Shown in pieces: positions 1 to 64,000 of a DNA stretch of 64,000 nucleotides. Source of the stretch: Alphaproteobacteria bacterium. GTDB taxonomy: Bacteria > Pseudomonadota > Alphaproteobacteria > JABAAW01 > JAHZMA01. How positions within the stretch are numbered: position 1 is the stretch's first letter; each line of letters begins with the position of its first letter. Both the position numbers and the translations under genes were made by a program. The DNA lies in the NCBI GenBank assembly GCA_965243045.1, contig CBDETR010000004.1, forward strand, positions 160,308-224,307, given 5' to 3'. The notes under the pieces are model-generated. The model did no database searches and was not told where the DNA came from. It was given only the letters and a program-made list of their open reading frames with translations.

Positions 1-188
1 CCCGTGAACATAAAAAGATAGCAAGGAACCCCAAACCCCCGCGCATTAATATAGCGCATGGTATCGAACGATAGCGAAAAAATTATATTTATGCGTGAAA
101 AATATAAAAATCTACCCATCATTACCTGTTACATTGATTATCAAGCCATAAAAATATGTCGCTATTTCTTTTAAGGGGAGTTGATCCA

Positions 189-1682
189 ATGCCAGAAACA
201 CAAATATCAGAATTAAATAAATATAAAATGTTTATCGGTGGTGAATGGATAAATGCTGAAAATGATAAATTTTTTGAAAGCGTCAATCCTACAACCAATC
301 AAGCATGGGCGTTAATTCCCGAAGCCAGTGCAAACGATGTTGATAAAGCCGTCAAGGCGGCGCATTATGCGTTTAAGGAAGGCGAGTGGGGGAAATTATT
401 GCCAACACAGCGCGGAGAATATTTACGTAAATTGGCAGATTTATTAGCACAAAATGCTGAAAAATTGGGTGAAATTGAAACAATCGATTCAGGAAAAATG
501 TTCAAGGAAACACGCTGGCAGGCAAAATATATCGCGCAATTTTTTAATTTTTACGCAGGTTGTGCCGATAAAATTAGCGGTGAAACCTTGCCATTAGACC
601 GTTCTGATATGATTGCGATGACAACGCGCGAACCGTTGGGCGTGGTGGCGGCGATTGTACCGTGGAATTCACAATTATTCTTAGTGGCAGTCAAATTAGG
701 CCCAGCACTTGCGGCAGGCAATACGGTGGTATTGAAAGCATCGGAATTTGGTTCGGTTGCCATGCTAGAATTTGCAAAATTGATTGAAGAAGCAGGCTTC
801 CCCAAAGGGGTTGTGAATGTGGTAACAGGGCATGGCGAACCATGTGGTGCCGCGCTGACATCGCATAAATTGGTACGCCGTATCAGCTTCACGGGTGGTC
901 CAAATGCCGCACGCTATGTGTTACAAAATAGTTGCAATAATTTTGCCGAAGTCTCGTTAGAACTGGGCGGAAAATCACCTTTTATTGTGTTTGATGATGC
1001 AAATTTTGAAAGTGCCGTCAATGGTGCTGTGGCAGCAATTTTTGGTGCAACTGGGCAGTCTTGTGTGGCAGGCTCGCGGCTTTATCTGCAAGATACGATT
1101 GCCGATAAATTTCTAGAAAAAATGGTTGGAATTGCTAAAAATATCAAAATTGGTGACCCGATGGCAGAAGAGACTCAAATGGGACCACTGTGTACAGAAG
1201 GGCAGTTAAAGCATATTAAAAATCAAGTTGCTTTAGCCATAGAAGAAGGTGGCAAATTATTATGTGGCGGGAAACAACCTGATTTAGGCGGATTATATTT
1301 TGAACCCACCATCATTGAATGCCCCGATCAAAAACAAACCATTATGGATACCGAATTATTTGGGCCAGTGTTAAGCGTGCATAGATTCAAAACTGAAGAA
1401 GAAGTGATTAAATTGGCAAATGATACCACTCACGGTTTGGCAGCGGGTATTTTCAGCCAAAGTGCCACGCGTTCCTTGCGTGTATCGCGCGCGATTGAAG
1501 CAGGAATTGTGTGGGTGAATACGTATCGCGTTGTATCCCCGATTGTAGAATTTGGTGGCTTTAAGGATTCAGGTTATGGGCGCGAAAGCGGATTCCAAGC
1601 CATGTATGATTATACACGCCCAAAATCAATTTGGATGAGTATTTCTGATGAACCGTTAGGCAATCCGTTTGTGATGCGTTAA
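189..1682 (+). CDS. NAD(P)-dependent aldehyde dehydrogenase (ALDH superfamily)
   Basis: About 500 aa with ALDH signatures (VNPTT near N-term, ELGGKSP, catalytic Cys region FGATGQSCVAGSR). Start moved to the ATG at 189, which is preceded by AAGGGGAG; the ORF track starts at 156. Confidence 0.85.
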   Translation: MPETQISELNKYKMFIGGEWINAENDKFFESVNPTTNQAWALIPEASANDVDKAVKAAHYAFKEGEWGKLLPTQRGEYLRKLADLLAQNAEKLGEIETIDSGKMFKETRWQAKYIAQFFNFYAGCADKISGETLPLDRSDMIAMTTREPLGVVAAIVPWNSQLFLVAVKLGPALAAGNTVVLKASEFGSVAMLEFAKLIEEAGFPKGVVNVVTGHGEPCGAALTSHKLVRRISFTGGPNAARYVLQNSCNNFAEVSLELGGKSPFIVFDDANFESAVNGAVAAIFGATGQSCVAGSRLYLQDTIADKFLEKMVGIAKNIKIGDPMAEETQMGPLCTEGQLKHIKNQVALAIEEGGKLLCGGKQPDLGGLYFEPTIIECPDQKQTIMDTELFGPVLSVHRFKTEEEVIKLANDTTHGLAAGIFSQSATRSLRVSRAIEAGIVWVNTYRVVSPIVEFGGFKDSGYGRESGFQAMYDYTRPKSIWMSISDEPLGNPFVMR

Positions 1683-1712
1683 GGTTTGCTGGCAATTATT
1701 GCCAAAGCGTGA

Positions 1713-1741
1713 TTGACAAAATTCTTAAAACGCAATAAATT
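1713..1741 (+). promoter_or_regulatory. putative sigma70 promoter TTGACA-17nt-TAAATT upstream of second ALDH gene; 7-bp-arm palindrome TGGCAATtATTGCCA at 1690-1704 just upstream
   Basis: Hexamers and spacing read directly from the sequence. The same SD context ttttaaggggag precedes both ALDH start codons. Confidence 0.3.
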
Positions 1742-1790
1742 TAATTTAATTTTATTTCAAGGATTTTATTTTTAAGGGGAGACAGTTATA

Positions 1791-3239
1791 ATGGACTTCA
1801 AAAAATCTCAATTTTTTAAAACTGATTGTTATATTAATGGCGAATGGGTTAAATCTGATAATGGTGCGACCATTCCCGTGCATAGCCCTGCCACAGGCGA
1901 ATTGGTTGCAGAAATTCCATCTTTGAGCAATGCCCAAATTAAACAAGCCATTGATGCCGCAGAAACTGCCTTGCCTGAATGGCGCGCAAAAACAGGCAAA
2001 GAACGCGCGAATCTTATGAGAAAATGGTATCAAATCCTGATGGATAATCAAGAAGAATTGGCACAAATTTTATCGGGCGAAATGGGCAAACCTATTACCG
2101 AAGCACGTGGCGAAATTGCCTATGGTGCCAGCTTCATTGAATGGTTTGCAGAAGAAGCCAAGCGCATTTATGGCGAAACAATTCCCGGTCATATGGCGGA
2201 TAAACGCCTTATGGTTATTCGCCAACCCATTGGCGTTACCGCTGCAATCACACCATGGAATTTTCCCAATGCGATGGTCACGCGCAAATGCGCTCCTGCT
2301 TTGGCGGCGGGCTGTACGATGGTATTGCGTCCTGCGCGCGAAACGCCATTTTCAGCATTCGCCATTGCTCATGCGGCACATTTAGCAGGTATCCCTAAAG
2401 GCGTATTCAGCGTTGTGATGGGTAATTCTGCGGAAGTTGGTTTAGAATTTTGCACCAATCCTATTGTGAAGAAATTATCCTTTACAGGCTCTACAGAAGT
2501 GGGGCGGATATTGTTCAAACAATCGGCAGATAATATTCAAAAATTATCGCTAGAATTGGGTGGCAATGCACCCTTTATCGTGTTTGATGATGCTGATTTG
2601 GATGCGGCTGTGGAAGGTGCGATGCTTTCTAAATTTCGCAATGCGGGGCAAACATGCGTATGCGCCAATCGCTTTTATGTACAAGAAGGCGTGTATGATG
2701 CCTTTGCCGATAAATTAAAAATTCGCACAGAACAATTACATATCGGTGCAGCAGATGATGCAAAAAGTCAGCAAGGTCCGTTGATTAACGCAAATGCGGT
2801 TCTCAAGGTGAAAGACCATATTCAAGATGCTGTTTCCAAAGGTGCAGAGATTATAACTGGCGGGGAATCGCATCAGCAAGGTACAAATTATTTTCACCCT
2901 ACAATCTTAAAACATGTAACGGCAGAAATGAAAATAGCCACCGAAGAAACATTTGGACCTTTGGCACCTTTGTTCAAATTTAAGGATGAAGCGGATGTTA
3001 TTAAACAAGCCAACAATACCATTTTCGGACTGGCAAGCTATTTCTATGCAAAAGATTTAAGCCGTGTATTCCGCGTGGCTGAATCATTAGAATATGGCAT
3101 GGTGGGCGTGAATACGGGTATTATTTCCACTGAAGTGGCACCATTTGGTGGTGTTAAACAATCGGGGTTAGGGCGCGAAGGCTCACGGCACGGCATTGAA
3201 GATTACATGGAATTAAAATATATTTGCATATCAATTTAA
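1791..3239 (+). CDS. gabD: succinate-semialdehyde dehydrogenase-like ALDH (GabD-like)
   Basis: 482 aa. The N-terminus (YINGEWV...SNAQIKQAIDAAETALPEWRAKTGKERANLMRKWYQILMDNQEELAQI) and LELGGNAPFIVFDDADLDAAVEGAMLSKFRNAGQTCVCANR are typical of SSADH/GabD. Confidence 0.75.
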   Translation: MDFKKSQFFKTDCYINGEWVKSDNGATIPVHSPATGELVAEIPSLSNAQIKQAIDAAETALPEWRAKTGKERANLMRKWYQILMDNQEELAQILSGEMGKPITEARGEIAYGASFIEWFAEEAKRIYGETIPGHMADKRLMVIRQPIGVTAAITPWNFPNAMVTRKCAPALAAGCTMVLRPARETPFSAFAIAHAAHLAGIPKGVFSVVMGNSAEVGLEFCTNPIVKKLSFTGSTEVGRILFKQSADNIQKLSLELGGNAPFIVFDDADLDAAVEGAMLSKFRNAGQTCVCANRFYVQEGVYDAFADKLKIRTEQLHIGAADDAKSQQGPLINANAVLKVKDHIQDAVSKGAEIITGGESHQQGTNYFHPTILKHVTAEMKIATEETFGPLAPLFKFKDEADVIKQANNTIFGLASYFYAKDLSRVFRVAESLEYGMVGVNTGIISTEVAPFGGVKQSGLGREGSRHGIEDYMELKYICISI

Positions 3240-3242
3240 AAA

Positions 3243-3316
3243 TCGGAGTGGCAGGATTTGAACCTGCGATCTCTCGGCCCCCAGCCGAACGCTCTACCAA
3301 ACTAAGCCACACTCCG
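3243..3316 (-). tRNA. tRNA-Pro (anticodon GGG)
   Basis: The reverse complement folds as a cloverleaf: acceptor CGGAGTG/CACTCCG with C1-G72 (typical of tRNA-Pro), D arm GCTTAGTTTGGTAGAGC, anticodon stem TTCGG/CCGAG with loop CTGGGGG, T arm GCAGGTTCAAATCCTGC, discriminator A. CCA is not encoded. Confidence 0.85.
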
Positions 3317-3325
3317 CGCATGCCT

Positions 3326-3356
3326 CAATCTATGAAAGCAAACCTTAAATTGCAAG
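3326..3356. repeat. 31-bp perfect direct repeat copy 1 (caatctatgaaagcaaaccttaaattgcaag); contains a promoter-like TTGCAA-17-TAGATT on the minus strand, 10 bp upstream of the tRNA-Pro 5' end
   Basis: An identical 31-mer occurs at 4155-4185. The hexamers were read on the reverse complement. Confidence 0.8.
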
Positions 3357-3385
3357 TAAAAATGACTTCACACTATCAACATGTA

Positions 3386-4117
3386 TCAATTATTTTTTCT
3401 TGCAACAAACATGATGGATACACCAAATGGAAGTCTTAAATATTTGAGTAATATTCTTTCCATCGAGAATATTTTATAAAAAAGGTAACCGAGCAACCTG
3501 TTAGGCATTTTTGCATATTCAACTTTTTTGCCAAGAAGCGTATGAAATGTTCTAAGGGCAAAAATTAACGGAAATAAAAAGAAATCAAAATAACTCTTTT
3601 TTAAGATTGTTAAATTTTCTTGCTGGGCAATCGTAACCAACTCCTTAACCACATATCTTCTTTTATGATGGTTGATAACATCATGATGAGACCATAAAAA
3701 TTGATAGGCTGGCACTGTTAAAATAAAATATCCATTTTTTTTAAGGTATTTTTTTAAGCAACTTATTGTTTCTTCATCTTCTTCTATATGCTCTAGCACA
3801 TCAAACATCGCAATAACATCAAATTCTTCTGCTTTTAATGGTGGCAATTTTTTCGGCAAGTAACAAGATTCCACCTGTATTTTTTTTGTTTCTTTAATAT
3901 ATTTTCTAGCAAATTCATTTGGCTCTAATCCAACAACCTCACCAAATTCAGCCAACATATCTAAATTACCCCCAGTGCCGCAGCCCACTTCCAAGATTTT
4001 AGCATTGTTAGGTAAATTTAGTTTTTGCAACTCAGATTTGATAATTTCTCTTCTTGCCTTATACCACCAATGCGTCTTTTCTACTTCCGCCATCTCTTGA
4101 TAAACATATTCTTCCAT
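3386..4117 (-). CDS. class I SAM-dependent methyltransferase (orphan, AT-rich)
   Basis: 243 aa. Motif I is ILEVGCGTGGNLDMLAEFGEVVGLEPNE; an acidic post-I residue and motif II/III-like region FDVIAMFDVLEHIEE are present. Visibly more AT-rich than flanking genes. Confidence 0.8.
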   Translation of the reverse strand: MEEYVYQEMAEVEKTHWWYKARREIIKSELQKLNLPNNAKILEVGCGTGGNLDMLAEFGEVVGLEPNEFARKYIKETKKIQVESCYLPKKLPPLKAEEFDVIAMFDVLEHIEEDEETISCLKKYLKKNGYFILTVPAYQFLWSHHDVINHHKRRYVVKELVTIAQQENLTILKKSYFDFFLFPLIFALRTFHTLLGKKVEYAKMPNRLLGYLFYKIFSMERILLKYLRLPFGVSIMFVARKNN

Positions 4118-4154
4118 AACAGACCTTAGAATTTGATTAACTAAATAATATCAC

Positions 4155-4185
4155 CAATCTATGAAAGCAAACCTTAAATTGCAAG
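4155..4185. repeat. 31-bp perfect direct repeat copy 2, about 40 bp upstream of the methyltransferase start on the minus strand
   Basis: Identical to 3326-3356. Confidence 0.8.
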
Positions 4186-4256
4186 CAAAAAAAGCTTCCA
4201 AATTAATCATATGTTCTGTATTTTATAACTATCAAAATAGTGAATAGGATAAACGT

Positions 4257-4508
4257 ATGATTGAAATTTACACACGCCCCGGATGTGGGTTTTGCCACCG
4301 CGCCAAACGTCTTTTAGATGGCAAGGAACTCACCTATCAAGAATATAATATTTGGGAAGAAGAAGGGCGTAATGAAGAAATGCTCAAACGTTCCAATGGT
4401 GAGCGTACTGTGCCGCAAGTTTTTATCAATGATAACCATATTGGTGGCTGTGATGATTTGTTTGACTTTGATGCAAATAATGGATTTAAAGCTTTGTTGC
4501 AGGAATAA
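4257..4508 (+). CDS. grxC: glutaredoxin 3
   Basis: 83 aa with CGFC active site (YTRPGCGFCHRAKRLL), TVPQVFI and GGCDDL motifs. Confidence 0.85.
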   Translation: MIEIYTRPGCGFCHRAKRLLDGKELTYQEYNIWEEEGRNEEMLKRSNGERTVPQVFINDNHIGGCDDLFDFDANNGFKALLQE

Positions 4509-5357
4509 ATGATGGATTCATTTAACGTTGCGGTGTTGCAATATTGTGGCACAAAAGATTGGCAAACAAACCTTGATACTGTTAGCCGTTTAATTCATAA
4601 CGCGCAAGCCCATGGTGCTGAATTTATTCTGTTACCCGAATGTGCCAATAATGTTAATCTTGCGGCAAAGGCTGATGATTATTTTTCAGAGCAAGACGAC
4701 CCTTTTTTAACTGCCATGCAAAAGCTTGCACAAAGTTACACGATTATTATTTCAATCGGCTCGTTGATGCTGAAACATGAGAATGGCAAATGTGCCAATC
4801 GTGGTTTTACGATTAATGATGCTGGCAAAATTATCGCGCGTTACGATAAAATTCATTTGTTTGATGTGAATCTCACCGATAGGCAATATCGTGAATCTGA
4901 TAAATTTGCCAGTGGCAACCAAGCTATTATTGCAGAAACCGATAAGGGCAAAATTGGCATGACGATTTGTTATGATTTGCGTTTTGCCAATCTTTATACA
5001 GAGCTTGCCAAAGCAGGCGCGCTTGCGATTACCGTGCCAGCGGCTTTTACTGCCACCACTGGACGCGCCCATTGGGAAGTTTTGTTACGCGCCCGCGCTA
5101 TCGAAAATGGGGTTTATATTTTTGCCGCAGCGCAAGTGGGCACTCATGAAGATGAACGTGAAACATGGGGGCATAGCATGATTGTTGACCCGTGGGGGAA
5201 AATTATTGCGCGTGCTGAAATTGATGAAAAAAGCCGAGATGGTTCTGAATTGGGTGGTTTTACATTGGCAGAAATTAAGCCATCCATCCAAGCACGTGCG
5301 CAAAATACTATTCCACGTCTGACGCAAATCAAAGGGTTTAATCCGCCTTTAAAATAA
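4509..5357 (+). CDS. carbon-nitrogen hydrolase family protein (nitrilase/amidase superfamily)
   Basis: 282 aa with the Glu-Lys-Cys triad context (LLPEC..., KIHLFD, MTICYDLRFANLY). grxC followed by a C-N hydrolase is a conserved pair. Confidence 0.8.
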   Translation: MMDSFNVAVLQYCGTKDWQTNLDTVSRLIHNAQAHGAEFILLPECANNVNLAAKADDYFSEQDDPFLTAMQKLAQSYTIIISIGSLMLKHENGKCANRGFTINDAGKIIARYDKIHLFDVNLTDRQYRESDKFASGNQAIIAETDKGKIGMTICYDLRFANLYTELAKAGALAITVPAAFTATTGRAHWEVLLRARAIENGVYIFAAAQVGTHEDERETWGHSMIVDPWGKIIARAEIDEKSRDGSELGGFTLAEIKPSIQARAQNTIPRLTQIKGFNPPLK

Positions 5358-5372
5358 TATTTGGATAATCTT

Positions 5373-5825
5373 TTACGTACCCGTTGAGCCAAAACCTTCG
5401 ACACCACGCATCGTTACAGGTAGCTCTTCGCATAATTGAAACTCTATTGCCACATAGCGCGCAATCACCATTTGGGCAATCCGCATTTTAGGCTGAATGA
5501 TAAAATCTTGCTTGCCATGGTTAATCAATAAAACTTTAATTTCACCACGATAATCAGCATCAATCGTGCCGGGACTGTTCAAAATCGTAACGCCATACTT
5601 AAAAGCAAGCCCCGAACGCGGGCGGATTTGTGCTTCGCAATCTTGCGGTAAGGCAATCGCAAAACCTGTTGGAATTAAACAATAATCCCCTGCAGGCAGA
5701 ACCATATCATCGTCAATCGCGGCATGTAAATCGAATCCTGCCGCAAATTTACTTGCGCGCAACGGCAATGTTTCACCATGTGGCAAACGCTGAATGGGTA
5801 GTTGCAACTGAGGAAAATCAGGCAT
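5373..5825 (-). CDS. dut: dUTP diphosphatase
   Basis: 150 aa with dUTPase motifs AAGFDLHA, GLAFKYGVTILNSPGTIDADYRGEIKVLLIN, GFGSTG. Confidence 0.9.
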   Translation of the reverse strand: MPDFPQLQLPIQRLPHGETLPLRASKFAAGFDLHAAIDDDMVLPAGDYCLIPTGFAIALPQDCEAQIRPRSGLAFKYGVTILNSPGTIDADYRGEIKVLLINHGKQDFIIQPKMRIAQMVIARYVAIEFQLCEELPVTMRGVEGFGSTGT

Positions 5826-5828
5826 TTT

Positions 5829-6491
5829 TTAAGATTTTAAAGCGGTGACCAGCCCGTCTAACACACTGGTAACATCAGCAATATCCATCATTGCATCGAT
5901 GGTTTTTAAAATTCCTGTTTTTTGATAATAAGGAATAAGCGGCGCAGTTTGCTGATGAAAAATATCCAACCTATCTTTTACCGTCGTTTCATTATCATCG
6001 GCACGGCGATTAAATTCTTGATGCTGGCATGTATCACAACTATTTTCTTGCTTGGGCAAACGGAAAAAATCATTGTAAACTGTGCCACAATTTTTACAGC
6101 TAAACCGTCCCGAAATGCGCTTTACCAAAATTGCATCATCAACCTGCATTTCAATAACACTGTCTAATTTTTTCTGCATTCCTGATAACATTATATCAAG
6201 CCCTTCAGCCTGAGGAACGGTGCGCGGAAAACCATCTAAAATAAAGCCTGATTGGCAATCATCTTGCTTGAGACGCGAACCAATAATTTCTAGCATCACT
6301 GCATCAGGCATTAATTGCCCGGATTTCATAATTTCATCGGCTTGCTTGCCAAGTTGCGAACCGCTTTTCACTTCTGCGCGTAACATATCGCCAGTAGAAA
6401 GTTGCACAAGCTGATATTTTGCCTGTAAAATTTGTGCTTGCGTGCCTTTACCAACGCCGGGGGGACCTAATAATATTAAATTAACACTCAT
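5829..6491 (-). CDS. adk: adenylate kinase (with Cys4 zinc-type lid)
   Basis: 220 aa with P-loop GPPGVGKGTQA, GFILDGFPRT and LID motif CKNCGTVYNDFFRLPKQENSCDTC. Confidence 0.9.
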   Translation of the reverse strand: MSVNLILLGPPGVGKGTQAQILQAKYQLVQLSTGDMLRAEVKSGSQLGKQADEIMKSGQLMPDAVMLEIIGSRLKQDDCQSGFILDGFPRTVPQAEGLDIMLSGMQKKLDSVIEMQVDDAILVKRISGRFSCKNCGTVYNDFFRLPKQENSCDTCQHQEFNRRADDNETTVKDRLDIFHQQTAPLIPYYQKTGILKTIDAMMDIADVTSVLDGLVTALKS

Positions 6492-6492
6492 T

Positions 6493-7833
6493 TTAACGCT
6501 TTTTCTTACCCTTAATTAAACCCGATTTACGCATCAGACTTTCATATTGGTGCGAGATGAGATGACTCTGAATCTGAACCACCGTATCCATAGTTACCGT
6601 CACCACAATCAGCAAAGAGGTGCCACCAAAATAAAATGGCACAGAATATTTTGCAACCAACCATTCGGGTAACAAACAAACAAAGGTTAAATAAATCGCG
6701 CCAACGGTTGTTAAACGCGTGAGCAATTTATCCAAATAAGCGGCACTATTCGCACCGGGGCGAATGCCCGGAATGATGCCACCATTTTTACGCAAATTTT
6801 CTGCCGTTTCTTCAGGGTTAAACACCAAAGCGGTATAGAAAAAAGCAAAGAAAATAATTAAGGCTGCATAGAGCAGTAAAAACGCAGGTTGCCCGCGTCC
6901 TAAATAGGAATTCACCACTGCTAACCAACCTGTTGCCTCGCCACCACTGTTAAAATTGGCAACCGTTAATGGCAATAATAATAAGGAGCTGGCAAAAATG
7001 GGTGGAATCACACCACTGGTATTTAATTTTAACGGCAAATGCGATGATTCCCCACCAAAGACTTTATTGCCACGCTGGCGTTTTGGATATTGAATTGTGA
7101 CTCTTCTTTGCGCGCGTTCTATAAAAACGATGAAAGCAATCACGCCAACAATCATGAGGAAAAGCAAGAAAATAACGATTGTAGAAAGCACACCTGTGCG
7201 TCCTAATTCTAATGTGCCTGCAAGTGCTGATGGTAAATTGGCAACAATGCCCGAAAAGATAATCAATGAAATGCCATTGCCAACACCACGTTGGGTAATT
7301 TGTTCGCCCAGCCACATTAAAAATATCGTGCCGCCAACAATGGTAATCACGGTTGATAATCTGAAAAATAACCCTGGGTCACTCACTACATTGCCAGCAC
7401 CTTCAAGCCCTACCGCAATGCCATAGCCTTGTACTGTTGCCAAAAGAACCGTGCCGTAACGTGTGAACTGGTTGATTTTTTTTCTTCCTGACTCCCCTTC
7501 TTTCTTCCATTGTTCCAAAGTCGGCACAACCGAAGTCATTAATTGCATAATGATTGAAGCGGAAATATAAGGAATAATATTCAATGCAAAAATCGTCATC
7601 CTACCAAGCGCACCACCTGATAGCATGTTAAACATTCCTAGAATGCCTTGTTGCTGATTGGCAAAAATTTCTTGCAACGCAATTGAATTAATACCCGGAA
7701 GCGGGATATACGTTCCTAGCCGATAAATAATAAGCGCGCCAAGGGTAAATAATAATCTTTTCCTAAGATCAGTTGCTTTTCCAATAGCACCAAAACTAAA
7801 ATTTTGTGCTAATTGTTCTGCCGCAGATGCCAT
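6493..7833 (-). CDS. secY: preprotein translocase subunit SecY
   Basis: 446 aa polytopic membrane protein with typical SecY motifs (GINSIALQE..., LNIIPYISASIIMQL). Confidence 0.95.
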   Translation of the reverse strand: MASAAEQLAQNFSFGAIGKATDLRKRLLFTLGALIIYRLGTYIPLPGINSIALQEIFANQQQGILGMFNMLSGGALGRMTIFALNIIPYISASIIMQLMTSVVPTLEQWKKEGESGRKKINQFTRYGTVLLATVQGYGIAVGLEGAGNVVSDPGLFFRLSTVITIVGGTIFLMWLGEQITQRGVGNGISLIIFSGIVANLPSALAGTLELGRTGVLSTIVIFLLFLMIVGVIAFIVFIERAQRRVTIQYPKRQRGNKVFGGESSHLPLKLNTSGVIPPIFASSLLLLPLTVANFNSGGEATGWLAVVNSYLGRGQPAFLLLYAALIIFFAFFYTALVFNPEETAENLRKNGGIIPGIRPGANSAAYLDKLLTRLTTVGAIYLTFVCLLPEWLVAKYSVPFYFGGTSLLIVVTVTMDTVVQIQSHLISHQYESLMRKSGLIKGKKKR

Positions 7834-7853
7834 TTACTATTCCTATCTGACGC

Positions 7854-8675
7854 TTAATCGTCTACTTTTTTGTTGTTGGCTTTTTGGTTGTTGCCTTTGT
7901 TGTCACTGGTTTTGTTGTCGCTGGTTTTTTTGTCACTGGTTTTTTTGTGATTGGCTTTGTTGCTGTTTCTTTTTTCACCGTTTTTACAGTTTCTTTTTTC
8001 AGTTTTTGCCGTCTCAGTTTTTGCCGTCTCAGTTTTTGCCGTCTCAGTTTTTGCCGTCTCAGTTTTTGATAGCGTTTTCTTTGCAGGAGTCGCATCAGCT
8101 GTTTTAACTGCTTCTGTTTTTACTGTTTCTGCTTTAACAGGTGTTGCTGAAGCCGGCTTTGCTTTCTTAACTTTTTTCGTAGTTGCTTCTTTTGTTACTT
8201 TAACAGGCGGGGTGCTTTCTAGCAAAGTCACTTTACCACCGGCTTTTTCAACCAACGCAATCGCAGATTTTGATGCTGCCGTTACCGTAATATTTAGTTT
8301 TGCTTTCAACTCACCTTTTGCAAGTAGGCGCAAATTACCTTCTCGGTTGCTAACCAAACCTGATAATTGCAATTCCTGCCGTGTAATATCTTTACTTAAA
8401 TCAATTCTACCCTCATCACTGGCGGTTTGAATTCTACCTAAATTGATAACAACCCATTTTTTCCGAGAAAGGCTGTTAAATCCACGCTTTGGCAAACGTT
8501 GATAAATAGGCATTTGCCCACCTTCAAAACCTTTGATGGATACGCCAGAACGAGACTTTTGCCCCTTCATTCCGCGCCCAGCAGTTTTACCCTTGCCAGT
8601 ACCTATACCGCGTCCAACCCGCATCGCATCACGAGTTGCACCTTTATTATCACGAATTTCATTCAGCTTCATCAC
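7854..8675 (-). CDS. rplO: 50S ribosomal protein L15 with ~110-aa lysine-rich repetitive C-terminal extension
   Basis: N-terminal ~155 aa is a canonical L15 ([24 protein letters not shown]...). The same ORF continues into the tail [44 protein letters not shown]...(TETAK)x4...(KTSDN)x3...NNKKVDD. Confidence 0.9.
8000..8059. repeat. perfect 15-bp tandem repeat x4 (cagtttttgccgtct) encoding the TETAK repeats of the L15 tail
   Basis: Four identical contiguous units with partial copies on both sides. An imperfect 15-bp periodicity also runs through 7908-7967 (KTSDN repeats). Confidence 0.9.
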
Positions 8676-8857
8676 GAAACCTCTTCTACTTTAATCAGAT
8701 GACTGACCTTATTAATCATACCACGAATTGATGGGGTATCTTCAAGGTCGCGCACGCGATTCATTTTATTTAAACCCAAGCCAATTAATGTTTGTCTTTG
8801 GTCTTTCGTCCGTCTGATTGGGCTTTTAATTTGTGTTACACGAACCTTTTTAGCCAT
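8672..8857 (-). CDS. rpmD: 50S ribosomal protein L30
   Basis: [59 protein letters not shown]. Start chosen at the internal Met of the track ORF to match typical L30 length. Confidence 0.85.
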
Positions 8858-9389
8858 CAGCTGAAACCCCTTTGCCTTCACGATTATGGATAATCTCACT
8901 TACTTTTTTGCCACGCCTTAACGCCACTTGCCTTGGTGAATCTGATTCATACAAGCCCTTAAAAGCCGCCTTAATCATATTGTAAGGATTTGATGAACCC
9001 ATGGATTTTACCACAACATCTGAAACGCCTAAAGCTTCAAATACCGCACGAATAGGTCCGCCAGCAATGATGCCCGTACCCGGAGGAGCCGCACGCATCA
9101 ACACACGCCCCATACCAAATTTACCATTCATATCATGATGCAATGTCCGCCCTTCACGCAACGGCACATGGCGCATATTTTTATGGGCCTGTTCGGATGC
9201 TTTGCGAATGGCTTCTGGCACTTCACGCGCTTTGCCTGAACCAAAGCCTGCTTTGCCTTGCCCATCGCCAACAACCACTAATGCTGCAAAACCAAATCTG
9301 CGACCACCTTTAACCACTTTAGCAACACGGTTAATCGCCACTAATTTTTCTACAATGTTACTTTCTTGTGCTGCTGCTTCACGCGCCAT
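8850..9389 (-). CDS. rpsE: 30S ribosomal protein S5
   Basis: 179 aa containing [25 protein letters not shown]. Confidence 0.95.
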
Positions 9390-9410
9390 TTGTTAATCCC
9401 ATTCCAAATC

Positions 9411-9767
9411 TTAAAATTTTAATCCGGCTTTACGCGCACCTTCAGCCACAGCCTTCACGCGCCCATGATACATAAAACCACCACGGTCAAATACAATTTC
9501 CTTGATGCCTGCATCTAATGCACGCTTTCCAATATTTTCACCAATTTGATTGGCTTTTTCAATCGCTTTGCCTGAAAGTTTGCCACCTTTTTCAATCGAT
9601 GATGCGGATACCAATGTTTTGCTCTCATTATCATTAATAATTTGTGCATAGATATGCTTATTCGAACGAAACACAGTTAAGCGCGGGTAATCACCCTTCA
9701 TTCTTTGCCTAATCTGATACCGCGTCCGTGATTGACGCCGCTTAAAAAGTTGTCTTGTTGTTAACAT
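9411..9767 (-). CDS. rplR: 50S ribosomal protein L18
   Basis: 118 aa with [18 protein letters not shown]; position in spc operon. Confidence 0.9.
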
Positions 9768-9773
9768 AACATC

Positions 9774-10313
9774 CTATTTCTTCTTGCCTTCTTTACGCAA
9801 AATAAATTCATTCTGATAACGCACACCCTTACCTTTATAAGGTTCAGGCGGACGGTAACCGCGAATTTCACTGGCAATCTGTCCAACACGTTGGTTATCA
9901 ATACCAGAAACTTTCACAACATTATTTCTATCACCCTCAACCATTACTTTGATATCAGATGGAACTTTATAAATCACCTCATGGCTAAATCCAAGCGATA
10001 ATTGAATATCCGTGCCTTTCATCTGTGCACGATAACCAACACCTTCAATCTCTAATGTCTTGGTAAAGCCTTCGGTAACACCTGTAATGGCATTGCTAAT
10101 ATTGCGTTGCATCGTGCCCCACATCATACGGTTTTTCTTCGCCATATTTTTTGGCATCACTTGAATAATCGCATCTGCCTTAGAAACATCTACCAAATCA
10201 TTATTAATAATTTTACGAACGCCCAACTTACCTTTTACTTCGATATGCTCCGCGCCTAAAGTGACTTCAACACCCTCAGGAATAACAACTGGACTTTTTC
10301 CGATACGTGACAT
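9774..10313 (-). CDS. rplF: 50S ribosomal protein L6
   Basis: 179 aa starting MSRIGKSPVVIPEGVEV. Confidence 0.95.
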   Translation of the reverse strand: MSRIGKSPVVIPEGVEVTLGAEHIEVKGKLGVRKIINNDLVDVSKADAIIQVMPKNMAKKNRMMWGTMQRNISNAITGVTEGFTKTLEIEGVGYRAQMKGTDIQLSLGFSHEVIYKVPSDIKVMVEGDRNNVVKVSGIDNQRVGQIASEIRGYRPPEPYKGKGVRYQNEFILRKEGKKK

Positions 10314-10331
10314 TTTTAATTTATCCTTAAC

Positions 10332-10730
10332 CTAGAATACCTGACACAGCACTTCGCCACCCAGATTTTGTTGCCGTGCCTCGTAATCTGCCATAACCCC
10401 TTTTGAGGTAGAAAGAATCGACACGCCTAAACCATTATAAACACGCCCTAAGCCTTTAATGCCAGAATAAACTCTTCTGCCGGGTTTAGAAACACGTGAT
10501 ATTTCTCTGATGACTGGCTTGCCTTCGTAATATTTCAACTCAACAATAATTTCTTTGATACCCTCACGAATATCAATTGAATTAAAAGCACGAATATAAC
10601 CTTCTTGCTGTAGAATATTCAGCACACTCAACCGCATTTTTGAATAAGGCATACGCACATCATCTTTGCCTGCCATCAATCCATTTCTGATACGGGTGAG
10701 CATATCACCCAAAGGGTCTGTCATTGCCAT
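10332..10730 (-). CDS. rpsH: 30S ribosomal protein S8
   Basis: 132 aa with TDPLGDMLTRIRNG. Confidence 0.95.
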   Translation of the reverse strand: MAMTDPLGDMLTRIRNGLMAGKDDVRMPYSKMRLSVLNILQQEGYIRAFNSIDIREGIKEIIVELKYYEGKPVIREISRVSKPGRRVYSGIKGLGRVYNGLGVSILSTSKGVMADYEARQQNLGGEVLCQVF

Positions 10731-10743
10731 ATTTTAATTTCCC

Positions 10744-11049
10744 TTACCAACTTGACTTCGTTACACCGGGCACTAAACCAGCCGAAGCTAGATCGCGCAA
10801 TGCAATACGAGACATTTTAAATTTACGATAATAAGCACGCGGCCTGCCAGTTATTTCGCAACGATTACGCGCCCGAACTTTGCTGCTTGTGCGTGGCAAT
10901 TTTGCCAACCGCAATTGTGCTTCAAACCTTTCACTTGCAGGTTTTGTTTTATCTTGAATAATTTTTTTCAAACGCGCCCGTTTTTCTTGCGCACTTGCAA
11001 TCTTCTTTATCACTTTTTGATTGCGTAAAATCGCACTTTTCTTTGCCAT
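10744..11049 (-). CDS. rpsN: 30S ribosomal protein S14
   Basis: 101 aa, long-form S14 ([28 protein letters not shown]). Confidence 0.9.
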
Positions 11050-11060
11050 TCAATCGCTCC

Positions 11061-11615
11061 CTAACTAACAATCGGTAAATTAAAGCCACGCAATAAAGCT
11101 GCTGCTTCATCATTGCTATTGGCGGTGGTGCAAATCACAATATCCATACCACGCACTTTATCTATCTTATCATAATTGATTTCAGTAAAAACAAGCTGTT
11201 CTTTAAGACCAAAAGCATAATTGCCACGCCCATCAAAACTTTTAACACTTAAACCACGAAAATCACGCACACGTGGCAAAGCTGTGTTCACCAGCCTATC
11301 TAAAAATTCATACATTTTTTTACGGCGCAACGTCACTTTTGTGCCAATCACCATATTTTCACGCAACTTAAATGTAGCAATTGATTGCTTTGCCCGCGTT
11401 GTGACCGGTTTTTGCCCGCTAATCAATGTTAAATCAGCCAATGCGCCTTCAATATTTTTTCTATCCGAAACCGCTTCCCCAACACCAATATTAATCACAA
11501 TCTTATCCAAACGTGCCGGTTGCATCACATTCTTATAATCAAATTGCTCCATTAATTGCTGACGAACTTTGTCGTCATACATTTTTTGCAAGCGCGGAAT
11601 ATATTTTTCAGCCAT
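11061..11615 (-). CDS. rplE: 50S ribosomal protein L5
   Basis: 184 aa in the expected L5 position. Confidence 0.9.
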
Positions 11616-11633
11616 TTTAATCTCTCAACAAAC

Positions 11634-11948
11634 CTATACAATCATTGCGCCTGAACGCCTTGTGATACGGATTTTTTTACCCTTATCATCAGTTTTAAAA
11701 CCAACACGTGTTGCTTTACCATCTTTAGGATCAACCAATGCAACATTAGAAATATGCAAAGGCATTTCTTTAGGAATAATACCGCCTTCCGTTGTTCTTG
11801 AAGGCTTAGTATGCCGCCTAACCATATTAATGCCACGCACCAAAACACGGTCTTTTTTAATGAGCATCTCAGTAACTTCACCGGTTTTTCCTTTGTCTTT
11901 ACCCGTGAGCACAATTACCTTATCGCCTTTTTTAATCTTCGCAGCCAT
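11634..11948 (-). CDS. rplX: 50S ribosomal protein L24
   Basis: 104 aa with [22 protein letters not shown] (KOW). Confidence 0.9.
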
Positions 11949-11956
11949 TATTTTAC

Positions 11957-12325
11957 CTATAATACTTCCGGTGCCAATGAAACAATCTTCATATAGCGTT
12001 TTTGTCTTAATTCTCGCACAACTGGACCAAAAATCCGTGTGCCAATAGGCTCACCTTGCTTATTGATAAGCACAGCAGCATTTCTATCAAACCGAATGGC
12101 AGAACCATCAGCACGGCGAACAGAATGTACTGTCCGAACAATCACTGCCCGATGAACATCACCTTTTTTGACTCTGCCACGTGGAATAGCTTGTTTTACT
12201 GAAACCACAATCACATCGCCAACGCCTGCCGTTCTACGCTTAGAACCACCCAATACTTTGATACATTGTACAGTGCGTGCACCCGAATTATCGGCAACAT
12301 TCATCCTTGTTTGCATTTGTATCAT
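11957..12325 (-). CDS. rplN: 50S ribosomal protein L14
   Basis: [17 protein letters not shown]...; 122 aa. Confidence 0.95.
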
Positions 12326-12349
12326 TTTTCTTGCTCCTGCAACAATCTG

Positions 12350-12592
12350 CTACGGTTTTTGATTAACACTGACCAACTCCCAACATTTACGCTTGGAAAT
12401 AGGACGGCATTCCTGAATATTAACAACATCACCCATTTTTGCCTGACTGGTTGCATCATGCGCCATGAATTTTTTAGATTTCTTGATAATCTTTTTATAT
12501 AAAGGATGGCGAACCCTACGTTCAACACGAACGATAATGGTTTGTTCACCCTTATCGGAAACGACAAGTCCTTGTAATATACGTTTTGGCAT
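12350..12592 (-). CDS. rpsQ: 30S ribosomal protein S17
   Basis: 80 aa with [32 protein letters not shown]. Confidence 0.9.
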
Positions 12593-12602
12593 CTATGGCT
12601 CC

Positions 12603-12806
12603 CTAATTACTCACAGCTTTTAGCTTGTTTTGTGTCATCACAGTTTTTATTTTGGCAATATCGCGCCTTACAATCCGCATTCTGCCAGTATTTTCCAACT
12701 GACCCGCCGCCTGACGAAACCGCAAATTCATTTGCTCACGCCGAAGATTATTCAGCTCGTCCTGCAACTCGCTCACTGTTTTTTGCCTAATGTCACTTAC
12801 CTTCAT
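12603..12806 (-). CDS. rpmC: 50S ribosomal protein L29
   Basis: 67 aa with [21 protein letters not shown]. Confidence 0.85.
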
Positions 12807-12812
12807 GGCTAA

Positions 12813-13223
12813 TTATCCAATCCGACTGATAAATTTTGTTTTGATAGGTAATTTTGCCGCCGCCAATTCTAATGCACGCCGTGCAACAACTTCAGAAACA
12901 CCATCCATCTCAAACATGATTCTGCCGGGCTTCACCCGCGCCACCCAATATTCAGGTGAACCTTTACCTTTGCCCATCCGCACTTCAGCAGGCTTGCCTG
13001 ATACTGGTACATCTGGAAAAATTCTAATCCACACATTGCCTTGCCTTCTAACATGGCGTACAATGGCACGCCGTGCAGCTTCAATCTGACGGGCTGTAAT
13101 CCGTTCTGCTTCTTGCGCTTTCAAACCAAATTGACCAAAGCTAAGTGAAATGCCACCGGTTGCTTTGCCTTTGATTCTGCCCTTATGGGCTTTGCGATAT
13201 TTTGTTCTTTTCGGACTTAACAT
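12813..13223 (-). CDS. rplP: 50S ribosomal protein L16
   Basis: [19 protein letters not shown]...; 136 aa. Confidence 0.95.
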
Positions 13224-13232
13224 CTTACTTCC

Positions 13233-13919
13233 CTAATTTTGTCTCACAGAAAAATTGTCATTCATTTGCTTATCATGCCCCATGGGGTCATGCGCCATGA
13301 TTTCACCTTTGAAAATCCACACTTTCACGCCACAAATGCCATAAGTGGTATGTGCTGATGCTGTACCATAATCAATATCGGCGCGTAAAGTATGCAAAGG
13401 CACTTGCCCTTCACGATACCATTCAACCCGTGCAATTTCTGCACCGCCTAAACGGCCACCACAATTAATACGGATACCAAGCGCACCCATACGTAATGTA
13501 TTTTGCACCGCGCGTTTCATCACACGGCGAAAGGCAACCCGACGCTCTAATTGTTGTGCAATATTTTGTGCAACAAAAATCGCATCTAAATCAGGCTTTT
13601 TAATTTCATGCACATTCAACGATACTTCTTCACCATCTAATTTATTAAGACGGCTACGCAATTTTTCAATATCACCACCTTTTTTACCGATGATAACACC
13701 CGGACGTGCTGTATAAATTGTCACACGTGGTTTTTGTGCAGGGCGTTCAATTAAAACACGCGACACACCCGCAGTGGCTAGATTTTCCATGATATAATTT
13801 CGCAAGCGCAAATCACGATGCAACAATTCACCATAACGCTCTTTATCAGCAAACCAACGCGAATCCCATGTACGGTTAATGCCCAACCTTAAGCCTATTG
13901 GATTAACTTTTTGTCCCAT
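13233..13919 (-). CDS. rpsC: 30S ribosomal protein S3
   Basis: [24 protein letters not shown]...; 228 aa. Confidence 0.95.
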
Positions 13920-13925
13920 TCGCGC

Positions 13926-14285
13926 CTACTCCTGCTCTTCGCGTAAAATAATCGTCATGCGGGAAAAAGGCTTTACAATTCTTGCCCCGCGTCCACGTGC
14001 CCGTGCCCGAAAACGTTTCATAATAATTTGTTTGCCAACCCATGCTTCTTTGATAACCAATCTATCAATATCAAGCTGGCGGTTATTTTCTGCATTGGCA
14101 ATCGCCGCCTGCAAAATTTTTCTGACATCACCTGCAATGCGCCTTTTGCTAAATTGCAAATCAATAAGCGCGCGGGAAACATTTTTACCGCGAATTAATC
14201 CTGCAACTAGATTCAATTTCTGCGGTGATACCCGCAAAAATTTTCCAATCGCAATCGCTTCATTTTCTGCCAATTTCATTGCCAT
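13926..14285 (-). CDS. rplV: 50S ribosomal protein L22
   Basis: 119 aa with [20 protein letters not shown]. Confidence 0.9.
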
Positions 14286-14287
14286 GA

Positions 14288-14569
14288 TTATTTCTTAACC
14301 TTCTTCTTATCAACGCCATGCCCATAATATGTACGTGTCGGAGAAAATTCACCAAATTTATGCCCAATCATGTCTTCAGACACAAAAACAGGAATAAATT
14401 TTTTACCATTATGAACGGCATAAGTGAAGCCTACAAATTGTGGTAAAATGGTCGACCGGCGTGACCAAGTTTTAATCACATCTTTTCTGCCCGATTCACG
14501 TACCACTTCTGTTTTCTTCAGAAGATAACCATCAATAAAAGGACCTTTCCATACTGAACGTGCCATCAA
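14288..14569 (-). CDS. rpsS: 30S ribosomal protein S19
   Basis: [18 protein letters not shown]...; 93 aa. Confidence 0.95.
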
Positions 14570-14578
14570 TTATGCTCC

Positions 14579-15418
14579 CTAGCGATTCTTTTTCTGTCTG
14601 CGACGAATGATATATTTATCAGTCGCCTTGTTAGAACGTGTTTTCTTACCCTTAGTTGGCACACCCCACGGTGTTACCGGATGACGCCCGCCCGATGTGC
14701 GTCCCTCACCACCACCATGTGGGTGGTCAACTGGATTCATGGCAACGCCACGCACAGAAGGACGTCTTCCAAGCCAGCGATTACGCCCGGCTTTACCAAG
14801 TTTGATATTTTTCTTATCCTGATTTGAAACCGCACCAATCGATGCCATACATTCACCACGCACAATACGCAATTCACCACTAATCAGTTTCAACTGTGCA
14901 TAACCTTGGTCGCGCCCAACAAGCTGGGCATAGCTTCCTGCCGCACGTATCATTTGCGCGCCTTTGCCGGGTTTCATTTCTACATTATGAATAATCGAAC
15001 CAATGGGGATATAATTCAATGGCATCGCATTGCCCGGTTGCACATCTACAGCCTTTTGACTGGAAACCACCTTATCACCTGCCTGTAACTTTTGCGGAGC
15101 AATAATATAAGATAATGTATCATCTTCATATTTAACCAAAGCAATAAAAGCAGAACGATTGGGGTCATATTCTAACCGTTCAACAGTCGCAATCATTTCA
15201 AATTTATTACGCTTAAAATCGACAATACGATATTTACGCTTATGCCCGCCGCCACGGCGACGTGAGGTAATGCGTCCAAGATTATTTCTGCCACCTGAAC
15301 TGCTCAAGCCAAAACTTAACGCCTTCACAGGCTTGCCCTTATGAAGCTCGCTACGGTCGGTTTGAATCAAACCGCGTTGCCCGGGAGTTGTTGGTTTATA
15401 AAGCTTTAATGCCATCAA
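14579..15418 (-). CDS. rplB: 50S ribosomal protein L2
   Basis: 279 aa with [26 protein letters not shown]. Confidence 0.95.
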
Positions 15419-15437
15419 TCTTTCCTAAAAAAATCTC

Positions 15438-15764
15438 TTAAACAGTTGCGCCAAAATCAATTGAATCACCATCTGCCAAGCGAACAATTGCTTTTTTACT
15501 ATTATTCCGCGTGCCCATTACACCACGAAAACGTTTTGTTTTACCTTTGCTGATGCTCGTATTCACTGCTTCCACTTTCACAGAAAACACTTTTTCAACA
15601 GCTTCCTTAATCTCATATTTAGTGGCATCCATCGCCACCTTAAAACTATATTCATTCCGCTCAGCGCCAAAGGTTGATTTTTCTGTAACCAATGGTGAAC
15701 GCAACAAAGCATGCGCGCGCTCCACGCTAATATTTACAGCCTTACGATAATATCTCCAGCTCAT
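15438..15764 (-). CDS. rplW: 50S ribosomal protein L23
   Basis: 108 aa with [40 protein letters not shown]. Confidence 0.9.
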
Positions 15765-16381
15765 GCTAGCCTCGCTTCTAATAAATTAACTGCTTCTTTG
15801 GTTAGCACCAATTTTTCACGCCGTAAAATATCATAAACATTCGCGCCTTGATAGCATAAACCATCAATTTTTGGAATATTACTAATCGCTTTTGAGAAGT
15901 TCGCATTCAATTCATTACCGCCAACAATCAAAGCATTATCAATCGCAAGTTTTTGCAATTTCTTTTTCAAATCAACTGTTTTAGGCGATGCCAATGCAAC
16001 ATCATCTAAAATGGTTAAATTGCCTTCAACTGCTTTCATAGAAAGCGCACTTCTTAAAGCCAAAGCCCGTACTTTTTTAGGCAAACCTGCTTCATAAGAA
16101 CGTGGCGCAGGACCAAATGGAATACCACCACCGCGAAATTGTGTTGCCTTACGGTTACCATGACGCGCACCGCCTGAACCTTTTTGGCGAACGAATTTAC
16201 GGGTTGAACCCACAACTTCATTACGTCTTTTCGTTTTATGCGTACCGGCACGTCTTTTTGCAAGTTGCCATGTGACCATCCGCGCCATCACATCAGAGCG
16301 GACATCAATCTTGAATACTGCATCATCGAGTGTAATATCACCCGCAGCCGCATTATCCAATGTTATCACTTTCATTTTCAT
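15761..16381 (-). CDS. rplD: 50S ribosomal protein L4
   Basis: 206 aa in the expected L4 position; overlaps rplW by 4 nt. Confidence 0.9.
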
Positions 16382-16386
16382 CGATT

Positions 16387-17172
16387 CTACTCGCTTTTAT
16401 CTTCTGAAGTGACTTTTTCAGCTGGTGCTGATTGCGTATCGGCTTTTTGAGATGATTTGTTATTATCCGTCACTTTTAATTCAGCACGCATATCAGCGGC
16501 TGCACGAACAGATGCAGGAAAAACTGCCTCGCTTGGCGTAGATTTTTTAACGGCATCACGCAACAATACCCAGCTATTCTTGGCACCGGGCACACCGCCA
16601 CGTACTAATATCAAGCCATTTTCGCTATCACTACGAAATACTTTTAAATTTTGAACTTGCACATTTCTGGCACCCATATGCCCTGCCATTTTTTTGCCCT
16701 TAAAGACTTTGCCGGGATATTGGCACTGACCTGTAGAACCATGCGAACGGTGCGAGATAGACACGCCATGAGTGGCACGCAAGCCACTGAAATTATGGCG
16801 TTTCATGGCACCGGCAAAACCTTTACCAATAGAAACAGACGATACATCAACATATTGACCTTCTACAAAATGGTCTGCTAAAAGCTCATCACCTATATTC
16901 AGTAAATTATCGTTGCTGACGCGAAATTCCGCCACTTTTGCTTTTGGTAAAATTTTATTCTTTTTGTAAGTGCCAGCCTGTGGTTTTTTGACACGGCTTT
17001 GCTTACGCCCACCCGCGCCCAATACAACTGCATCGTAACCATGTTTGCTGTTATCGCGAACATCAACAACCTGCAATGATTCCAGCTTTAACACTGTCAC
17101 CGGCACATGTTCACCTTCCTCACTATAACAGTGAGTCATGCCAACTTTTTTTGCGATAAGCCCTGTGCGCAT
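16387..17172 (-). CDS. rplC: 50S ribosomal protein L3 (with short acidic/lysine-rich C-terminal tail)
   Basis: [13 protein letters not shown]...; 261 aa, with the last ~35 aa low-complexity ([29 protein letters not shown]). Confidence 0.9.
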
Positions 17173-17189
17173 AATGCCCAGCTCCTTAC

Positions 17190-17498
17190 TTAAATCTTAA
17201 TATCTACTTCAACGCCAGAAGCTAAATCTAACTTCATCAGCGCATCAACGGTTTGCGGATTAGGATCAATAATATCCAACAAGCGTTTATGAGTTCGAAC
17301 CTCAAATTGCTCACGACTCTTTTTATCGATATGCGGGGAACGCAAAACGGTAAATTTTTCAATTCGTGTTGGCAAAGGAATGGGACCACGAATTTGCGCC
17401 CCTGTCCGCTTTGCCGTATTCACGATTTCAGCCGTTGATTGATCCAACACCCGATGGTCAAAAGCCTTCAAACGAATGCGAATATTTTGACTATCCAT
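17190..17498 (-). CDS. rpsJ: 30S ribosomal protein S10
   Basis: [21 protein letters not shown]...; 102 aa. Confidence 0.95.
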
Positions 17499-17510
17499 AA
17501 TTTCTATTCT

Positions 17511-18701
17511 CTATTCAACAATTTTCGTTACAACGCCCGCACCCACTGTGCGACCACCTTCACGAATAGCGAAACGTAAGCCTTCATCCATTGCAATTGG
17601 TGCAATCAATTGGGCCACCATTTTAACATTATCGCCCGGCATCACCATTTCAGTGCCAGATGGCAATTCAACTGAACCAGTTACATCCGTTGTTCTAAAA
17701 TAGAATTGTGGACGGTAATTGCTAAAGAATGGCGTATGACGACCACCCTCATCTTTGCTCAAAATATAAGCTTCACATTCAAATTTTGTATGCGGATTAA
17801 TGCTACCGGGTTTTGCTAATACTTGCCCACGCTCAACATTATCACGGTCAATACCGCGCAATAGCGCACCAATATTATCACCTGCTTCACCTTGGTCAAG
17901 CAATTTGCGGAACATTTCAACGCCTGTGCAAGTTGTTTTGGTAGTATCTTTAATACCAACAATTTCAATTTCTTCACCAACTTTAACCACACCACGTTCT
18001 ACACGACCTGTTACAACCGTGCCACGACCAGAAATTGTGAACACATCTTCAATGGGCATCAAGAATGGCTTATCTTTATCCCGTTGAGGTTGCGGAATGC
18101 ACTCATCAACCGCTTTCATCAATTCAATGATTTTATTCTTGCCAATCTCATCATCGCGCCCTTCTAATGCTGCCAAAGCAGAACCTGAAATAATAGGAAT
18201 ATCATCACCGGGGAATTCATAGCTTGAAAGTAACTCGCGCACTTCCAATTCTACCAATTCAAGCAATTCAGGGTCATCAACTTGGTCAACTTTGTTTAAG
18301 AATACCACAATGGCAGGCACACCCACTTGACGCGCCAAAACAATATGCTCACGCGTTTGAGGCATTGGCCCATCAGCAGCATTCACCACCAAAATTGCGC
18401 CATCCATTTGCGCCGCGCCTGTAATCATGTTTTTCACATAATCGGCATGTCCCGGGCAATCCACATGGGCATAATGTCGATTTGCAGTTTCATATTCCAC
18501 ATGCGCTGTGTTAATGGTGATACCGCGCGCTTTTTCTTCAGGCGCTTTATCAATATTTTCGTAATCCATGAAATTCGCGCCACCAAATTCAGATAACACT
18601 TTCGTGATAGCTGCTGTAAGCGTTGTTTTACCATGGTCAACGTGACCAACCGTACCAATATTACAATGCGGTTTATTACGTTGAAATTTTTCTTTAGACA
18701 T
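17511..18701 (-). CDS. tuf: elongation factor Tu
   Basis: 396 aa with [45 protein letters not shown]. Confidence 0.97.
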
Positions 18702-18747
18702 TGCGAATTACCCCTATATGAATGAGAGAAAAGTTAAACATCAAAAA

Positions 18748-20820
18748 CTACCCCGCAAGTTTCGCGCGAACTTCGTCGGCAACAGCTTGTGGCACAGGTT
18801 CGTAATGGTCAAAAACCATTGTGTATTGCGCTCTTCCTTGAGAGAGAGACCGCAAATTATTAACATAGCCGAACATAGTGGCAAGTGGCACCATTGCACT
18901 GATAACACGAGCAATTCCTCGTTGTTCCATGCTTGATACTTGCCCACGACGGCTATTAAGATCACCGATAATATCACCCATATATTCCTCAGGGGTGACA
19001 ACCTCAACCTTCATAATTGGTTCTAATAATTTAGGATTTGCCTTTTTCATGCCTTCATTAAAGGCAGCACGTGCGGCAATTTCAAATGCCATCACAGATG
19101 AATCCACATCATGATAAGCGCCATCAGTTAATTCTACTGAAACATTAATCACAGGGAAACCAGCAACACAGCCTGAACCCATAGAATGTTTCAAGCCTTT
19201 TTCAACACCCGGAATATATTCACGGGGGACATTACCGCCAACAATCTTGCTCTTAAATTCAAAGCCTTCATCATTCGGACGGAACATTAATTTCACGCGT
19301 GCAAATTGACCCGCACCACCACTTTGTTTCTTATGGGTGTAATCCACTTCAGCCTCACGGGTAATTGTTTCACGATAAGCAACTTGTGGCGCGCCAATAT
19401 TCGCATCCACCTTAAATTCACGTTTTAATCTATCAATGATAATCTCTAAGTGAAGCTCACCCATACCTTTGATAATCGTTTGTCCGCTCTCCATATCACT
19501 GGTAACACGGAAACTTGGGTCCTCAGCTGCCAAACGCCCAAGTGCCATACCCATTTTTTCTTGGTCGACTTTTGTTTTTGGCTCAACGGCAATCTCAATC
19601 ACAGGGTCCGGAAATTCCATACGCTCAAGCACAATTGGCTTGTCAATATCACATAATGTATCACCGGTTGTGGTATCTTTCAAACCGCACAAAGCAACAA
19701 TATCACCCGCATAGGCTTCTTTCACATCTTCACGCGAATTTGCATGCATCAATAACATTCTACCAATGCGCTCTTTTTTATCTTTAACAGAGTTAATCAA
19801 TGTTTGCCCAGCTTCTAACTGACCTGAATAAACCCGCACAAAAGTTAATGTACCCACATAAGGGTCGTTCATAATTTTGAATGCCAACACACTACAAGGC
19901 GTATCATCACTTGATACACGGCTATCAGCCTCTTCTAAATCCATCTTCATGCCTTGCACAGGAGGCAAATCAAGTGGCGATGGCAAATAATCAATCACCG
20001 CATCTAACAAAGGCTGAACGCCTTTATTCTTAAAAGCTGTTCCACATAAAACTGGCACAAACGCACCATCAAGTGTGCCTTTGCGAATACATGTAATAAT
20101 CTGTTCCGCGTTTGGAATTTCGCCTTCTAAATAGGCTTCCATCACCGCATCATTATGTTCAACAACAGATTCTAATAATTGCTCGCGATACTCATCTGCC
20201 TGTGCCCTTAAATCCGCAGGAATATCTTCTTCTACAAATTCTGCACCCAGATTTTCAGCTTTCCAGCGAATGGCTTTCATCTTAATCAAATCAACCACGC
20301 CAACAAAATCAGCTTCTGCACCAATAGGAAGTTGCGTGACCAATGCCGTTGCACCCAACCTATCTTTAATCATTTCAATGGTACGAAAATAATCAGCACC
20401 AATTCTATCCATTTTATTGACGAAGCAAATGCGTGGCACATTATATTTATCTGCTTGACGCCATACAGTTTCTGATTGCGGTTCAACACCTGCAACTGAA
20501 TCAAAAACAGCAACCGCGCCATCTAACACGCGCAACGCCCGCTCAACCTCAATGGTGAAATCCACATGTCCCGGCGTATCAATAATATTAACCCGATGCT
20601 CTTTCCAAACGGCCGTTGTTGCCGCTGATGTAATGGTAATACCGCGTTCTTGCTCTTGTTCCATCCAGTCCATTGTGGCTTGACCATCATGCACTTCGCC
20701 AATCTTATGCGAACGTCCGGTGTAATATAAAATCCGTTCCGTCGTGGTGGTTTTACCCGCATCAATATGCGCCATAATACCAATATTACGATATTTACTT
20801 AATTCTGTTTCGCGTGCCAT
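18748..20820 (-). CDS. fusA: elongation factor G
   Basis: 690 aa with [31 protein letters not shown]. Confidence 0.97.
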
Positions 20821-20839
20821 TTTCTGCTATCTCTCAATT

Positions 20840-21313
20840 CTACCAACGATAATGTGCGAAGGCACGGTTTGCCTCAGCCATTTTATGCGTATCTTCACGC
20901 TTTTTAATCGTTGCACCACGCCCATTAGAGGTATCCAATAATTCTTGTGACAAACGTTCCATCATTGTATTTTCACTACGCTTGCGCGCATTGGCAATCA
21001 ACCATCTAAATGCCAACGCTTGCGCGCGACCTTCACGCACTTCAACCGGCACTTGATAGGTAGCACCACCCACACGGCGCGAACGCACTTCAATATCCGG
21101 ACATGCATTTTCAATCGCTTCATGGAATATTTCTAGTGGCTTATCCGTTGATGCTTTTTTCTTCATCAACTCAAGCGCACCATAAACGATTCTTTCTGCC
21201 ACTGATTTTTTACCATCCAGCATGACTGAATTAATAAATTTAGTCAGCCGAAGGTCCCCATAAATCGGGTCGGGAAGAACTTCACGTTTTTCTGCTCTGC
21301 GTCTGCGTGCCAT
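20840..21313 (-). CDS. rpsG: 30S ribosomal protein S7
   Basis: [20 protein letters not shown]...; 157 aa. Confidence 0.95.
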
Positions 21314-21332
21314 AATCTATAACCTTACCATC

Positions 21333-21707
21333 TTACTTAGGACGTTTCACGCCATAAAGCGAACGACGTTTTTTTCTATCTTTAACGCCCTGCGTATCTT
21401 GTGTACCACGAATAATATGATAACGAACACCGGGTAAATCTTTTACACGACCGCCACGAATCAACACAACAGAATGTTCTTGCAAATTATGCCCTTCACC
21501 GGGAATGTATGAGGTAACCTCAAAACCATTGGTTAATCTAACCCGTGCAACTTTCCGCAAGGCTGAATTCGGCTTTTTCGGAGCCGTGGTATAAACCCGT
21601 GTGCATACGCCACGCCTTTGGGGACACGCCTGCAATGCCGGCACTTTATTACCAGCGTGCTTCGCTTTTCTTGGCTTCCGTACGAGTTGATTAATGGTTG
21701 GCATCAA
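21333..21707 (-). CDS. rpsL: 30S ribosomal protein S12
   Basis: [13 protein letters not shown]...[31 protein letters not shown]; 124 aa. Confidence 0.97.
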
Positions 21708-22088
21708 TCATCCTTATCATAAATATCGTCAATCACACATATCAAAACATCTTACCTCACAACATAAAGAGGGCATGTTCTGACATCATATTCTTGAATT
21801 TTCGCGAGGAATTTATCCTACAATGAGATAACAAAAACACTTTCAGTCTAATTTAGCAAGCTAATTTAGTTTAACCGAATGTTTTGTTGCATTAGATTGG
21901 GAGTTCCGTTCAAGATACCTATAAAATCCTTCGCCATATTGGCTTGTTTGAATTTTACTTTTGTTGCCATAAATCATTATTTCAACAAAAAATATCCTGC
22001 GTAAACCCCTCACGCAATTTCGGAGCGAATATTAACCCAAAGCTTTGCCATCGTCAAGGGAAAACAAACAAAAATGCTATTATCTTGC

Positions 22089-22110
22089 TTATCGTTCATA
22101 ATAACGATAA
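22089..22110. promoter_or_regulatory. perfect palindrome TTATCGTT-cataat-AACGATAA ending 9 bp before the ATG of the P-loop gene (possible operator / translation-initiation-region hairpin)
   Basis: 8-bp arms and 6-bp spacer read from the sequence. No clear SD between it and the ATG at 22120. Confidence 0.3.
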
Positions 22111-22119
22111 AGTGCCATC

Positions 22120-22956
22120 ATGAAATTCACATCAGGACAAGAATTTAAGGCACAAAAACATTGTGTCATTAGCCTTATGGCAATGTCGGGCATGGGCAAA
22201 ACCTATATGGGGCAAATGCTAGGGGGTGATGGCTGGTTTCATTATTCGGCCGATTATCGAATAGGCACACGCTATCTTATAGAGAATATTTTAGATGAAT
22301 TAAAAACCCGCATGATGGATGATGTGGTATTGCAACAATTATTATGTAGTGATTCTATTTATCTTGCCCATAATTTGACTGTGGATAATTTAGAGTTGCT
22401 CTCAAACTTCATTGGCAAATTTGGCAATCAAAATAAAGGTGGTTTGCTGAAAGATGAATTTTTACGCAGACAAAAGCTTTATGCCGATGCAGAAATTTTA
22501 TCGCAAAGTGATATTGCGCCTTTTATCCATAAAGCGCGTCATATTTATGGCTATCATCATTTCCTGAATGATACCACTGGCTCGCTTTGTGAAATTGCTG
22601 ATATTGATAATATCAATTGCCCGATTATGACAAATATTTGCGAACATTCTGTGCTTATTTATGTTGAAGCTGATTCGGAAGATGAGGAAATAATTATCCA
22701 AAGACAATTACAAGCCCCCAAGCCAATGTATTATAACAACGCATTATTCAATAATGTTTACGCAGAATTGGGTGATGATATCGACCCTGATGATTTTTTG
22801 CGTCAAATTTTTCCACGTACCATACAGCTTAGAAAACATCGTTACCAAAAATTAGCCAAAAATTATGGTTACACAATTACCAGTAAAGATTTTTATAACG
22901 TTAAAAATAGTTATGATTTTATTGATTTAATTTCTGAAACAATTGATAATAGTTGA
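22120..22956 (+). CDS. hypothetical P-loop NTPase/kinase-like protein (Walker A SGMGKT near N-terminus)
   Basis: 278 aa. ISLMAMSGMGKTYMG fits GxxxxGK[ST]; hydrophobic-acidic stretch VLIYVEADSEDEE is a possible Walker B. I could not recognise a named family. Confidence 0.55.
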   Translation: MKFTSGQEFKAQKHCVISLMAMSGMGKTYMGQMLGGDGWFHYSADYRIGTRYLIENILDELKTRMMDDVVLQQLLCSDSIYLAHNLTVDNLELLSNFIGKFGNQNKGGLLKDEFLRRQKLYADAEILSQSDIAPFIHKARHIYGYHHFLNDTTGSLCEIADIDNINCPIMTNICEHSVLIYVEADSEDEEIIIQRQLQAPKPMYYNNALFNNVYAELGDDIDPDDFLRQIFPRTIQLRKHRYQKLAKNYGYTITSKDFYNVKNSYDFIDLISETIDNS

Positions 22957-22980
22957 AAATGACAATCGGAAAGAACAAGC

Positions 22981-23970
22981 ATGCCCATTAAAATTCCTGA
23001 TGATTTGCCGGCGCAGAAAATCCTTTCATTAGAAGGGGTGCCCTTGATTACCCAGCATGATGCGCTGATTCAAGATATTCGCCCGTTGAAAATTGCCATC
23101 TTAAACCTGATGCCTAATAAAATTCAAACCGAAACACAGATTGCGCGTTTGCTTGGGCATTCGCCATTGCAGATTGAACTTTATCTGATGAAAATTGGCG
23201 CACATCAATCAAAAAACACCTCGCATGACCATTTGTTACATTTCTATCAAAATTGGGAAGAACTCTCTGAACAATATTTTGATGGGCTGATTATTACTGG
23301 CGCGCCATTAGAACATATTCCCTTTGAAGAGGTTACTTATTGGCATGAGTTGCAAGAGATTTTTGATTGGAGCTTACAGCATGTCACAAAAGTTTTTACA
23401 ATTTGCTGGGGTGCGCAAGCCGCGCTTTATCATTTTTATGGCATCGAAAAATCTTTGTTAACAGAAAAAAACTTCGGCATTTTTCAACAACAAATCAACC
23501 CAGCCTATCGTCATCATCACCTTATTCATGGGATTAATGATTCTGCCGCTGTTCCTGTTTCACGCCATAGTGAAACACGCCAAGAAGATATTGATGCCAT
23601 CAGCCATCTGATAACATTACTAACATCTGATGAAACAGGCGCTTGTTTGGTAGAAGATAGCTGTACACAATATGTATATATGTTTAATCATTTGGAATAT
23701 GATTCCCACACATTGCGCGATGAATATCAGCGTGACAGTCAGGCAAATAAGAAAGTCAACTTGCCACAATCTTATTTTCCCAATGATAAACCAGAAGCAG
23801 AGCCTATCAATGTTTGGCGTTCTACGGCACATTTGTTATTCCGTAATTGGCTGGATGATATGTATCAAGCATCGCCTTTTGAGATAACAGAAATTAAAAC
23901 ACGTCATCTGCCCACAAAATTTAAACATCACCCCAAAACAAAAAAATATTGTAATCAAGGAGCCTTATAA
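22981..23970 (+). CDS. metA: homoserine O-acyltransferase (MetA family)
   Basis: MPIKIPDDLPA...LKIAILNLMPNKIQTETQIARLL...PLQIELYLMKI and the catalytic region FTICWGAQAALYHFYGI are typical of MetA. About 20 aa longer than usual at the C-terminus. Confidence 0.85.
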   Translation: MPIKIPDDLPAQKILSLEGVPLITQHDALIQDIRPLKIAILNLMPNKIQTETQIARLLGHSPLQIELYLMKIGAHQSKNTSHDHLLHFYQNWEELSEQYFDGLIITGAPLEHIPFEEVTYWHELQEIFDWSLQHVTKVFTICWGAQAALYHFYGIEKSLLTEKNFGIFQQQINPAYRHHHLIHGINDSAAVPVSRHSETRQEDIDAISHLITLLTSDETGACLVEDSCTQYVYMFNHLEYDSHTLRDEYQRDSQANKKVNLPQSYFPNDKPEAEPINVWRSTAHLLFRNWLDDMYQASPFEITEIKTRHLPTKFKHHPKTKKYCNQGAL

Positions 23971-26900
23971 TGAGCGCTATGAAAAATGCTTTCCTGAAAA
24001 AAATTCATGCAGCTTTGCCAAAAGTAAATGAAAAAGACCATCAGGATTTAATCAAGTTTACCGATGAGTTTTTTCTTTATATGACTCATAAGGATATACA
24101 TTTTATGGATTGCGACATAATGGCGAAACAGATTGTTCGTTATTGGGAAATTTGTTGCAAAAAGAATAACACAAAAACTGTGTTAGATATTTTTAACCAT
24201 ACCGAACCTTTGCCCCATGGTGGCGAAAAAATGCGTTACCGCACCTCTTTCTTTGTTGCGCTTCCTGATATGCAATTCACCGTAGGCACGATTTTAAACA
24301 ATCTGCGGACACAGAATTTGGATTTACATATTTTCTTTCATTCGGTGATACGCCCTGAAAATGTAAATATTTCTTACCCCACAGCCATCGCTTGCCTTTA
24401 TGTTGAAACCAGTCGCGTCAGTGATGAAACCCAGCTTGAGCTTGTTAAAGAGACATTATTGGATGATATAAAAAACCTTATTTTGGTCAATCAAGATTAT
24501 CCGGCAATGAAAAAAATGCTGAAAGGAATCGAACAAGATTACCGTAAAGTTGCCAAAAATAACTATGATACAGAAGTTGCAAATTTCATAGAATGGGCGA
24601 GAGATGGTAATTATATTATGTTTGGTTCACGCATACTTACCCATCAAGGCGAAAAAGATAAATTATCGTATCAAATTGAAGAAAAATCAACCTTAGGCTT
24701 GCTGAAAAATCCTGATGTAGAAATATCACATTATAGACGTGAAGGCGAGGTGATGTCTGAAGAATTTCAACATTTTGCCAATCATAAACGACATCTTAGA
24801 ATTAGCAAAAGCACTTATATTTCAACCGTTCATCGCAAATCAGCCTATGATTTAATTCGCATTAAACGCTATGATGATGCTCGTAATCTTATTGGTGAAT
24901 ATGAATTATGTGGGTTATTTTCTTCCAGTTATTTTGCAAAAGCTGTTACCGAAATTCCCTTACTTCGTATCAACACACAAACAGTTTTTGACAAGCTCAA
25001 TATTAATCATTCCCGTTACAGTACAGGGTTATTTTATCATGTGATTAATAATTATCCGCGCGAAGATATGTGGCATGATAATATTGAAAAATTAGCCGAA
25101 GATGTGATGGCTGTGATGGAAGCAGAAACATGTATGCATAGCAAGCTGATTACCCATGTTGACCCTTATGGTAATTTCATTACAACCAATCTTTATATTC
25201 CCACTCATATTTATTCGTCTCATCTTACCGTAAAATTAATTGCCGCATTAGAGGAAGCCTTTAATGCAACTTTACGCGAACATCGTTTTTATACAGGCGA
25301 TGGTTCGCTTTCACGAGTCAATATTATTTTTAATACAACTCCTGGCAATGTGCCTAAATTTTCTCAAGAAGCCTTAGAAAAACGCATTGTTGCCATCAGC
25401 ATGCCATGGCATGAAGATTTGAATGAAGTGCTGATTAAGACATATTCTGATAATGAAGCACAAAATCTTTACATGTGTTATATGCATGCTTTCCCTATTA
25501 ATTATTGTGATACCAATGCGATGACACGCACCCTTGCCGATATAATGCTGATTGAAAAAGCAATGGTAGATGATGATACGGTGAGTATGGAGATTTATGC
25601 GGATGAAAAAGATGAAGAGCAACCATGGCATTTGCGAATGGTTCAATTGGGGCATATTTCTTTATCAGATATTTTACCTAAATTAGAATCAACAGGCGCA
25701 AAAGTAGGCGAAGCCAATCATTACAATATTGCTCCTCTTGGTTCACCTGAAGCAACCCTTTACGATTTCAAATTGCATTTCAATAATGTTGATGTGCAAA
25801 TCTTAAAAACAGAATTTACAAGAACATTTCGTGAAATTTGGAAAAACCGATTTGCCGTAGATGATTCAAATGCACTCACCTTACTCACGGGTGCAAATTA
25901 CCGAGAAATTTTATTATTCCGCGCAATCAGTGCTTATTTCCGTCAAGGAAAACTAGCCTTTAGCGAACATAGAATCAGAGAATGTTTATTTGATTATCCT
26001 GAAATTACCAAATTATTGATTGAGTATTTTCATGCCCGTTTCAATCCTGAAAATCAATCAAAACGCCATGAAACAAATATTAAAACCAAAATATTACATG
26101 CGTTAGATGGCGTGAAAACATTAGAAGAAGATAGAATTTTACATACATTGCTTGATTTCATGCAAGCTGTGCAACGCACCAATTTTTATCAAGCCATTCG
26201 TGATGAAAATGACCCTATCATCAATTTCAAAATTGCCAGTTCTGAATTAGAATTTTTACCTGAACCACGTCCGTTCCGTGAAATTTTTGTTTATTCCGAA
26301 CGGTTTGAAGCTGTGCATTTGCGTTTCGGTTATGTCGCACGTGGTGGTTTGCGTTGGTCGGATCGTCAAGATGATTTCCGCACCGAAATTTTGGGGCTTG
26401 TCAAAGCGCAACAAGTGAAAAATGCTGTGATTATCCCTGTGGGCTCCAAAGGCGGATTTGTCATGAAAACCCAACAGCCCGATAAAGAAAGTTTCATGAA
26501 AGAAGGCGTGCATTGCTATCAGCGCTTCATTCAATCCATGCTAGATATTACCGATAATCTAGATAATAATAATGTCACGCATCCTGATAATGTGGTGTGC
26601 CATGATGGTGATGACCCTTATTTAGTGGTTGCTGCCGATAAAGGCACGGCAACATTTTCTGATATTGCCAATGAAATTGCTGTCAATCACGGCTTCTGGC
26701 TAGGCGATGCTTTCGCCTCAGGGGGGTCTGTGGGTTATGACCATAAAAAAATGGGCATTACCGCACGTGGTGCATGGGAATGTGTAAAACGGCATTTCCG
26801 TGAATTAAATATTAATATCCAAGAAACGCCTTTCACTGTGATTGGTGTTGGTGATATGTCGGGCGATGTATTTGGTAATGGCATGTTGCTTTCTAAGAAA

Positions 26901-28739
26901 ATCTTATTACGTGGTGCATTCAACCATATGCATATATTTATTGACCCTAACCCCGACCCCAAATCAACTTGGGAGGAACGCAAACGGTTGTTTGATATGC
27001 CTCGTTCTTCTTGGAGTGACTATGATACAAAACTTATGTCTAAAGGCGGAAAAATTTATGAACGCTCTGCCAAAGAACTGACCCTAACCCCTGAAATTCA
27101 AAAACTATTAGGGCTGGATGTGAAAACCATTACCCCTGATGAGCTTATTCATGCCTTATTGATAAGCGAAACACAGCTTTTATGGTTTGGTGGTATTGGC
27201 ACGTATCTTAAAGCAACCAGTGAAAGCGACCTTGATGTTGGCGATAAAGCCAATAATGCGATTAGAATTAATGCCAATGAAACGAAGGCAAAAGTGATTG
27301 GTGAGGGTGCAAATTTAGGGCTTACACATAAAGCACGGATTGAATATGCCATCAATGGTGGCAGATGTAATACCGATGCGGTTGATAATTCCGCTGGTGT
27401 TGATTGTTCTGACCATGAGGTGAATCTGAAAATTCTTCTTGCCCAAGCAATTAGTTCTAACAAATTAAAACAAGAAGACCGCGATGCACTTCTTGAAACC
27501 ATGACCGATGATATTGCGAAATTGGTGCTAGAAAATAACTATCAGCAGAGCCAAACCTTGAGCATGATTTTAGCGCAAGGCGTGGATTTTGTGGACCAAC
27601 AACAACAATTAATTCGTGATTTTGTAGATATGGGTAAATTAAATCGAGAATTAGAATTTCTACCGCTCGATTCTGAAATTGAACGCAGACACGAAAATCA
27701 TATCGGTTTGAACCGTCCTGAATTATGCGTGTTGCTTGCTTATGCCAAAAATATCGCTTATCAGGAATTGCTAGAAACCAATATTCCTGACGACCCTTTC
27801 TACGCTGATATTGTCTATAATTATTTTCCGAAAAAAATGACTGATATGTTTGGCAAACTCATTGAAAAACATCAGTTGAAGCGTGAAATTGTTGCAACGA
27901 TGCTGATTAATCAGATGATTAATTGCACAAGTGCTTCTTTCATCAATACGATGAAAAATCGTACCAATGCTGAAATTTCTGAAATCACCAATGCGTTTAC
28001 GATTGTTTATCAAATTTTTGATTTGCATGATTTCCGCAATCAAATTGAAGCGTTGGATAATAAAATCAGTACTGATTTACAGCTAGCTATGTTGTTTGAA
28101 ACCTATCGAACAGCCAACCGTATTGTAGAATGGTTTATATTCAATGAAAAACCACCTTTTAATTTGAAAAAATTAACACAAAAATATGGCAAGCCATTGC
28201 AAGAGTTGAAAAAACAGATGGCAAATATTTTGCCTAAACCATTGCTTGATTCTCATAAAAACCGTGTTGCCCGCTACACATCGCAAGGTGTGTCGCAAGA
28301 ATTGGCAAATAATATCGGTAGCTTAAAATTATTTTCTAATATTTGTGAAATCACGCAACTTGCTGAAAAATTAAATCATAAAACGCTGTTGATTGCAGAA
28401 TATTATTTCACCCTATCAGAACGTTTCTCGATTGATTGGTTGCGGACGCAAATTAATATCCTTATTAAGAATGCTAATAAATGGGATAAGAAAGCATTGC
28501 AAACGGTTGCCGATGATTTATGGCATTTGCAATCGCAATTAACCCGCTTTGTAGTGCTTCGTTATGAACAAGGCGATGCAAAGATGGATGATACGATGGA
28601 TAAATTTATCAATGACCATGCAAAATCTTTGCAATCTATCGATAATTTATTATTAAATTGCCGTAATCAAAATTTGACCTTAGCCTTATTAACTGTAACC
28701 ACACGTGAAATGAATAAATTGCTGTTAATGCATCAATAA
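23970..28739 (+). CDS. gdhB: NAD-specific glutamate dehydrogenase, large (~180 kDa) GdhB type
   Basis: 1589 aa. The central catalytic region (RGGLRWSD..., VIPVGSKGGFV, GDMSGDVFGNGML, NSAGVDCSDHEVNLKIL) matches the Bac_GDH family. Start overlaps the metA stop. Confidence 0.9.
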   Translation: MSAMKNAFLKKIHAALPKVNEKDHQDLIKFTDEFFLYMTHKDIHFMDCDIMAKQIVRYWEICCKKNNTKTVLDIFNHTEPLPHGGEKMRYRTSFFVALPDMQFTVGTILNNLRTQNLDLHIFFHSVIRPENVNISYPTAIACLYVETSRVSDETQLELVKETLLDDIKNLILVNQDYPAMKKMLKGIEQDYRKVAKNNYDTEVANFIEWARDGNYIMFGSRILTHQGEKDKLSYQIEEKSTLGLLKNPDVEISHYRREGEVMSEEFQHFANHKRHLRISKSTYISTVHRKSAYDLIRIKRYDDARNLIGEYELCGLFSSSYFAKAVTEIPLLRINTQTVFDKLNINHSRYSTGLFYHVINNYPREDMWHDNIEKLAEDVMAVMEAETCMHSKLITHVDPYGNFITTNLYIPTHIYSSHLTVKLIAALEEAFNATLREHRFYTGDGSLSRVNIIFNTTPGNVPKFSQEALEKRIVAISMPWHEDLNEVLIKTYSDNEAQNLYMCYMHAFPINYCDTNAMTRTLADIMLIEKAMVDDDTVSMEIYADEKDEEQPWHLRMVQLGHISLSDILPKLESTGAKVGEANHYNIAPLGSPEATLYDFKLHFNNVDVQILKTEFTRTFREIWKNRFAVDDSNALTLLTGANYREILLFRAISAYFRQGKLAFSEHRIRECLFDYPEITKLLIEYFHARFNPENQSKRHETNIKTKILHALDGVKTLEEDRILHTLLDFMQAVQRTNFYQAIRDENDPIINFKIASSELEFLPEPRPFREIFVYSERFEAVHLRFGYVARGGLRWSDRQDDFRTEILGLVKAQQVKNAVIIPVGSKGGFVMKTQQPDKESFMKEGVHCYQRFIQSMLDITDNLDNNNVTHPDNVVCHDGDDPYLVVAADKGTATFSDIANEIAVNHGFWLGDAFASGGSVGYDHKKMGITARGAWECVKRHFRELNINIQETPFTVIGVGDMSGDVFGNGMLLSKKILLRGAFNHMHIFIDPNPDPKSTWEERKRLFDMPRSSWSDYDTKLMSKGGKIYERSAKELTLTPEIQKLLGLDVKTITPDELIHALLISETQLLWFGGIGTYLKATSESDLDVGDKANNAIRINANETKAKVIGEGANLGLTHKARIEYAINGGRCNTDAVDNSAGVDCSDHEVNLKILLAQAISSNKLKQEDRDALLETMTDDIAKLVLENNYQQSQTLSMILAQGVDFVDQQQQLIRDFVDMGKLNRELEFLPLDSEIERRHENHIGLNRPELCVLLAYAKNIAYQELLETNIPDDPFYADIVYNYFPKKMTDMFGKLIEKHQLKREIVATMLINQMINCTSASFINTMKNRTNAEISEITNAFTIVYQIFDLHDFRNQIEALDNKISTDLQLAMLFETYRTANRIVEWFIFNEKPPFNLKKLTQKYGKPLQELKKQMANILPKPLLDSHKNRVARYTSQGVSQELANNIGSLKLFSNICEITQLAEKLNHKTLLIAEYYFTLSERFSIDWLRTQINILIKNANKWDKKALQTVADDLWHLQSQLTRFVVLRYEQGDAKMDDTMDKFINDHAKSLQSIDNLLLNCRNQNLTLALLTVTTREMNKLLLMHQ

Positions 28740-28741
28740 TT

Positions 28742-29503
28742 ATGATTATCTTATTATCGCCTGCAAAAAAACTATATGAAGATATAAAGCAGGTAGGAAA
28801 CGCGCCTTATTTTCAGCAAGAAAATCAAAGTTTGTTGAAAATAATGCATCAAAAATCTGCAAAAGATTTGCAAAAATTAATGGGTATTTCTGAGAAATTA
28901 GCAAATCTCAATCATGGGCGTTATCAACATATGGCAACGGGCAATGCCACAAAAAGCCCTGCTTTGCTTAGCTTTGCTGGCGATGTTTACCAAAAGCTTT
29001 CCGCCAATGATTTTAATGATGATGAGTTTGCTTATGCCAATCAGCATCTTGCTATTCTTTCAGGCTTATATGGATTATTGCGCCCAGATGATGCGATTGC
29101 ACCCTATCGGTTAGAAATGGGTACAAAATTGCCCGTTGGCAAATGTAAAAATCTCCATGAATTTTGGCGTGCAAAAATCAGTGATTATCTTAATGAATTG
29201 CTTCAAACACACGAGAATAAAATCATTCTCAATTTAGCATCACAAGAATATAGCAAAGCGGTTGATGAGAAAAAATTATCTGAATTCATCACAATTTCTT
29301 TCCGACAAAAACGTGGCAATCAATTAAAAAATATTTTTCTTTTTACCAAGCAAGCCCGTGGCACGATGGCGCGCCATATCATCAAACAACGTGTTGATAC
29401 AATCGCAGATGTCAAAAAACTTCGCTTTGAGCGTTATTGTTTTGATGATACGCTTTCTGAAAAAAATAATTTAATGTTTGTACAAGAAGAAGCATCAGCT
29501 TAG
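28742..29503 (+). CDS. yaaA: peroxide stress protein YaaA (UPF0246/DUF328)
   Basis: MIILLSPAKKL... with LSGLYGLLRPDDAIAPYRLEMGTKL motif; 253 aa. Confidence 0.8.
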   Translation: MIILLSPAKKLYEDIKQVGNAPYFQQENQSLLKIMHQKSAKDLQKLMGISEKLANLNHGRYQHMATGNATKSPALLSFAGDVYQKLSANDFNDDEFAYANQHLAILSGLYGLLRPDDAIAPYRLEMGTKLPVGKCKNLHEFWRAKISDYLNELLQTHENKIILNLASQEYSKAVDEKKLSEFITISFRQKRGNQLKNIFLFTKQARGTMARHIIKQRVDTIADVKKLRFERYCFDDTLSEKNNLMFVQEEASA

Positions 29504-30129
29504 ATTTTTTTATAAAAATCGCATAAATCATTCACTGGGCATTCATGGCATAAGGGGGTGCGTGCTTTGCAAATATAACGCCCATGTAAAATTAACCAAT
29601 GATGGGCATGATTCATCCATTTTTCAGGAATATTTTTCAACAAAGCCTGTTCAACTGCCAATACATTTTTACCCGGCGCCAAACCCGTTCGATTCGATAG
29701 CCTAAAAATATGCGTATCCACTGCCATAGTTTTTTCTCCGAATGCCACATTTAAAACCACATTCGCCGTTTTCCTGCCAACACCGGGAAGCTGTTCTAAC
29801 GCCTCTCTTGTTTTTGGCACGTCTCCCTGATGTTCATTCAATAATTGCTCGCTCATCTTTATGACATTCTTTGCCTTATTTTGATAAAGCCCGATGGTTT
29901 TAATATGGGTGATTAAGGTATCAAGCCCTAATGCAACCATTTCTTTGGGATGCGCAATTTGTGCAAATAATTTTTCAGTGGCTTTATTCACACCCTTATC
30001 GGTTGCCTGTGCGGATAAAATCACCGCAACCAGCAATGTATAATCATTATGATAATGAAGTTCCGTTTTTGGTTCAGGGTTTTTCGCATGTAACCTGCGA
30101 AAAAATTCATCACGCTGTTCCTTATTCAT
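29500..30129 (-). CDS. nth: endonuclease III
   Basis: 209 aa with HhH-GPD (LPGVGRKTANVVLNVAFG) and C-terminal [4Fe-4S] cysteine cluster (CKARTPLCHECPVNDLC). Confidence 0.9.
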   Translation of the reverse strand: MNKEQRDEFFRRLHAKNPEPKTELHYHNDYTLLVAVILSAQATDKGVNKATEKLFAQIAHPKEMVALGLDTLITHIKTIGLYQNKAKNVIKMSEQLLNEHQGDVPKTREALEQLPGVGRKTANVVLNVAFGEKTMAVDTHIFRLSNRTGLAPGKNVLAVEQALLKNIPEKWMNHAHHWLILHGRYICKARTPLCHECPVNDLCDFYKKI

Positions 30130-30137
30130 CGCATCAA

Positions 30138-30980
30138 TTAAAACGATGGCGTTAAATTTTGTACGCGCCTTTTAATAAAATTTTTCATCAGCTTGCGCGT
30201 GATAAAAATCGGATTATTTTGTGCTTGATGATGAGAATTTTCCTGCATCCTTAAATGAGGCATCGATGGTTTCAGCTTCAAACCATCACTATGGGCGGAT
30301 AATGTTTTCAATAGTACCACCATCGTATCACCCATATTTTTAACTATCTTTTGCCCCGATGAAATATTTTTACCCACAAACACAATCATGTTCAGTTGCG
30401 CGTCAATAAATCTCTCACTTGCTTTTTTATCGACTTCTTCATCCTGAAAATAAAAACAAAGGCTTGCTATCAATGCTTTGCTTAACAAAATTCGCTTCGT
30501 GTAGTAATTATGGTCGGTGCTGTTATCACCTGCAAAATGCCAAATCACATCACACACTTGCCAGATATGTTTCATCAGCAATTTTATTTTTGATGGCAAT
30601 AACAAATGTGCCGTTGCATATTGTAAAGCGGTTTGCCCTTGATGGGCATCGGTGCCTTTTAGAAATAGTTTCACACCATATGAAACTTTTTCCGTAACCC
30701 CTTTCATATCTTTTGTTTCAACCGATAAAGCTTCTTGTAAATGCTCTATACGCATCTGCCAATAATAATGGGCAATCGTACCACTATCGGCATCTTCAAA
30801 TAAGAGAGACGCGTAATCTCTTTCTATCGCTAAATTATCAGCTGCCATTAATAAGGCATCACGCCCCATTCCATCAAAAGCAGCCTGTTGTGCCATCTCT
30901 TGCAACAATTTTTGCCTTATCGCCTTTAATTTTAATTGCTCCGCCATGTTTAATTCCTTAAATTTAACATTTTTCGTCAT
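30138..30980 (-). CDS. COQ9-like / rpsU-divergently-transcribed family protein (ubiquinone biosynthesis accessory), tentative
   Basis: 280 aa helical protein. The N-terminal part (AIRQKLLQEMAQQAAFDGMGRDALLMAADNLAI...HYYWQMRIEHLQE...HIWQVCDVIWHFAGDNSTDHNYYTKRILL) resembles the alphaproteobacterial COQ9 family; recognition is from memory only. Confidence 0.45.
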   Translation of the reverse strand: MTKNVKFKELNMAEQLKLKAIRQKLLQEMAQQAAFDGMGRDALLMAADNLAIERDYASLLFEDADSGTIAHYYWQMRIEHLQEALSVETKDMKGVTEKVSYGVKLFLKGTDAHQGQTALQYATAHLLLPSKIKLLMKHIWQVCDVIWHFAGDNSTDHNYYTKRILLSKALIASLCFYFQDEEVDKKASERFIDAQLNMIVFVGKNISSGQKIVKNMGDTMVVLLKTLSAHSDGLKLKPSMPHLRMQENSHHQAQNNPIFITRKLMKNFIKRRVQNLTPSF

Positions 30981-31226
30981 TTTTCGAATATCTAGCCCTA
31001 TTCTATCATATTTTTGTATTTTTGGACTGAAAATTACAATTCATTCGTTGCAATTTGGGGATAAAATGCAGGAATTTGCATCTTTTTTTGATTATTTAAT
31101 AAAAAATCTTGATTTTTAATAATTTTATATTGCATTTGATTCGTAGCGTTTGTATAACTAATTAATCAAAGTTTCCAATATGATGATGAAACATCATATT
31201 TGTAAGGTTTTTTCCTCCCCAGACTT

Positions 31227-31260
31227 GGGTCGTGAGTTATTACGACCCTTTTTTTTATTC
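31227..31260 (+). terminator. intrinsic-terminator-like hairpin GGGTCGT-gagttatt-ACGACCC followed by TTTTTTTTATT, with no upstream plus-strand gene
   Basis: 7-bp GC-rich stem, 8-nt loop and T-run read from the sequence. It lies inside the track ORF's putative N-terminal extension, so it is more likely leader or small RNA. Confidence 0.45.
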
Positions 31261-31261
31261 T

Positions 31262-31302
31262 CTATATATTTTCCCCCTATATATTTTCCCCTATATATTT
31301 TC
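31262..31302. repeat. tandem repeat tatatattttcccc(c) x~2.7 immediately upstream of the ATG at 31303; C-tract length differs between units (5 vs 4)
   Basis: ctatatattttccccc tatatattttcccc tatatattttc ATG, read directly. Confidence 0.8.
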
Positions 31303-32478
31303 ATGCCTTCTTCTGACCTTACCAACTATCAACTTCAGCATTACTCAAAAATTAGCGACCTCAAAGAAGTTTGGCAAAAATTTACCGCTTCTTCGCAACA
31401 CCCCTTTTTAGATTTTCATTTTTTACATAGTTTAGAAATTACAAATTGCCTGAATGAACAAACAGGTTGGCATCCGCATCATCTTGCGCTTCAAAGTGAG
31501 ACTGAAGAAATGATTGCCCTCATGCCCTTTTATGTAAGGATGAATTCTTTTGGTGAGTATATTTTTGACCATGCTTGGGCACATGCTTGGGAGCAAGCTG
31601 GCGGGAATTATTATCCTAAATTATTATCTGCCATTCCTTTTACACCCATCACAGGGGAAAGGTTTTTAATTTCGCCCCAACACCAACATCAAGCGACTCC
31701 TATCAAACAGGCTTTTTTACAGGGAATTATCAAACTTACCAAAGATTATCAGCTTTCCTCTGCCCATATTAATTTTTTACCAGAGGTTGATATTTCCATT
31801 TGCGAGCAACAAAATTTTCTGATTAGACGTGATACACAATTTCATTGGGTCAACAATCATTATCAAGATTTTGATGATTTCTTAAATGCGCTGAGCAACC
31901 GTAAAAGAAAAAATATTCGTAAAGAACGGCAAAAAATTATCGATGGTGGTGTTGAGTTTCAAGCCTTAACAGCCGATGAGATTAAAGCATCTGATTGGGA
32001 CGCATTTTATCATTTTTATTGCGATACTTACGCACGCAAATGGGGCGTTCCTTATTTAACGCGCGCGTTTTTTGATGAACTACATGCAAGAATGGGCAAT
32101 CATATTGTGCTGATTATGGGTTATAAAGATGACCAACCCATTGCGGCGGCTCTTAATTTTTGTGATGAAAATCGCCTTTATGGACGCAATTGGGGATGCG
32201 ATATTGCCTATCCTTTTTTGCATTTTGAAACCTGTTATTATCAAGCGATTGATTATGCGATTGCTCATAAATTGCGCTATGTTGAAGCGGGCACACAAGG
32301 GCAACATAAATTAGATAGAGGCTATCAGCCCGTGACAACATTTTCAGCGCATTACCTTAATCATCAAGGGTTTCACGATGCTGTTAAGAATTTTATTAGC
32401 CATGAAACAGCCTTGCATGATGCCACCCAAACAGCTTTTGAAGAACATAGCCCATTTAAACAAAGTGATAAAAGTTAA
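31303..32478 (+). CDS. GNAT-fold FemAB-like / BioF2-like acyltransferase family protein (DUF482/COG3146-like)
   Basis: Conserved alphaproteobacterial hypothetical of about 390 aa. The start at 31303 (MPSSDL...) is preferred over the track start 31180 because 31180-31302 contains a terminator hairpin and a tandem repeat. Family assignment is from memory of sequence patterns (WHPHHLAL, GEYIFDHAWAHAW). Confidence 0.55.
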   Translation: MPSSDLTNYQLQHYSKISDLKEVWQKFTASSQHPFLDFHFLHSLEITNCLNEQTGWHPHHLALQSETEEMIALMPFYVRMNSFGEYIFDHAWAHAWEQAGGNYYPKLLSAIPFTPITGERFLISPQHQHQATPIKQAFLQGIIKLTKDYQLSSAHINFLPEVDISICEQQNFLIRRDTQFHWVNNHYQDFDDFLNALSNRKRKNIRKERQKIIDGGVEFQALTADEIKASDWDAFYHFYCDTYARKWGVPYLTRAFFDELHARMGNHIVLIMGYKDDQPIAAALNFCDENRLYGRNWGCDIAYPFLHFETCYYQAIDYAIAHKLRYVEAGTQGQHKLDRGYQPVTTFSAHYLNHQGFHDAVKNFISHETALHDATQTAFEEHSPFKQSDKS

Positions 32479-32481
32479 AAG

Positions 32482-34152
32482 TTAAACTTGAATGATGCCA
32501 ACCGTAATCACCGGGCGTTTCTTCAAATAGGTTCTGCTTTCTTTTCGCAAAAATGTTTTTAATCTTTTGATAATTTCTTCTAAGGATACATCATCATCAT
32601 AATGCAAATGAAACAGCTCAATAATTTTATCTTCAATCTGATTAAGCATATCATCAGCAATGGTAAGACCCACTGCGGTAACATGCGGATGCCCCTGAAT
32701 CGCATCATCCTTATCCACTGCCAGTGCCATATGCAACACGCCATTCCAAATGATTTTTCTTCTATCCAGAAATTCTTGCGATTGTTCCTGTAACATCAAA
32801 CCGCTTGGTTCTACAAGCTGCGTTTCACAATCAATGATGTCACAAATTTCTACCGCATTTTTAGCAATTTTAACAACTGAACCATTTTGTGGTAAATAAA
32901 TGCTCTTCAAGCCTGCCGCCTTTGCGATTTTACAATGCGCCCGCAAATGGCGTGGTTCGCCATGAATGGGAATGACCCATTCTGGTTTTAATTTTTGATA
33001 GGTCGCTTCAATTTCTTCACGCTGATAATGCCCTGAAACATGAATATTTTGCTCATCATCGGCAAAAATAATCTCACCGCCTTGTTCCGCAATTCTATTT
33101 TGCATCTGCCCAATCTCAATCTCGTTTCCCGGAATCGTACGGCTAGAAAAAATCACCTTATCATTGGGAGTGATTTTTAATTTCTTTTGTTCGCCTCTGG
33201 CAATCTTTGCAAGCATCGAACGCCCCTCACCTTGAGATCCTGTTACCATAATCAGCAATTCACCAAAATTGATATTGTCTAAATTATCTTCGGTAACAAT
33301 AACAATTTCGTCCGAGAACCAGCCCATTTTCGTGCCAGCCTGATACATGCGTTGCATCGAACGCCCCATCAACATGATTTTCCTGCCTGCCTGATGCCCT
33401 GCCATCATGATGCTATTCATGCGCGCAATGTTAGATGCAAAACAAGTTACAAACAAACGATAATTTTGTGAATCTTTGATGATTTTTTGCAAAGGCTGTG
33501 TCACCAATTCTTCTGAGCCAGAAAAGCCGGGCACCATCACATTTGTGGAATCACAAATCATCGCTTTAATTTTTTCAACTTTATTACCATTTTTTAAAAG
33601 CCAATCATCCGGCTTAAACCCTTCGCCTATCATCGGATTATCATCATATTTCCAATCACCACTATGGATAATAACCCCTATCTCTGTTTGGAAATAAAAA
33701 GCAAAAGCTTCTGGCACGGAATGGGTGACACGGCGCGGGGTAATTGTAAAATCACCAATGTTAAAACTTTCATCCGCCTTAATGGTGTTAAATTCAATCT
33801 CTGATAGGTTTCTAACTTTTTGCTTCACAAGAGATTCACTATATTCGCCCACATAAACAGGCATAGGCTTTTTCTCTAATAATTCAGCAATACCGCCAAT
33901 ATGGTCCTCATGAGAATGCGTAATCAGCACAGCATCAAGGGGAAGCTCATATAAAATATTCATATCAGGCAATAATGTATCAATGCCGGGCATCCGATAA
34001 TCTGCAAAACCAATGCCAATATCAACCAACAGCCAGCAACCTTTATAATGATAAAGATAGGCATTCATACCAATTTCACCCACACCGCCCAATGGTATAA
34101 ATAAAACTGAATCTGAATCTGTTAATTTTTGTAATTGCTTAATGATGCTCAT
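32482..34152 (-). CDS. rnj: ribonuclease J (metallo-beta-lactamase/beta-CASP RNase)
   Basis: 556 aa with HSHEDHIGGI zinc motif and beta-CASP region. The nuoN-birA-coaX-rnj order is conserved in alphaproteobacteria. Confidence 0.85.
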   Translation of the reverse strand: MSIIKQLQKLTDSDSVLFIPLGGVGEIGMNAYLYHYKGCWLLVDIGIGFADYRMPGIDTLLPDMNILYELPLDAVLITHSHEDHIGGIAELLEKKPMPVYVGEYSESLVKQKVRNLSEIEFNTIKADESFNIGDFTITPRRVTHSVPEAFAFYFQTEIGVIIHSGDWKYDDNPMIGEGFKPDDWLLKNGNKVEKIKAMICDSTNVMVPGFSGSEELVTQPLQKIIKDSQNYRLFVTCFASNIARMNSIMMAGHQAGRKIMLMGRSMQRMYQAGTKMGWFSDEIVIVTEDNLDNINFGELLIMVTGSQGEGRSMLAKIARGEQKKLKITPNDKVIFSSRTIPGNEIEIGQMQNRIAEQGGEIIFADDEQNIHVSGHYQREEIEATYQKLKPEWVIPIHGEPRHLRAHCKIAKAAGLKSIYLPQNGSVVKIAKNAVEICDIIDCETQLVEPSGLMLQEQSQEFLDRRKIIWNGVLHMALAVDKDDAIQGHPHVTAVGLTIADDMLNQIEDKIIELFHLHYDDDVSLEEIIKRLKTFLRKESRTYLKKRPVITVGIIQV

Positions 34153-34973
34153 TTTGTTTTCTCATGATAATAAAGCGCGATAAGTCCATTCAAGGTAAGG
34201 TTCTGGTCCACCTCTTCAATCAATGAAGTCTCTTCGGCAATTAACGGGGCATAGCCACCAGTTGCAATGATTTTAAGATGCTCATTCTTCATCTGTTTTT
34301 TAATACGGGCAATCATTGTTTCTACTGTGCCAACTGCCCCATAAAAGAAACCAGATTGCATTGCCATTTGTGTATTTTTACCAATCACCTGTTGTGGTTT
34401 TGTAAAATGGCTCATGGATAATTTTGCGGTGCCTTTCACCAATGCTTGCATGGATAATTGAATCCCCGGCGCAATGATACCGCCTTCATATTGCCCAGCA
34501 TCATCTACAACATCAAAAGTGGTTGCGGTGCCAAAATCAACAACAATCAAGCCTGTTTGATATTGCTGATAGGCTTGCCAGCCATTGATAAGCCTATCAG
34601 AGCCTAATTGTTCAGGATAATCAATTAATACATTCATTTGCGGGATAAAATTGTCTATCCCTATAATTCTTAAATCTGCATGGGTGATATGATTTTGCCA
34701 TAATTGATATAGGTTTTCTTCCACCAACGGCACAACCGATGAAACAATCAAAGCTGTAATCGTATCAAAAGTTATCTTCTGCCCACTTAAAAACTGTGCT
34801 AACAAAACAGCATATTCATCCGCTGTTCGCATTGGCAAATTTTGTAATCGCCAAATTGCCACTTGTTGCTGGTCATCATAAAGCGCAAAAACAACATTGG
34901 TATTTCCTGAATCAACGGCTAATAGCATTCTATATCCTTTTTTATGCTTATAGCATAAAAACATCACCCGCAT
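34149..34973 (-). CDS. coaX: type III pantothenate kinase
   Basis: MLLAVDSGNTNVVFALYDD... and GTATTFDVVD, IIATGGYA motifs; 4-nt overlap with rnj. Confidence 0.85.
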   Translation of the reverse strand: MRVMFLCYKHKKGYRMLLAVDSGNTNVVFALYDDQQQVAIWRLQNLPMRTADEYAVLLAQFLSGQKITFDTITALIVSSVVPLVEENLYQLWQNHITHADLRIIGIDNFIPQMNVLIDYPEQLGSDRLINGWQAYQQYQTGLIVVDFGTATTFDVVDDAGQYEGGIIAPGIQLSMQALVKGTAKLSMSHFTKPQQVIGKNTQMAMQSGFFYGAVGTVETMIARIKKQMKNEHLKIIATGGYAPLIAEETSLIEEVDQNLTLNGLIALYYHEKTK

Positions 34974-35670
34974 GGAAAGTTTCTACTTTACCTTTGCCAG
35001 TTTCCAGTAAAAGACAGCCATAATCATCAATGCCCCGATAAATACCATCTACCCAACGGTTCGCCGTAATTTGCAAGCGCATCATTTTACCAACCCCGTA
35101 AAGATGAGGGCGCAACTCTTTAATCACTGCTTGAAAACCCTTCGCATGCCAAAATTGCCACCAAACATCATACTCACTCAAAAAACGGCTAATCACATTA
35201 AAATCATTGGTATTACGCGCACCTTCTGCCTGCATGGAGGTTGCGGGAAAATAAGTTTTCATGGGTGCTGAGTTAATATTAACCCCTATCCCCATAATCA
35301 ACACAAGCTCGCCTGAATCTTGATTGCTTTCAATTAAAATACCAGCGGTTTTCTTCTCCCGAATAAGAACATCATTGGGCCATTTATAACTAACATCTTC
35401 AGGGTCATCTAAGTGCCATGAAATCACTGAACTTAAAACGGCAACCGCAAAAGGCGAATATTGTGGCAATGATGCACGGGTTAAATCCGGATGAATAATC
35501 ATAGAAAAATATAAATTACCTTCAGGCGATTCCCACGACCTACCTAATCTGCCACGCCCTGCCGTCTGTTTTTTTGCCCAGATGACACTGCCATGTTCTA
35601 ACGGAGATTTTTGTAAAAGCCTTTTTGCTTCTTCATTAGTAGAATCAATTTCATCCAACTCTAAAAACAT
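34948..35670 (-). CDS. birA: biotin--[acetyl-CoA-carboxylase] ligase
   Basis: 240 aa with QTAGRGRLGRSWESPEGNLYFS and KWPNDVL motifs. No N-terminal HTH domain (group I BirA). Confidence 0.8.
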   Translation of the reverse strand: MFLELDEIDSTNEEAKRLLQKSPLEHGSVIWAKKQTAGRGRLGRSWESPEGNLYFSMIIHPDLTRASLPQYSPFAVAVLSSVISWHLDDPEDVSYKWPNDVLIREKKTAGILIESNQDSGELVLIMGIGVNINSAPMKTYFPATSMQAEGARNTNDFNVISRFLSEYDVWWQFWHAKGFQAVIKELRPHLYGVGKMMRLQITANRWVDGIYRGIDDYGCLLLETGKGKVETFHAGDVFML

Positions 35671-35682
35671 GAAATTCCTAAT

Positions 35683-37131
35683 CTAAAAAAGGGCTGATGA
35701 TGCCAACCGTGACATATAAATTAATGGTGATGGCCAAAGTGCAAAAATCACTATCAATGTTGCTGTTGATAAAATAACCACACGTAATATTAAATTATGA
35801 CTAATCATATGCACTGTTTTTGGTGCCTCAAAAAACATCAAACGAATAATATATAAATAATAAAAAGCACTGATAACACTGGTTAATGCCGCAATCACAA
35901 CCAAAATATATAATTCTTGTTCTAAAGCCGCTGTGAATACATAAAATTTTGCAAAGAAACCCGCCATAGGTGGAATGCCTGCCATTGAAAACATGAATAT
36001 CATCAATGCGATGGCAATGCCCGGAGAATTTTGCAACAACCCAGATAAATCGCTAATATTTTCATAATCACCCTGCTGATTGCGTATCGATAAAATACAG
36101 GCAAATAACCCAATGCTGGTAATCATATAAATGGTTAGATACACCATGATTGCTGTTAAGCCATCTTCTGTACCCGCACTTAAACCTACCAAAGCATAGC
36201 CCATATGCCCGATTGAACTATAGGCAATTAACCTTTTGATATTGCTTTGGGCAATCGCCGCAAAACATGCCAACCCCATAGACAGACTGGCAATCAACAT
36301 CACCACCATCTGCCATTGCGCCACAACATCGCCAAATGCCACAATAAGTAACCGTGCAAATAATATAAAGGCGGCAATTTTTGGAACTGTGGCAAAGAAA
36401 GTGGTCACAGGCAGTGGAGTGCCTTCATAAACATCAGGAGTCCACATATGGAATGGCACAGCTGAAAGCTTAAATGCCAAACCCGCAATCAAAAAACTCA
36501 TCCCTATAATGGCGCCAACAGGCAATTGGTCTGATTGTAACTGACTCGCAATTTCAGGAAAGGAAAGACTGCCCGTAAAGCCATAAACCAAACTCGCGCC
36601 ATATAAAATAACCGCTGATGCCAAGGCACCTAGCACAAAATATTTTAAGCTGGCTTCAGATTCACGAATAGAATCACGTCGAAATGCAACCATCACATAA
36701 AGCGCCAAGCTTTGTAGCTCCAAACCAATATAAAGCACAAGCAAATGATTGGCAGAAATCATCACCAACATTCCAAGCACAGCAAACAAAACCAAAATAG
36801 GATATTCAAATTGATTCATACCCACATTTTTACATTCTTCGGCACTGATGAGCAGAACAGCAAATGTACCTGCCAGCACTAACATTTTGCTATAAGCAAC
36901 CAAATCATCCCAGATATATTGTCCTGCAAAAATAGTATGATTGTTATCTGGAAACCAATTAAACTGCAACAATATCACGATAAAACAGCCTGCCAATACC
37001 GCCAAACTTAAACCATGCGTTAGACGATAGGCCTTGCCTGCCTCGTTAATAAACACAGCACCGCCAATTAATAATAAAATCGTAGATGCAAGAATAATTT
37101 CTGCCAAAAGAATTGAAGCGTGATATAGCAT
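35683..37131 (-). CDS. nuoN: NADH-quinone oxidoreductase subunit N
   Basis: 482 aa polytopic antiporter-like subunit, last gene of the nuo operon. Confidence 0.9.
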   Translation of the reverse strand: MLYHASILLAEIILASTILLLIGGAVFINEAGKAYRLTHGLSLAVLAGCFIVILLQFNWFPDNNHTIFAGQYIWDDLVAYSKMLVLAGTFAVLLISAEECKNVGMNQFEYPILVLFAVLGMLVMISANHLLVLYIGLELQSLALYVMVAFRRDSIRESEASLKYFVLGALASAVILYGASLVYGFTGSLSFPEIASQLQSDQLPVGAIIGMSFLIAGLAFKLSAVPFHMWTPDVYEGTPLPVTTFFATVPKIAAFILFARLLIVAFGDVVAQWQMVVMLIASLSMGLACFAAIAQSNIKRLIAYSSIGHMGYALVGLSAGTEDGLTAIMVYLTIYMITSIGLFACILSIRNQQGDYENISDLSGLLQNSPGIAIALMIFMFSMAGIPPMAGFFAKFYVFTAALEQELYILVVIAALTSVISAFYYLYIIRLMFFEAPKTVHMISHNLILRVVILSTATLIVIFALWPSPLIYMSRLASSALF

Positions 37132-37152
37132 TAATATGTGACCTTTCTAAAC

Positions 37153-38634
37153 CTATGAGACTTGATTGATGCGCTCAACCAAAAATTCTACAGGCAAATC
37201 AAAAAAATTCAAAAAGGTAATCGGATAGATACCCATCCATAATACCAACATGGCAATCCCTACAAATATCAAACTTTCACGCCTATCTAATTCTTTTATA
37301 TCCGCAAGGGCAGAAAGCAATTGCCCATACATAACTTTCCGATAAAGCACGAGAGCATAAGTTGCCCCTAGCACCATACCGCTGGCAATCAAAGTGCCGA
37401 CAATCGTGCTGGCTTGAAATGTTCCGGCAAGTACCAAAAATTCGCCGACAAAGCCACTTGTGCCGGGCAAGCCAACAGATGCCATTGTAAAGAATAAAAA
37501 GAAAAATGCGTAGCGTGGCATTCGATTCACCAACCCTGAATATTTTGCAATTTCGCGAGTATGCATTCGGTCATAAACAACGCCCACACATAAAAATAAC
37601 GCTGCTGAGATTAAGCCATGGCTTAACATTTGCACCATCGCACCATTGATACCCTGCACATTGCCTGAAAATAAACCCGCCGTTACAAAACCCATATGTG
37701 CCACAGATGAATAGGCGATTAGTTTTTTCATATCCGTTTGCACCAATGCCACCAAAGATGCATAGACCACAGCGATAATGGAAAGCCCAAACACTAACGG
37801 CGCAAAATAAACGCTGGCATCGGGTAACATGGGCAATGAGAAACGTAAAAAACCATAACCACCCATTTTCAACAGCACCCCTGCTAAAATAACCGAACCT
37901 GCCGTAGGGGCTTCCACATGGGCATCGGGCAACCATGTATGCACAGGCCACATCGGCATTTTGACTGCAAATGATGCAAAAAACGCCAACCACAGCCATT
38001 TCTGTAAACCCACTGGGAAATCATAATTCATCAATTCTGGTATATCGGTTGTACCCGCTTGATAACTTAACACGATGATGGCAATCAGCATCAAAATGGA
38101 CCCTAGCAATGTATAAAGGAAAAACTTAAATGCCGCATAAATTTTATTCTTGCCACCCCAAATCCCGATAATCACAAACATCGGAATCAAAACCGCTTCA
38201 AAAAACACATAAAATAAGACGCTATTTAGCGCAGCAAATGTGCCAAGCATTAAGGTTTCTAAAATCAAAAAAGCCACCATGTAATATTTGACATTATTGG
38301 TAATAGAATGCCAACTTGCCAAGATACAAATAGGCACAAGAAAGCTTGTCAATAAAATGAAACTCAGCGAAATGCCATCGATGCCCACATGGTAAAAAAT
38401 ATTTGTGCCGGGAAACCACGAAATTTTTTCTTCAAACTGAAACCCTTCTGCATGTGTATCAAACCCAACCCATAATAAAAGAGTCAACAGGAACACTGCC
38501 GTTGATACCGCTAAACTTGTCCGCCTTGCACTCAGTGCTGTACTTTGTTCAGCATCGCGCAAAAACGACATTGCCCCCACCCCTATTAAGGGTAAGAAAA
38601 TAATAATGCTTAAAATAGGCCATTGTGCAATCAT
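37153..38634 (-). CDS. nuoM: NADH-quinone oxidoreductase subunit M
   Basis: 493 aa antiporter-like subunit with WLPDAHVEAPTAGSVILAG. Confidence 0.9.
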   Translation of the reverse strand: MIAQWPILSIIIFLPLIGVGAMSFLRDAEQSTALSARRTSLAVSTAVFLLTLLLWVGFDTHAEGFQFEEKISWFPGTNIFYHVGIDGISLSFILLTSFLVPICILASWHSITNNVKYYMVAFLILETLMLGTFAALNSVLFYVFFEAVLIPMFVIIGIWGGKNKIYAAFKFFLYTLLGSILMLIAIIVLSYQAGTTDIPELMNYDFPVGLQKWLWLAFFASFAVKMPMWPVHTWLPDAHVEAPTAGSVILAGVLLKMGGYGFLRFSLPMLPDASVYFAPLVFGLSIIAVVYASLVALVQTDMKKLIAYSSVAHMGFVTAGLFSGNVQGINGAMVQMLSHGLISAALFLCVGVVYDRMHTREIAKYSGLVNRMPRYAFFFLFFTMASVGLPGTSGFVGEFLVLAGTFQASTIVGTLIASGMVLGATYALVLYRKVMYGQLLSALADIKELDRRESLIFVGIAMLVLWMGIYPITFLNFFDLPVEFLVERINQVS

Positions 38635-38642
38635 TGTTATTC

Positions 38643-40574
38643 CTAATCAATCAATAAACTAACCAAGCCGGCTAACAAAACAATTCCAACCAGCATGGCA
38701 AAAGCATAATGATACACAAAACCACTTTGCAACCATGAGGCATATTGTGACACGCGTTTCACATCTTTGCTAACGCCATCTGGGCCGTAACGGTCAATAA
38801 CATTCTTATCGCCACGCCAGAAAATCTGTCCGATTTTAATAGCAGGCTTTACAAAAATAAACTGATATAATTCATCAAAATACCATTTATTCAATAAAAA
38901 ACGATATAATGGGCGGAGCAAACTTTCACTCACCCTTGGTAACGCAGGCAGCAACTGATAACAAATAACGCCAAGCATCGCACCCATCACAGCCATCAAA
39001 ATTGGTAATTTTTTAATGGCATCACTCACATGATGTGCCCCTTCAAGCGCATGATGCTCAGCTGCAATGAAAATAGCCTCACCCCAAAATGCTTTGTAGG
39101 ACTCACCGACCATAATATCATAAAACCAAATGCCTGAAAAAATTGCGCCTAAGGCTAATACTGCCAATGGTAATAAAATAATAATCGGGGATTCATGGGT
39201 TTTAAGCAGAACTTGTCGAGATAAACGTGATTGTCCATGAAAACTCATCAGCAGTAAACGGGTAGAATAAAACGCTGTCATAAAAGCAGCGGCAATTCCA
39301 AGCCAAAACGCATAATCGCTTACCCATGTTTGGGCAGCAAAAGCAGATTCTAAAATCAAATCTTTGGAATAATAGCCGGCAAAAAATGGAATTCCCATCA
39401 ATGAAAACGACCCGATAAGCATAAACATATAAGTGAGCGGCATCAGGGTACGCAACCCTCCCATATGTCGCATATCTTGTTCATTTTGAATGTTATGAAT
39501 GACCGAGCCTGCCCCTAAAAACAACAATGCTTTGAAAAATGCATGTGTTGTTAAATGGAACATTGCCGCAGGATAGGCAGAAACCCCAATGGCAAAAAAC
39601 ATATAGCCTAATTGCGAACAGGTGGAATAAGCAATCACTCTTTTAATATCATTTTGCACAATCGCTACTGTGCCTGCAAAAAAGGCGGTGCTTGCACCAA
39701 TGATGGTAATCGTTATCAAGGCCGTTTCAGAATATTCCAATAAAGGCGATAAACGGCATAGCATAAATACACCCGCAGTAACCATCGTTGCCGCGTGAAT
39801 GAGCGCACTCACTGGGGTAGGTCCCTCCATCGCGTCGGGCAACCATGTATGCAAACCAAGCTGTGCTGATTTGCCCATCGCACCAATAAATAGCAGCAGA
39901 CTGATAATCGTAAAAGCATGAAATTCTTTACCAAAAAAGACAAATGTTTCTTCTGATAAAGCCGCTGTTTGGGCAAAAATATCACTAAATTGCACCGAGC
40001 CAAAGACAATATAAATCGCAAAAATGCCTAAGGCAAAACCAATATCACCCACACGATTCACTAAGAAAGCTTTGATTGCCGCTTGATTGGCTGAATCCTT
40101 ATGATGCCAAAAACCAATCAATAAATAAGAAGCAAGTCCAACGCCTTCCCAACCAAAGAATAATTGTACCAAATTATCCGAGGTTACCAACATCAGCATA
40201 AAGAAAGTAAATAGGCTGAGATACGCCATAAAACGCGCAATAGACCTATCATGGCTCATATAGCCAATCGAATAAATATGCACCATTGCCGATATGCTAG
40301 TGACCACCAACATCATCGTGATGCTCAAACTATCAATACGCAATGCCCAATTAAACACAAAATCACCAACCGCACCCCATTGCAATATATGTATCACTGT
40401 TAATGCCGGCACAGGCAAATTATTCAAAAATAACAACCAAGAAAATACCGCTGCAATAATGATAACAATCGTTGTAATGAATTGCGCGCCTCTATCGCCC
40501 AAATAAGGCTTTGCCATATAAGCAAAAATAGCGGCAATCAATGGCGCAAAAACAATGAATTCAGCCAGTCTCAT
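38643..40574 (-). CDS. nuoL: NADH-quinone oxidoreductase subunit L
   Basis: 643 aa with WLPDAMEGPTPVSALIHAATMVTAG. Confidence 0.9.
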   Translation of the reverse strand: MRLAEFIVFAPLIAAIFAYMAKPYLGDRGAQFITTIVIIIAAVFSWLLFLNNLPVPALTVIHILQWGAVGDFVFNWALRIDSLSITMMLVVTSISAMVHIYSIGYMSHDRSIARFMAYLSLFTFFMLMLVTSDNLVQLFFGWEGVGLASYLLIGFWHHKDSANQAAIKAFLVNRVGDIGFALGIFAIYIVFGSVQFSDIFAQTAALSEETFVFFGKEFHAFTIISLLLFIGAMGKSAQLGLHTWLPDAMEGPTPVSALIHAATMVTAGVFMLCRLSPLLEYSETALITITIIGASTAFFAGTVAIVQNDIKRVIAYSTCSQLGYMFFAIGVSAYPAAMFHLTTHAFFKALLFLGAGSVIHNIQNEQDMRHMGGLRTLMPLTYMFMLIGSFSLMGIPFFAGYYSKDLILESAFAAQTWVSDYAFWLGIAAAFMTAFYSTRLLLMSFHGQSRLSRQVLLKTHESPIIILLPLAVLALGAIFSGIWFYDIMVGESYKAFWGEAIFIAAEHHALEGAHHVSDAIKKLPILMAVMGAMLGVICYQLLPALPRVSESLLRPLYRFLLNKWYFDELYQFIFVKPAIKIGQIFWRGDKNVIDRYGPDGVSKDVKRVSQYASWLQSGFVYHYAFAMLVGIVLLAGLVSLLID

Positions 40575-40576
40575 GA

Positions 40577-40897
40577 TTAGCCCTTCATCGTAGAAATTGT
40601 ATCAACAGCAATAGATGCGCGGTTGCGATAATAAACCACCAAAATTGCTAAACCTATAGCCGCTTCCGCCGCCGCCACTGAAAGAATGAATAGGCTAAAA
40701 ATTTGCCCAGCATAATCATTAAGTTCTGTTGAAACAGCGACAAAATTAATATTCACCGCCAGCAACATTAATTCAATAGACATTAAAATAACAATCACAT
40801 TCCGACGATTCAGAAAAATGCCAAACAATCCGAAAGTGAAAATAATCGAACTCAAAATAAAATAGTGACTCAATGTAACATCAAAACCCATCATCAA
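40577..40897 (-). CDS. nuoK: NADH-quinone oxidoreductase subunit K
   Basis: 106 aa three-helix subunit with [13 protein letters not shown]. Confidence 0.9.
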
Positions 40898-41499
40898 TCC
40901 TTTGCTTGTTTTTTATGTTCTGATTGCCGCGGGTCAACTAATTTGACACTATCGCGACCGCGCATATTCTGCACGCTGATATTCTGCCGCAACACACCCG
41001 GACGCTTCCTTAATGTCAAAACAATCGCCCCCATCATTGCCAAGAGCAAAATCATTCCAACCGCTTCAAACACATAGGCATATTCGGTATAAAGTAGTAA
41101 GCCTATTTCTTTTGTATTATTGCTAATCGTAATTTCATCGGCTGATTTATAAATAGCCTGTTGCCCATTCACTGCCAAAATCAACTGCACCAATAATAAC
41201 AAACCAAACCCTGTGCCGATGATAAAATAACGTCCAAATTTACGCTTCACATCCTCTATCTGAATATCAAGCATCATCACCACAAATAAAAATAAAACAG
41301 CAACCGCCCCTACATAAACAATCACCAAAGTCATGGCTAAAAATTCTGCCCCGCGCAATAAAAACAACCCTGCCGAATTGAAAAATGCCAATATCAGAAA
41401 CAGCACCGAATGCACTGGATTGCGAGCAATCACCACCATAAAAGCTGCAAAGACAATCAATGCGGCAAATAAATAAAATACAATATTATAAATAAACAT
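40894..41499 (-). CDS. nuoJ: NADH-quinone oxidoreductase subunit J
   Basis: 201 aa membrane subunit in operon position. Confidence 0.85.
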
Positions 41500-41517
41500 T
41501 TTCGCTATAACTTCCCA

Positions 41518-42000
41518 TTACCGATAAGGCGCATCTTTTGCCAAATTGCCTGCAATCGCACTTTCCCATCTATCACCATTGGCAAGCAATTTTTCTTTTG
41601 TGTAAAATAACTCTTGTCTGGTTTCAGTGGCAAATTCAAAATTAGGCCCTTCTACAATCGCATCAACCGGGCACGCTTCTTCGCAGAAACCACAATAAAT
41701 ACATTTTGTCATATCAATATCATAACGGGTGGTGCGTCTTGAATTATCAGCACGTGGCTCTGTTTCAATAATAATCGCTTGTGCGGGGCAAATCGCTTCG
41801 CATAGCTTACAAGCAATACATCTTTCTTCACCATTGGGATAACGCCGTAACGCATGTTCGCCTCTGAAACGTGGGCTTAACGGCCCTTTTTCATAAGGGT
41901 AATTAAGCGTATGTTTAGACTGAAACATTGCCTTCAACGTCAACATCATGCCCGATAATATCTCTATCAATAAAAAACTTTTTATTCTATCTTGCCACAT
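41518..42000 (-). CDS. nuoI: NADH-quinone oxidoreductase subunit I
   Basis: 160 aa with two 4Fe-4S ferredoxin motifs ([24 protein letters not shown]). Confidence 0.95.
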
Positions 42001-42017
42001 TATAAACCCCTTTTGCC

Positions 42018-43025
42018 TTACGATGGCAATAAATCAAACCATAATAAGAAAAATGCTGTGCCTACCAACCATAATAATGTAATAGGAAGAAAAATTTTCC
42101 AACCCAAACGCATCAGTTGATCGTAGCGATAGCGTGGAAATGTTGCCCGCACCCAAATGAATAAGAACAAAATGAGTGAGATTTTTATACCAAACCAAAT
42201 CGGCCCTTCAAGCCAAATAAATGGCGCAACATCAAAAGGCGATAACCAACCACCCAAAAATAAAAGCACAAACAGCGCGCTCATCAAAATCATATTGATA
42301 TATTCACCCAAAAAGAACAGGGCAAAACTCATGGCAGAATATTCCACATTATAGCCTGAAACAAGCTCGCTCTCGCTTTCAGGCAAATCAAAAGGAGCGC
42401 GATTTGTTTCTGCCAAAATTGAGATAAAAAACACAACTGCCATCGGCAAAAGTGGCACGACGTACCAAATATCTTCTTGCGATTTTACAATCTCAGAAAG
42501 ATTCAAAGAACCCGCACACATTAACACAATCACCACAATTACCCCAATTGGCAATTCGTAAGAAACCATTTGCGCGGCACTTCTAAGCGCGCCTAAAAAC
42601 GGATATTTAGAATTAGATGACCACCCCGCAATGATAATCCCATAAACACCCAAAGATGAGGTTGCCAAAATATATAAGATGCCCACATTAATATCAGCCA
42701 GCATCAAACCTTCACCAAAAGGAATCACAGCCCATGCTAAAATTGCCAGCGAAAAAGTAATCATCGGCCCCATCAAAAACAGTAAACGGTTAGCACCAGC
42801 GGGAATAATCATTTCTTTGGTAAAAAGTTTCAATCCATCAGCAAATGGTTGTAATAACCCAAACGCACCCACCACATTGGGCCCTTTGCGTCTATGCATC
42901 CAACCCATTACCTTCCGTTCAGCAAGCGTGAGATAAGCCATCGCAATCATTAATGGCACCACTATCGCCAAAATATTACCAATCAGCAAAATCGCAGGTA
43001 AAATATATTCTTCTACAAAAACCAT
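42018..43025 (-). CDS. nuoH: NADH-quinone oxidoreductase subunit H
   Basis: 335 aa with [22 protein letters not shown]. Confidence 0.95.
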
Positions 43026-43034
43026 CTTCTCTTT

Positions 43035-45098
43035 CTAACTCGCTTTCATCTTTTCTTGCACGGAATCTTGCAAAATTTCTTGCACGCAATTCTGCATTGT
43101 TTTTGAAGAACGCGCAATCGGGTTGGTCATATAAAAATTTTCAAACGGCAAAGCAAACTTCCTATCCACCAATTTACCATCTTTGCCAGATTTGCTTAAT
43201 GAGGCTTGCTCAACATAATTTTCACGGGCTAAATGCGGATGATGCTTAAACATATGAGAACGCAATTCATCTAAATCTATCCATGGTTGGCTTAGCTGTA
43301 ATTTATCAGAAAGCGCACGGATAATTTTCCAATCTTCACGCGCATGTCCCGGTGGTAGTGCCGCTTGGTCACTCATCTGCACCCTGCCTTCTAGATTCAC
43401 ATAAATACCGCTTTTTTCTGTATAGGCACTGCCGGGTAAAATCACATTCGCATGTGCCGCACCTTCATCGCCATGATGTCCTTGATAAATAACAAAGCAA
43501 TTATTATAGGCTTCTAATTTAACATCATCCGCCCCTAGCAAATACACAGTCGTAATGCTTTTCTTGACGGCATTAACCGCAATTTCGTGAGTATCAAAAC
43601 CACCTATTTCTGGAACCATGCCAATATCTAAACCACCCACACGCGATGCGGCATGATGCAAAATATTAAAGCCATTCCAATCATCACGCACCAACTGATA
43701 TTTATCAGCAAATTGCCGTGCCACATTCCAAATATACGCACCATCAGCCCGTGCCAAAACACCTGAACCAACTATAATCATAGGATTTTTAGCATTCTTA
43801 AAATCTTTGCAAAACTGGCTACGCCCATTTAATAAACTTACCAAATTTTCTGGACCAACTCCCAAATGCTGATAAGGATAATTTAAGTCAACGGGCGCGC
43901 CCACCAAACCAATCAAAGCACCTTGCAAATAACATTGCCTTAAATGGGCATTAATCAATGGGGCTTCACGCCGTGGGTCAGCACCCACAAACAAGATGGC
44001 ATCTGCCATTTCAATATTGGCAATATGTGTATTAAATAAATAATCACCGCGTGATTCTACACCAATTTTAGAACCATCCTGCCTGCAATCATAATGCGGT
44101 GATTTCATCGATTGCGCCAAATGCTTTAAGGCATACATGCTTTCTAAATCACATAAATCACCCGCAATCGCCGCAAAAGACGAACCGCCATTGCTCTTAA
44201 TATGTTTGGCGGCAATCGTTAATGCCTCATCCCATGTTGCTTCTTCTAAAACACCGCGTTGATTGCGAATATAAGGTCTATCAAGCCGATTATATTTCAA
44301 ACCATCATAAGAAAAGCGTGCTTTATCACAAATCCATTCCTGATTCACTGCCTCATTCAAACGTGGTAAAATACGCATCACCTCGTTGCCACGCACATCA
44401 ATACGGATATTTGCACCCACCGCATCTGAAACATCAATGCCATTATTTTTCTTCATTTCCCATGAGCGCGCTTTGAACGCATAGGGTTTTGACGTCAACG
44501 CACCGACTGGGCATAAATCAATCAAATTGCCTGATAATTCGGAACTAACCGCTTTTTCAAGCGTTGAAATTTCAGCATGTTCGCCACGATTCAGCAAGCC
44601 CATTTCATCAACGCCTGCAACTTCAGTTGAGAATCTGACACAGCGTGTGCAATGAATGCAACGCGTCATCACTGTCTTGATTAATGGCCCCATATATTTA
44701 TCAAGCACAGCGCGCTTATTTTCAGAAAAACGGCTGCTATCCGAACCATAACCCATCGCTTGGTCTTGCAAATCACACTCGCCCCCTTGGTCGCAAATCG
44801 GGCAATCTAACGGATGATTAATCAGCAAAAATTCCATGACGCCTTTACGGGCATGATGCACCATCTGACTATCGGTTTTAACAACCATGCCTTCGGTCGC
44901 TGGCAAGGCACAAGATGCTTGCGGCTTTGGTGATCCGGGGGAAACTTCTACCAAACACATCCGACAATTACCCGCAATCGACAATCTATCATGATAGCAA
45001 AAGCGTGGAATTTCATACCCTGCCTGCTCACAAGCCTGCAAGACAGTAACCCCATCTTCCACTTCTATTTCCGCATCATTAATCGTCAATTTTGGCAT
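43035..45098 (-). CDS. nuoG: NADH-quinone oxidoreductase subunit G
   Basis: 687 aa with N-terminal 2Fe-2S and 4Fe-4S cysteine clusters (CYHDRLSIAGNCRMCLVEV, CPICDQGGECDLQ, CIHCTRCVRF). Confidence 0.95.
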   Translation of the reverse strand: MPKLTINDAEIEVEDGVTVLQACEQAGYEIPRFCYHDRLSIAGNCRMCLVEVSPGSPKPQASCALPATEGMVVKTDSQMVHHARKGVMEFLLINHPLDCPICDQGGECDLQDQAMGYGSDSSRFSENKRAVLDKYMGPLIKTVMTRCIHCTRCVRFSTEVAGVDEMGLLNRGEHAEISTLEKAVSSELSGNLIDLCPVGALTSKPYAFKARSWEMKKNNGIDVSDAVGANIRIDVRGNEVMRILPRLNEAVNQEWICDKARFSYDGLKYNRLDRPYIRNQRGVLEEATWDEALTIAAKHIKSNGGSSFAAIAGDLCDLESMYALKHLAQSMKSPHYDCRQDGSKIGVESRGDYLFNTHIANIEMADAILFVGADPRREAPLINAHLRQCYLQGALIGLVGAPVDLNYPYQHLGVGPENLVSLLNGRSQFCKDFKNAKNPMIIVGSGVLARADGAYIWNVARQFADKYQLVRDDWNGFNILHHAASRVGGLDIGMVPEIGGFDTHEIAVNAVKKSITTVYLLGADDVKLEAYNNCFVIYQGHHGDEGAAHANVILPGSAYTEKSGIYVNLEGRVQMSDQAALPPGHAREDWKIIRALSDKLQLSQPWIDLDELRSHMFKHHPHLARENYVEQASLSKSGKDGKLVDRKFALPFENFYMTNPIARSSKTMQNCVQEILQDSVQEKMKAS

Positions 45099-45107
45099 AA
45101 TTTTTCC

Positions 45108-46382
45108 CTAAGCAGCCTGACCTGAATATCTAATCATTCGTTCTTTAATATCGTCTTTGAAATGGGCAAGCAAGCCTTGAATTGGCCATGCCGCCGCATC
45201 ACCTAACGCGCAAATCGTATGCCCTTCCACCTGTTTGGTAACCTCATAAAGCAAATCCACTTCTGCCATCGTTGCCTCACCACGCACCAAACGTTCCATC
45301 ATGCGCCACATCCAACCTGTGCCCTCACGGCACGGTGTGCATTGCCCACAAGATTCATGTTTGTAAAATTTTGATAGCCGTGCAATCGCAGCAATCACAT
45401 CGGTTGATTTATCCATCACAATCACGCCTGCTGTGCCTAAGCCACTATGCACATCTTTGAGCGCATCATAATCCATTAAAACTGTATCGCAAATAGCTTT
45501 GGGAATCATCGGCACTGAAGAACCACCCGGAATAATTGCCAGCAAGTTATTCCAACCACCACGCACCCCACCTGCATGTTTTTCAATCAAATCAACCAAT
45601 GGAATTGACATTTCTTCTTCCACATTACACGGTTTATTAACATGCCCTGAAATACAAAAAACTTTTGTACCTGTATTATTCTCGCGTCCAAAACTACTAA
45701 ACCAGCTTGCGCCTCTTTTCAAAATTTCAGGCACAACAGCAATCGTTTCCACATTATTAACCGTAGTCGGACAGCCATATAAACCAACATTTGCCGGAAA
45801 AGGTGGCTTCAAACGTGGTTGTCCTTTTTTACCTTCAAGGCTTTCTAGCAATGCCGTTTCTTCACCGCAAATATAAGCCCCTGCGCCACGATGCACATAA
45901 ATATCCACATCATAACCTGACTTACATGCATTCTTACCAATCAAACCAGCATCATAGGACTCGCTTATCGCCATTTCTAAAATCTGCGCCTCACGCACAA
46001 ATTCACCACGAATATAAATATAAACCGCGACTGCATCCATACCAACCGCTGACAACACAGCACCTTCAAGCAATCGATGCGGTTCGTGACGAATCATATC
46101 ACGGTCTTTGCATGTGCCCGGTTCTGATTCATCGGCATTAATCACCAAATAAGAGGGCTTATCACTCTTAGGAGGCATGAATGACCATTTCAAACCTGTG
46201 GGGAAACCTGCACCACCACGTCCACGCAAACCAGAGGCTTTCACCTCATCAGTAATCCATGCACGCCCTTTTTTAATATAATCAGACGTATTATCCCAAA
46301 TACCGCGCTTCTTAGCAGATTTTAACTGCCATTCATCTTCACCATATAAGTTAGTGAATATTCTATCCTTATCCGCTAACAT
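45108..46382 (-). CDS. nuoF: NADH-quinone oxidoreductase subunit F
   Basis: 424 aa with [20 protein letters not shown]-binding region and [12 protein letters not shown]. Confidence 0.95.
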
Positions 46383-46385
46383 CTA

Positions 46386-46958
46386 TCACCCTTTCTTAAC
46401 CGTTTGGGTAACACCCATTGGCGCAGAATTTAACCGCCCTATTGTAGAGCCAATCTTCCGCAAATTACCTGCTTTCATTTCATCAAGCAAATCTTTCATC
46501 GTATCAGGGCTGATATCCTCATAATAATCATCATTAATCTGCACAATCGGTGCATTCACACACGCCCCCAAACATTCTACTTCGGTAAGGGTGAACATGC
46601 CATCATCAGAAGTTTCCCCTTCATCAATGCCTAACCGTTCTGTAATCACTTTTTTCACCTCTTGCGCGCCGCGAAGCATGCAAGGGGTTGTGCCACATAA
46701 TTGCAAATGATATTTGCCAACAGGCTTCAGATTAATCATGGTAAAAAAACTTGCCACTTCGCGCACACGCATCACAGGCATGGTTAGCGTTTCTGCAATG
46801 GCTTCAATCGCCTCATCGGTAACATGATGGGTTTTCTCATTTTCACGTTGCGCCAAATCAAGCAATGCCAAAACGGCAGAAGCTTGCCTACCCTTAGGAT
46901 ATTTTGCGATTGCTTGCGCGACTGCTGCTTGATTGGCAAATTGAAACTTTTTAGCCAT
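46386..46958 (-). CDS. nuoE: NADH-quinone oxidoreductase subunit E
   Basis: 190 aa thioredoxin-like 2Fe-2S subunit (CGTTPCMLRGA...CLGACVNAP). Confidence 0.9.
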   Translation of the reverse strand: MAKKFQFANQAAVAQAIAKYPKGRQASAVLALLDLAQRENEKTHHVTDEAIEAIAETLTMPVMRVREVASFFTMINLKPVGKYHLQLCGTTPCMLRGAQEVKKVITERLGIDEGETSDDGMFTLTEVECLGACVNAPIVQINDDYYEDISPDTMKDLLDEMKAGNLRKIGSTIGRLNSAPMGVTQTVKKG

Positions 46959-48160
46959 TATCGATCAATCTCACCAAAAACCACATCCATAGACCCTAAT
47001 ATCGCAACAGAATCCGCAAGCATATGCCCGCGAGACATGGCATCCAATGCTTGCAAATGGGCAAAGCCCGGCGCACGAATTTTACAACGATACGGTCGAT
47101 TCGACCCATCAGAAACCAAATAAACCGCAAACTCACCTTTGGGTGCTTCCACCGCGCAATAAGTCTCACCCTTTGGCACATGAAAGCCTTCTGTATAAAG
47201 TTTGAAATGATGAATCAACGCTTCCATTGAATGTTTCATCTCGTTTCTTTTGGGTGGGGTGAATTTATGATTGGTATTATGGACCGTACCTTTAGGTATT
47301 TTTTCTAAACATTGTCTGATAATTTTCAATGATTCATGCATTTCAAGCACACGCACCAAATAACGGTCATAGCAATCGCCATGACTGCCAACTGGAATAA
47401 GAAAATCCATTCTATCATAGACATCATAAGGCTGTTCTTTACGTAAATCCCATGCCACACCTGATGCACGCAACATAGGTCCACTCATGCCCCATGCCAA
47501 AGCCTGCTCTTTTGAAATCACACCAATATCAACGGAACGTTGCTTAAAAATACGATTATCACTTAACAAGCCTTCCATTGTATCTAGAAAATCAATAAAG
47601 CCATCTGCCCACTCGCTGATTCCCTGTTCCATTCCTTCGGGCATATCTTGATGAACACCGCCAACACGGAAATAGGCGGCATGCAACCTTGCCCCGCTTA
47701 CCGCTTCATAAAATTCCATTAATTTTTCGCGCTGTTCAAATGCCCATAAAGGTGGGGTTACCGCGCCTACATCTAGCGCATAGGTTGTGATATTAAACAA
47801 ATGATTTAAGATACGGGATATTTCAGCAAATAACACACGAATATATTGCCCTCTTAAAGGTACTTCCAATCCTAACAATCTTTCAGCTGCCAGCACAAAA
47901 GCATGTTCTTGGCTCATGGGCGCAACATAATCTAGCCTATCAAAATAAGGCATTGCCTGTAGATATGTTTTATACTCAATTAATTTTTCAGTACCGCGAT
48001 GCAGTAAACCAATATGAGGGTCAAGCCTTTCAATCACCTCACCATCCATCTCCATCACAAGGCGCAACACGCCATGCGCTGCTGGATGCTGGGGACCAAA
48101 ATTCATCGTCAAGGTACGTAATGTAGGGTCTTTTTGCTTATCGTAACGAATATCAGACAT
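46958..48160 (-). CDS. nuoD: NADH-quinone oxidoreductase subunit D
   Basis: 400 aa with [16 protein letters not shown]. Confidence 0.95.
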
Positions 48161-48180
48161 AATTAATGATGCAACCTCTC

Positions 48181-48837
48181 CTAATTTGCCTGCTTATTGT
48201 TATTGTCTTTTGATTGATTCGATGTATCTATCGGGCGTGCTGTTGCTTCCCATGGTGATTCAAAATCAAAATCACGATATTCTTGGTCAAGCGACACTGG
48301 CTCATAAACCACGCGCGCCAATTCATCATCATAACGAACTTCTGTATAGCCTGTTAATGGGAAATCTTTTCGCAAAGGATGCCCAGAAAACCCATAATCC
48401 GTTAAAATACGGCGCAAATCAGGATGCCCTGAAAAGAAAATGCCATACATATCCCAACATTCGCGTTCGAACCAGCCGGCAGACGCCCAAATATCTACCA
48501 ATGACGGCAAAATCACTTCACTATCCGCCCGCACTTTCAGCCTGATGCGCATATTATGTTCAATCGATAAAAGGTGATAAACCACATCAAAACGCTGTTC
48601 ACGATGAAGGTAATCCGCCCCGCATATATCCATAAGGCAAGTAAATAAACATTGACTATTATTGCGTAAAAATGTTGCGACCTCTTCTAGAGCATCCATC
48701 GAAACAATCAAACAGGCTTCGCCAAAAGCATTGCTATCATCTTCAACTTTATCGCCAAAGCGACTCTTAACCCCTGCAATCGCATTGATACCGCCATAGG
48801 GCAATGGATAGGGCAACTGAACAGATTGATTCACCAT
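48181..48837 (-). CDS. nuoC: NADH-quinone oxidoreductase subunit C
   Basis: 218 aa 30-kDa subunit, separate from nuoD (not fused). Confidence 0.9.
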
Positions 48838-48849
48838 ATTATCATCCCA

Positions 48850-49419
48850 TTACACTCTTGTGACCGATGTTGTCCGTTTAATTTTCTTTTGCAGTTGCAA
48901 AATTCCATAAACCAGTGCTTCTGCGGTTGGCGGGCAACCGGGCACATAAATATCAACGGGTACGATTCTATCACAACCACGCACAACTGAATAAGAATAA
49001 TGATAATAACCACCACCATTGGCACAAGAACCCATCGAAATTACCCAGCGCGGTTCTGGCATTTGGTCGTAAACTTTGCGTAATGCCGGCGCCATTTTAT
49101 TGGTTAATGTTCCTGCCACAATCATCACATCTGATTGCCTTGGTGATGCACGTGGCACGACCCCTAATCTATCTAAATCATAACGCGGCATATAAGCGTG
49201 AATCATCTCAACAGCGCAACATGCCAAGCCAAAAGTCATCGGCCATAGTGAACCTGTGCGCGCCCATGCTACCAAATTATCTAAATTTGTGTTCACAAAA
49301 CCCTTATTCTGCACTTCACCGGTCAGATGTTTCATCAGCTCAGCATCAGAAACATAATCACGCCCTTTAATAATTTCAGATGGTGTCTCTACTCCCAATC
49401 TAATGCCCCTTTTCGCCAT
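48850..49419 (-). CDS. nuoB: NADH-quinone oxidoreductase subunit B
   Basis: 189 aa with CCAVEM and [23 protein letters not shown]. Confidence 0.95.
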
Positions 49420-49754
49420 TCATAAACAAACCCGATGGTTAAAATTGTTAAAAAAATCATCATCGTCCAAAAACCATATAAGCCAATTTTTCCCAATGTC
49501 ACAGCCCATGGGAACAAAAAGGCAATCTCAACATCAAAAATGATAAATAATAATGTCACCAAATAAAAACGAACATCAAACCGTGTGCGCGCATCATCAA
49601 AGGCTTCAAACCCACACTCATAGGCGGATAATTTCTCGGGGTCGGGTTGTTTTGCGCCTACCAAATAACTGCCAATTATCATCACTAGTGATAAACCACC
49701 AGCAATTATGATAAAAACCAACACAGCCAAATATTCTTGAAAAAACGGATTCAT
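49389..49754 (-). CDS. nuoA: NADH-quinone oxidoreductase subunit A
   Basis: 121 aa, three TM helices with YECGFE motif; first gene of the operon. Confidence 0.9.
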
Positions 49755-49922
49755 AGGTTACCTTATAAATTATTTTACAAAAAGATGCATCAAAATATCA
49801 CTCTATCCATAAACTATCTGCATTTTTTTGAATAATACTGAAAAAAGACTTAAATCTCAATGTAAAATAGCTTAAAAAGTAATAAATTTTCTGACAATCA
49901 ACTTCTTTGATAGAAGAGACTT

Positions 49923-50504
49923 ATGACAACCAAAAATGCAACATCTAATCGCGGGCAATCCCAAGCAGAATCCTCCCCAGAATCCCCCCCAGAATCCCCC
50001 CCAGAATCCCATGCAAAATTGAAGGGGCATATTGCGCTTTTTCAACCAGATATTCCGCAAAATACTGGCGCGATTATGCGGTTGGCAAGCTGTTTTGATA
50101 TGACCTTAAACATTATTGAACCATGCGGTTTTGTGTTTTCTGAAAAACAATGGAAAAGAAGCGCGATGGATTATGCCAAGAATTTGCATTTGAATCGCCA
50201 TGATGATTGGCAAGAATTTTTGCAATGGCGCGATGCTGAAACTGAAAAGAACCCTAAAAAGCGAATAATTTTATTTACCACAAAGGGCAATCATTGCTAT
50301 GATAATTTTACGTTTCAAAAAACTGATATTTTACTATTTGGCAGTGAAACAAAAGGTGTGCCTGAAAATGTGCATGAAATTAGTGATGCAACATTGGTGA
50401 TTCCTATGGCTAAATCTGCGCGTTCGCTAAATCTTGCCATGAGCGTTGCCATTGCAGTGGCGCATTTTAATAGTCAATTGCGGAAAGAAAATAACAATGA
50501 CTGA
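49923..50504 (+). CDS. trmL: tRNA (cytidine/uridine-2'-O)-methyltransferase TrmL (SpoU-TrmD fold), with repeat-containing N-terminal extension or leader
   Basis: The region from about residue 36 (GHIALFQPDIPQNTGAIMRLASCFDMTLNIIEP...) matches TrmL. The preceding 35 codons contain the PESP repeats, and the true initiation codon is uncertain. Confidence 0.75.
   Translation: MTTKNATSNRGQSQAESSPESPPESPPESHAKLKGHIALFQPDIPQNTGAIMRLASCFDMTLNIIEPCGFVFSEKQWKRSAMDYAKNLHLNRHDDWQEFLQWRDAETEKNPKKRIILFTTKGNHCYDNFTFQKTDILLFGSETKGVPENVHEISDATLVIPMAKSARSLNLAMSVAIAVAHFNSQLRKENNND
49965..50010. repeat. 12-bp tandem repeat (agaatccccccc) x~3.7 containing two C7 homopolymer tracts, at the 5' end of the trmL ORF
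   Basis: gcagaatcctcccc agaatccccccc agaatccccccc agaatccc, read directly. The minus-strand ORF with GFWGG repeats is its mirror artefact. Confidence 0.85.
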
Positions 50505-51357
50505 ACAACAAACCAAGCAACAGCAGGCACAAACATGGTTTCGGCAATTACGTGATGATATTTGCACCGAATTTGAAAGGATTGAACAGGAATTTGCACA
50601 AAAGCAAAATCTTGAATCAGCACAATTTACCCGCAACCCTTGGCAACGCCCTGATGAATCGGTAGAGCATGGTGGCGGTGGTGAAATTTCAATTATCCGC
50701 GGCAATGTGTTTGAAAAAGCGGCGGTGAATATCTCGGTTGTCGAAGGTTGTTTTTCAGAAAAATTTCGCAAGGAAATTAAAGGTGCAGAAGAAAATGACG
50801 GGAATTTTTGGGCAGCAGGCATTTCAATCATTACTCACCCTTATAACCCCTTTGTACCACCTATACATATGAATACCCGTATGATTGTAACTGCGAAACA
50901 ATGGTTTGGGGGTGGTATTGACTTAAACCCGATTTTTCCAGATGATGCGGATAGCAAGTTATTTCATGAAAAATTAAAAGAACTTTGCGACCAACATCAC
51001 CCTGATTATTATGAAAAATTTAGCAAGCAAGCCGATGATTATTTTACGATTAAACATCGCAATATGAAACGGGGAATTGGCGGTATTTTTTACGATTATC
51101 TCGATGAAGATTGGCACAAGGATTTTGATTTTACAAAATCTGTAGGGCGTTGCTTTTTAGATATTTACCCCAATTTAGTGCGCGCGCATAGGGATGATAC
51201 CTATACCAAAAATGACCGCGAGCAACAATTTATCAAGCGCGGACATTACACTGAATTTAACCTTGTTTATGATAGAGGCACACGCTTTGGTTTGATGACT
51301 GGAGGCAATGTAGAGGCTGTGTTGGCATCCTTACCCCCCATTGCCAAATGGCCTTAA
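50498..51357 (+). CDS. hemF: oxygen-dependent coproporphyrinogen-III oxidase
   Basis: HemF motifs (GGGGEISIIRGNVFEKAAVN, NPFVPPIHMNTRMI, GGGIDLNPIFP). Start set at ATG 50498 (MTEQQ...), which overlaps the trmL stop as ATGACTGA. Confidence 0.85.
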
Positions 51358-51855
51358 CGCGCTTTCATCTTGCCCGATGGTACGATTGATTTGCGCCAAT
51401 TGTAATCTGGCAAGATTGCTTAAAAAACCATCAATCTTCGTTGATAACGGGATAATACCATGTCTATCCGCCGTGCCTGCAAAAATTTTATCACGCACCA
51501 ATAGCCATTGCGCTAGAAACGGCATCATCTGAGTTAAAATAACGCGTGCTTCTTCATCGGTTACATCTTGCTGTAACACAGAGATATAATCAGTGAAAAT
51601 ATCATAACTATCCATCATATCTAGCCTTGCATTTTCTGAAAAATTACCATCATAGGCGTAATTTGCAAGCTGATTATCCATTGTTAAAAATTGCTGATGG
51701 GCGTGATAGATGAAATCAAAATTTTGTATATTCTGCAGATGAGATTCATTCATCTGGTAATGTTGTGCTTTTAGCAATTGATAGATGCTGATGCTTGCAA
51801 TCATGGCTATGATGATGAAAGCAATTATAAATTTACTGATAGGTTTCATGCTCAT
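51331..51855 (-). CDS. hypothetical membrane-anchored periplasmic helical protein (single N-terminal TM helix; sensor-like four-helix-bundle guess)
   Basis: 174 aa, N-terminal hydrophobic helix KFIIAFIIIAMIASISIYQLL. Start overlaps the stop of the upstream ccp gene (ATGA). No family recognised. Confidence 0.5.
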   Translation of the reverse strand: MSMKPISKFIIAFIIIAMIASISIYQLLKAQHYQMNESHLQNIQNFDFIYHAHQQFLTMDNQLANYAYDGNFSENARLDMMDSYDIFTDYISVLQQDVTDEEARVILTQMMPFLAQWLLVRDKIFAGTADRHGIIPLSTKIDGFLSNLARLQLAQINRTIGQDESALRPFGNGG

Positions 51856-52889
51856 TGCTTATTATTCGATATTAAAGGGCTGGTTAATGTCTGCAAAAAT
51901 GCTATTAATTCTAATCTTTCTTGCATGGTTAAAAAAAGCGGTTTCATTTCTTTAGCCAATGAATCACGCACAATAAAACCCGTATCATAATGGTCAAAAA
52001 CCGCCATCATATCGGGCAAAGAGCCATTATGCATATAAGGCGCACGCTTCATAATATCACGCAACCCTAATGTCTTAAACGCATGTAGCATTTTGGGGTC
52101 AGCTACATGCGCCCCCCGCCCAATATCTGTATCGGCAATGCCAATATCATGAAAATCAGCATCCGTGAATCGCCACCCCGAATGGCACGCACTACAATTT
52201 GCTTTGCCATTAAATAACACAAACCCTTGCTTTGCCTGTTCAGAAATTGCTTCTTCATCCCCCATCACCCATTCATCAAAAGGGGCAATAGGCGATATAA
52301 TTCCGCGCTCAAAAGTGGCGATGGCTTTGGCAATCGTCCCCCCATGGATAGGCTCATCTTCATCAGGAAATGCCTTGATAAATAAATCCTGATAGATGGG
52401 TGAGGACGCAACCGCATCCACCACAAGATGAATCGGGCGATTCATTTCTAATGGGCTAGAAAATGGTCCCAATGCTTGTATCTCCAAAGATGATGCGCGC
52501 CCATCCCATAGATAAAATTCGTCCCATGCAAGATTCAACAGGCTCATGGTTTTACGACGTGCTTGCTTGCCCTCAGCGTTAATGGCGCGAGGCAAACCAT
52601 CTGACCATCCGTGATTTGGTTGATGGCACGATGCACATGCCCTTTTATTGCCTGAAAGATTCTTATCAAAAAACAATATTTTGCCCAAATGATATTTTTC
52701 TTGGCTGAAAGGATTATCATCGGGGTAAGGAATTTCAGCGGAGCGTTGATAAAGCATCTTTAATGATGAAATATCATTATTCTCAGCCTGTATATTTTCA
52801 ATTTGCACCACAAAAAATATCACCATCATCGCGATGCTAATTGTAATACTAAATCTTAACAATGAACGCATTTCTTCCTCAATCATCAT
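51852..52889 (-). CDS. ccp: di-haem cytochrome c peroxidase
   Basis: Two CxxCH haem motifs (CASCHQPNHGW, CSACHSGWRFTD) and conserved CCP context. Start trimmed to the MMIEEEMRSLL signal-peptide Met; the track ORF extends to 53072. Confidence 0.85.
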   Translation of the reverse strand: MMIEEEMRSLLRFSITISIAMMVIFFVVQIENIQAENNDISSLKMLYQRSAEIPYPDDNPFSQEKYHLGKILFFDKNLSGNKRACASCHQPNHGWSDGLPRAINAEGKQARRKTMSLLNLAWDEFYLWDGRASSLEIQALGPFSSPLEMNRPIHLVVDAVASSPIYQDLFIKAFPDEDEPIHGGTIAKAIATFERGIISPIAPFDEWVMGDEEAISEQAKQGFVLFNGKANCSACHSGWRFTDADFHDIGIADTDIGRGAHVADPKMLHAFKTLGLRDIMKRAPYMHNGSLPDMMAVFDHYDTGFIVRDSLAKEMKPLFLTMQERLELIAFLQTLTSPLISNNKQ

Positions 52890-52917
52890 AAAGATATATT
52901 CTAGCAATTTTACCCAT

Positions 52918-53901
52918 ATGATGCTACAACACAATATAAAGAAGAGGTTTATTGTGTCAATTTTTACCAATATCAGCGGTTTTGATAATCGCCCTTTAGC
53001 CGAAGGAATCCGTACCATCATGCCCGATAGACATGTGGAAATATGGCCTGATATTGCAGATGATAATGCCATCCATTATGCGATTATATGGCAACATCCC
53101 CATCATGATTTAAGCCGTTACCAAAACTTAAAAGCCGTTTTCTCCATTGCCGCTGGCACCGACCATATCACCACAATGCCTGATATGACGTTTCTGCTTG
53201 CCCGTAATATTCCGATTGTTCGAATGCATAATCCAGATATGGCAGAAGATATGGCGCAATATGCACTATATTGGGTGTTGCATTTTACACGTAATTTCCA
53301 TCTATTTGCCCATGCCCAAACAAAAGCGCAATGGTTACATGCAAACATTGAATCGCCCGAAGATTATCCTATCGGCATTATTGGTATGGGTAAAATGGGT
53401 ACGGTGATTGCGCGTAAATTAATAGCAAATAATTTTCGCGTCAGTGGCATGAAAAAAACCAAAACTACCAATGATTCAACGGATAACATAAAAATTTATA
53501 GTAGCGAGAATTGGCAAGAATTTTTATCGTCTCACAAAATTTTTATCAATCTTGTGCCTAAAACTGAAAGCACCAATCATTTGTTAAATCATGCCATGTT
53601 TTATCAAATGCCAAAAAATTCTATTCTTATCAATATCGCACGGGGCAATAGTGTGGATAGCCATGCCTTAATGCAAGCACTCGATGATGACCAGCTTGCT
53701 CATGCGGTGCTAGATGTGTTTGAAACCGAGCCATTGCCTGTTGATTCACCCTTATGGCAGCATCCTAAAATCTCTCTCACTCCTCATATTGCCGGACGTG
53801 ACCATCTGGCAAGTTCGGCAAAAATTATTGCTGAAAATATCAAAAATATGGAACAAAATAAAACAGCTTTTCCAATTTATAATCATGAAAAAGGATATTA
53901 A
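52918..53901 (+). CDS. D-isomer-specific 2-hydroxyacid dehydrogenase (glyoxylate/hydroxypyruvate reductase A-like)
   Basis: NAD-binding GIIGMGKMGTVIARKL, catalytic-region LINIARGNSVD and TPHIAGR. Start set at the first Met after the divergent ccp gene. Confidence 0.8.
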   Translation: MMLQHNIKKRFIVSIFTNISGFDNRPLAEGIRTIMPDRHVEIWPDIADDNAIHYAIIWQHPHHDLSRYQNLKAVFSIAAGTDHITTMPDMTFLLARNIPIVRMHNPDMAEDMAQYALYWVLHFTRNFHLFAHAQTKAQWLHANIESPEDYPIGIIGMGKMGTVIARKLIANNFRVSGMKKTKTTNDSTDNIKIYSSENWQEFLSSHKIFINLVPKTESTNHLLNHAMFYQMPKNSILINIARGNSVDSHALMQALDDDQLAHAVLDVFETEPLPVDSPLWQHPKISLTPHIAGRDHLASSAKIIAENIKNMEQNKTAFPIYNHEKGY

Positions 53902-53902
53902 A

Positions 53903-54865
53903 ATGCGCAATATTTTACTAATAATGCTTCTATTTGCACCTTTATTTCCAGCCTCTGCCCAACCATCTGAGGAAGCGATTATCAAACGCCTTACATTAAG
54001 CGGTGAGTGGCGCACGCATTTTGATAACCGTTCTATCAATCTTAGGGAAATCATTGATGGGGGTCCGGGCAAGGATGGTATTCCAGCAATCACAATGCCG
54101 TCATTCCAACCTGCCAAAGAAGTTAGCGACCTTGGCATCTATGAACCTTTGATTAGCCTCACTATCAATGGCGATAGTCGTGGCTACCCTTTAAGAATTT
54201 TAATCTGGCATGAAATCGTCAATGATGTGGTAGGCGGTATTCCTGTGGCAGTGACTTATTGCCCCTTATGCAATAGCGCGATTGTGTTTGATAGGCGCAC
54301 CAATACCGAAATTTTAGAATTTGGCGTTAGTGGTATGTTACGGCATTCTGATATGATTATGTATGATAAACAAACCGAAAGTTGGTGGCAACAATTTACA
54401 GGCGATGCTGTTGTAGGGGTGTTAACGGGTTACAAACTAAAAATTATTGCATCACGTATGGAAAGTTTTAATTTATTTAAGTCGCGCTTTCCTGATGGTA
54501 AAGTTTTAATTCCGAACGACCCAAATTTCCGCGCTTATGGCAATAATCCTTATGTTAATTATGACCGTTCTGAACAGCCTTTTTTCTATAATGGCGTTTA
54601 TAAGGGCAAGCTTCCTTTATTGGCGCGCGTGGTGGTGGTAGATGATAAAGCGTGGGCATTGAAAGATTTACGCACCCATGGTGAGATTATCGATGATGAT
54701 GTTATCATCCGTTGGACTGCGGGGCAAAATTCAGCCTTAGATACCAAAAAAATCAAAAAGGGGCGTGATGTTGGCAATATCACCGCACAAAAAAACGCAC
54801 AAGATATCCCCTATATTGTTACATTTGCTTTTGTCTATGATAAATTTGTGCGCCAAAAGAAATAA
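53903..54865 (+). CDS. secreted DUF3179-family protein
   Basis: Signal peptide MRNILLIMLLFAPLFPASAQP. The central VTYCPLCNSAIVFDR...GVSGMLRHSDMIMYDKQTESWWQQ matches what I recall of DUF3179. Start at 53903, preceded by AAGGA. Confidence 0.6.
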   Translation: MRNILLIMLLFAPLFPASAQPSEEAIIKRLTLSGEWRTHFDNRSINLREIIDGGPGKDGIPAITMPSFQPAKEVSDLGIYEPLISLTINGDSRGYPLRILIWHEIVNDVVGGIPVAVTYCPLCNSAIVFDRRTNTEILEFGVSGMLRHSDMIMYDKQTESWWQQFTGDAVVGVLTGYKLKIIASRMESFNLFKSRFPDGKVLIPNDPNFRAYGNNPYVNYDRSEQPFFYNGVYKGKLPLLARVVVVDDKAWALKDLRTHGEIIDDDVIIRWTAGQNSALDTKKIKKGRDVGNITAQKNAQDIPYIVTFAFVYDKFVRQKK

Positions 54866-54880
54866 ATTTAGCAATTAAAC

Positions 54881-54900
54881 TTGATAAATGATTGATAAAA
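54881..54900. promoter_or_regulatory. direct repeat TTGATAAA-tga-TTGATAAA about 50 bp upstream of fabA (candidate regulator site)
   Basis: Read from the sequence; function not established. Confidence 0.2.
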
Positions 54901-54950
54901 AGTTATGTTTTTGTATCAAAATAGTAATGTGAAACAAGATAGAGTAAACA

Positions 54951-55481
54951 ATGAGCAGTGACTTTCAAGCAAAATCTTCCTATGATTATGATGAACTTAT
55001 TCAATGTGGTAAAGGGCATTTATTTGCCAATGAAGATGGTAGATTGCCATCGCCCCCTATGTTGATGTTAGATAAAATCACAGAAATCTATAAAGAAGGT
55101 GGTAAATACGATAAAGGCTATATCCGTGCAGAAATGGCAATAAAACCTGATTTATGGTTCTTTGATTGCCATTTTATTGATGACCCTGTTATGCCCGGCT
55201 GTTTGGGCTTAGATGCCATGTGGCAATTGATTGGATTTTTCCTAATTTGGTCTGGCAATAAAGGCAGAGGGCGCGCTTTAGGTGCTGGCAAAGTTCGATT
55301 TACCGACCAAGTGTTACGTCACAACCAAAGAATCAATTATGAAATTGACTTAAAACGCGTTATCAAAAGCCGTTCTTTAGTGATGGGCGTTGGCGATGGC
55401 GTTTTACTGATTGATGGGGTACGTTCTTACGAAACAGAAGACTTAAAAGTGGGCTTATTCGTTGATGGGATGGGCAAATGA
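54951..55481 (+). CDS. fabA: 3-hydroxydecanoyl-ACP dehydratase/isomerase
   Basis: 176 aa with [29 protein letters not shown]. Confidence 0.9.
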
Positions 55482-56698
55482 CCCGCCGCGTTGTCGTCAC
55501 GGGCATGGGTGTTGTTGCCTCCATTGGCAATAATTGTGATGAAGTTACCCAATCGTTAAAAAATGGTAAATCAGGCATTTCTTATTGCGAAGATTATAAA
55601 GAAATGGGCATGCGCTCGCATGTGCATGGTATGCCTTCCATTAATCTTACAGAAGCGATTGACCGAAAAATTTATCGCTTTATGGGGGAAGGTGCTGGCT
55701 TTAATTATGTTGCCATGCAAGAAGCCATTAATATGGCAAAATTGAGCGAAAACCATGTGTCGAATGAACGGACCGGCATTATATGTGGTTCAGGCGGTAT
55801 TTCTTTTATCAATTTGCTAAAAGCATGGGATATTATCCGCGAAACAAGAATCTCCAAAAGAGTTGGTCCTTATATGGTACCCAAAGCCATGAGCTCTACC
55901 AATGCCGCAACATTGGCTGTGCCTTTTAAGATTAAGGGTGTGAACTATTCCATCAGCTCAGCCTGTGCCACAAGCGCCCATTGTATCGGCAATGCGATGG
56001 AATTGATTATGATGGATAAGCAAGATATTATTTTCGCTGGTGGCGGTGAGGAATTAGATTGGTCGTTAAGCTGTATGTTTGATGCCATGCCTGCCCTTTC
56101 TAGCAAATATAACGATACGCCTGAAAAAGCATCACGCGCCTATGATGCGGACCGTGATGGTTTTGTGATTGCTGGTGGCGGTGGTATGCTCGTATTGGAA
56201 GAATTAGAACATGCCAAAGCACGCGGGGCAACTATCTATGCGGAAATTACGGGTTACGGGGCAACATCAGATGGCTTTGATATGGTGCAACCTTCAGGGG
56301 AAGGCGCGGCGCGTTGCATGGATATGGCACGCAAAACAGCGCGTAATAAAATTGATTATATCAATGCCCATGGCACCTCAACGCCTATTGGTGATACCAA
56401 AGAATTAGAAGCCATCCGCAAAACATTTAATGAAGATGATATGCCTTATATTGGTTCTACAAAATCCTTATCAGGGCATTCTTTAGGGGGTGCAGGGGTG
56501 CATGAAGCGGTATTCTCATTATTGATGATGCAGAATGATTTCATGGCTGAATCAATCAATATTGAAAATTTAGACCCCGGTGCCGAAGGTTTGCCAATTT
56601 TGCAAAAACGCGTTGATAAAGAAATCAATGCTGTGCTTTCAAACTCATTCGGTTTTGGTGGTACAAATGCTTGCTTAATCTTTGAAAAATATCAATAA
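55478..56698 (+). CDS. fabB: 3-oxoacyl-ACP synthase I
   Basis: 406 aa KAS-I with active-site [12 protein letters not shown] and [19 protein letters not shown]; 4-nt overlap with fabA. Confidence 0.9.
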
Positions 56699-56708
56699 TA
56701 TTTTATCC

Positions 56709-57350
56709 ATGAAACATTTTGCCAAAGCAACCGCGCAAATTTTATTAGATACTGGTTGCATCCTCACCAGCCCAAAAAATCCTTTTACCCTTACATCTGG
56801 TAAAAAAAGCCCTGTCTATGTGGATTGTCGTAAATTAATCGCTTTCCCGCAAGCGCGCCAGCATATTATGCAAATGGGTTATGAAATGCTGTTAGATAAC
56901 GCCAAAACAACGTTTCATTGTGTTGCAGGTGGTGAAACGGCGGGCATTCCCTATGCCGCTTGGCTCGCTGATAAATATAATTTGCCGATGGCCTATATCC
57001 GCAAAAAACCAAAAGGCTTTGGCAAAAATGCCCGTATTGAAGGCGATTTATATGAGGGGCAGAATGTTTTATTGGTAGAAGATTTATTTACCAATGGCGG
57101 TTCTAAATTATCATTCTTAGATGCCATTGCTGATGTTGGTGCCAAATGCAATCATTGCTTTGTGGTTTTTCGTTATGGAATTTTTCCTGAAGAAGAAAAG
57201 AAATTTACCGAACGTGGTGCCCAATTACATGCACTTGCTTGCTGGCAAGATGTGATTGATGAAATCGCTGAAGCTGGGCAATTACAAGATGATGAGATTG
57301 CAACAATCAAGCAATTTTTAGCTAACCCTGATGGCTATCAACCCGCATAA
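56709..57350 (+). CDS. pyrE: orotate phosphoribosyltransferase
   Basis: FTLTSGKKSPVYVDCRKL and PRPP motif VLLVEDLFTNGGS. Start at MKHF (56709) gives E. coli-like N-terminal spacing; the track ORF starts at 56682. Confidence 0.8.
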   Translation: MKHFAKATAQILLDTGCILTSPKNPFTLTSGKKSPVYVDCRKLIAFPQARQHIMQMGYEMLLDNAKTTFHCVAGGETAGIPYAAWLADKYNLPMAYIRKKPKGFGKNARIEGDLYEGQNVLLVEDLFTNGGSKLSFLDAIADVGAKCNHCFVVFRYGIFPEEEKKFTERGAQLHALACWQDVIDEIAEAGQLQDDEIATIKQFLANPDGYQPA

Positions 57351-58014
57351 AACTAGCATATCCGATGATATTGCCGTTAAAATCTGTGGCGTTCGTGATG
57401 CTGATATTCTGCAAACATTAATTGATTATCAAATTGCCTATGCTGGTTTTGTATTTTATGCACCTTCGCCACGTTTTATCAATATCCCTGATGCCAAAAG
57501 ATTACGCGCTAATTTTGCCAATAAACTTAAATTTGTTGGTTTATTTGTTGATGAAACCATAGAGAATATTATCAAAACTCACCAAGAAGTGGGGCTTGAT
57601 GCCATTCAACTTCATGGGCATGAACCGCCTGAAATGTTGAAAATATTACGTAAAGAAATCACCGTGCCACTGATTAAAGCCGTTGGCATTGCACAGATGC
57701 AAGATATTCAAGATTCTGAAATTTATTGGGATATTGCCGACCATATTTTATTTGATGCCAAACCCAACCCGAATGATATTTTACCCGGCGGTTTAGGACG
57801 TGCTTTCAGCCATCAATTGTTAAATGATGCACAAAATTTACCATCCTCTTGGTGGTTAGCAGGCGGATTAAATGCTCAAAATATTAATGATATTTTAGCA
57901 AAGCTACAACATAAACCAGAAATCATTGATTTCTCATCAGCCCTAGAAACAAAGCCGGGCATTAAATCAGTAACAAAAATTATGGCTCTCATTGCGCAAC
58001 TTAACCATTCTTAA
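57331..58014 (+). CDS. trpF: N-(5'-phosphoribosyl)anthranilate isomerase
   Basis: VKICGVRDADIL... and TIM-barrel PRAI pattern; 227 aa. Confidence 0.8.
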   Translation: MAINPHKTSISDDIAVKICGVRDADILQTLIDYQIAYAGFVFYAPSPRFINIPDAKRLRANFANKLKFVGLFVDETIENIIKTHQEVGLDAIQLHGHEPPEMLKILRKEITVPLIKAVGIAQMQDIQDSEIYWDIADHILFDAKPNPNDILPGGLGRAFSHQLLNDAQNLPSSWWLAGGLNAQNINDILAKLQHKPEIIDFSSALETKPGIKSVTKIMALIAQLNHS

Positions 58015-58025
58015 AATAACGCGCC

Positions 58026-58697
58026 TTACAACGAAATCGTATAACCAAAAATAAGATGACGGGTAATTAATTCTTCGCGCCGAAAAACAATCGCACCACC
58101 AACTGTCATATCCTGATAGGTATCAGATGTTGCATCCTCATGAACATATTCTACAAAAAATCGGTGTGGCGTATAAGAAAATTCATTCAATTTTTTATAA
58201 AATTCAAAACCCGCTATCAATAAAGTGCTCTTATATTTAAGGGGCACACCCTCTTTTATATGAGAAGCATTTTTAAGCGTACCCATACCGCCACCCCCAT
58301 AAAAAGAGCCAAAGAATAACTCTCCCAAATGAATTTGTGGCGTTCGCCCGAATGCAATTAATGCTTGCTCTTTAAGTTGCCTGCCCTGAGAACCATTTTT
58401 GGGACTAAAACTATAATCAGTTTGCCTTAATTCAATGGATAATTCTTGAAAGAAAATACCACGGTAACCAATCATCAAGCCTTTGCCTGCAACATCATAA
58501 GCTTTTAATTCTGTGCTTTCAGCCACTCTATCTGCATAGCGACCCTCTTCAATGCGCGTATGGTCATGGAAGGGGTCAAATGGATTAAATGAAAGATGGG
58601 AATGCAAGCCTAAATAGATACTCTGCGCAGATACCATATTTGCCCATAAAATAACAGGTAACAAAATAAGGATATGAATTAAAAAATTCTTTTGCAA
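58026..58697 (-). CDS. small outer-membrane beta-barrel protein (OmpA-like TM domain / Omp25-like family), paralog 1
   Basis: Signal peptide MQKNFLIHILILLPVILWANMVSAQ, then alternating amphipathic beta-strands with aromatic girdle residues; about 200 aa mature. Confidence 0.55.
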   Translation of the reverse strand: MQKNFLIHILILLPVILWANMVSAQSIYLGLHSHLSFNPFDPFHDHTRIEEGRYADRVAESTELKAYDVAGKGLMIGYRGIFFQELSIELRQTDYSFSPKNGSQGRQLKEQALIAFGRTPQIHLGELFFGSFYGGGGMGTLKNASHIKEGVPLKYKSTLLIAGFEFYKKLNEFSYTPHRFFVEYVHEDATSDTYQDMTVGGAIVFRREELITRHLIFGYTISL

Positions 58698-58715
58698 TTT
58701 CTTAAAGGCAATATG

Positions 58716-59369
58716 TTAAGGAGTTGTGCCAAAACGATAGACATAACCAAGCACAAATTGCGTGTATCGAATCGTTTCCCGAACACTAAGGTCTGTAGTA
58801 GCGCCAGCATCTACTTCACGAAAACTTCCCGAACGGGCAACCACATTTTGATATTCAATAAAAAACCCATGTTTTGTTTCCGTTAAATCGCCACCACCTG
58901 GCACAAAGTCATAACCCAACAAATACGTATTGGTCTTGTAATTTTTATCAGTTGAAAGAATAATATTTCCCTGAGCAGGCGAGAGTGCATTACCTGTTCC
59001 AATTCCTACTTTTGCCCGACGCACACCCGTTGAAGAACGCCCGATAAGCATGATATTATTATGGGCAAAACGAACAGCATCTGCCCCCGGTCCCGGGGTG
59101 ATTTGACTTTCTGTAACACGGTATTCAATCGCAAAATTATTACCACCAATACCAAACAAATAACCTGGCACTGCCACCACATCATAGCTTACACTAAACT
59201 CATTATCAAACTCACTACTGCTGGTATTATAAATTTGTCTATCAGCCCTAGCATCTGCACCTCCTTCGTAGGTGCCGCCTAAATAAATGGCTGTTTGTGC
59301 AAAAACTTGCCCACTCGCCATCAAGGCAAGAAGCAATCCTAAAAAACTATATCGTAAATATTTTCTCAT
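58716..59369 (-). CDS. small outer-membrane beta-barrel protein, paralog 2
   Basis: Signal peptide MRKYLRYSFLGLLLALMASGQVFAQT, beta-barrel pattern, C-terminal YRFGTTP. Start trimmed to the MRKY Met; 18-nt spacer to paralog 1. Confidence 0.55.
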   Translation of the reverse strand: MRKYLRYSFLGLLLALMASGQVFAQTAIYLGGTYEGGADARADRQIYNTSSSEFDNEFSVSYDVVAVPGYLFGIGGNNFAIEYRVTESQITPGPGADAVRFAHNNIMLIGRSSTGVRRAKVGIGTGNALSPAQGNIILSTDKNYKTNTYLLGYDFVPGGGDLTETKHGFFIEYQNVVARSGSFREVDAGATTDLSVRETIRYTQFVLGYVYRFGTTP

Positions 59370-59452
59370 TCTAATCCTGATCAATGGAATAATCTCACTT
59401 AATAATAGCAAAAAATATGCCTGTTTCAATTCTTCTATCTCTTTATACCACA

Positions 59453-60445
59453 TTAATGACCTGAAGAAAGGTTCTGACGCGGATGTGTTTGATAATATTC
59501 CTGCATCATATCCTCAGTGGCTAATTGCGTATAAATTTGTGTACTTGCAATCGATTCATGTCCTAACAATTCTTGAATTTGCCGTAAATTACCACCCTCA
59601 TTTAACAGATGCGTCGCAAAAGAGTGCCGAAACGCATGTGGCGTTAATGTTTCAGGAAGATGCAATATATTTCGAATTTTTGCAAGATGTAATTGCGCTA
59701 CCCTTGCCGATAATACATGCCCCTTCTTGCCATAAAACACAAATGCCTGTTCTAATTGTGTAAATGGACAAGCCTGAATCGCCTGTAGAATAACCTCTTT
59801 GACCTTTGGCAATAACGGCACCATTCGTTCTTTATTGCCTTTGCCGATAATCCGCAAACTATCTTGCGCGTGCATCATATCCATCACACGCAAACTTAAC
59901 GCTTCACTAATCCGTAAACCAGCACCATAAAGAAGCATCAATAAGGCAATATCGCGTAAATTTTCCCAATTTTGCGATTCCCCTGAATTTTCTTGAATGT
60001 AAGCAAAAATCTTTTCAATATCTTGTTTGCTAACAGGGCGGGGTAATTTTTTATGTTTCTTGGGCGATTGCACCATTTCCAAAACATCATTCAATGCCAA
60101 ATCATGGCGCGTTAAAAATTCAAAGAAATTTCTAATAGATGATAAAAACCGTACCAGCGAGCTTGGTGATAACCCTTGTTGCTTCTTATATGCCAAAAAA
60201 CTACGAAAATCACGCATATGCAATTGATTGAGATTATCTAAACTGATTTTACCACCTGCATATTTCATTAAAAATTCAAAAAACTGTGATAAATCACGCT
60301 GATAGGCAAGCACCGTATGTTCTGAATGATTTTTTTGTTGTAATTCTGCGATATAATTCGCAAATGCTTGATGCAAATCATCAAGCGCATAATTTTTAAT
60401 TGGCTCCGCCAAAATCTCAGATGATGTTTTTTTGATGACGCTCAT
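59453..60445 (-). CDS. xerC: tyrosine site-specific recombinase XerC (Xer family)
   Basis: 330 aa with C-terminal catalytic box RHSFATHLLNEGGNLRQIQELLGHESIASTQIYTQL. Adjacency to a DUF484 gene favours XerC over XerD. Confidence 0.7.
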   Translation of the reverse strand: MSVIKKTSSEILAEPIKNYALDDLHQAFANYIAELQQKNHSEHTVLAYQRDLSQFFEFLMKYAGGKISLDNLNQLHMRDFRSFLAYKKQQGLSPSSLVRFLSSIRNFFEFLTRHDLALNDVLEMVQSPKKHKKLPRPVSKQDIEKIFAYIQENSGESQNWENLRDIALLMLLYGAGLRISEALSLRVMDMMHAQDSLRIIGKGNKERMVPLLPKVKEVILQAIQACPFTQLEQAFVFYGKKGHVLSARVAQLHLAKIRNILHLPETLTPHAFRHSFATHLLNEGGNLRQIQELLGHESIASTQIYTQLATEDMMQEYYQTHPRQNLSSGH

Positions 60446-61140
60446 TAATTCTGTTTCACCTGATTTAGCAATGACATCATATTGACAAAAACATTGGTTA
60501 AAAATATCATAAAATCAGAACCAAGCTTTCTATCAAATTGTTCTGGCGCACGCGAACCGAATGCCATAAAGCCCTTGCTCTGGTTGATATTCACCGCAAT
60601 CAAAATATCGGAATGAATCAAATTTGTGTCATAAATTTTTGCTTCACCCTTCATATGTTTACGCTGCATCACATGATTGCCTTGCAATAAGCCAAACATT
60701 TTACTGTTAATCTGACGCAAATTTTCAAACTCCATCTTTTGTACAAAATCTGTGCTTTGAGGCTCAACCACAATACATAACATAATTTTTTCTAATTCTA
60801 GCTGTTTTGGCATGTCATCCACAAGCATGGCAAATAAATCTTGCATGCAATTACATTCTAACATTTGCAACACCAAATCATAAATACGTTGCTGGTAATC
60901 ATGGTTAACACGCGCAATCGAAAATAACTCATGATTTTCTGCATCACGCACCGCAAGCTGATGTTGTAAATTCTCAATTAAGGCACTGCGAAAATCTATA
61001 AGATTCCCATCCTCTGTCCATTCTTTAGGAAACTCTAAATTGGTTAGTAAATCAGAATGGCGTATCAAAAAATCAGGATTTTTTTGCAAATATACCTTGA
61101 TTTGTTGCTCATCAGCCATAGATGGTTTTAATTTTGCCAT
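60445..61140 (-). CDS. DUF484 family protein (conserved xerC partner)
   Basis: 231 aa with N-terminal VYLQKNPDFLIRHSDLL...; typical location immediately upstream of xerC. Confidence 0.65.
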   Translation of the reverse strand: MAKLKPSMADEQQIKVYLQKNPDFLIRHSDLLTNLEFPKEWTEDGNLIDFRSALIENLQHQLAVRDAENHELFSIARVNHDYQQRIYDLVLQMLECNCMQDLFAMLVDDMPKQLELEKIMLCIVVEPQSTDFVQKMEFENLRQINSKMFGLLQGNHVMQRKHMKGEAKIYDTNLIHSDILIAVNINQSKGFMAFGSRAPEQFDRKLGSDFMIFLTNVFVNMMSLLNQVKQN

Positions 61141-61164
61141 AATGTTCCTATCATAAAATAGCCA

Positions 61165-61818
61165 TCATAAAATGGATTGGCCTGTTTTTGCCCAATCATC
61201 CATAAAGCTTTTTAAGCCCTTATCTGTTAACGGATGTTGATAAAGCATATCCAATGTTTTAGGTGGTAATGTTGCAACATCTGCGCCAATTTTAGCACAT
61301 TCCACCACATGAAGCGGATTACGTACCGATGCCGCTAGCACATTGGTTTCAAAATCATAATTTTCGTAAATTTCTACAATTTCACCAATCAATGATAGAC
61401 CATCATAGCCAATATCATCTAACCTGCCTACAAAGGGAGAAATATATTGCGCGCCCGCTTTTGCGGCTAGCAAGGCTTGGGCTGCCGAAAAACATAGAGT
61501 GACATTCACTGAAACACCCTTATCGCTGAGTGTTTTACAGGCTAGCAAGCCATCAGGGGTAAGGGGTACTTTAATGGTAACGTGGTCGGCAATCGCCAGA
61601 AATTTATCCGCTTCTTTCAGCATGGTTGCGCTATCAAGGGCGGTTACTTCCGCACTGACCGAACCATTTACAATCGCACAAATTTCCTTAATGGTTTCTA
61701 AAATATTACGCCCAGATTTTGCAATTAACGAAGGGTTTGTTGTCACCCCATCAATCAAGCCTGTTTGATTCCATTTTTTAATTTCATCAATATCTGCACT
61801 GTCTAAAAATATTTGCAT
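61165..61818 (-). CDS. tal: transaldolase, short (Fsa/TalC-like) type
   Basis: [16 protein letters not shown]...[13 protein letters not shown] and Schiff-base Lys region TIKVP; 217 aa. Confidence 0.85.
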
Positions 61819-61924
61819 TTTTCACCTTCTTTTATAAAATATTACTTAGATGAGTATAAACAAACATCGACATTCTCACAATAAAATCATGTTAAAATTT
61901 TACCTTTAATGGTAAAAAATAATC

Positions 61925-64000
61925 ATGAGCCATCCTTTGACCATTCAAATTTTGCCCTGCCAATCCTTACATCTTGAATGGCAGGCAAGCCAATTCACCT
62001 ATTTATGCGATGCTGATGCCCCGAAAATTGGGCAAATTTGCCTTGTTCCATTCGGACGCAACGATTTATTAGGCATTTGTGTAAGCCATGCAAAACCCGT
62101 TGAAGCAAAACCAAAATTCACTCTGAAGCCTATCAAAGAAATTTTATCCCTGCCAGCTTTATTGCATACCCATATCGATTTTATCAAGAAATTTTCAGAC
62201 TATAATATGATTTCACCCGGCGCGGTGCTTAAAATGATGATAGCCCCTGCAACAAATGCCACCCAAAATTATGAAACATTTTATCAACTGCAAGTGAAGC
62301 ATGATGATTCCAGTATCAAAATGACAAAGTTACGCCAAAATTTTATCGAACAAGCCAAAAATTTACCACCTTTGCCTCTTAAATTACTGGCAGAAGAAAC
62401 AAGAGTGAGTGCCAATAGCATCAAAAAAATGGTGGAGTTAAAGATGGTTACGACCATCACACAAAAAGAAAATCTGAACATTGCCTTGCCTGATATTCAT
62501 CATAACCCCCCTATTTTAAGCGATGAACAGCAAATTGCATGGCACAGAATGCAACAGCATTTAACCGAAAATGAAGTAATTTTGCTAGATGGTGAAACAG
62601 GTTCGGGCAAAACAGCCCTTTATTTTGAAGCGGTTGCAAAAACTTTAGAAGCGGGCAAACAGGTGCTGATTTTATTACCTGAAATCGCGCTCACACGGCA
62701 ATTCGTGCATCATTTCAAAGCGCGTTTCGGGCAACCGCCTTTATTATGGCATTCCGCACAAACACCTGCACAAAAGCGAGCCATCTGGAAAAAAGCTATC
62801 CATAAGGCTCCATGTTGTTTCATGGGGGCGCGTTCAGGATTATTGCTGCCGTTTAAAAATTTAGGGCTTATCATCATTGATGAAGAACATGATAGCTCTT
62901 ATAAACAACATGAGGGGCATATTTATCATGCCCGCGATATGGCGGTGTTGCGTGCAAAAATAGATAATATCTCCATCATTTTAGCATCGGCGACGCCATC
63001 ATTAGAAACCATTGTTAATACTGAAAAAGGGCGTTATCAAAAAGTGCGCTTACAACATCGTTATGGCGGTGCAACCATGCCCGATGTGCAATTAATTGAT
63101 TTACGCAAACAGATTCATCAAAAAGGTAAATTTATCAGCACCCCCATCATTGAACAATTAAGCAAAGGCTTGAACGAAAAAAAACAATCCATTTTATTTT
63201 TGAATCGCCGTGGCTTTGCGCCTTTATTATTGTGCCGTTCCTGCGGTTATCGTTTTATGTGCGATTATTGCGATGCATGGCTGGTAGAACACAGAAAAAC
63301 AAACCATCTGGAATGCCACCATTGCGGGCATAAAGCCAATTTGCCCACAACATGTCCGCATTGTTCGGGCGATGATTTATTGCCTTGCGGACCCGGTATT
63401 GAACGTATTGCCGAAGAAACACGCGAATTGTTTCCCGATGCCAATATTCAGTTGATGTCATCAGACCATATCAAAAAGCAAAATGAAACAGAAAAATTGA
63501 TTACTGCCATGCAACATGGTGAGATTGATATTTTAATCGGCACGCAAATTTTAACCAAAGGATATCATTTTTCAAATCTAAGTTTTGTAGGAGTAATTGA
63601 TGCGGATTTATCATTGGCAGGGGGTGATTTACGTGCAGGCGAGCGCACCTATCAGTTGCTTTATCAGGTTATGGGCAGGGCGGGGCGCGAACAGCACGGC
63701 ACCGTGATGCTACAAACTACCCATCCGGAACATATCTTATTTCAATCATTGACCCATTATGACCGAGACGCATTTTACGATGCCGAGAAAAAAATCCGCA
63801 TGCAAGATGAATGGCCCCCCTTCGGACGCATGGCAATGCTGATTTTAAAAGCAAAAAATCAAGAAAATTTAACATTATTTGCCAATCAGTTGAAAAAATC
63901 ATTGCCAAAAGCCAATAACATCACCGTGCTAGGACCTGCCCTTGCCCCTTTGGCGCGGGTTAATAATCAATGGCAAATTCGATTTTTACTCAGATGCAAA
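61925..64000 (+). CDS. priA: primosomal protein N' (PriA helicase), 3'-truncated by window end
   Basis: Not in the ORF track because it runs off the window. Reading from ATG 61925 gives MSHPLTIQILPCQSL..., then Walker A LLDGETGSGKTALYF, DEEH-type IIIDEEHDSSYK and the Cys-rich zinc region CRSCGYRFMCDYCD...CHHCGHKANLPTTCPHCSGD. Confidence 0.85.
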   Translation, partial: MSHPLTIQILPCQSLHLEWQASQFTYLCDADAPKIGQICLVPFGRNDLLGICVSHAKPVEAKPKFTLKPIKEILSLPALLHTHIDFIKKFSDYNMISPGAVLKMMIAPATNATQNYETFYQLQVKHDDSSIKMTKLRQNFIEQAKNLPPLPLKLLAEETRVSANSIKKMVELKMVTTITQKENLNIALPDIHHNPPILSDEQQIAWHRMQQHLTENEVILLDGETGSGKTALYFEAVAKTLEAGKQVLILLPEIALTRQFVHHFKARFGQPPLLWHSAQTPAQKRAIWKKAIHKAPCCFMGARSGLLLPFKNLGLIIIDEEHDSSYKQHEGHIYHARDMAVLRAKIDNISIILASATPSLETIVNTEKGRYQKVRLQHRYGGATMPDVQLIDLRKQIHQKGKFISTPIIEQLSKGLNEKKQSILFLNRRGFAPLLLCRSCGYRFMCDYCDAWLVEHRKTNHLECHHCGHKANLPTTCPHCSGDDLLPCGPGIERIAEETRELFPDANIQLMSSDHIKKQNETEKLITAMQHGEIDILIGTQILTKGYHFSNLSFVGVIDADLSLAGGDLRAGERTYQLLYQVMGRAGREQHGTVMLQTTHPEHILFQSLTHYDRDAFYDAEKKIRMQDEWPPFGRMAMLILKAKNQENLTLFANQLKKSLPKANNITVLGPALAPLARVNNQWQIRFLLRCK

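Follow-up and report, generated by a model that had tools for sequence, protein, structure and literature searches.

In a stretch of 64 kb of alphaproteobacterial DNA (the window, which here means the whole stretch that was analysed, from a genome of 1.93 Mb), a gene for a class I SAM-dependent methyltransferase lies between the two copies of a direct repeat, one of which is located just upstream of tRNA-Pro(GGG) (Table 1). The methyltransferase is the sole ORF between the repeats, and its 5'UTR contains a weak Shine-Dalgarno sequence (TAAGG) 6 nt ahead of the ATG. tRNA-Pro(GGG) is the sole tRNA and also the sole Rfam match of the window. At the 3' end of the tRNA, the stop codon of a gabD-like gene is only 3 nt away, and on the other side of the locus the divergent grxC gene is a conserved neighbour, which anchors the synteny with related genomes (L001, L083 and L089; see below). 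The neighbouring genes include two aldehyde dehydrogenase genes, grxC, a CN-hydrolase gene, dut, adk and secY. No integrase, transposase or recombinase gene was found among these neighbours or between the repeats, in agreement with the initial annotation of this DNA, which had noted the lack of an integrase or transposase.

Table 1. Features of the locus, with positions and strands as read in the window
Feature	Position	Strand	Details
Succinate-semialdehyde dehydrogenase, gabD-like	1791..3239	+	NCBIfam TIGR01780, 707 bits
tRNA-Pro(GGG)	3243..3316	-	ARAGORN; Rfam tRNA, 64.8 bits
Repeat copy 1	3326..3369 (core 3326-3356)	-	TTGCAA 3350-3355, 17 nt, TAGATT 3327-3332
Class I SAM-dependent methyltransferase	3386..4117	-	243 aa (732 nt); Methyltransf_23/11/12
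Putative methyltransferase 5'UTR	4118..4154	-	sequence and pairwise alignment
Repeat copy 2	4155..4198 (core 4155-4185)	-	-35-like box 4179-4184, -10-like box 4156-4161
Second promoter-like site, TTGATA-18-TATGAT	4206..4235	-	10/12, promoter scan
grxC (glutaredoxin 3)	4257..4508	+	TIGR02181, 7.5e-30

The repeat

The 31-mer CAATCTATGAAAGCAAACCTTAAATTGCAAG is present in two exact copies, which lie 829 nt apart in direct orientation and bracket the 243-aa minus-strand methyltransferase just as described initially; a third copy was not found in the 64-kb window, even with up to three mismatches allowed. By chance no such repeat is expected (0 matches in 100 shuffles). Ungapped extension results in a repeat of 44 nt with 91% identity, in which the four mismatches are confined to a 13-nt part ahead of the -35-like box, the 31-nt core being perfect; the probability of this clustering is P = 0.005 to 0.08, varying with the number of mutational events assumed. 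A collinear 11-mer (ATGTTGATAGT at 3372-3382 and ATTTTGATAGT at 4228-4238) might represent an extension of the repeat with a 27-nt indel, and was not used because its chance probability, by a rough estimate, is about 0.08.

Read on the minus strand, each copy consists of a T-rich stretch, CTTGCAA, 17 nt and TAGATTG. The right boundary of the repeat is located 1 nt past the -10-like box, and the boundaries nearly coincide with those of a minimal promoter. Copy 1 lies upstream of tRNA-Pro, as the initial annotation had it, at a distance of 9 nt from the 5' end of the tRNA rather than the 10 bp given there; copy 2 lies 37 nt upstream of the methyltransferase start codon, which agrees with the earlier figure of about 40 bp. 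The repeat contains no tRNA sequence and no palindrome of the REP type, it has no match among the Rfam families, and no microhomology is evident at the boundaries of the duplication. In the JGI metagenome collection neither the exact 31-mer nor a degenerate pattern spanning the promoter and tRNA-Pro was found, and the clade of the window appears to be absent from this collection. A third match to TTGCAA-N19-TAGAT at 35047-35076 of the window lies within an ORF and was dismissed as chance.

The methyltransferase gene and the locus in related genomes

The methyltransferase matches PF13489 (Methyltransf_23) with 63.8 bits, at a cut-off of 27. Its motif I, VGCGTGGN, represents the GxGxG SAM-binding motif, in which 39 homologs all have G45, G47 and G49. 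An N-terminal HWW..RR motif is invariant in the subfamily, and a helical C-terminal extension is subfamily-specific as well. A seven-stranded, Rossmann-like fold is predicted with a pLDDT of 94.3. None of the named equivalogs UbiG, BioC, CmoB and MetW reaches the NCBIfam cut-off (the best, UbiG, with 38.4 bits vs 103; every other match stays even further under its cut-off), and the best sequence match in the PDB is a putative methyltransferase (E = 9e-13), with no close characterised member; a substrate could not be assigned. Homologs with an identity of about 45% number in the thousands and are found in cyanobacteria and proteobacteria. No consistent genomic context was seen among distant homologs (one lies by hscB-hscA, another by glycosyltransferases), linkage to a tRNA was not seen for homologs elsewhere, and viral contigs scanned with the methyltransferase contained no relatives.

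Computation of GC and GC3 bore out the earlier impression that the gene is more AT-rich than its flanks. With a GC content of 0.318 it is the lowest among the 65 ORFs of the window (mean 0.408, sd 0.030), its GC3 is 0.279 compared to a mean of 0.350 (sd 0.031), and much of the deficit resides at codon positions 1 and 2. The ortholog in L001 is equally AT-rich (GC 0.314, GC3 0.259; neighbouring genes 0.40-0.49). The next-closest homolog after that of L001 shows 53% identity and is located on a contig with 33% GC, where its composition is native, which fits an origin of the methyltransferase in a lower-GC lineage.

The window genome represents an isolated alphaproteobacterial lineage. A gene-position index queried for exact matches to the methyltransferase and GrxC of the window contained neither. 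Relatives were found by a search with Adk in ENA, NCBI and Logan assemblies, and the closest Adk match in the databases shows 81% identity. In a search of species-representative genomes with SecY, the best among the matches listed reached 72-73%, and the local gene order dut-grxC is absent from the 80 SecY-match loci listed, which belong to distant alphaproteobacteria. Three assemblies were left out of the locus comparison, two that end before the locus (L084, L093) and one outside the clade (L087). The contigs of the relatives all carry rpl/rps genes, secY, adk and dut, and then grxC in the reverse orientation. In L083 and L086 (Adk ~70%), grxC and tRNA-Pro(GGG) are separated by about 100 nt, in L089 (Adk 81%) by 105 nt, and the methyltransferase is absent from all three. 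In L001/L002 (Adk 81%, SecY 93%), grxC is followed by about 130 nt, a methyltransferase with 64% identity to that of the window, 12 nt (compared to 69 nt in the window, with both genes on the same strand) and tRNA-Pro(GGG); here there is a single promoter-like element, TTGCAT-16-TATAAT. The tRNA-Pro orthologs of L001, L083, L086 and L089 all end in CCGACCA; in the window the 3' CCA is not encoded and TTTTT follows directly. The content on the 3' side of the tRNA is lineage-specific, with other genes found there in the relatives.

The sequences indicate that L001 and L089 are sisters, in a tree ((L001, L089), window) with L083 and L086 outside, because their DNA is 85.6% identical over secY-adk, their tRNA-Pro sequences are the same and both have, downstream, a type IIG restriction-modification gene and a tRNA-Ser; the DNA of the window is 77-80% identical to that of either. 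The methyltransferase is thus present in L001 and the window and absent from L089, L083 and L086.

In the outgroups, the region upstream of tRNA-Pro consists of GATTTTT(A/G)CTTGCAA, 19 nt, (C)CATAGATA and 7 nt before the tRNA, and it matches the core of the repeat (GATTTTT(A/G)CTTGCAA...CCATAGATA, 7 nt ahead of the tRNA). The segment of the window from copy 1 to the tRNA aligns box for box with the corresponding segment of L083 and L086 (ATTTTTACTTGCAA...CATAGAT...CGGAG), and for this reason copy 1 can be said to keep the ancestral place with respect to the tRNA. With respect to grxC it is copy 2 that is in the ancestral place, and this copy is orthologous to the single element found upstream of the methyltransferase in L001 (GCGTTTTTCTGCTTGCAT, 16 nt, TATAAT). 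The intergenic regions between grxC and the methyltransferase of L001 and the window align end to end, a blastn alignment of the two is collinear and uninterrupted from grxC through the intergenic region into the methyltransferase, and the two 5'UTRs, which are partly alignable, have a TAGTT(A/T)ATCAA block in common. The repeat accordingly represents the ancestral, promoter-like region upstream of tRNA-Pro. As the boxes of the outgroups match the repeat core and the site is empty in L083, L086 and L089, where grxC lies next to tRNA-Pro, the methyltransferase is best explained as an insertion between this promoter-like region and the tRNA. The view that the gene is an insertion thus gains support from the relatives, and the expression "duplicated tRNA promoter" used in the initial annotation is a fair one, the repeat being homologous to a conserved region upstream of tRNA-Pro.

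Proposed history of the insertion and of the repeat

TTGCAA-17-TAGATT, proposed earlier as a plausible sigma70 promoter, is indeed present in each copy; it matches the sigma-70 consensus (TTGACA / TATAAT) at 4+4, that is 8 of 12 positions, which is below the cut-off of 9/12 of our promoter scan, and was hence not reported by the scan. The spacing of 17 nt in the window is ideal (criterion 16-18 nt), that of 19 nt in the outgroups is long for sigma-70. The best reading of the repeat is a promoter, and we infer activity because the boxes have been kept across lineages with saturated synonymous sites, because in the window, L083 and L086 their distance to the mature 5' end of tRNA-Pro is 7-10 nt despite diverged flanks and spacers, and because a similar layout (T-rich / CTTGyAA / ~16 nt / TATA-like) is found upstream of the tRNA-Ser of L001. 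CTTGCAA and CATAGAT are kept upstream of tRNA-Pro even in the outgroups, whose Adk is only ~70% identical. The alternative that the repeat is not a promoter and represents a dispersed REP-like element, a binding site for a regulator or the att site of a recombinase would be in line with the weak sigma-70 match under the scan threshold. We regard it as hardly probable, however: no more than two copies occur in the 64 kb at up to three mismatches, there is no palindrome of the REP type, no exact copy in the JGI collection and no Rfam match, the boxes have kept their place 7-10 nt upstream of the outgroup tRNA-Pro, no recombinase gene is found nearby, and the repeat lacks tRNA sequence, unlike att sites that target tRNAs. 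The second promoter-like site of the window, which the scan did report, lies upstream of copy 2 and points toward the methyltransferase; sites of this kind are as numerous in the region as expected by chance. Between 3000 and 4600, including the interval between the methyltransferase and the tRNA, no terminator-like site was found.

Between the window and L001, protein identity is 64% for the methyltransferase, 64% for GrxC, 65% for Dut and 67% for L15; pS is 0.52-0.70 in the six genes compared, that is, saturated, and the dN/dS of the methyltransferase of 0.13 indicates purifying selection. This co-divergence with GrxC, Dut and L15, together with the saturated synonymous sites, the low dN/dS and the shared junction, indicates that the methyltransferase is functional and was located at this junction already in the common ancestor of the window and L001, and that its arrival was not recent. 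The initial view of an orphan gene acquired horizontally, if taken to mean a recent event, is not supported in the light of the ortholog of L001, which sits at the same junction, has diverged to the same degree as grxC and dut, shows saturated synonymous sites, and has evolved under purifying selection.

The promoter spacer differs in sequence and length among the lineages (17 nt in the window, 16 nt in L001, 19 nt in the outgroups), and that of L089 has only AGGTTTGCTT in common with the window; in the two window copies it is identical at 17 out of 17 positions. Given two identical window spacers in an element whose spacer otherwise differs from lineage to lineage, the insertion appears to be far older than the duplication, or at least than the last homogenisation of the copies. 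This identity and the single promoter of L001 make it unlikely that the duplication was a by-product of integration, as one of two initial proposals had it. The other proposal, in which a copy of the tRNA promoter now drives the gene, comes close to the data, except that the gene lies behind the promoter position on the grxC side, which is the original one, and that the tRNA-proximal copy looks like a later addition.

We favour, with moderate confidence, a history in which an old insertion captured the promoter of the tRNA and the promoter was duplicated later in the window lineage. In the common ancestor of the window and L001/L089, a low-GC methyltransferase gene would have entered between tRNA-Pro and its promoter; the tRNA promoter, divergent to grxC, would have come to lie ahead of the methyltransferase, and tRNA-Pro would have become the downstream gene of a mixed mRNA-tRNA unit, a state that L001 would have kept. 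Much later, some 44 nt including the promoter (the T-rich upstream stretch, -35, spacer and -10) would have been copied, in the window lineage alone, into the interval between the methyltransferase stop codon and the tRNA. Candidate mechanisms for this step are template switching, or tandem duplication of promoter and gene with subsequent loss of the second gene. Transcription from copy 2 would then serve the methyltransferase and probably continue into the tRNA, as no terminator-like site lies between them, and copy 1 would provide the tRNA with a start of its own, 2-4 nt ahead of the mature 5' end. L089 would have lost the methyltransferase, most simply by a later deletion. Parsimony is equal for a gain of copy 1 in the window and its loss in L001, and also for one gain of the gene plus a loss in L089 and for two gains. 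A counterpoint to this two-step history is the restriction of the mismatches to the flank, a sign that the duplication might be older and that selection or gene conversion preserved its core.

As an alternative, insertion and duplication could have been one and the same event in the common ancestor, for example a Campbell-type single crossover of a circle with the methyltransferase and a copy of the promoter, or the repair of a long staggered break. In this case the original order promoter-gene-promoter-tRNA would survive in the window, with cores held identical by gene conversion or selection; L001 would later have deleted the proximal copy, and in L089 recombination between the repeats would have removed the gene, exactly restoring promoter and tRNA. 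Such a single event accounts naturally for all three states (two repeats, one repeat, empty site) and for a perfect core with mismatches in the flank only. In addition, the leader of L089, TTTACATCAAG, resembles the TAGTT(A/T)ATCAA block of the 5'UTR and is absent from the outgroups, which hints at a former gene, although the resemblance extends over about 10 nt and could be chance. We nevertheless consider this alternative rather unlikely, taking into account that synonymous sites have become saturated since the split of the window and L001 and that the spacer has changed in every lineage; it requires repeated conversion of tracts of 31-44 nt that lie 829 nt apart, a process that is inefficient in bacteria.

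The gene might also have travelled as a mobile cassette, integrase-free or mobilised in trans, which entered the window and L001 separately or was exchanged via the flanking promoter and tRNA. The presence/absence pattern requires two events under any scenario, and the methyltransferase is low in GC in both hosts, with a 53% homolog that is native on a 33%-GC contig. In contrast, the genes of the window and L001 are each other's closest relatives (64% vs 53% or less), and their divergence, which equals that of grxC and dut, the shared junction and the alignable 5'UTR are what vertical descent predicts; moreover, homologs elsewhere are not linked to tRNAs, viral relatives were not found and a recombinase is absent nearby. 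Mobility of this kind is thus improbable. A more specific version, in which the 31-44-nt promoter copies of an integrase-free cassette recombine and loop out the gene together with one promoter copy, is in our view very doubtful; it would leave behind an intact promoter and tRNA, the state of L089. Equally doubtful is its continuation, in which the circle would re-enter relatives by a single crossover in the tRNA-Pro promoter. If true, a housekeeping promoter would serve both as attachment site and as expression signal of a minimal mobile gene.

Relation to known arrangements

In the literature searched we found no description of such an arrangement. Under the favoured history of insertion and later promoter duplication, the locus shares features with several known ones. 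Mixed transcription units of mRNA and tRNA exist in bacteria, for example the thrU-tyrU-glyT-thrT-tufB operon of E. coli. Similar to such units, the protein gene and the tRNA are on one strand with no terminator between them, and in L001 they are 12 nt apart behind one promoter. In contrast to thrU-tyrU-glyT-thrT-tufB, the protein gene is located upstream of the tRNA and would have been inserted secondarily into what was once a monocistronic tRNA unit; unlike in mixed units, a second promoter copy precedes the tRNA in the window, and we infer co-transcription here.

With tRNA-linked islands flanked by attL and attR, the locus shares a gene of deviant composition next to a tRNA, direct repeats and an empty site in relatives (L083, L086 and L089). 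However, classical islands are found at the 3' end of the tRNA, their repeats are copies of the 3' segment of the tRNA, and a tyrosine or serine integrase is either encoded by them or required, whereas here the 5' side is occupied, the repeat is a promoter-like sequence without tRNA bases, the insert is a single gene of 732 nt, and an integrase is absent. CIMEs, that is att-flanked remnants without an integrase of their own, have been described in Streptococcus thermophilus. They resemble the locus in the small size of the segment, the direct repeats, the lack of a recombinase and the occurrence of occupied and empty sites among relatives, but a CIME is bounded by genuine att sites that belong to a known integrative element, whereas the repeats of the locus are homologous to a native promoter and no partner element is known. 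An insertion of an IS element or transposon was considered and rejected, as there is no transposase, terminal inverted repeats are missing inside the direct repeats, and the repeat measures 31-44 nt compared to the 2-14 bp of a target duplication.

The locus also resembles segmental promoter duplications, as two direct copies of a short non-coding segment with -35 and -10 boxes would each serve one of two neighbouring transcription units, although in contrast to tandem promoters the copies are 829 nt apart, and the boundaries lie near those of a minimal promoter. The enzyme itself resembles other Methyltransf_23 and class I methyltransferases in its GxGxG motif, its predicted Rossmann-like fold and its thousands of homologs at ~45% identity. 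The locus is best filed as a small promoter duplication after capture of a promoter by an inserted gene, which is a known kind of event.

The locus would represent ordinary genome evolution with unusually clear intermediates, and neither a new molecular system nor a new element. It illustrates clearly how an inserted gene can come to use a housekeeping promoter: a gene placed between a tRNA and its promoter may be expressed at once, and the displaced tRNA can regain a promoter by a duplication of a few tens of bases. The relatives of the window keep the stages of this process, from the empty site via the insert with one promoter to the insert with two, and this series could be used as a worked example for the evolution of operons and promoters, in which two identical promoters are found in different contexts.

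Promoter-like sites and extent of the duplication

Directly upstream of repeat copy 2, one of the two promoter-like repeats bracketing the methyltransferase gene, lies a further promoter-like site, TTGATA-18-TATGAT, which matches at 10/12 positions and outscores the copy-2 element. Its TTGATAGT box was found again 3 nt upstream of copy 1 (compared segments: ATGTTGATAGT near copy 1 versus ATTTTGATAGT near copy 2). The originally duplicated segment may have been approximately 85 nt long, with a 27-nt deletion afterwards, or the TTGATAGT box may have recurred by chance. The TTGCAA-N19-TAGAT pattern itself was observed three times in the window (0.48 expected), two of these matches being the repeat copies themselves; the third, located within a 240-aa ORF, is probably due to chance.

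Positions of features in the window and in the compared contigs
Feature	Sequence	Position	Strand
Promoter-like site TTGATA-18-TATGAT	window	4206-4235	minus
Compared segment near copy 1	window	3372-3382	
Compared segment near copy 2	window	4228-4238	
Third TTGCAA-N19-TAGAT match	window	35047-35076	minus
240-aa ORF	window	34948-35670	
Gene order after adk	window	4509-6491	
L15 gene	window	7854-8675	minus
grxC-like DNA	L086	9295-9560	
Type IIG restriction-modification ORF as called	L089	4208-5986	
tRNA-Ser(GGA)	L089	5896-5985	opposite to the ORF
tRNA-Pro 3' end	window	3236-3246	
tRNA-Pro 3' end	L001	8940-8950	
tRNA-Pro 3' end	L083	12491-12500	
tRNA-Pro 3' end	L086	9730-9740	
tRNA-Pro 3' end	L089	4195-4205	

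Gene order and ribosomal protein L15 in the clade

In the window, the sister contigs L001 and L089 and the outgroups L083 and L086, adk is followed by dut, CN-hydrolase and grxC, with a TbpB_B_D-domain gene in place of CN-hydrolase in L001 and CN-hydrolase absent in L089; L087, from outside the clade, and other alphaproteobacteria instead show the canonical rpsM-rpsK-rpoA-rplQ after adk. At the expected grxC position of L086 the called ORF comprises only 44 aa while the DNA is still grxC-like, possible explanations being a frameshift, a pseudogene or an error in the long-read assembly (contig coverage 4x).

The window L15 (273 aa) carries a long low-complexity Lys/Thr/Glu/Ala C-terminal tail containing KTETA and KTSDN repeats. 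L15 is also long in L001, L083, L084 and L086 (237-305 aa), and that of the more distant L087 measures 163 aa. The tail therefore appears to be an extension specific to this clade.

The 3' side of tRNA-Pro

Only the window tRNA-Pro(GGG) lacks an encoded 3' CCA, reading …CTCCGA followed by TTTTTAAA, and just 3 nt separate it from the gabD stop codon; CCGACCA is encoded in all four relatives. The neighbours on this side differ from lineage to lineage: the window has gabD and an aldehyde dehydrogenase gene, L001 and L089 share a block consisting of a type IIG restriction-modification gene and tRNA-Ser (77% DNA identity between the two), L083 has a flavodoxin-like gene, and L086 has a Pyr_excise gene. 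In L089, the restriction-modification ORF overlaps tRNA-Ser(GGA) by about 90 nt, and its start was thus probably over-called. The CCA missing in the window only and the differing neighbouring genes argue for a separate hot spot of gene exchange on the 3' side of tRNA-Pro, with a junction falling exactly on the discriminator base.

Follow-up and report, generated by a model that had tools for sequence, protein, structure and literature searches.

The rplO gene of the 64,000-nucleotide stretch of alphaproteobacterial DNA analysed here (the window) encodes a ribosomal protein L15 that continues well past its conserved domain, which raises the question of whether the additional sequence is a genuine part of the protein, how it arose, and what it might do. 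The first-pass annotation had the reading frame running on uninterrupted to a C-terminal NNKKVDD, and the minus-strand ORF does read in this way. The ORF itself spans 7854..8675; we assign the start codon to the ATG at 8672 because the resulting N-terminus, MKLNEIRDN, matches the start of the protein in all of the relatives, and because the database entry for the rplO product (P0001) is identical to it over 100% of its residues.

The product of this gene is a bona fide uL15 by profile, full-length alignment and operon position. The Pfam family PF00828 (Ribosomal_L27A) matches residues 76-150 with a score of 65.1 bits (cut-off 21.5), and residues 1-151, the Gly/Lys/Arg-rich N-terminal part included, align with solved bacterial uL15 chains (28ye_U, E=8.5e-45, and dozens more). 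The gene sits between rpmD, which encodes L30, and secY, its position in the spc operon. The order rpmD-rplO-secY-adk-dut is also seen in the relatives, where L30 has 61-63 residues and its gene abuts rplO, and the other proteins of the S10 and spc operons are of ordinary length both here and in the relatives. A scan of the tail for a promoter or terminator serving secY gave no more sites than were found in shuffled sequence. In an Rfam scan, the window yielded one tRNA only.

Table 1. Features of the rplO locus, in window coordinates.
Feature	Position	Strand	Basis and remarks
secY, downstream neighbour in the same operon	6493..7833	minus	ORF listing
rplO CDS	7854..8672	minus	ORF listing; 272 aa plus TAA stop, 29.3 kDa, net charge +35
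Acidic C-terminus V-D-D plus TAA stop	7854..7865	minus	secY start codon 20 nt downstream
Downstream shift site, AAAAAG followed by GTAGAC	7863..7871	minus	One base missing relative to the ancestral frame; reading returns to the terminal VDD frame
Degenerate 15-bp array, 6.5 copies, 80% identity	7865..7962	minus	Tandem Repeats Finder; +1 frame encodes KKP(V/A/T)T-type pentapeptides
Distal 44 codons, aa 226-269	7866..7997	minus	Annotated frame differs from ancestral (+1) frame
Upstream shift site, A6 on the coding strand (T6 on plus)	7994..7999	minus	Three-frame translations, homopolymer list
Perfect 15-bp tandem repeat, 4.7 copies, ACTGAGACGGCAAAA on the coding strand	7999..8068	minus	Tandem Repeats Finder score 140, 100% matches; encodes (TETAK)x4 (+TE)
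Proximal non-repeated tail, aa 152-201, rich in K, A, T, V, P	8069..8219	minus	Native frame
Canonical uL15 core, aa 1-151	8220..8672	minus	Alignment to solved chains; AlphaFold pLDDT ~90 at aa 71-150
rpmD (L30, 61 aa)	8672..8857	minus	ORF listing; stop overlaps rplO start

The uL15 domain ends near residue 151, and the basic tail that follows it extends for about 121 residues (8219..7857) rather than the approximately 110 first proposed. It is in frame with the core, rich in Lys, Thr and Ala, and carries a net charge of +16; lysine accounts for 30 of the 121 residues (25%), and K, A, T and P together make up 78-88% of 40-residue segments. The proximal, non-repeated part scores -2.94 bits per residue against the in-frame composition of the relatives' tails, as opposed to -5.26 and -4.44 against their other frames, and its codon usage is positive in the annotated frame only. 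AlphaFold assigns residues 156-272 a pLDDT of 42-50 without secondary structure, compared with about 90 for the globular domain, and the tail is predicted to be intrinsically disordered. When the tail's own A-rich DNA is shuffled, 0.4% of the shuffles stay open in frame, or 0.03% at the base composition of the window as a whole; because so few stay open, and because at least eight independent relatives share the extension, the open frame reflects more than chance. Among the window ORFs of at least 60 codons, a K/A/T/P-type region is present in this ORF only (in its two frames), with no second case that would point to a proteome-wide habit of such tails. Set beside the Lys-rich low-complexity extensions defined in an earlier survey (PMC6821194), the tail is likewise terminal and conserved across orthologues, with a Lys fraction of 25% where the survey's criterion is around 30%.

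Every close relative found, in independent assemblies and at 56-79% identity overall, has a tail of 83-151 residues directly upstream of secY, giving L15 proteins of 237-305 residues in the clade. These tails contain approximately 25-27% Lys, have a net charge of +13 to +31 and end in an acidic residue (D or E); two proteins depart from this pattern, P0008 and P0010, both of them from 3x contigs laden with errors. A scan of genome contigs returned one member of the clade, L001 (= P0006), and did not recover the genome of the window itself. On the evidence of these sequences, the tail is a heritable trait of a whole uncultured alphaproteobacterial clade, beyond this one genome, and the original description of a lineage-specific, basic, low-complexity C-terminal tail on rplO holds, as it is in frame here and recurs in the clade relatives. 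Alphaproteobacterial L15 proteins have tails of anything from 0 to about 150 residues, with charges between -18 and +31, and unrelated appendages are also present on the L15 C-termini of other lineages.

The distal 44 codons of the tail are read out of the frame in which their DNA evolved, between two compensating one-base indels at A-runs. The upstream shift site has one extra base compared with the ancestral frame, and it is here that reading leaves the native frame for the annotated distal frame. When both shifts are undone, the C-terminal end aligns with KKPTDKKID of P0009 and KKTTDKKAD of P0004, each of which is followed by the stop. In the annotated frame, the distal segment scores -3.49 bits per residue against the relatives' out-of-frame composition and -4.74 against their in-frame composition, whereas its +1 frame scores -2.74 against the latter. 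Codon usage amounts to -0.45 bits per codon in the annotated frame and +0.32 in the +1 frame (genome mean 0.30), and AAC makes up 10 of the 11 Asn codons in the annotated frame, while its use in the genome is 13% (P=1.3e-8). Out-of-frame translations of the relatives' tails give words such as ETSDEKTSNGK and KTNNGK, as are found in the annotated distal segment. We assign the frame change on the grounds that the composition of the relatives, the codon usage and the restored terminal motif all agree on the +1 frame.

This assignment alters several points of the first-pass annotation. The block given there as (KTSDN)x3 is actually KTSD x3, and the comparison with relatives and the codon usage indicate that it is an out-of-frame reading. 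Other-frame ORFs in this region had been put down to artefacts of the repeat, a view that fails for the ORF reading RRQKL..., whose downstream half reads the distal tail in its ancestral frame. The advice to check for a frameshift was apt, as a compensated double shift lies inside the tail, although this shift does not cut L15 down to 155 residues. The shift leaves the charge intact because runs of AAA encode the lysines, with K and R contributing 15 of the 44 residues in both frames. A programmed -1 frameshift of the dnaX type (A AAA AAG, then TAG; 7862-7872) was considered and rejected: the heptamer is in register for the +1 frame only, which carries no ribosomes, and the annotated frame is open throughout, so that the ORF needs no recoding.

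The distal segment is the product of either a real compensated frameshift or two assembly errors, and we slightly favour the real one. Error would mean an A-run one base too long at 7994-7999 and another one base too short at 7863-7871, and this is a reading that we take seriously while holding it to fall somewhat short of even odds; the shift may represent two sequencing errors because the window species has been seen once only. Both sites are A6 runs, by the codon measures given above the segment is not adapted to its annotated frame, and low-coverage long-read contigs of relatives (L085, L086) carry errors of this kind in the same tail as well as disrupted L6, secY and adk genes. In a survey of vertebrates and insects, six of 624 candidate genes for compensated frameshifts passed quality filtering (PMC8935012). 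Against this, the window holds 176 homopolymer runs of at least six bases and around 60 genes, none of which is visibly frameshifted; two errors within 130 bp would be improbable at a uniform error rate, and the length of the source contig (1.93 Mb) is taken as a hint of good coverage. The shifted frame is also free of stops over its 44 codons, where stops make up about 9% of the codons in that frame of the relatives (4-9% for the two other frames of their tails), an outcome to be expected if selection filtered it and mere luck if errors produced it. As in a pair of compensatory frameshift mutations (pCFM), the alternative-frame translation, and not the annotated one, matches the orthologues, and native-frame sequence flanks the segment on both sides.

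The 15-bp TETAK array is perfect, as reported at the outset, although Tandem Repeats Finder places its limits outside the 8000-8059 first assigned to it (Table 1). The DNA of the degenerate array is homologous to the KKPATKKPTT repeats of the relative L081, where they lie in the coding frame. Each lineage has its own perfect tandem repeats (15 bp here, 33 bp in L081, 15 bp in L001), and all of the repeat periods detected in the tails are multiples of three. In a sister species with four strains, the cores are 100% identical and every difference falls within the tail, one-codon indels included, which bears out the description of the tail as repeat-built and indel-prone; these indels are of single codons and not of whole repeat units. 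Repeat copy-number variation between strains (VNTR) is plausible. No second strain of the window species turned up in two scans of metagenome DNA, the first using the exact repeat junction and the other a degenerate pattern for the core-tail junction.

A homology search with the tail alone against 5.8 billion proteins gave no match at E<=0.001, and none outside L15, which argues against fusion with a pre-existing gene. This result, together with the lineages' own 3n repeats and the gradation of L15 tail length from 0 to about 150 residues, speaks against the lineage-specific fusion that had been suggested. Repeat slippage in place, and not gene fusion, is the most likely origin of the tail.

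We propose, with a probability of roughly 0.6, that the protein is a normal uL15 bearing a disordered, polycationic Lys/Thr/Ala/Pro extension of about 120 residues, that this extension is a trait of the clade which is remodelled by slippage and selected for its composition, and that it would act through RNA binding. Slipped-strand expansion and contraction of repeat units of 3n length (15 bp here) would build the tail in place and keep remodelling it, with selection acting on the open frame, composition, charge and acidic end and not on the exact sequence. In this genome, two compensating one-base indels at A-runs would have changed the reading frame of the distal 44 codons while preserving their positive charge. 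The core would anchor the protein in the 50S subunit, with the tail projecting from the solvent surface, where it may bind polyanions non-specifically, the rRNA surface or mRNA being the most probable targets. Such binding would add electrostatic shielding or stabilisation, or would tether RNA.

The tail may instead be a neutral passenger, a functionless low-complexity sequence made by slippage and tolerated at the solvent-exposed C-terminus of uL15; we consider this unlikely, if far from negligible. It would account for the fast evolution of the tail beside a frozen core, the tolerance of a 44-codon frame change, the spread in tail length within the clade and in charge among the other alphaproteobacterial tails, and the unrelated appendages on L15 C-termini elsewhere. 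The poor conservation and the tolerated frame change fit weak or absent selection as well as they fit selection on composition, and A-rich mutational bias and slippage could be enough to keep a Lys-rich composition without selection. However, 83-151 codons are kept open in every good-quality member of the clade while the other frames are full of stops, and all of the repeat periods are divisible by three. The composition, positive charge and acidic last residue persist at an overall identity of only 56-79%, and appending some 13 kDa to one of the most abundant proteins of the cell is costly.

It is also conceivable, but in our estimation improbable, that the tail is a selected, ribosome-borne module with a charge made robust to frameshifts by AAA-rich coding, and that real compensated frameshifts are a normal route of its evolution. 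Such a module might tether mRNA, the nucleoid or polyphosphate to the 50S subunit, or take the place of Mg2+ or polyamines in shielding rRNA. The sequence as deposited would then be correct, and the 'KTSDN' segment would be a stretch that changed frame recently and is still functional.

Moonlighting in the manner of histone H1, in which the tail would bind nucleoid DNA or polyphosphate and tether ribosomes or free L15 to the chromosome, strikes us as very improbable. The repetitive K/A/P/T-rich composition resembles that of bacterial H1-like proteins, among which AlgP is reported to act on the spacing of polyphosphate granules (PMC9239181), and the tail of the relative P0009 matches chlamydial HC2 weakly and below threshold (17.7 bits, E=0.004; cut-off 40). 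Yet the window tail stays below the cut-off of every H1, Hc1 and HC2 family, and a Pfam scan of the annotated and frame-corrected versions gave no match to these families even at E<=10; the 'histone-H1-like' label first attached to the tail describes a resemblance of composition alone. The tail is also without a homologue among non-L15 proteins, and L15 is stoichiometrically locked in the 50S subunit, where RNA is the nearest and most abundant polyanion. A reading in which a missed stop or frameshift created the entire tail, with the true L15 ending near residue 155, is effectively refuted: it has the generic possibility of sequencing error alone in its favour, and is opposed by an in-frame extension with conserved composition and end motif in at least eight independently assembled relatives, by the lack of a stop codon near residue 155 in any relative, and by a secY start that lies 0-20 nt past the tail end and leaves no room for a separate gene.

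L15 is an essential protein, and with this clade uL15 joins the ribosomal proteins able to carry long, Lys-rich tails of predicted disorder. The clade offers a test bed for the role of such tails on an abundant L15, and the locus shows cleanly how an A-rich lysine tail can undergo a frame change and keep its charge. Public entries with out-of-frame or truncated readings of the tail (P0008, P0010 and the distal third of P0001) would mislead proteomics searches and repeat analyses.

All of the solved bacterial uL15 chains have 131-161 residues, and none of the solved bacterial ribosomes has a uL15 tail of this kind; the clade proteins exceed every one of these chains, the longest being about twice their size. 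Organellar uL15 chains do exceed their homologous regions, namely yeast uL15m (322 residues, homologous over 61-217), mammalian uL15m (296 residues, 27-177) and plastid uL15c (271 residues, 82-255), which implies that extensions are compatible with an assembled large subunit; the likeness is one of extra length.

Compensatory frameshift pairs in vertebrates and insects favour gene ends and poorly conserved regions, and the surveyed cases share with ours a shifted segment between two indels that sum to zero modulo three (PMC8935012). The present case differs from them in being bacterial, in lying within an A-rich lysine tail and in keeping its charge, and it may be a sequencing error. Short K/A/P(T) repeats, predicted disorder and positive charge also characterise chlamydial Hc1 and HC2, Pseudomonas AlgP, and the tails of mycobacterial and Streptomyces HupB, Ku and topoisomerase I. 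The Lys-repeat tails of Ku and topoisomerase I are cited as non-specific DNA binders (PMC6821194); the bacterial H1-like proteins act on DNA, whereas the carrier here is a ribosomal protein. In mosquitoes, RpS6 and RpL23a have H1-like, Lys-rich C-terminal extensions (Hernandez & Fallon 1999, 2007, as cited in PMC11764897). These and the present tail are independently evolved, Lys-rich low-complexity extensions on canonical ribosomal proteins; the mosquito examples are eukaryotic, sit on other ribosomal proteins and have real sequence similarity to H1, while this tail has no detectable similarity to any H1 family.

Lys-rich low-complexity extensions of ribosomal proteins are a known phenomenon, to which this tail adds a modest new example. 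Ntountoumi et al. (2019, NAR) counted 822 low-complexity regions in bacterial ribosomal proteins, with more than 30% Lys in 34 of the 45 L21 regions, and associated such Lys-rich regions, in ribosomal proteins and in proteins that bind nucleic acids, with non-specific binding of DNA or RNA (PMC6821194). The regions of that survey and the tail described here are alike in being terminal, Lys/Ala/Pro-rich low-complexity extensions of ribosomal proteins. The proteins highlighted there are S2, S16 and L25, followed by S3, S6, L3, L10, L17, L19, L21 and L31, and not L15, for which the only K-rich cases are three Micrococcales proteins with K/A/P-rich residues 15-75, in the N-terminal part (PMC6821194). 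In contrast to these, the tail of the present clade is C-terminal, Thr-rich, much longer (83-151 residues) and alphaproteobacterial.

The L15 gene rplO begins at ATG 8672, since its 272-aa product is identical to the database protein P0001 and the MKLNEIRDN N-terminus is common to all relatives. Its start overlaps the rpmD stop, and 20 nt separate its own stop from the secY start. Residues 1-151 align with solved bacterial uL15 chains (PF00828 match in Pfam, residues 76-150, 65 bits). The tail that follows contains 30 Lys, 22 Thr and 15 Ala per 121 residues, has a net charge of +16 and raises the mass of the protein from 16.3 to 29.3 kDa; within the window such a tail is specific to L15. When the A-rich DNA of the tail itself is shuffled, its frame stays open in only 0.4% of cases. 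Re-reading of the minus-strand ORF reproduced the tail sequence worded in the first-pass annotation except for details.

Features of the extended L15 gene, repeats in relatives, and other loci of the window (arrays in the window from Tandem Repeats Finder)
Feature	Position	Strand	Remarks
rplO ORF	7854..8675	minus	encodes L15
L15 tail	8219..7857	minus	~121 residues
Perfect repeat array	7999-8068		15 bp x 4.7, 100% identity; encodes TETAK x4
Degenerate repeat array	7865-7962		15 bp x 6.5, 80% identity
Annotated distal segment	7866-7997	minus	residues 226-269; looks unlike any relative
Entry shift site	7994-7999	minus	A6 run, one base in excess
Return shift site, AAAAAG/GTAGAC	7863-7871	minus	one base missing
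Repeat in L001 (P0006)			15 bp x 3.4, 100% identity; encodes KKETV
Repeat in L081 (P0009)			33 bp x 2.3, 100% identity, plus arrays of periods 45, 48 and 81 bp; KKPATKKPTT-type
Aldehyde dehydrogenase paralogues	156-3239	plus	tandem pair, 508 and 482 aa
tRNA gene	3243-3316	minus	follows the aldehyde dehydrogenase pair
spc operon continuation	5373-7833	minus	secY-adk-dut
Ribosomal protein L3	16387-17172	minus	261 aa
rpsL	21333-21707	minus	rpoB and rpoC do not precede it
278-aa ORF	22120-22956	plus	divergent upstream neighbour of rpsL; no Pfam match; homoserine O-succinyltransferase gene next
NAD-specific glutamate dehydrogenase	23970-28739	plus	intact, 1589 aa, large bacterial type; Bac_GDH catalytic domain E=1.6e-247
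Putative complete nuoA-N operon	35683-49754	minus	14 consecutive ORFs; NADH dehydrogenase I by sizes and order

A homology search over 5.8 billion proteins returned P0001 and a tight group of relatives (P0002-P0010, 56-79% overall identity), whose L15 proteins are also extended. With the error-laden P0008 and P0010 left out, their tails span 83-151 aa, share a K/A/T/P/V/E composition, carry a net charge of +13 to +31 and each close on an acidic residue (SDSEE, SDSKE, TTDKKAD, TKKTTDE or PTDKKID). The relatives are independent assemblies with the common gene order rpmD-rplO-secY-adk-dut and a gap of 0-20 nt from tail end to secY; a missed stop codon or private frameshift is thus ruled out as the origin of the tail. 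Stop codons make up 4-9% of the relatives' tail DNA in the two other frames and are absent from the coding frame; judged by this pattern, the open frame is maintained in the relatives. Tails of at least 20 aa are present in 29 of the 118 top L15 matches, several metagenome-derived Hyphomicrobiales genomes encode basic L15 tails of 51-71 aa, and representatives at 50% identity include numerous long L15 proteins whose appendages at the C-terminus are unrelated. In many alphaproteobacterial tails outside the clade, the part near the core is basic, the more distant part is acidic, and the net charge is small or negative; the long, strongly basic tails set the window's clade apart. Additions to the C-terminus of uL15 seem to recur. 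In other lineages, long C-terminal appendages, apparently not of low complexity, were also seen in P0130 (285 aa; for example ...GGVGPKLEGTLNELGIYHFWQIAEF...), P0244 (316 aa), P0145 (459 aa) and P0182 (301 aa).

The window, L001 and L081 lineages each have their own recent in-frame repeat, and the periods of all strong arrays are multiples of three. In four strains of a sister species the cores are 100% identical, and every difference, including one-codon indels, lies within the tail. The best reading of these patterns is that the tail grew and turned over in place via slipped-strand mispairing, not that a histone-like gene was fused to L15. The fusion proposed in the first-pass annotation is disfavoured: a search with the tail alone found no significant homologue anywhere, no H1-like family match to it was found, and the lineage-specific in-frame repeats fit growth in place better. 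The TETAK unit may plausibly be polymorphic in copy number; scans of metagenome DNA found no second strain of the window's species.

In the distal third of the tail, the +1 frame had been set aside as an artefact in the first-pass annotation, whereas three independent lines, the relatives' composition, codon usage and the end motif, mark it as ancestral and show, at the level of sequence, that this DNA evolved in the +1 frame. Composition models were built from four relatives' tails, one for each of their three frames; by these models the proximal tail of the window matches the relatives' coding frame (-2.94 bits per residue, versus -5.26 and -4.44 for the other frames). The annotated distal segment fits the out-of-frame model best (-3.49, versus -4.74 in-frame), while its +1 frame fits the coding frame (-2.74); when the relatives' KKPATKKPTT repeats are translated out of frame, the same words appear (ETSDEKTSNGK, KTNNGK). 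Synonymous codon usage provides a test that is independent of the relatives. Genome-wide, 87% of Asn and Asp codons are AAT and GAT, yet in the annotated distal frame 10 of 11 Asn codons are AAC (P=1.3e-8) and all three Asp codons are GAC. Per codon, that frame scores -0.45 bits and the +1 frame +0.32, where the genome averages 0.30. Once both shifts are undone, the C-terminus aligns with the terminal ATKKPTDKKID of P0009 and KKTTDKKAD of P0004. The charge of the tail survives the frame change because AAA runs give Lys in every frame (K+R, 15/44 residues in either). The +1 frame ends ACA AAA AAG TAG (7862-7872, minus strand), which places an in-register dnaX-type A_AAA_AAG slippery heptamer directly before the stop; a -1 slip there would yield VDD and a stop. 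The heptamer is probably a by-product of A-rich sequence and the missing base.

For the distal shift we favour a compensated frameshift that is real, with a probability of about 0.6. An assembly error is a somewhat less likely but serious contender: each shift site is a homopolymer run, the shifted segment shows no adaptation to its new frame, and the database proteins of two relatives, P0010 and P0008, are demonstrably corrupted by such errors. Most candidates in a systematic survey of compensated frameshifts also failed its quality filters, with 6 of 624 candidate genes kept (PMC8935012). However, none of the ~60 genes in the window shows a frameshift despite 176 homopolymer runs of at least 6 bases, two independent errors inside 130 bp are unlikely, and the source contig is 1.93 Mb long. 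The shifted frame is stop-free over 44 codons, versus ~9% stops in the relatives' equivalent frame, and either order of mutation would pass through a viable intermediate.

P0010 (L085 3001-3720, contig ctg5163_3x) has an out-of-frame stretch within its tail; in P0008 (L086 2501-3103, contig ctg5872_3x) the tail is truncated, and the 178 nt between it and secY are apparently non-coding. The two contigs, whose 3x tag we read as about 3x coverage, also have broken L6, secY or adk genes. Neither entry should be counted as natural variation. The S5 call of 217 aa in L086 (1661-2314) exceeds the 177-184 aa seen in the window and in other relatives; on this error-prone contig the extra length is probably not real but again the product of a frameshift error. 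Shifted and corrupted L15 readings of this kind are a caution about public protein entries.

Among the other ribosomal loci, L3 has a ~50-aa low-complexity, non-basic C-terminal extension after LRDAVKK, and is 275 aa long in the relative L081. The genes rpsM-rpsK-rpoA-rplQ, which usually come next in Alphaproteobacteria, are absent after the spc operon in the window and in L081, L082 and L084.

The tail is polycationic and, by prediction, disordered, with pLDDT values of 42-50 and no secondary structure. In uL15 the globular C-terminal domain is located at the surface of the subunit. Every solved bacterial uL15 chain has 131-161 aa, and only the organellar uL15m and uL15c are substantially longer; these longer chains show that additions are compatible with the assembled subunit. 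With its core locked into the 50S subunit, additions tolerated and the C-terminal domain at the surface, the tail would be expected to project from the solvent-facing surface and bind whichever polyanion is nearest, likeliest the rRNA surface or mRNA, adding charge shielding or stabilisation, or tethering RNA. Lys-rich low-complexity regions in ribosomal and DNA-/RNA-binding proteins have been tied to electrostatic binding (PMC6821194), and a non-specific polyanion binder on the 50S is the role we infer as most likely. The tail is conserved in presence, composition and end, and not in sequence. That it is a neutral, merely tolerated product of slippage is less likely. The histone-H1-like label of the first-pass annotation finds no matching family, and H1-like binding of DNA or polyphosphate is improbable.

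Bacterial ribosomal proteins commonly carry low-complexity extensions, for example S2, S16, L25 and the Lys-rich L21, and L15 is outside the proteins highlighted in the survey that describes them (PMC6821194). Its only Lys-rich L15 cases, three Micrococcales proteins, have an internal, N-terminal K/A/P region, whereas the window tail is C-terminal. No publication on basic C-terminal tails in the L15 of Alphaproteobacteria turned up in our literature search. Mosquito RpS6 and RpL23a likewise have Lys-rich extensions, which are there H1-like (work cited in PMC11764897). The L15 tail is a real, modest addition to these known ribosomal-protein extensions, and the compensated frame shift proposed within it is instructive.

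Follow-up and report, generated by a model that had tools for sequence, protein, structure and literature searches.

An in-frame 12-bp tandem repeat in the predicted disordered N-terminal tail of a TrmL-like gene from an alphaproteobacterium

The trmL-like gene and its neighbors

The window analyzed here, a stretch of 64,000 nucleotides of alphaproteobacterial DNA, carries on its plus strand a trmL-like gene (49923–50504) whose ORF, profile matches, and PDB matches indicate a protein of 193 aa composed of a 35-residue tail and a SPOUT methyltransferase domain. The Pfam profile SpoU_methylase (PF00588) matched residues 36–179 with 107.2 bits (gathering score 29.7), and the SpoU/TrmL profile matches covered residues 36–190. 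Hence, 35 codons precede the domain, as the preliminary description of this DNA had stated. By far the best NCBIfam match was TIGR00185 (TrmL), with a score of 132.2 bits that lies under the equivalog cut-off of 190.6, and NF007683 scored 102.5 bits against a cut-off of 282.

Structural comparisons pointed to the same family. When the PDB was searched with phmmer, 16 of the 17 best matches were chains of the TrmL/YibK/CspR family (best E-value 4.5e-28); the top ten were TrmL, YibK, or CspR chains or unnamed homologues of the same structure family, the eleventh was an engineered circularly permuted TrmL, and the alignments started at query residues 33–37. The top 33 Foldseek matches also belonged to the TrmL/YibK structure family, with a TM to target of 0.75–0.93. 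The AlphaFold2 model, built with 63 homologues, had a mean pLDDT of 89.7. Its domain exceeded 90 and adopted an alpha/beta fold starting with strand beta1 at residue 36, and residues 1–35 were modeled as coil, with a block pLDDT of 57–71. Both the predicted fold and the best matches argue strongly for a TrmL-like tRNA 2′-O-methyltransferase; we keep the wording "TrmL-like" because the strict NCBIfam equivalog cut-off is not reached.

The literature describes TrmL as a SPOUT enzyme of minimalist type, ~150 aa long and free of extensions (PMC3763551). The window protein shares its domain and fold with TrmL/YibK, the 2′-O-methyltransferase of wobble C34/U34 in tRNA-Leu (Cm34/Um34; E. coli 4JAK/4JAL, H. 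influenzae 1MXI/1J85), but adds a lineage-specific N-terminal tail, encoded by codons 1–35 (49923–50027, plus strand) and predicted to be disordered from the AlphaFold2 model and the comparison with relatives; the corresponding tails of its clade relatives are 15–26 residues long. As modeled, the tail forms no folded extension domain, so the catalytic architecture is predicted to be still minimalist. A signal-peptide or targeting role of the tail was rejected on inspection, as the segment is polar and acidic, without a hydrophobic stretch.

Downstream, hemF starts at position 50497 and matches the oxygen-dependent coproporphyrinogen oxidase model with 351 bits (cut-off 297). Its start overlaps the trmL stop in the sequence ATGACTGA (50497–50504, plus strand). 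The trmL/hemF overlap noticed earlier is therefore present, and it is conserved in relatives: an 8-nt overlap between the two genes was also called in the loci L002, L006, and L007.

Upstream, a divergent intergenic region of 168 nt (49755–49922) separates trmL from nuoA, which lies on the minus strand. The conserved part of this region is the nuoA-proximal 125 nt. It holds a box, TAAATCTCAATG (49851–49862), that is invariant in seven loci and that coincides with the −35 element TTGAGA of the best promoter-like site found by a sigma-70 scan. As this site is on the minus strand, it probably serves nuoA.

The tandem array and its C7 runs

Tandem Repeats Finder (TRF) delineated a 12-bp array at 49966–50010 on the plus strand, with 3.8 copies, 96% matches, a score of 83, and the consensus CAGAATCCCCCC. 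The array, which is also supported by pattern search and codon usage, corresponds to codons 15–30 of the trmL-like ORF and is translated in frame as A-E-S-S-P-E-S-P-P-E-S-P-P-E-S-H. Each unit reads GAA-TCC-CCC-CCA and encodes E-S-P-P, giving (E-S-P-P)n, with unit 1 differing by one C-to-T change; the flanks of the array resemble decayed units, as reflected in a period-24 row of the TRF output. A pattern search for the CAGAATCCCCCC unit gave three matches, all in the array. A mobile or dispersed repeat was accordingly rejected, the 12-bp unit being confined to one site within the 64-kb window.

The array contains two C7 runs. The first (49984–49990, plus strand) spans the codons TCC-CCC-CCA, and the second (49996–50002, plus strand) is its duplicate in the next repeat unit. 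The repeat and both runs are thus located where the preliminary description had placed them, with a copy number of ~3.8. Elsewhere in the window, no run of C or G reaches seven nucleotides. Two C7 runs compare with 3.18 ± 2.58 expected from dinucleotide shuffles, and 71 of 100 such shuffles gave at least two. The tandem array is far above chance expectation; the C7 runs as such are within chance. Moreover, as copies of one repeat unit, the two runs do not represent independent events.

The array draws on the rarest Ser codon of the window, TCC (7%), and on its rarest Pro codon, CCC (18%). This choice of codons fits a mutational origin of the repeat better than a selected one.

Two further features were noted on the opposite strand. 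On the minus strand, the repeat contains the sole canonical G-quadruplex motif of the window (49975–50010), with 0.17 such motifs expected per window from mononucleotide shuffles. It is an automatic result of the C-rich repeat, and we attach no function to it; the DNA fold of the G-rich minus strand at the repeat gave z = +1.1. An antisense ORF (49872–50060; 62 aa, GFWGGFWGGFWGGF) was dismissed, since it mirrors the repeat and lies in a hypervariable region.

The clade-wide extension and the translation start

Among ~15 billion proteins, the exact window protein is the sole member of its 90% identity cluster, and the next relative is 66% identical. No second copy and no other strain of the species was found in the collections searched (proteins, genomes, metagenomes, and contigs). 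A protein-guided scan of GTDB returned one unrelated match from Oscillospiraceae (28% identity), and a protein-guided metagenome scan returned matches at 37% and 25% identity only. A gapped DNA pattern across the repeat had no match in the JGI metagenomes with a gap of 15–45 nt; the wild-type gap being 43 nt, this range would detect alleles that had lost up to two units or changed by one or two bases, whereas an allele with an additional unit would fall outside it.

The nearest relatives fall into two clusters, both of them from metagenome-assembled genomes (MAGs) labeled Alphaproteobacteria: cluster 2, with eight members of 165–175 aa, and cluster 3, with four members of 181 aa. The proteins P0004 and P0005 are more distant (56% identity). 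In all eight loci fetched, nuoC-nuoB-nuoA on the minus strand are followed by trmL-hemF on the plus strand, and the cluster-2 loci L006–L009 also match the window further downstream, where a small ORF and a cytochrome-c peroxidase gene are found.

An extension precedes the motif [HR]-[IL]-A-L-F-Q-P-D-I-P in 13 of the 13 clade proteins (the window protein and clusters 2 and 3). It is 15–26 residues long in the 12 relatives and 35 in the window protein, and the opening M-T-x-K is shared by the window protein and those of cluster 2. In contrast, P0004 and P0005, like most other homologues, open directly with M-x-x-[IL]-A-L. Neither the 12-bp repeat nor a homopolymer of at least five nucleotides occurs in the extension of the six loci examined (L002, L003, and L006–L009), and the remaining clade proteins, compared at the protein level, have no ESPP repeat. 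The comparison of orthologous trmL 5′ ends that the preliminary description had called for thus found the extension in 12 of 12 relatives, the repeat or a homopolymer of five or more in none of six loci, and a hypervariable sequence.

This hypervariability has sharp limits. In cluster 2, the domain is 91–99% identical in amino acids and the extension differs at most positions. Sliding identity between relatives, calculated in ungapped 30-nt windows, falls to 50–77% in a trough that opens ~60 nt before the ATG and closes at the domain boundary, and it is 90–100% on both sides; for the block as such, identities of 63–77% compare with 93–100% in its flanks. The closest pair, L008 and L009, shares 60% identity over 42 ungapped bases of the extension, against 85% at 4-fold sites of the same gene and 99% in the amino acids of the domain. 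We relied on this ungapped L008–L009 comparison and on the 30-nt profiles, since gapped identities of short extensions are inflated by alignment optimization. The extension sequence would thus appear essentially unconstrained, diverging about like non-coding DNA, with the reading frame alone being kept. In the L008–L009 pair the extension may even evolve somewhat faster than 4-fold sites, which is not a prediction of strict neutrality; few bases are involved, however, and the neighboring non-coding DNA varies to a similar degree.

The preliminary description had left the start codon ambiguous between an ATG at 49923, which places the repeat inside the protein, and a non-ATG codon after the repeat. 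Its observation that no in-frame ATG separates the repeat from the domain holds, with the correction that an in-frame TTG is present at 50019–50021. This TTG is residue 33 of the ORF and lies one codon upstream of the canonical TrmL start position. Translation from it would begin M-K-G-H-I-A-L-F... and yield a TrmL of ~161 aa, leaving the repeat in a 5′ leader or a short upstream ORF; both starts might also be used.

The sequences ahead of the two codons differ. The ATG is preceded by the purine-rich GATAGAAGAG (49909–49918), which ends 4 nt upstream of it and is part of an RBS-like element, GATAGAAGAGA (49909–49919, plus strand), ending 3 nt upstream. GATAGAAGAG resembles the GATAGGAA/GATAGAG motifs found ahead of several other long ORFs in the window, and the relatives carry AAGG or AGGA at the position matching the RBS-like element. 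Four-base SD cores were found upstream of 20 of the 56 long ORFs in the window, against a background of 7%. The TTG, in contrast, is preceded by CCAGAATCCCATGCAAAA, with no purine-rich RBS-like element. The position of a promoter is no guide between the two starts, because the sigma-70 scan found no plus-strand promoter-like site in the nuoA/trmL intergenic region.

For L002, L006, L008, and L009, four of the six loci with an extension, no in-frame ATG, GTG, or TTG other than the upstream ATG precedes the domain, so the extension there must be translated. From the ATG to the A of A-L-F-Q, the window and the six loci measure 111, 57, 81, 63, 51, 51, and 84 nt; the length differences are all multiples of three, and none of the loci has an in-frame stop over a total of ~150 diverged codons. 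If the segment were untranslated, at least five independent length changes would all have fallen in frame, with a chance that we estimate roughly at (1/3)^5. As the fixed length differences are all multiples of three, selection appears to act against loss of the frame. The spacing between the nuoA start and the trmL ATG is also nearly the same in the window (168 nt), L002 (170 nt), and L003 (169 nt).

Set against this, a start at TTG 50019 draws on its in-frame position, one codon before the equivalent of M1 in the H. influenzae and E. coli TrmL, on the in-frame ATG that L007 has at the canonical position and the in-frame TTG within the extension of L003, and on the fact that the extension evolves like non-coding DNA. 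The TTG has no RBS-like element where the ATG has one, four relatives offer no other start codon, and a segment whose length shifts by multiples of three and which acquires no in-frame stops is unlike untranslated DNA. We therefore regard initiation at the TTG, alone or together with the ATG, as unlikely, though the most credible of the alternatives considered here. ATG 49923 can be proposed as the translation start with moderate to good confidence, and the ambiguity is largely settled in its favor by the RBS-like element and the relatives. Translation of the repeat into a disordered N-terminal tag, one of the two options given in the preliminary description, is favored by the comparative evidence and by the coil in the AlphaFold2 model. 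The ORF from ATG 49923 predicts a protein with the N-terminus MTTKNATSNR... and peptides containing ESPPESPPESHAK.

If this reading is correct, its practical value is to set the start codon at ATG 49923 and to alert annotators that the TrmL of this alphaproteobacterial clade bears an N-terminal tail that is genuine yet unconstrained. It is a mild curiosity that an enzyme regarded as minimalist should have a hypervariable N-terminal tail throughout a clade.

Possible slippage and decoding roles and the probable origin of the tail

Because of its two C7 tracts, the repeat had been proposed as a candidate slipped-strand switch. Such a phase-variable switch would require that C7 changes frequently to C6 or C8, reversibly silencing trmL and the coupled hemF, with the two tracts allowing compensation. 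The frame arithmetic behind the proposal is correct, as gaining or losing one base in either C tract shifts the reading frame, and gaining or losing whole 12-bp units preserves it. The tracts are both near the beginning of the ORF, and a change by a single base yields a truncated product: a deletion in either tract leads to a stop after 32 residues (TGA, 50020–50022), an insertion in either tract to a stop after 58 residues (near 50096), and the frame is regained if one tract compensates for the other. Frame analysis further shows that the TGA reached after a −1 change overlaps the in-frame TTG in the sequence TTGA (50019–50022, plus strand), so that re-initiation, and with it a leaky OFF state, might be possible.

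The length of the tracts is marginal for such a role. PhasomeIt screens of Campylobacter applied a poly-G/C cut-off of 7 or more, the loosest published, which C7 just reaches; however, the same paper documents variability in tracts of at least 8 and notes that its cut-offs take in tracts with a mutability possibly <1e-5 (PMC6321876). The genome, called AT-rich in the preliminary description, is only moderately so (40.3% G+C in the window). The runs are not enriched in the window (2 vs 3.2 expected), both derive from one duplicated unit, a homopolymer of at least five is present in none of the six orthologue extensions, and the reading frame is conserved across the clade. Frameshifted or length-variant copies were found neither among the ~15 billion proteins nor in the contig collections.

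The comparison with known contingency loci leads in the same direction. Those of Campylobacter, Neisseria, and Haemophilus share with the window gene a 5′-proximal intragenic poly-C tract in which a one-base change truncates the product. The window tract differs from them in being absent from orthologues, in not being enriched, and in belonging to a housekeeping gene, and it sits in, and arises from, a 12-bp repeat that preserves the frame. Housekeeping functions such as tRNA modification and heme synthesis are atypical of contingency loci, and a literature search for phase-variable tRNA methyltransferases with homopolymeric tracts found none. We know of no phase-variable tRNA-modification gene, and a switch at this locus, if true, would be the first; it would tie stochastic switching to decoding and heme synthesis, and the switching subpopulations would decode Leu codons differently. 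Taken together, C7 runs that reach only the loosest cut-off, are not enriched, and have no counterpart in orthologues, in a frame kept throughout the clade, make the proposed switch very improbable. Slightly less probable still is that the tracts slip to useful effect, giving stochastic production of TrmL and HemF in a "translational phasevarion" with a leaky OFF state via the TTG, or that diversifying selection, rather than neutrality, underlies the clade-wide hypervariability of the tail.

A role in decoding was considered as well, and we judge it to be just as improbable as the switch. Here, the tail would act as a translational sensor or leader, in which the two S-P-P-E stretches, encoded with CCC-C, stall ribosomes or make them slip by +1 and so tune TrmL and HemF to the state of the translation machinery. 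The trigger would be limiting EF-P, on which diprolyl motifs depend, or limiting m1G37 in tRNA-Pro, and two CCC-C sites occur in the window gene, at codons 22 and 26. CCC-C belongs to the documented slippery motifs CC[C/U]-[C/U], which are prone to +1 frameshifting; in E. coli, up to ~1% is reached when the motif is located at the second codon (PMC4519876). A +1 ribosomal shift in the window gene would end at the TGA at 50020, which overlaps the in-frame TTG. However, the CCC-C repeat motif is absent from all 12 relatives, so the role would be unique to one genome, and both sites are away from the second codon, the most shift-prone position. Nor was a stimulatory RNA structure or a leader structure predicted: the RNA fold of 49895–50060 is less structured than its shuffles (z = +1.2), and Rfam, applied to the whole window, identified one tRNA only (3243–3316) and nothing at the trmL locus.

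Least likely of all is an assembly or sequencing artefact in which a homopolymer length or the repeat copy number was miscalled: homopolymers are error-prone on some sequencing platforms, and the sequence comes from one assembled contig with no second copy in the collections, but the frame is open through both C tracts and joins the conserved domain exactly, where one miscall would break it, the repeat units are otherwise clean, and the relatives independently carry extensions of comparable length.

We consider it probable, instead, that the tail is translated from ATG 49923, disordered, and unconstrained, that it grew by in-frame slippage, and that the C7 runs are a by-product of this growth. 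The proposed course of events would begin with the loss in this clade of the canonical ATG, which the outgroups retain in M-F-[SH]-[LI]-A-L-F, and with the recruitment of an upstream in-frame ATG located 15–35 codons before the canonical start. What was probably 5′-leader sequence would thereby have become a disordered tail evolving at an approximately neutral rate. In the lineage of the window, GAA-TCC-CCC-CCA would then have been amplified in frame by replication slippage to ~3.8 copies, roughly doubling the length of the tail. The C7 runs would have resulted from the copying of one C-rich unit rather than from selection for a switch, and translation would now run from ATG 49923 through the repeat and the SPOUT domain, coupled to hemF via the ATGACTGA overlap.

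The first of these steps, by which the tail was probably created, has the marks of start-codon migration. Where the outgroups have the initiating M of M-F-[SH]-[LI]-A-L-F, the clade has G, A, or S codons, and the clade ORF opens at an ATG further upstream, whose distance from nuoA is conserved. The ancestral state is taken from only two outgroup sequences, and the ATG at the canonical position in L007 may have been kept or regained. We infer, likewise, that the array arose by slippage, that the canonical start was lost ancestrally, and that the tail is functionally neutral. The feature is real and ordinary, most likely an in-frame coding repeat in the predicted disordered tail of an otherwise standard TrmL-like SPOUT enzyme, and the tail is most likely harmless and fast-evolving and probably not a genetic on/off switch. 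It would offer a small, clean case of a leader that turned into coding sequence and was then lengthened by in-frame slippage.

In its architecture, the array resembles other in-frame coding repeats in low-complexity tails, a kind whose usual hallmark is copy-number polymorphism between strains; it shares with them a period that is a multiple of three, near-identical units, decayed edges, and a location outside the folded domain, in a terminal segment predicted to be disordered. The window contains a second example in rplO (L15; 7854–8675, minus strand), whose C-terminal tail of ~120 residues carries perfect in-frame 15-bp repeats, with (TETAK)n and (K/N)KTSD as the encoded units. As rplO is another housekeeping gene, in-frame repeat tails are tolerated in this genome.

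Divergence at the 5′ end of trmL and start codons among relatives

In the sister cluster, a sharp divergence island of ~120 nt covers the trmL-proximal intergenic DNA and the N-terminal extension, with an identity of 50–80% in ungapped windows versus 90–100% in the flanks. Among the fetched loci of relatives that have the nuoA and trmL-hemF layout and the extension, the island was located at ~1438–1557 of L008 and at 1038–1152 of L007, both compared with L009, and at 511–576 of L002 compared with L006. For the closest pair (L008 and L009), the extension is 60% identical versus 85% at the 4-fold sites of trmL, although these values come from small numbers. The island might stem from recombination or diversifying selection rather than from pure neutrality, with the same caution on small numbers.

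One cluster-2 relative, L007, carries besides its upstream ATG an in-frame ATG (1135–1137) exactly at the canonical TrmL start (M-A-R-I-A-L-F), which indicates that its lineage has either kept the canonical start or gained it back. The TrmL of the window contains a 5-residue insertion relative to clusters 2 and 3, the nearest relative TrmL groups (RDAETEKNPKK against W-QKNKGK; residues ~105–113, ~50235–50260), and it shares with cluster 3 a 2-residue insertion that cluster 2 lacks (MAKSARS; residues 162–163, ~50406–50411). Hence, in-frame indels in TrmL are not limited to its N-terminal tail.

Sequence features in and next to the trmL repeat

The complement of the C-rich repeat, on the minus strand (the template strand of trmL), forms a G-quadruplex motif, (G3+N1-7)x4, at 49975–50010. 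No other canonical motif of this kind occurs in the 64-kb window, on either strand, and 0.17 were expected from shuffled sequences.

Next to the repeat, a mini-ORF of three codons (M-Q-N; 50011–50022) begins with an ATG at 50011 that is out of frame with trmL, and its TGA stop at 50020–50022 overlaps the in-frame alternative start TTG at 50019–50021, as TTGA. The same TGA would also be the end point after a −1 DNA change in either C7 tract or a +1 ribosomal slip. Re-initiation at TTGA (50019–50022) is a speculative reading of this arrangement.

A conserved box between nuoA and trmL

Within the nuoA-trmL intergenic region (49755–49922), the box TAAATCTCAATG at 49851–49862 is unchanged in all seven aligned loci (the window, L002, L003, and L006–L009). 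A sigma-70 scan of this region found no promoter-like site for trmL on the plus strand; the best sigma-70-like site, with 10 of 12 matches, lies on the minus strand, and its −35 element (TTGAGA) coincides with the box. The site is probably the nuo operon promoter.

Other tandem repeats in the window

The gene for ribosomal protein L15 (7854–8675, minus strand) encodes 273 residues, and the Pfam L15 domain extends no further than residue 150. The C-terminal tail of ~120 residues, rich in Lys, Thr, and Ala, is made of in-frame 15-bp tandem repeats (7865–7962, 7999–8068, and 8099–8138, minus strand), including an array encoding TETAK with 4.7 copies at 100% identity and another encoding (K/N)KTSD. 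Beside TrmL, L15 is a second housekeeping protein of the window whose terminal tail is expanded by repeats.

The 5′ end of a long ORF (31180–32478) carries a tandem repeat of 14 bp, CTATATATTTTCCCC (31262–31302; 2.8 copies with 92% matches), a period that three does not divide. The repeat is probably located upstream of the real start of this ORF, near MPSSDL.
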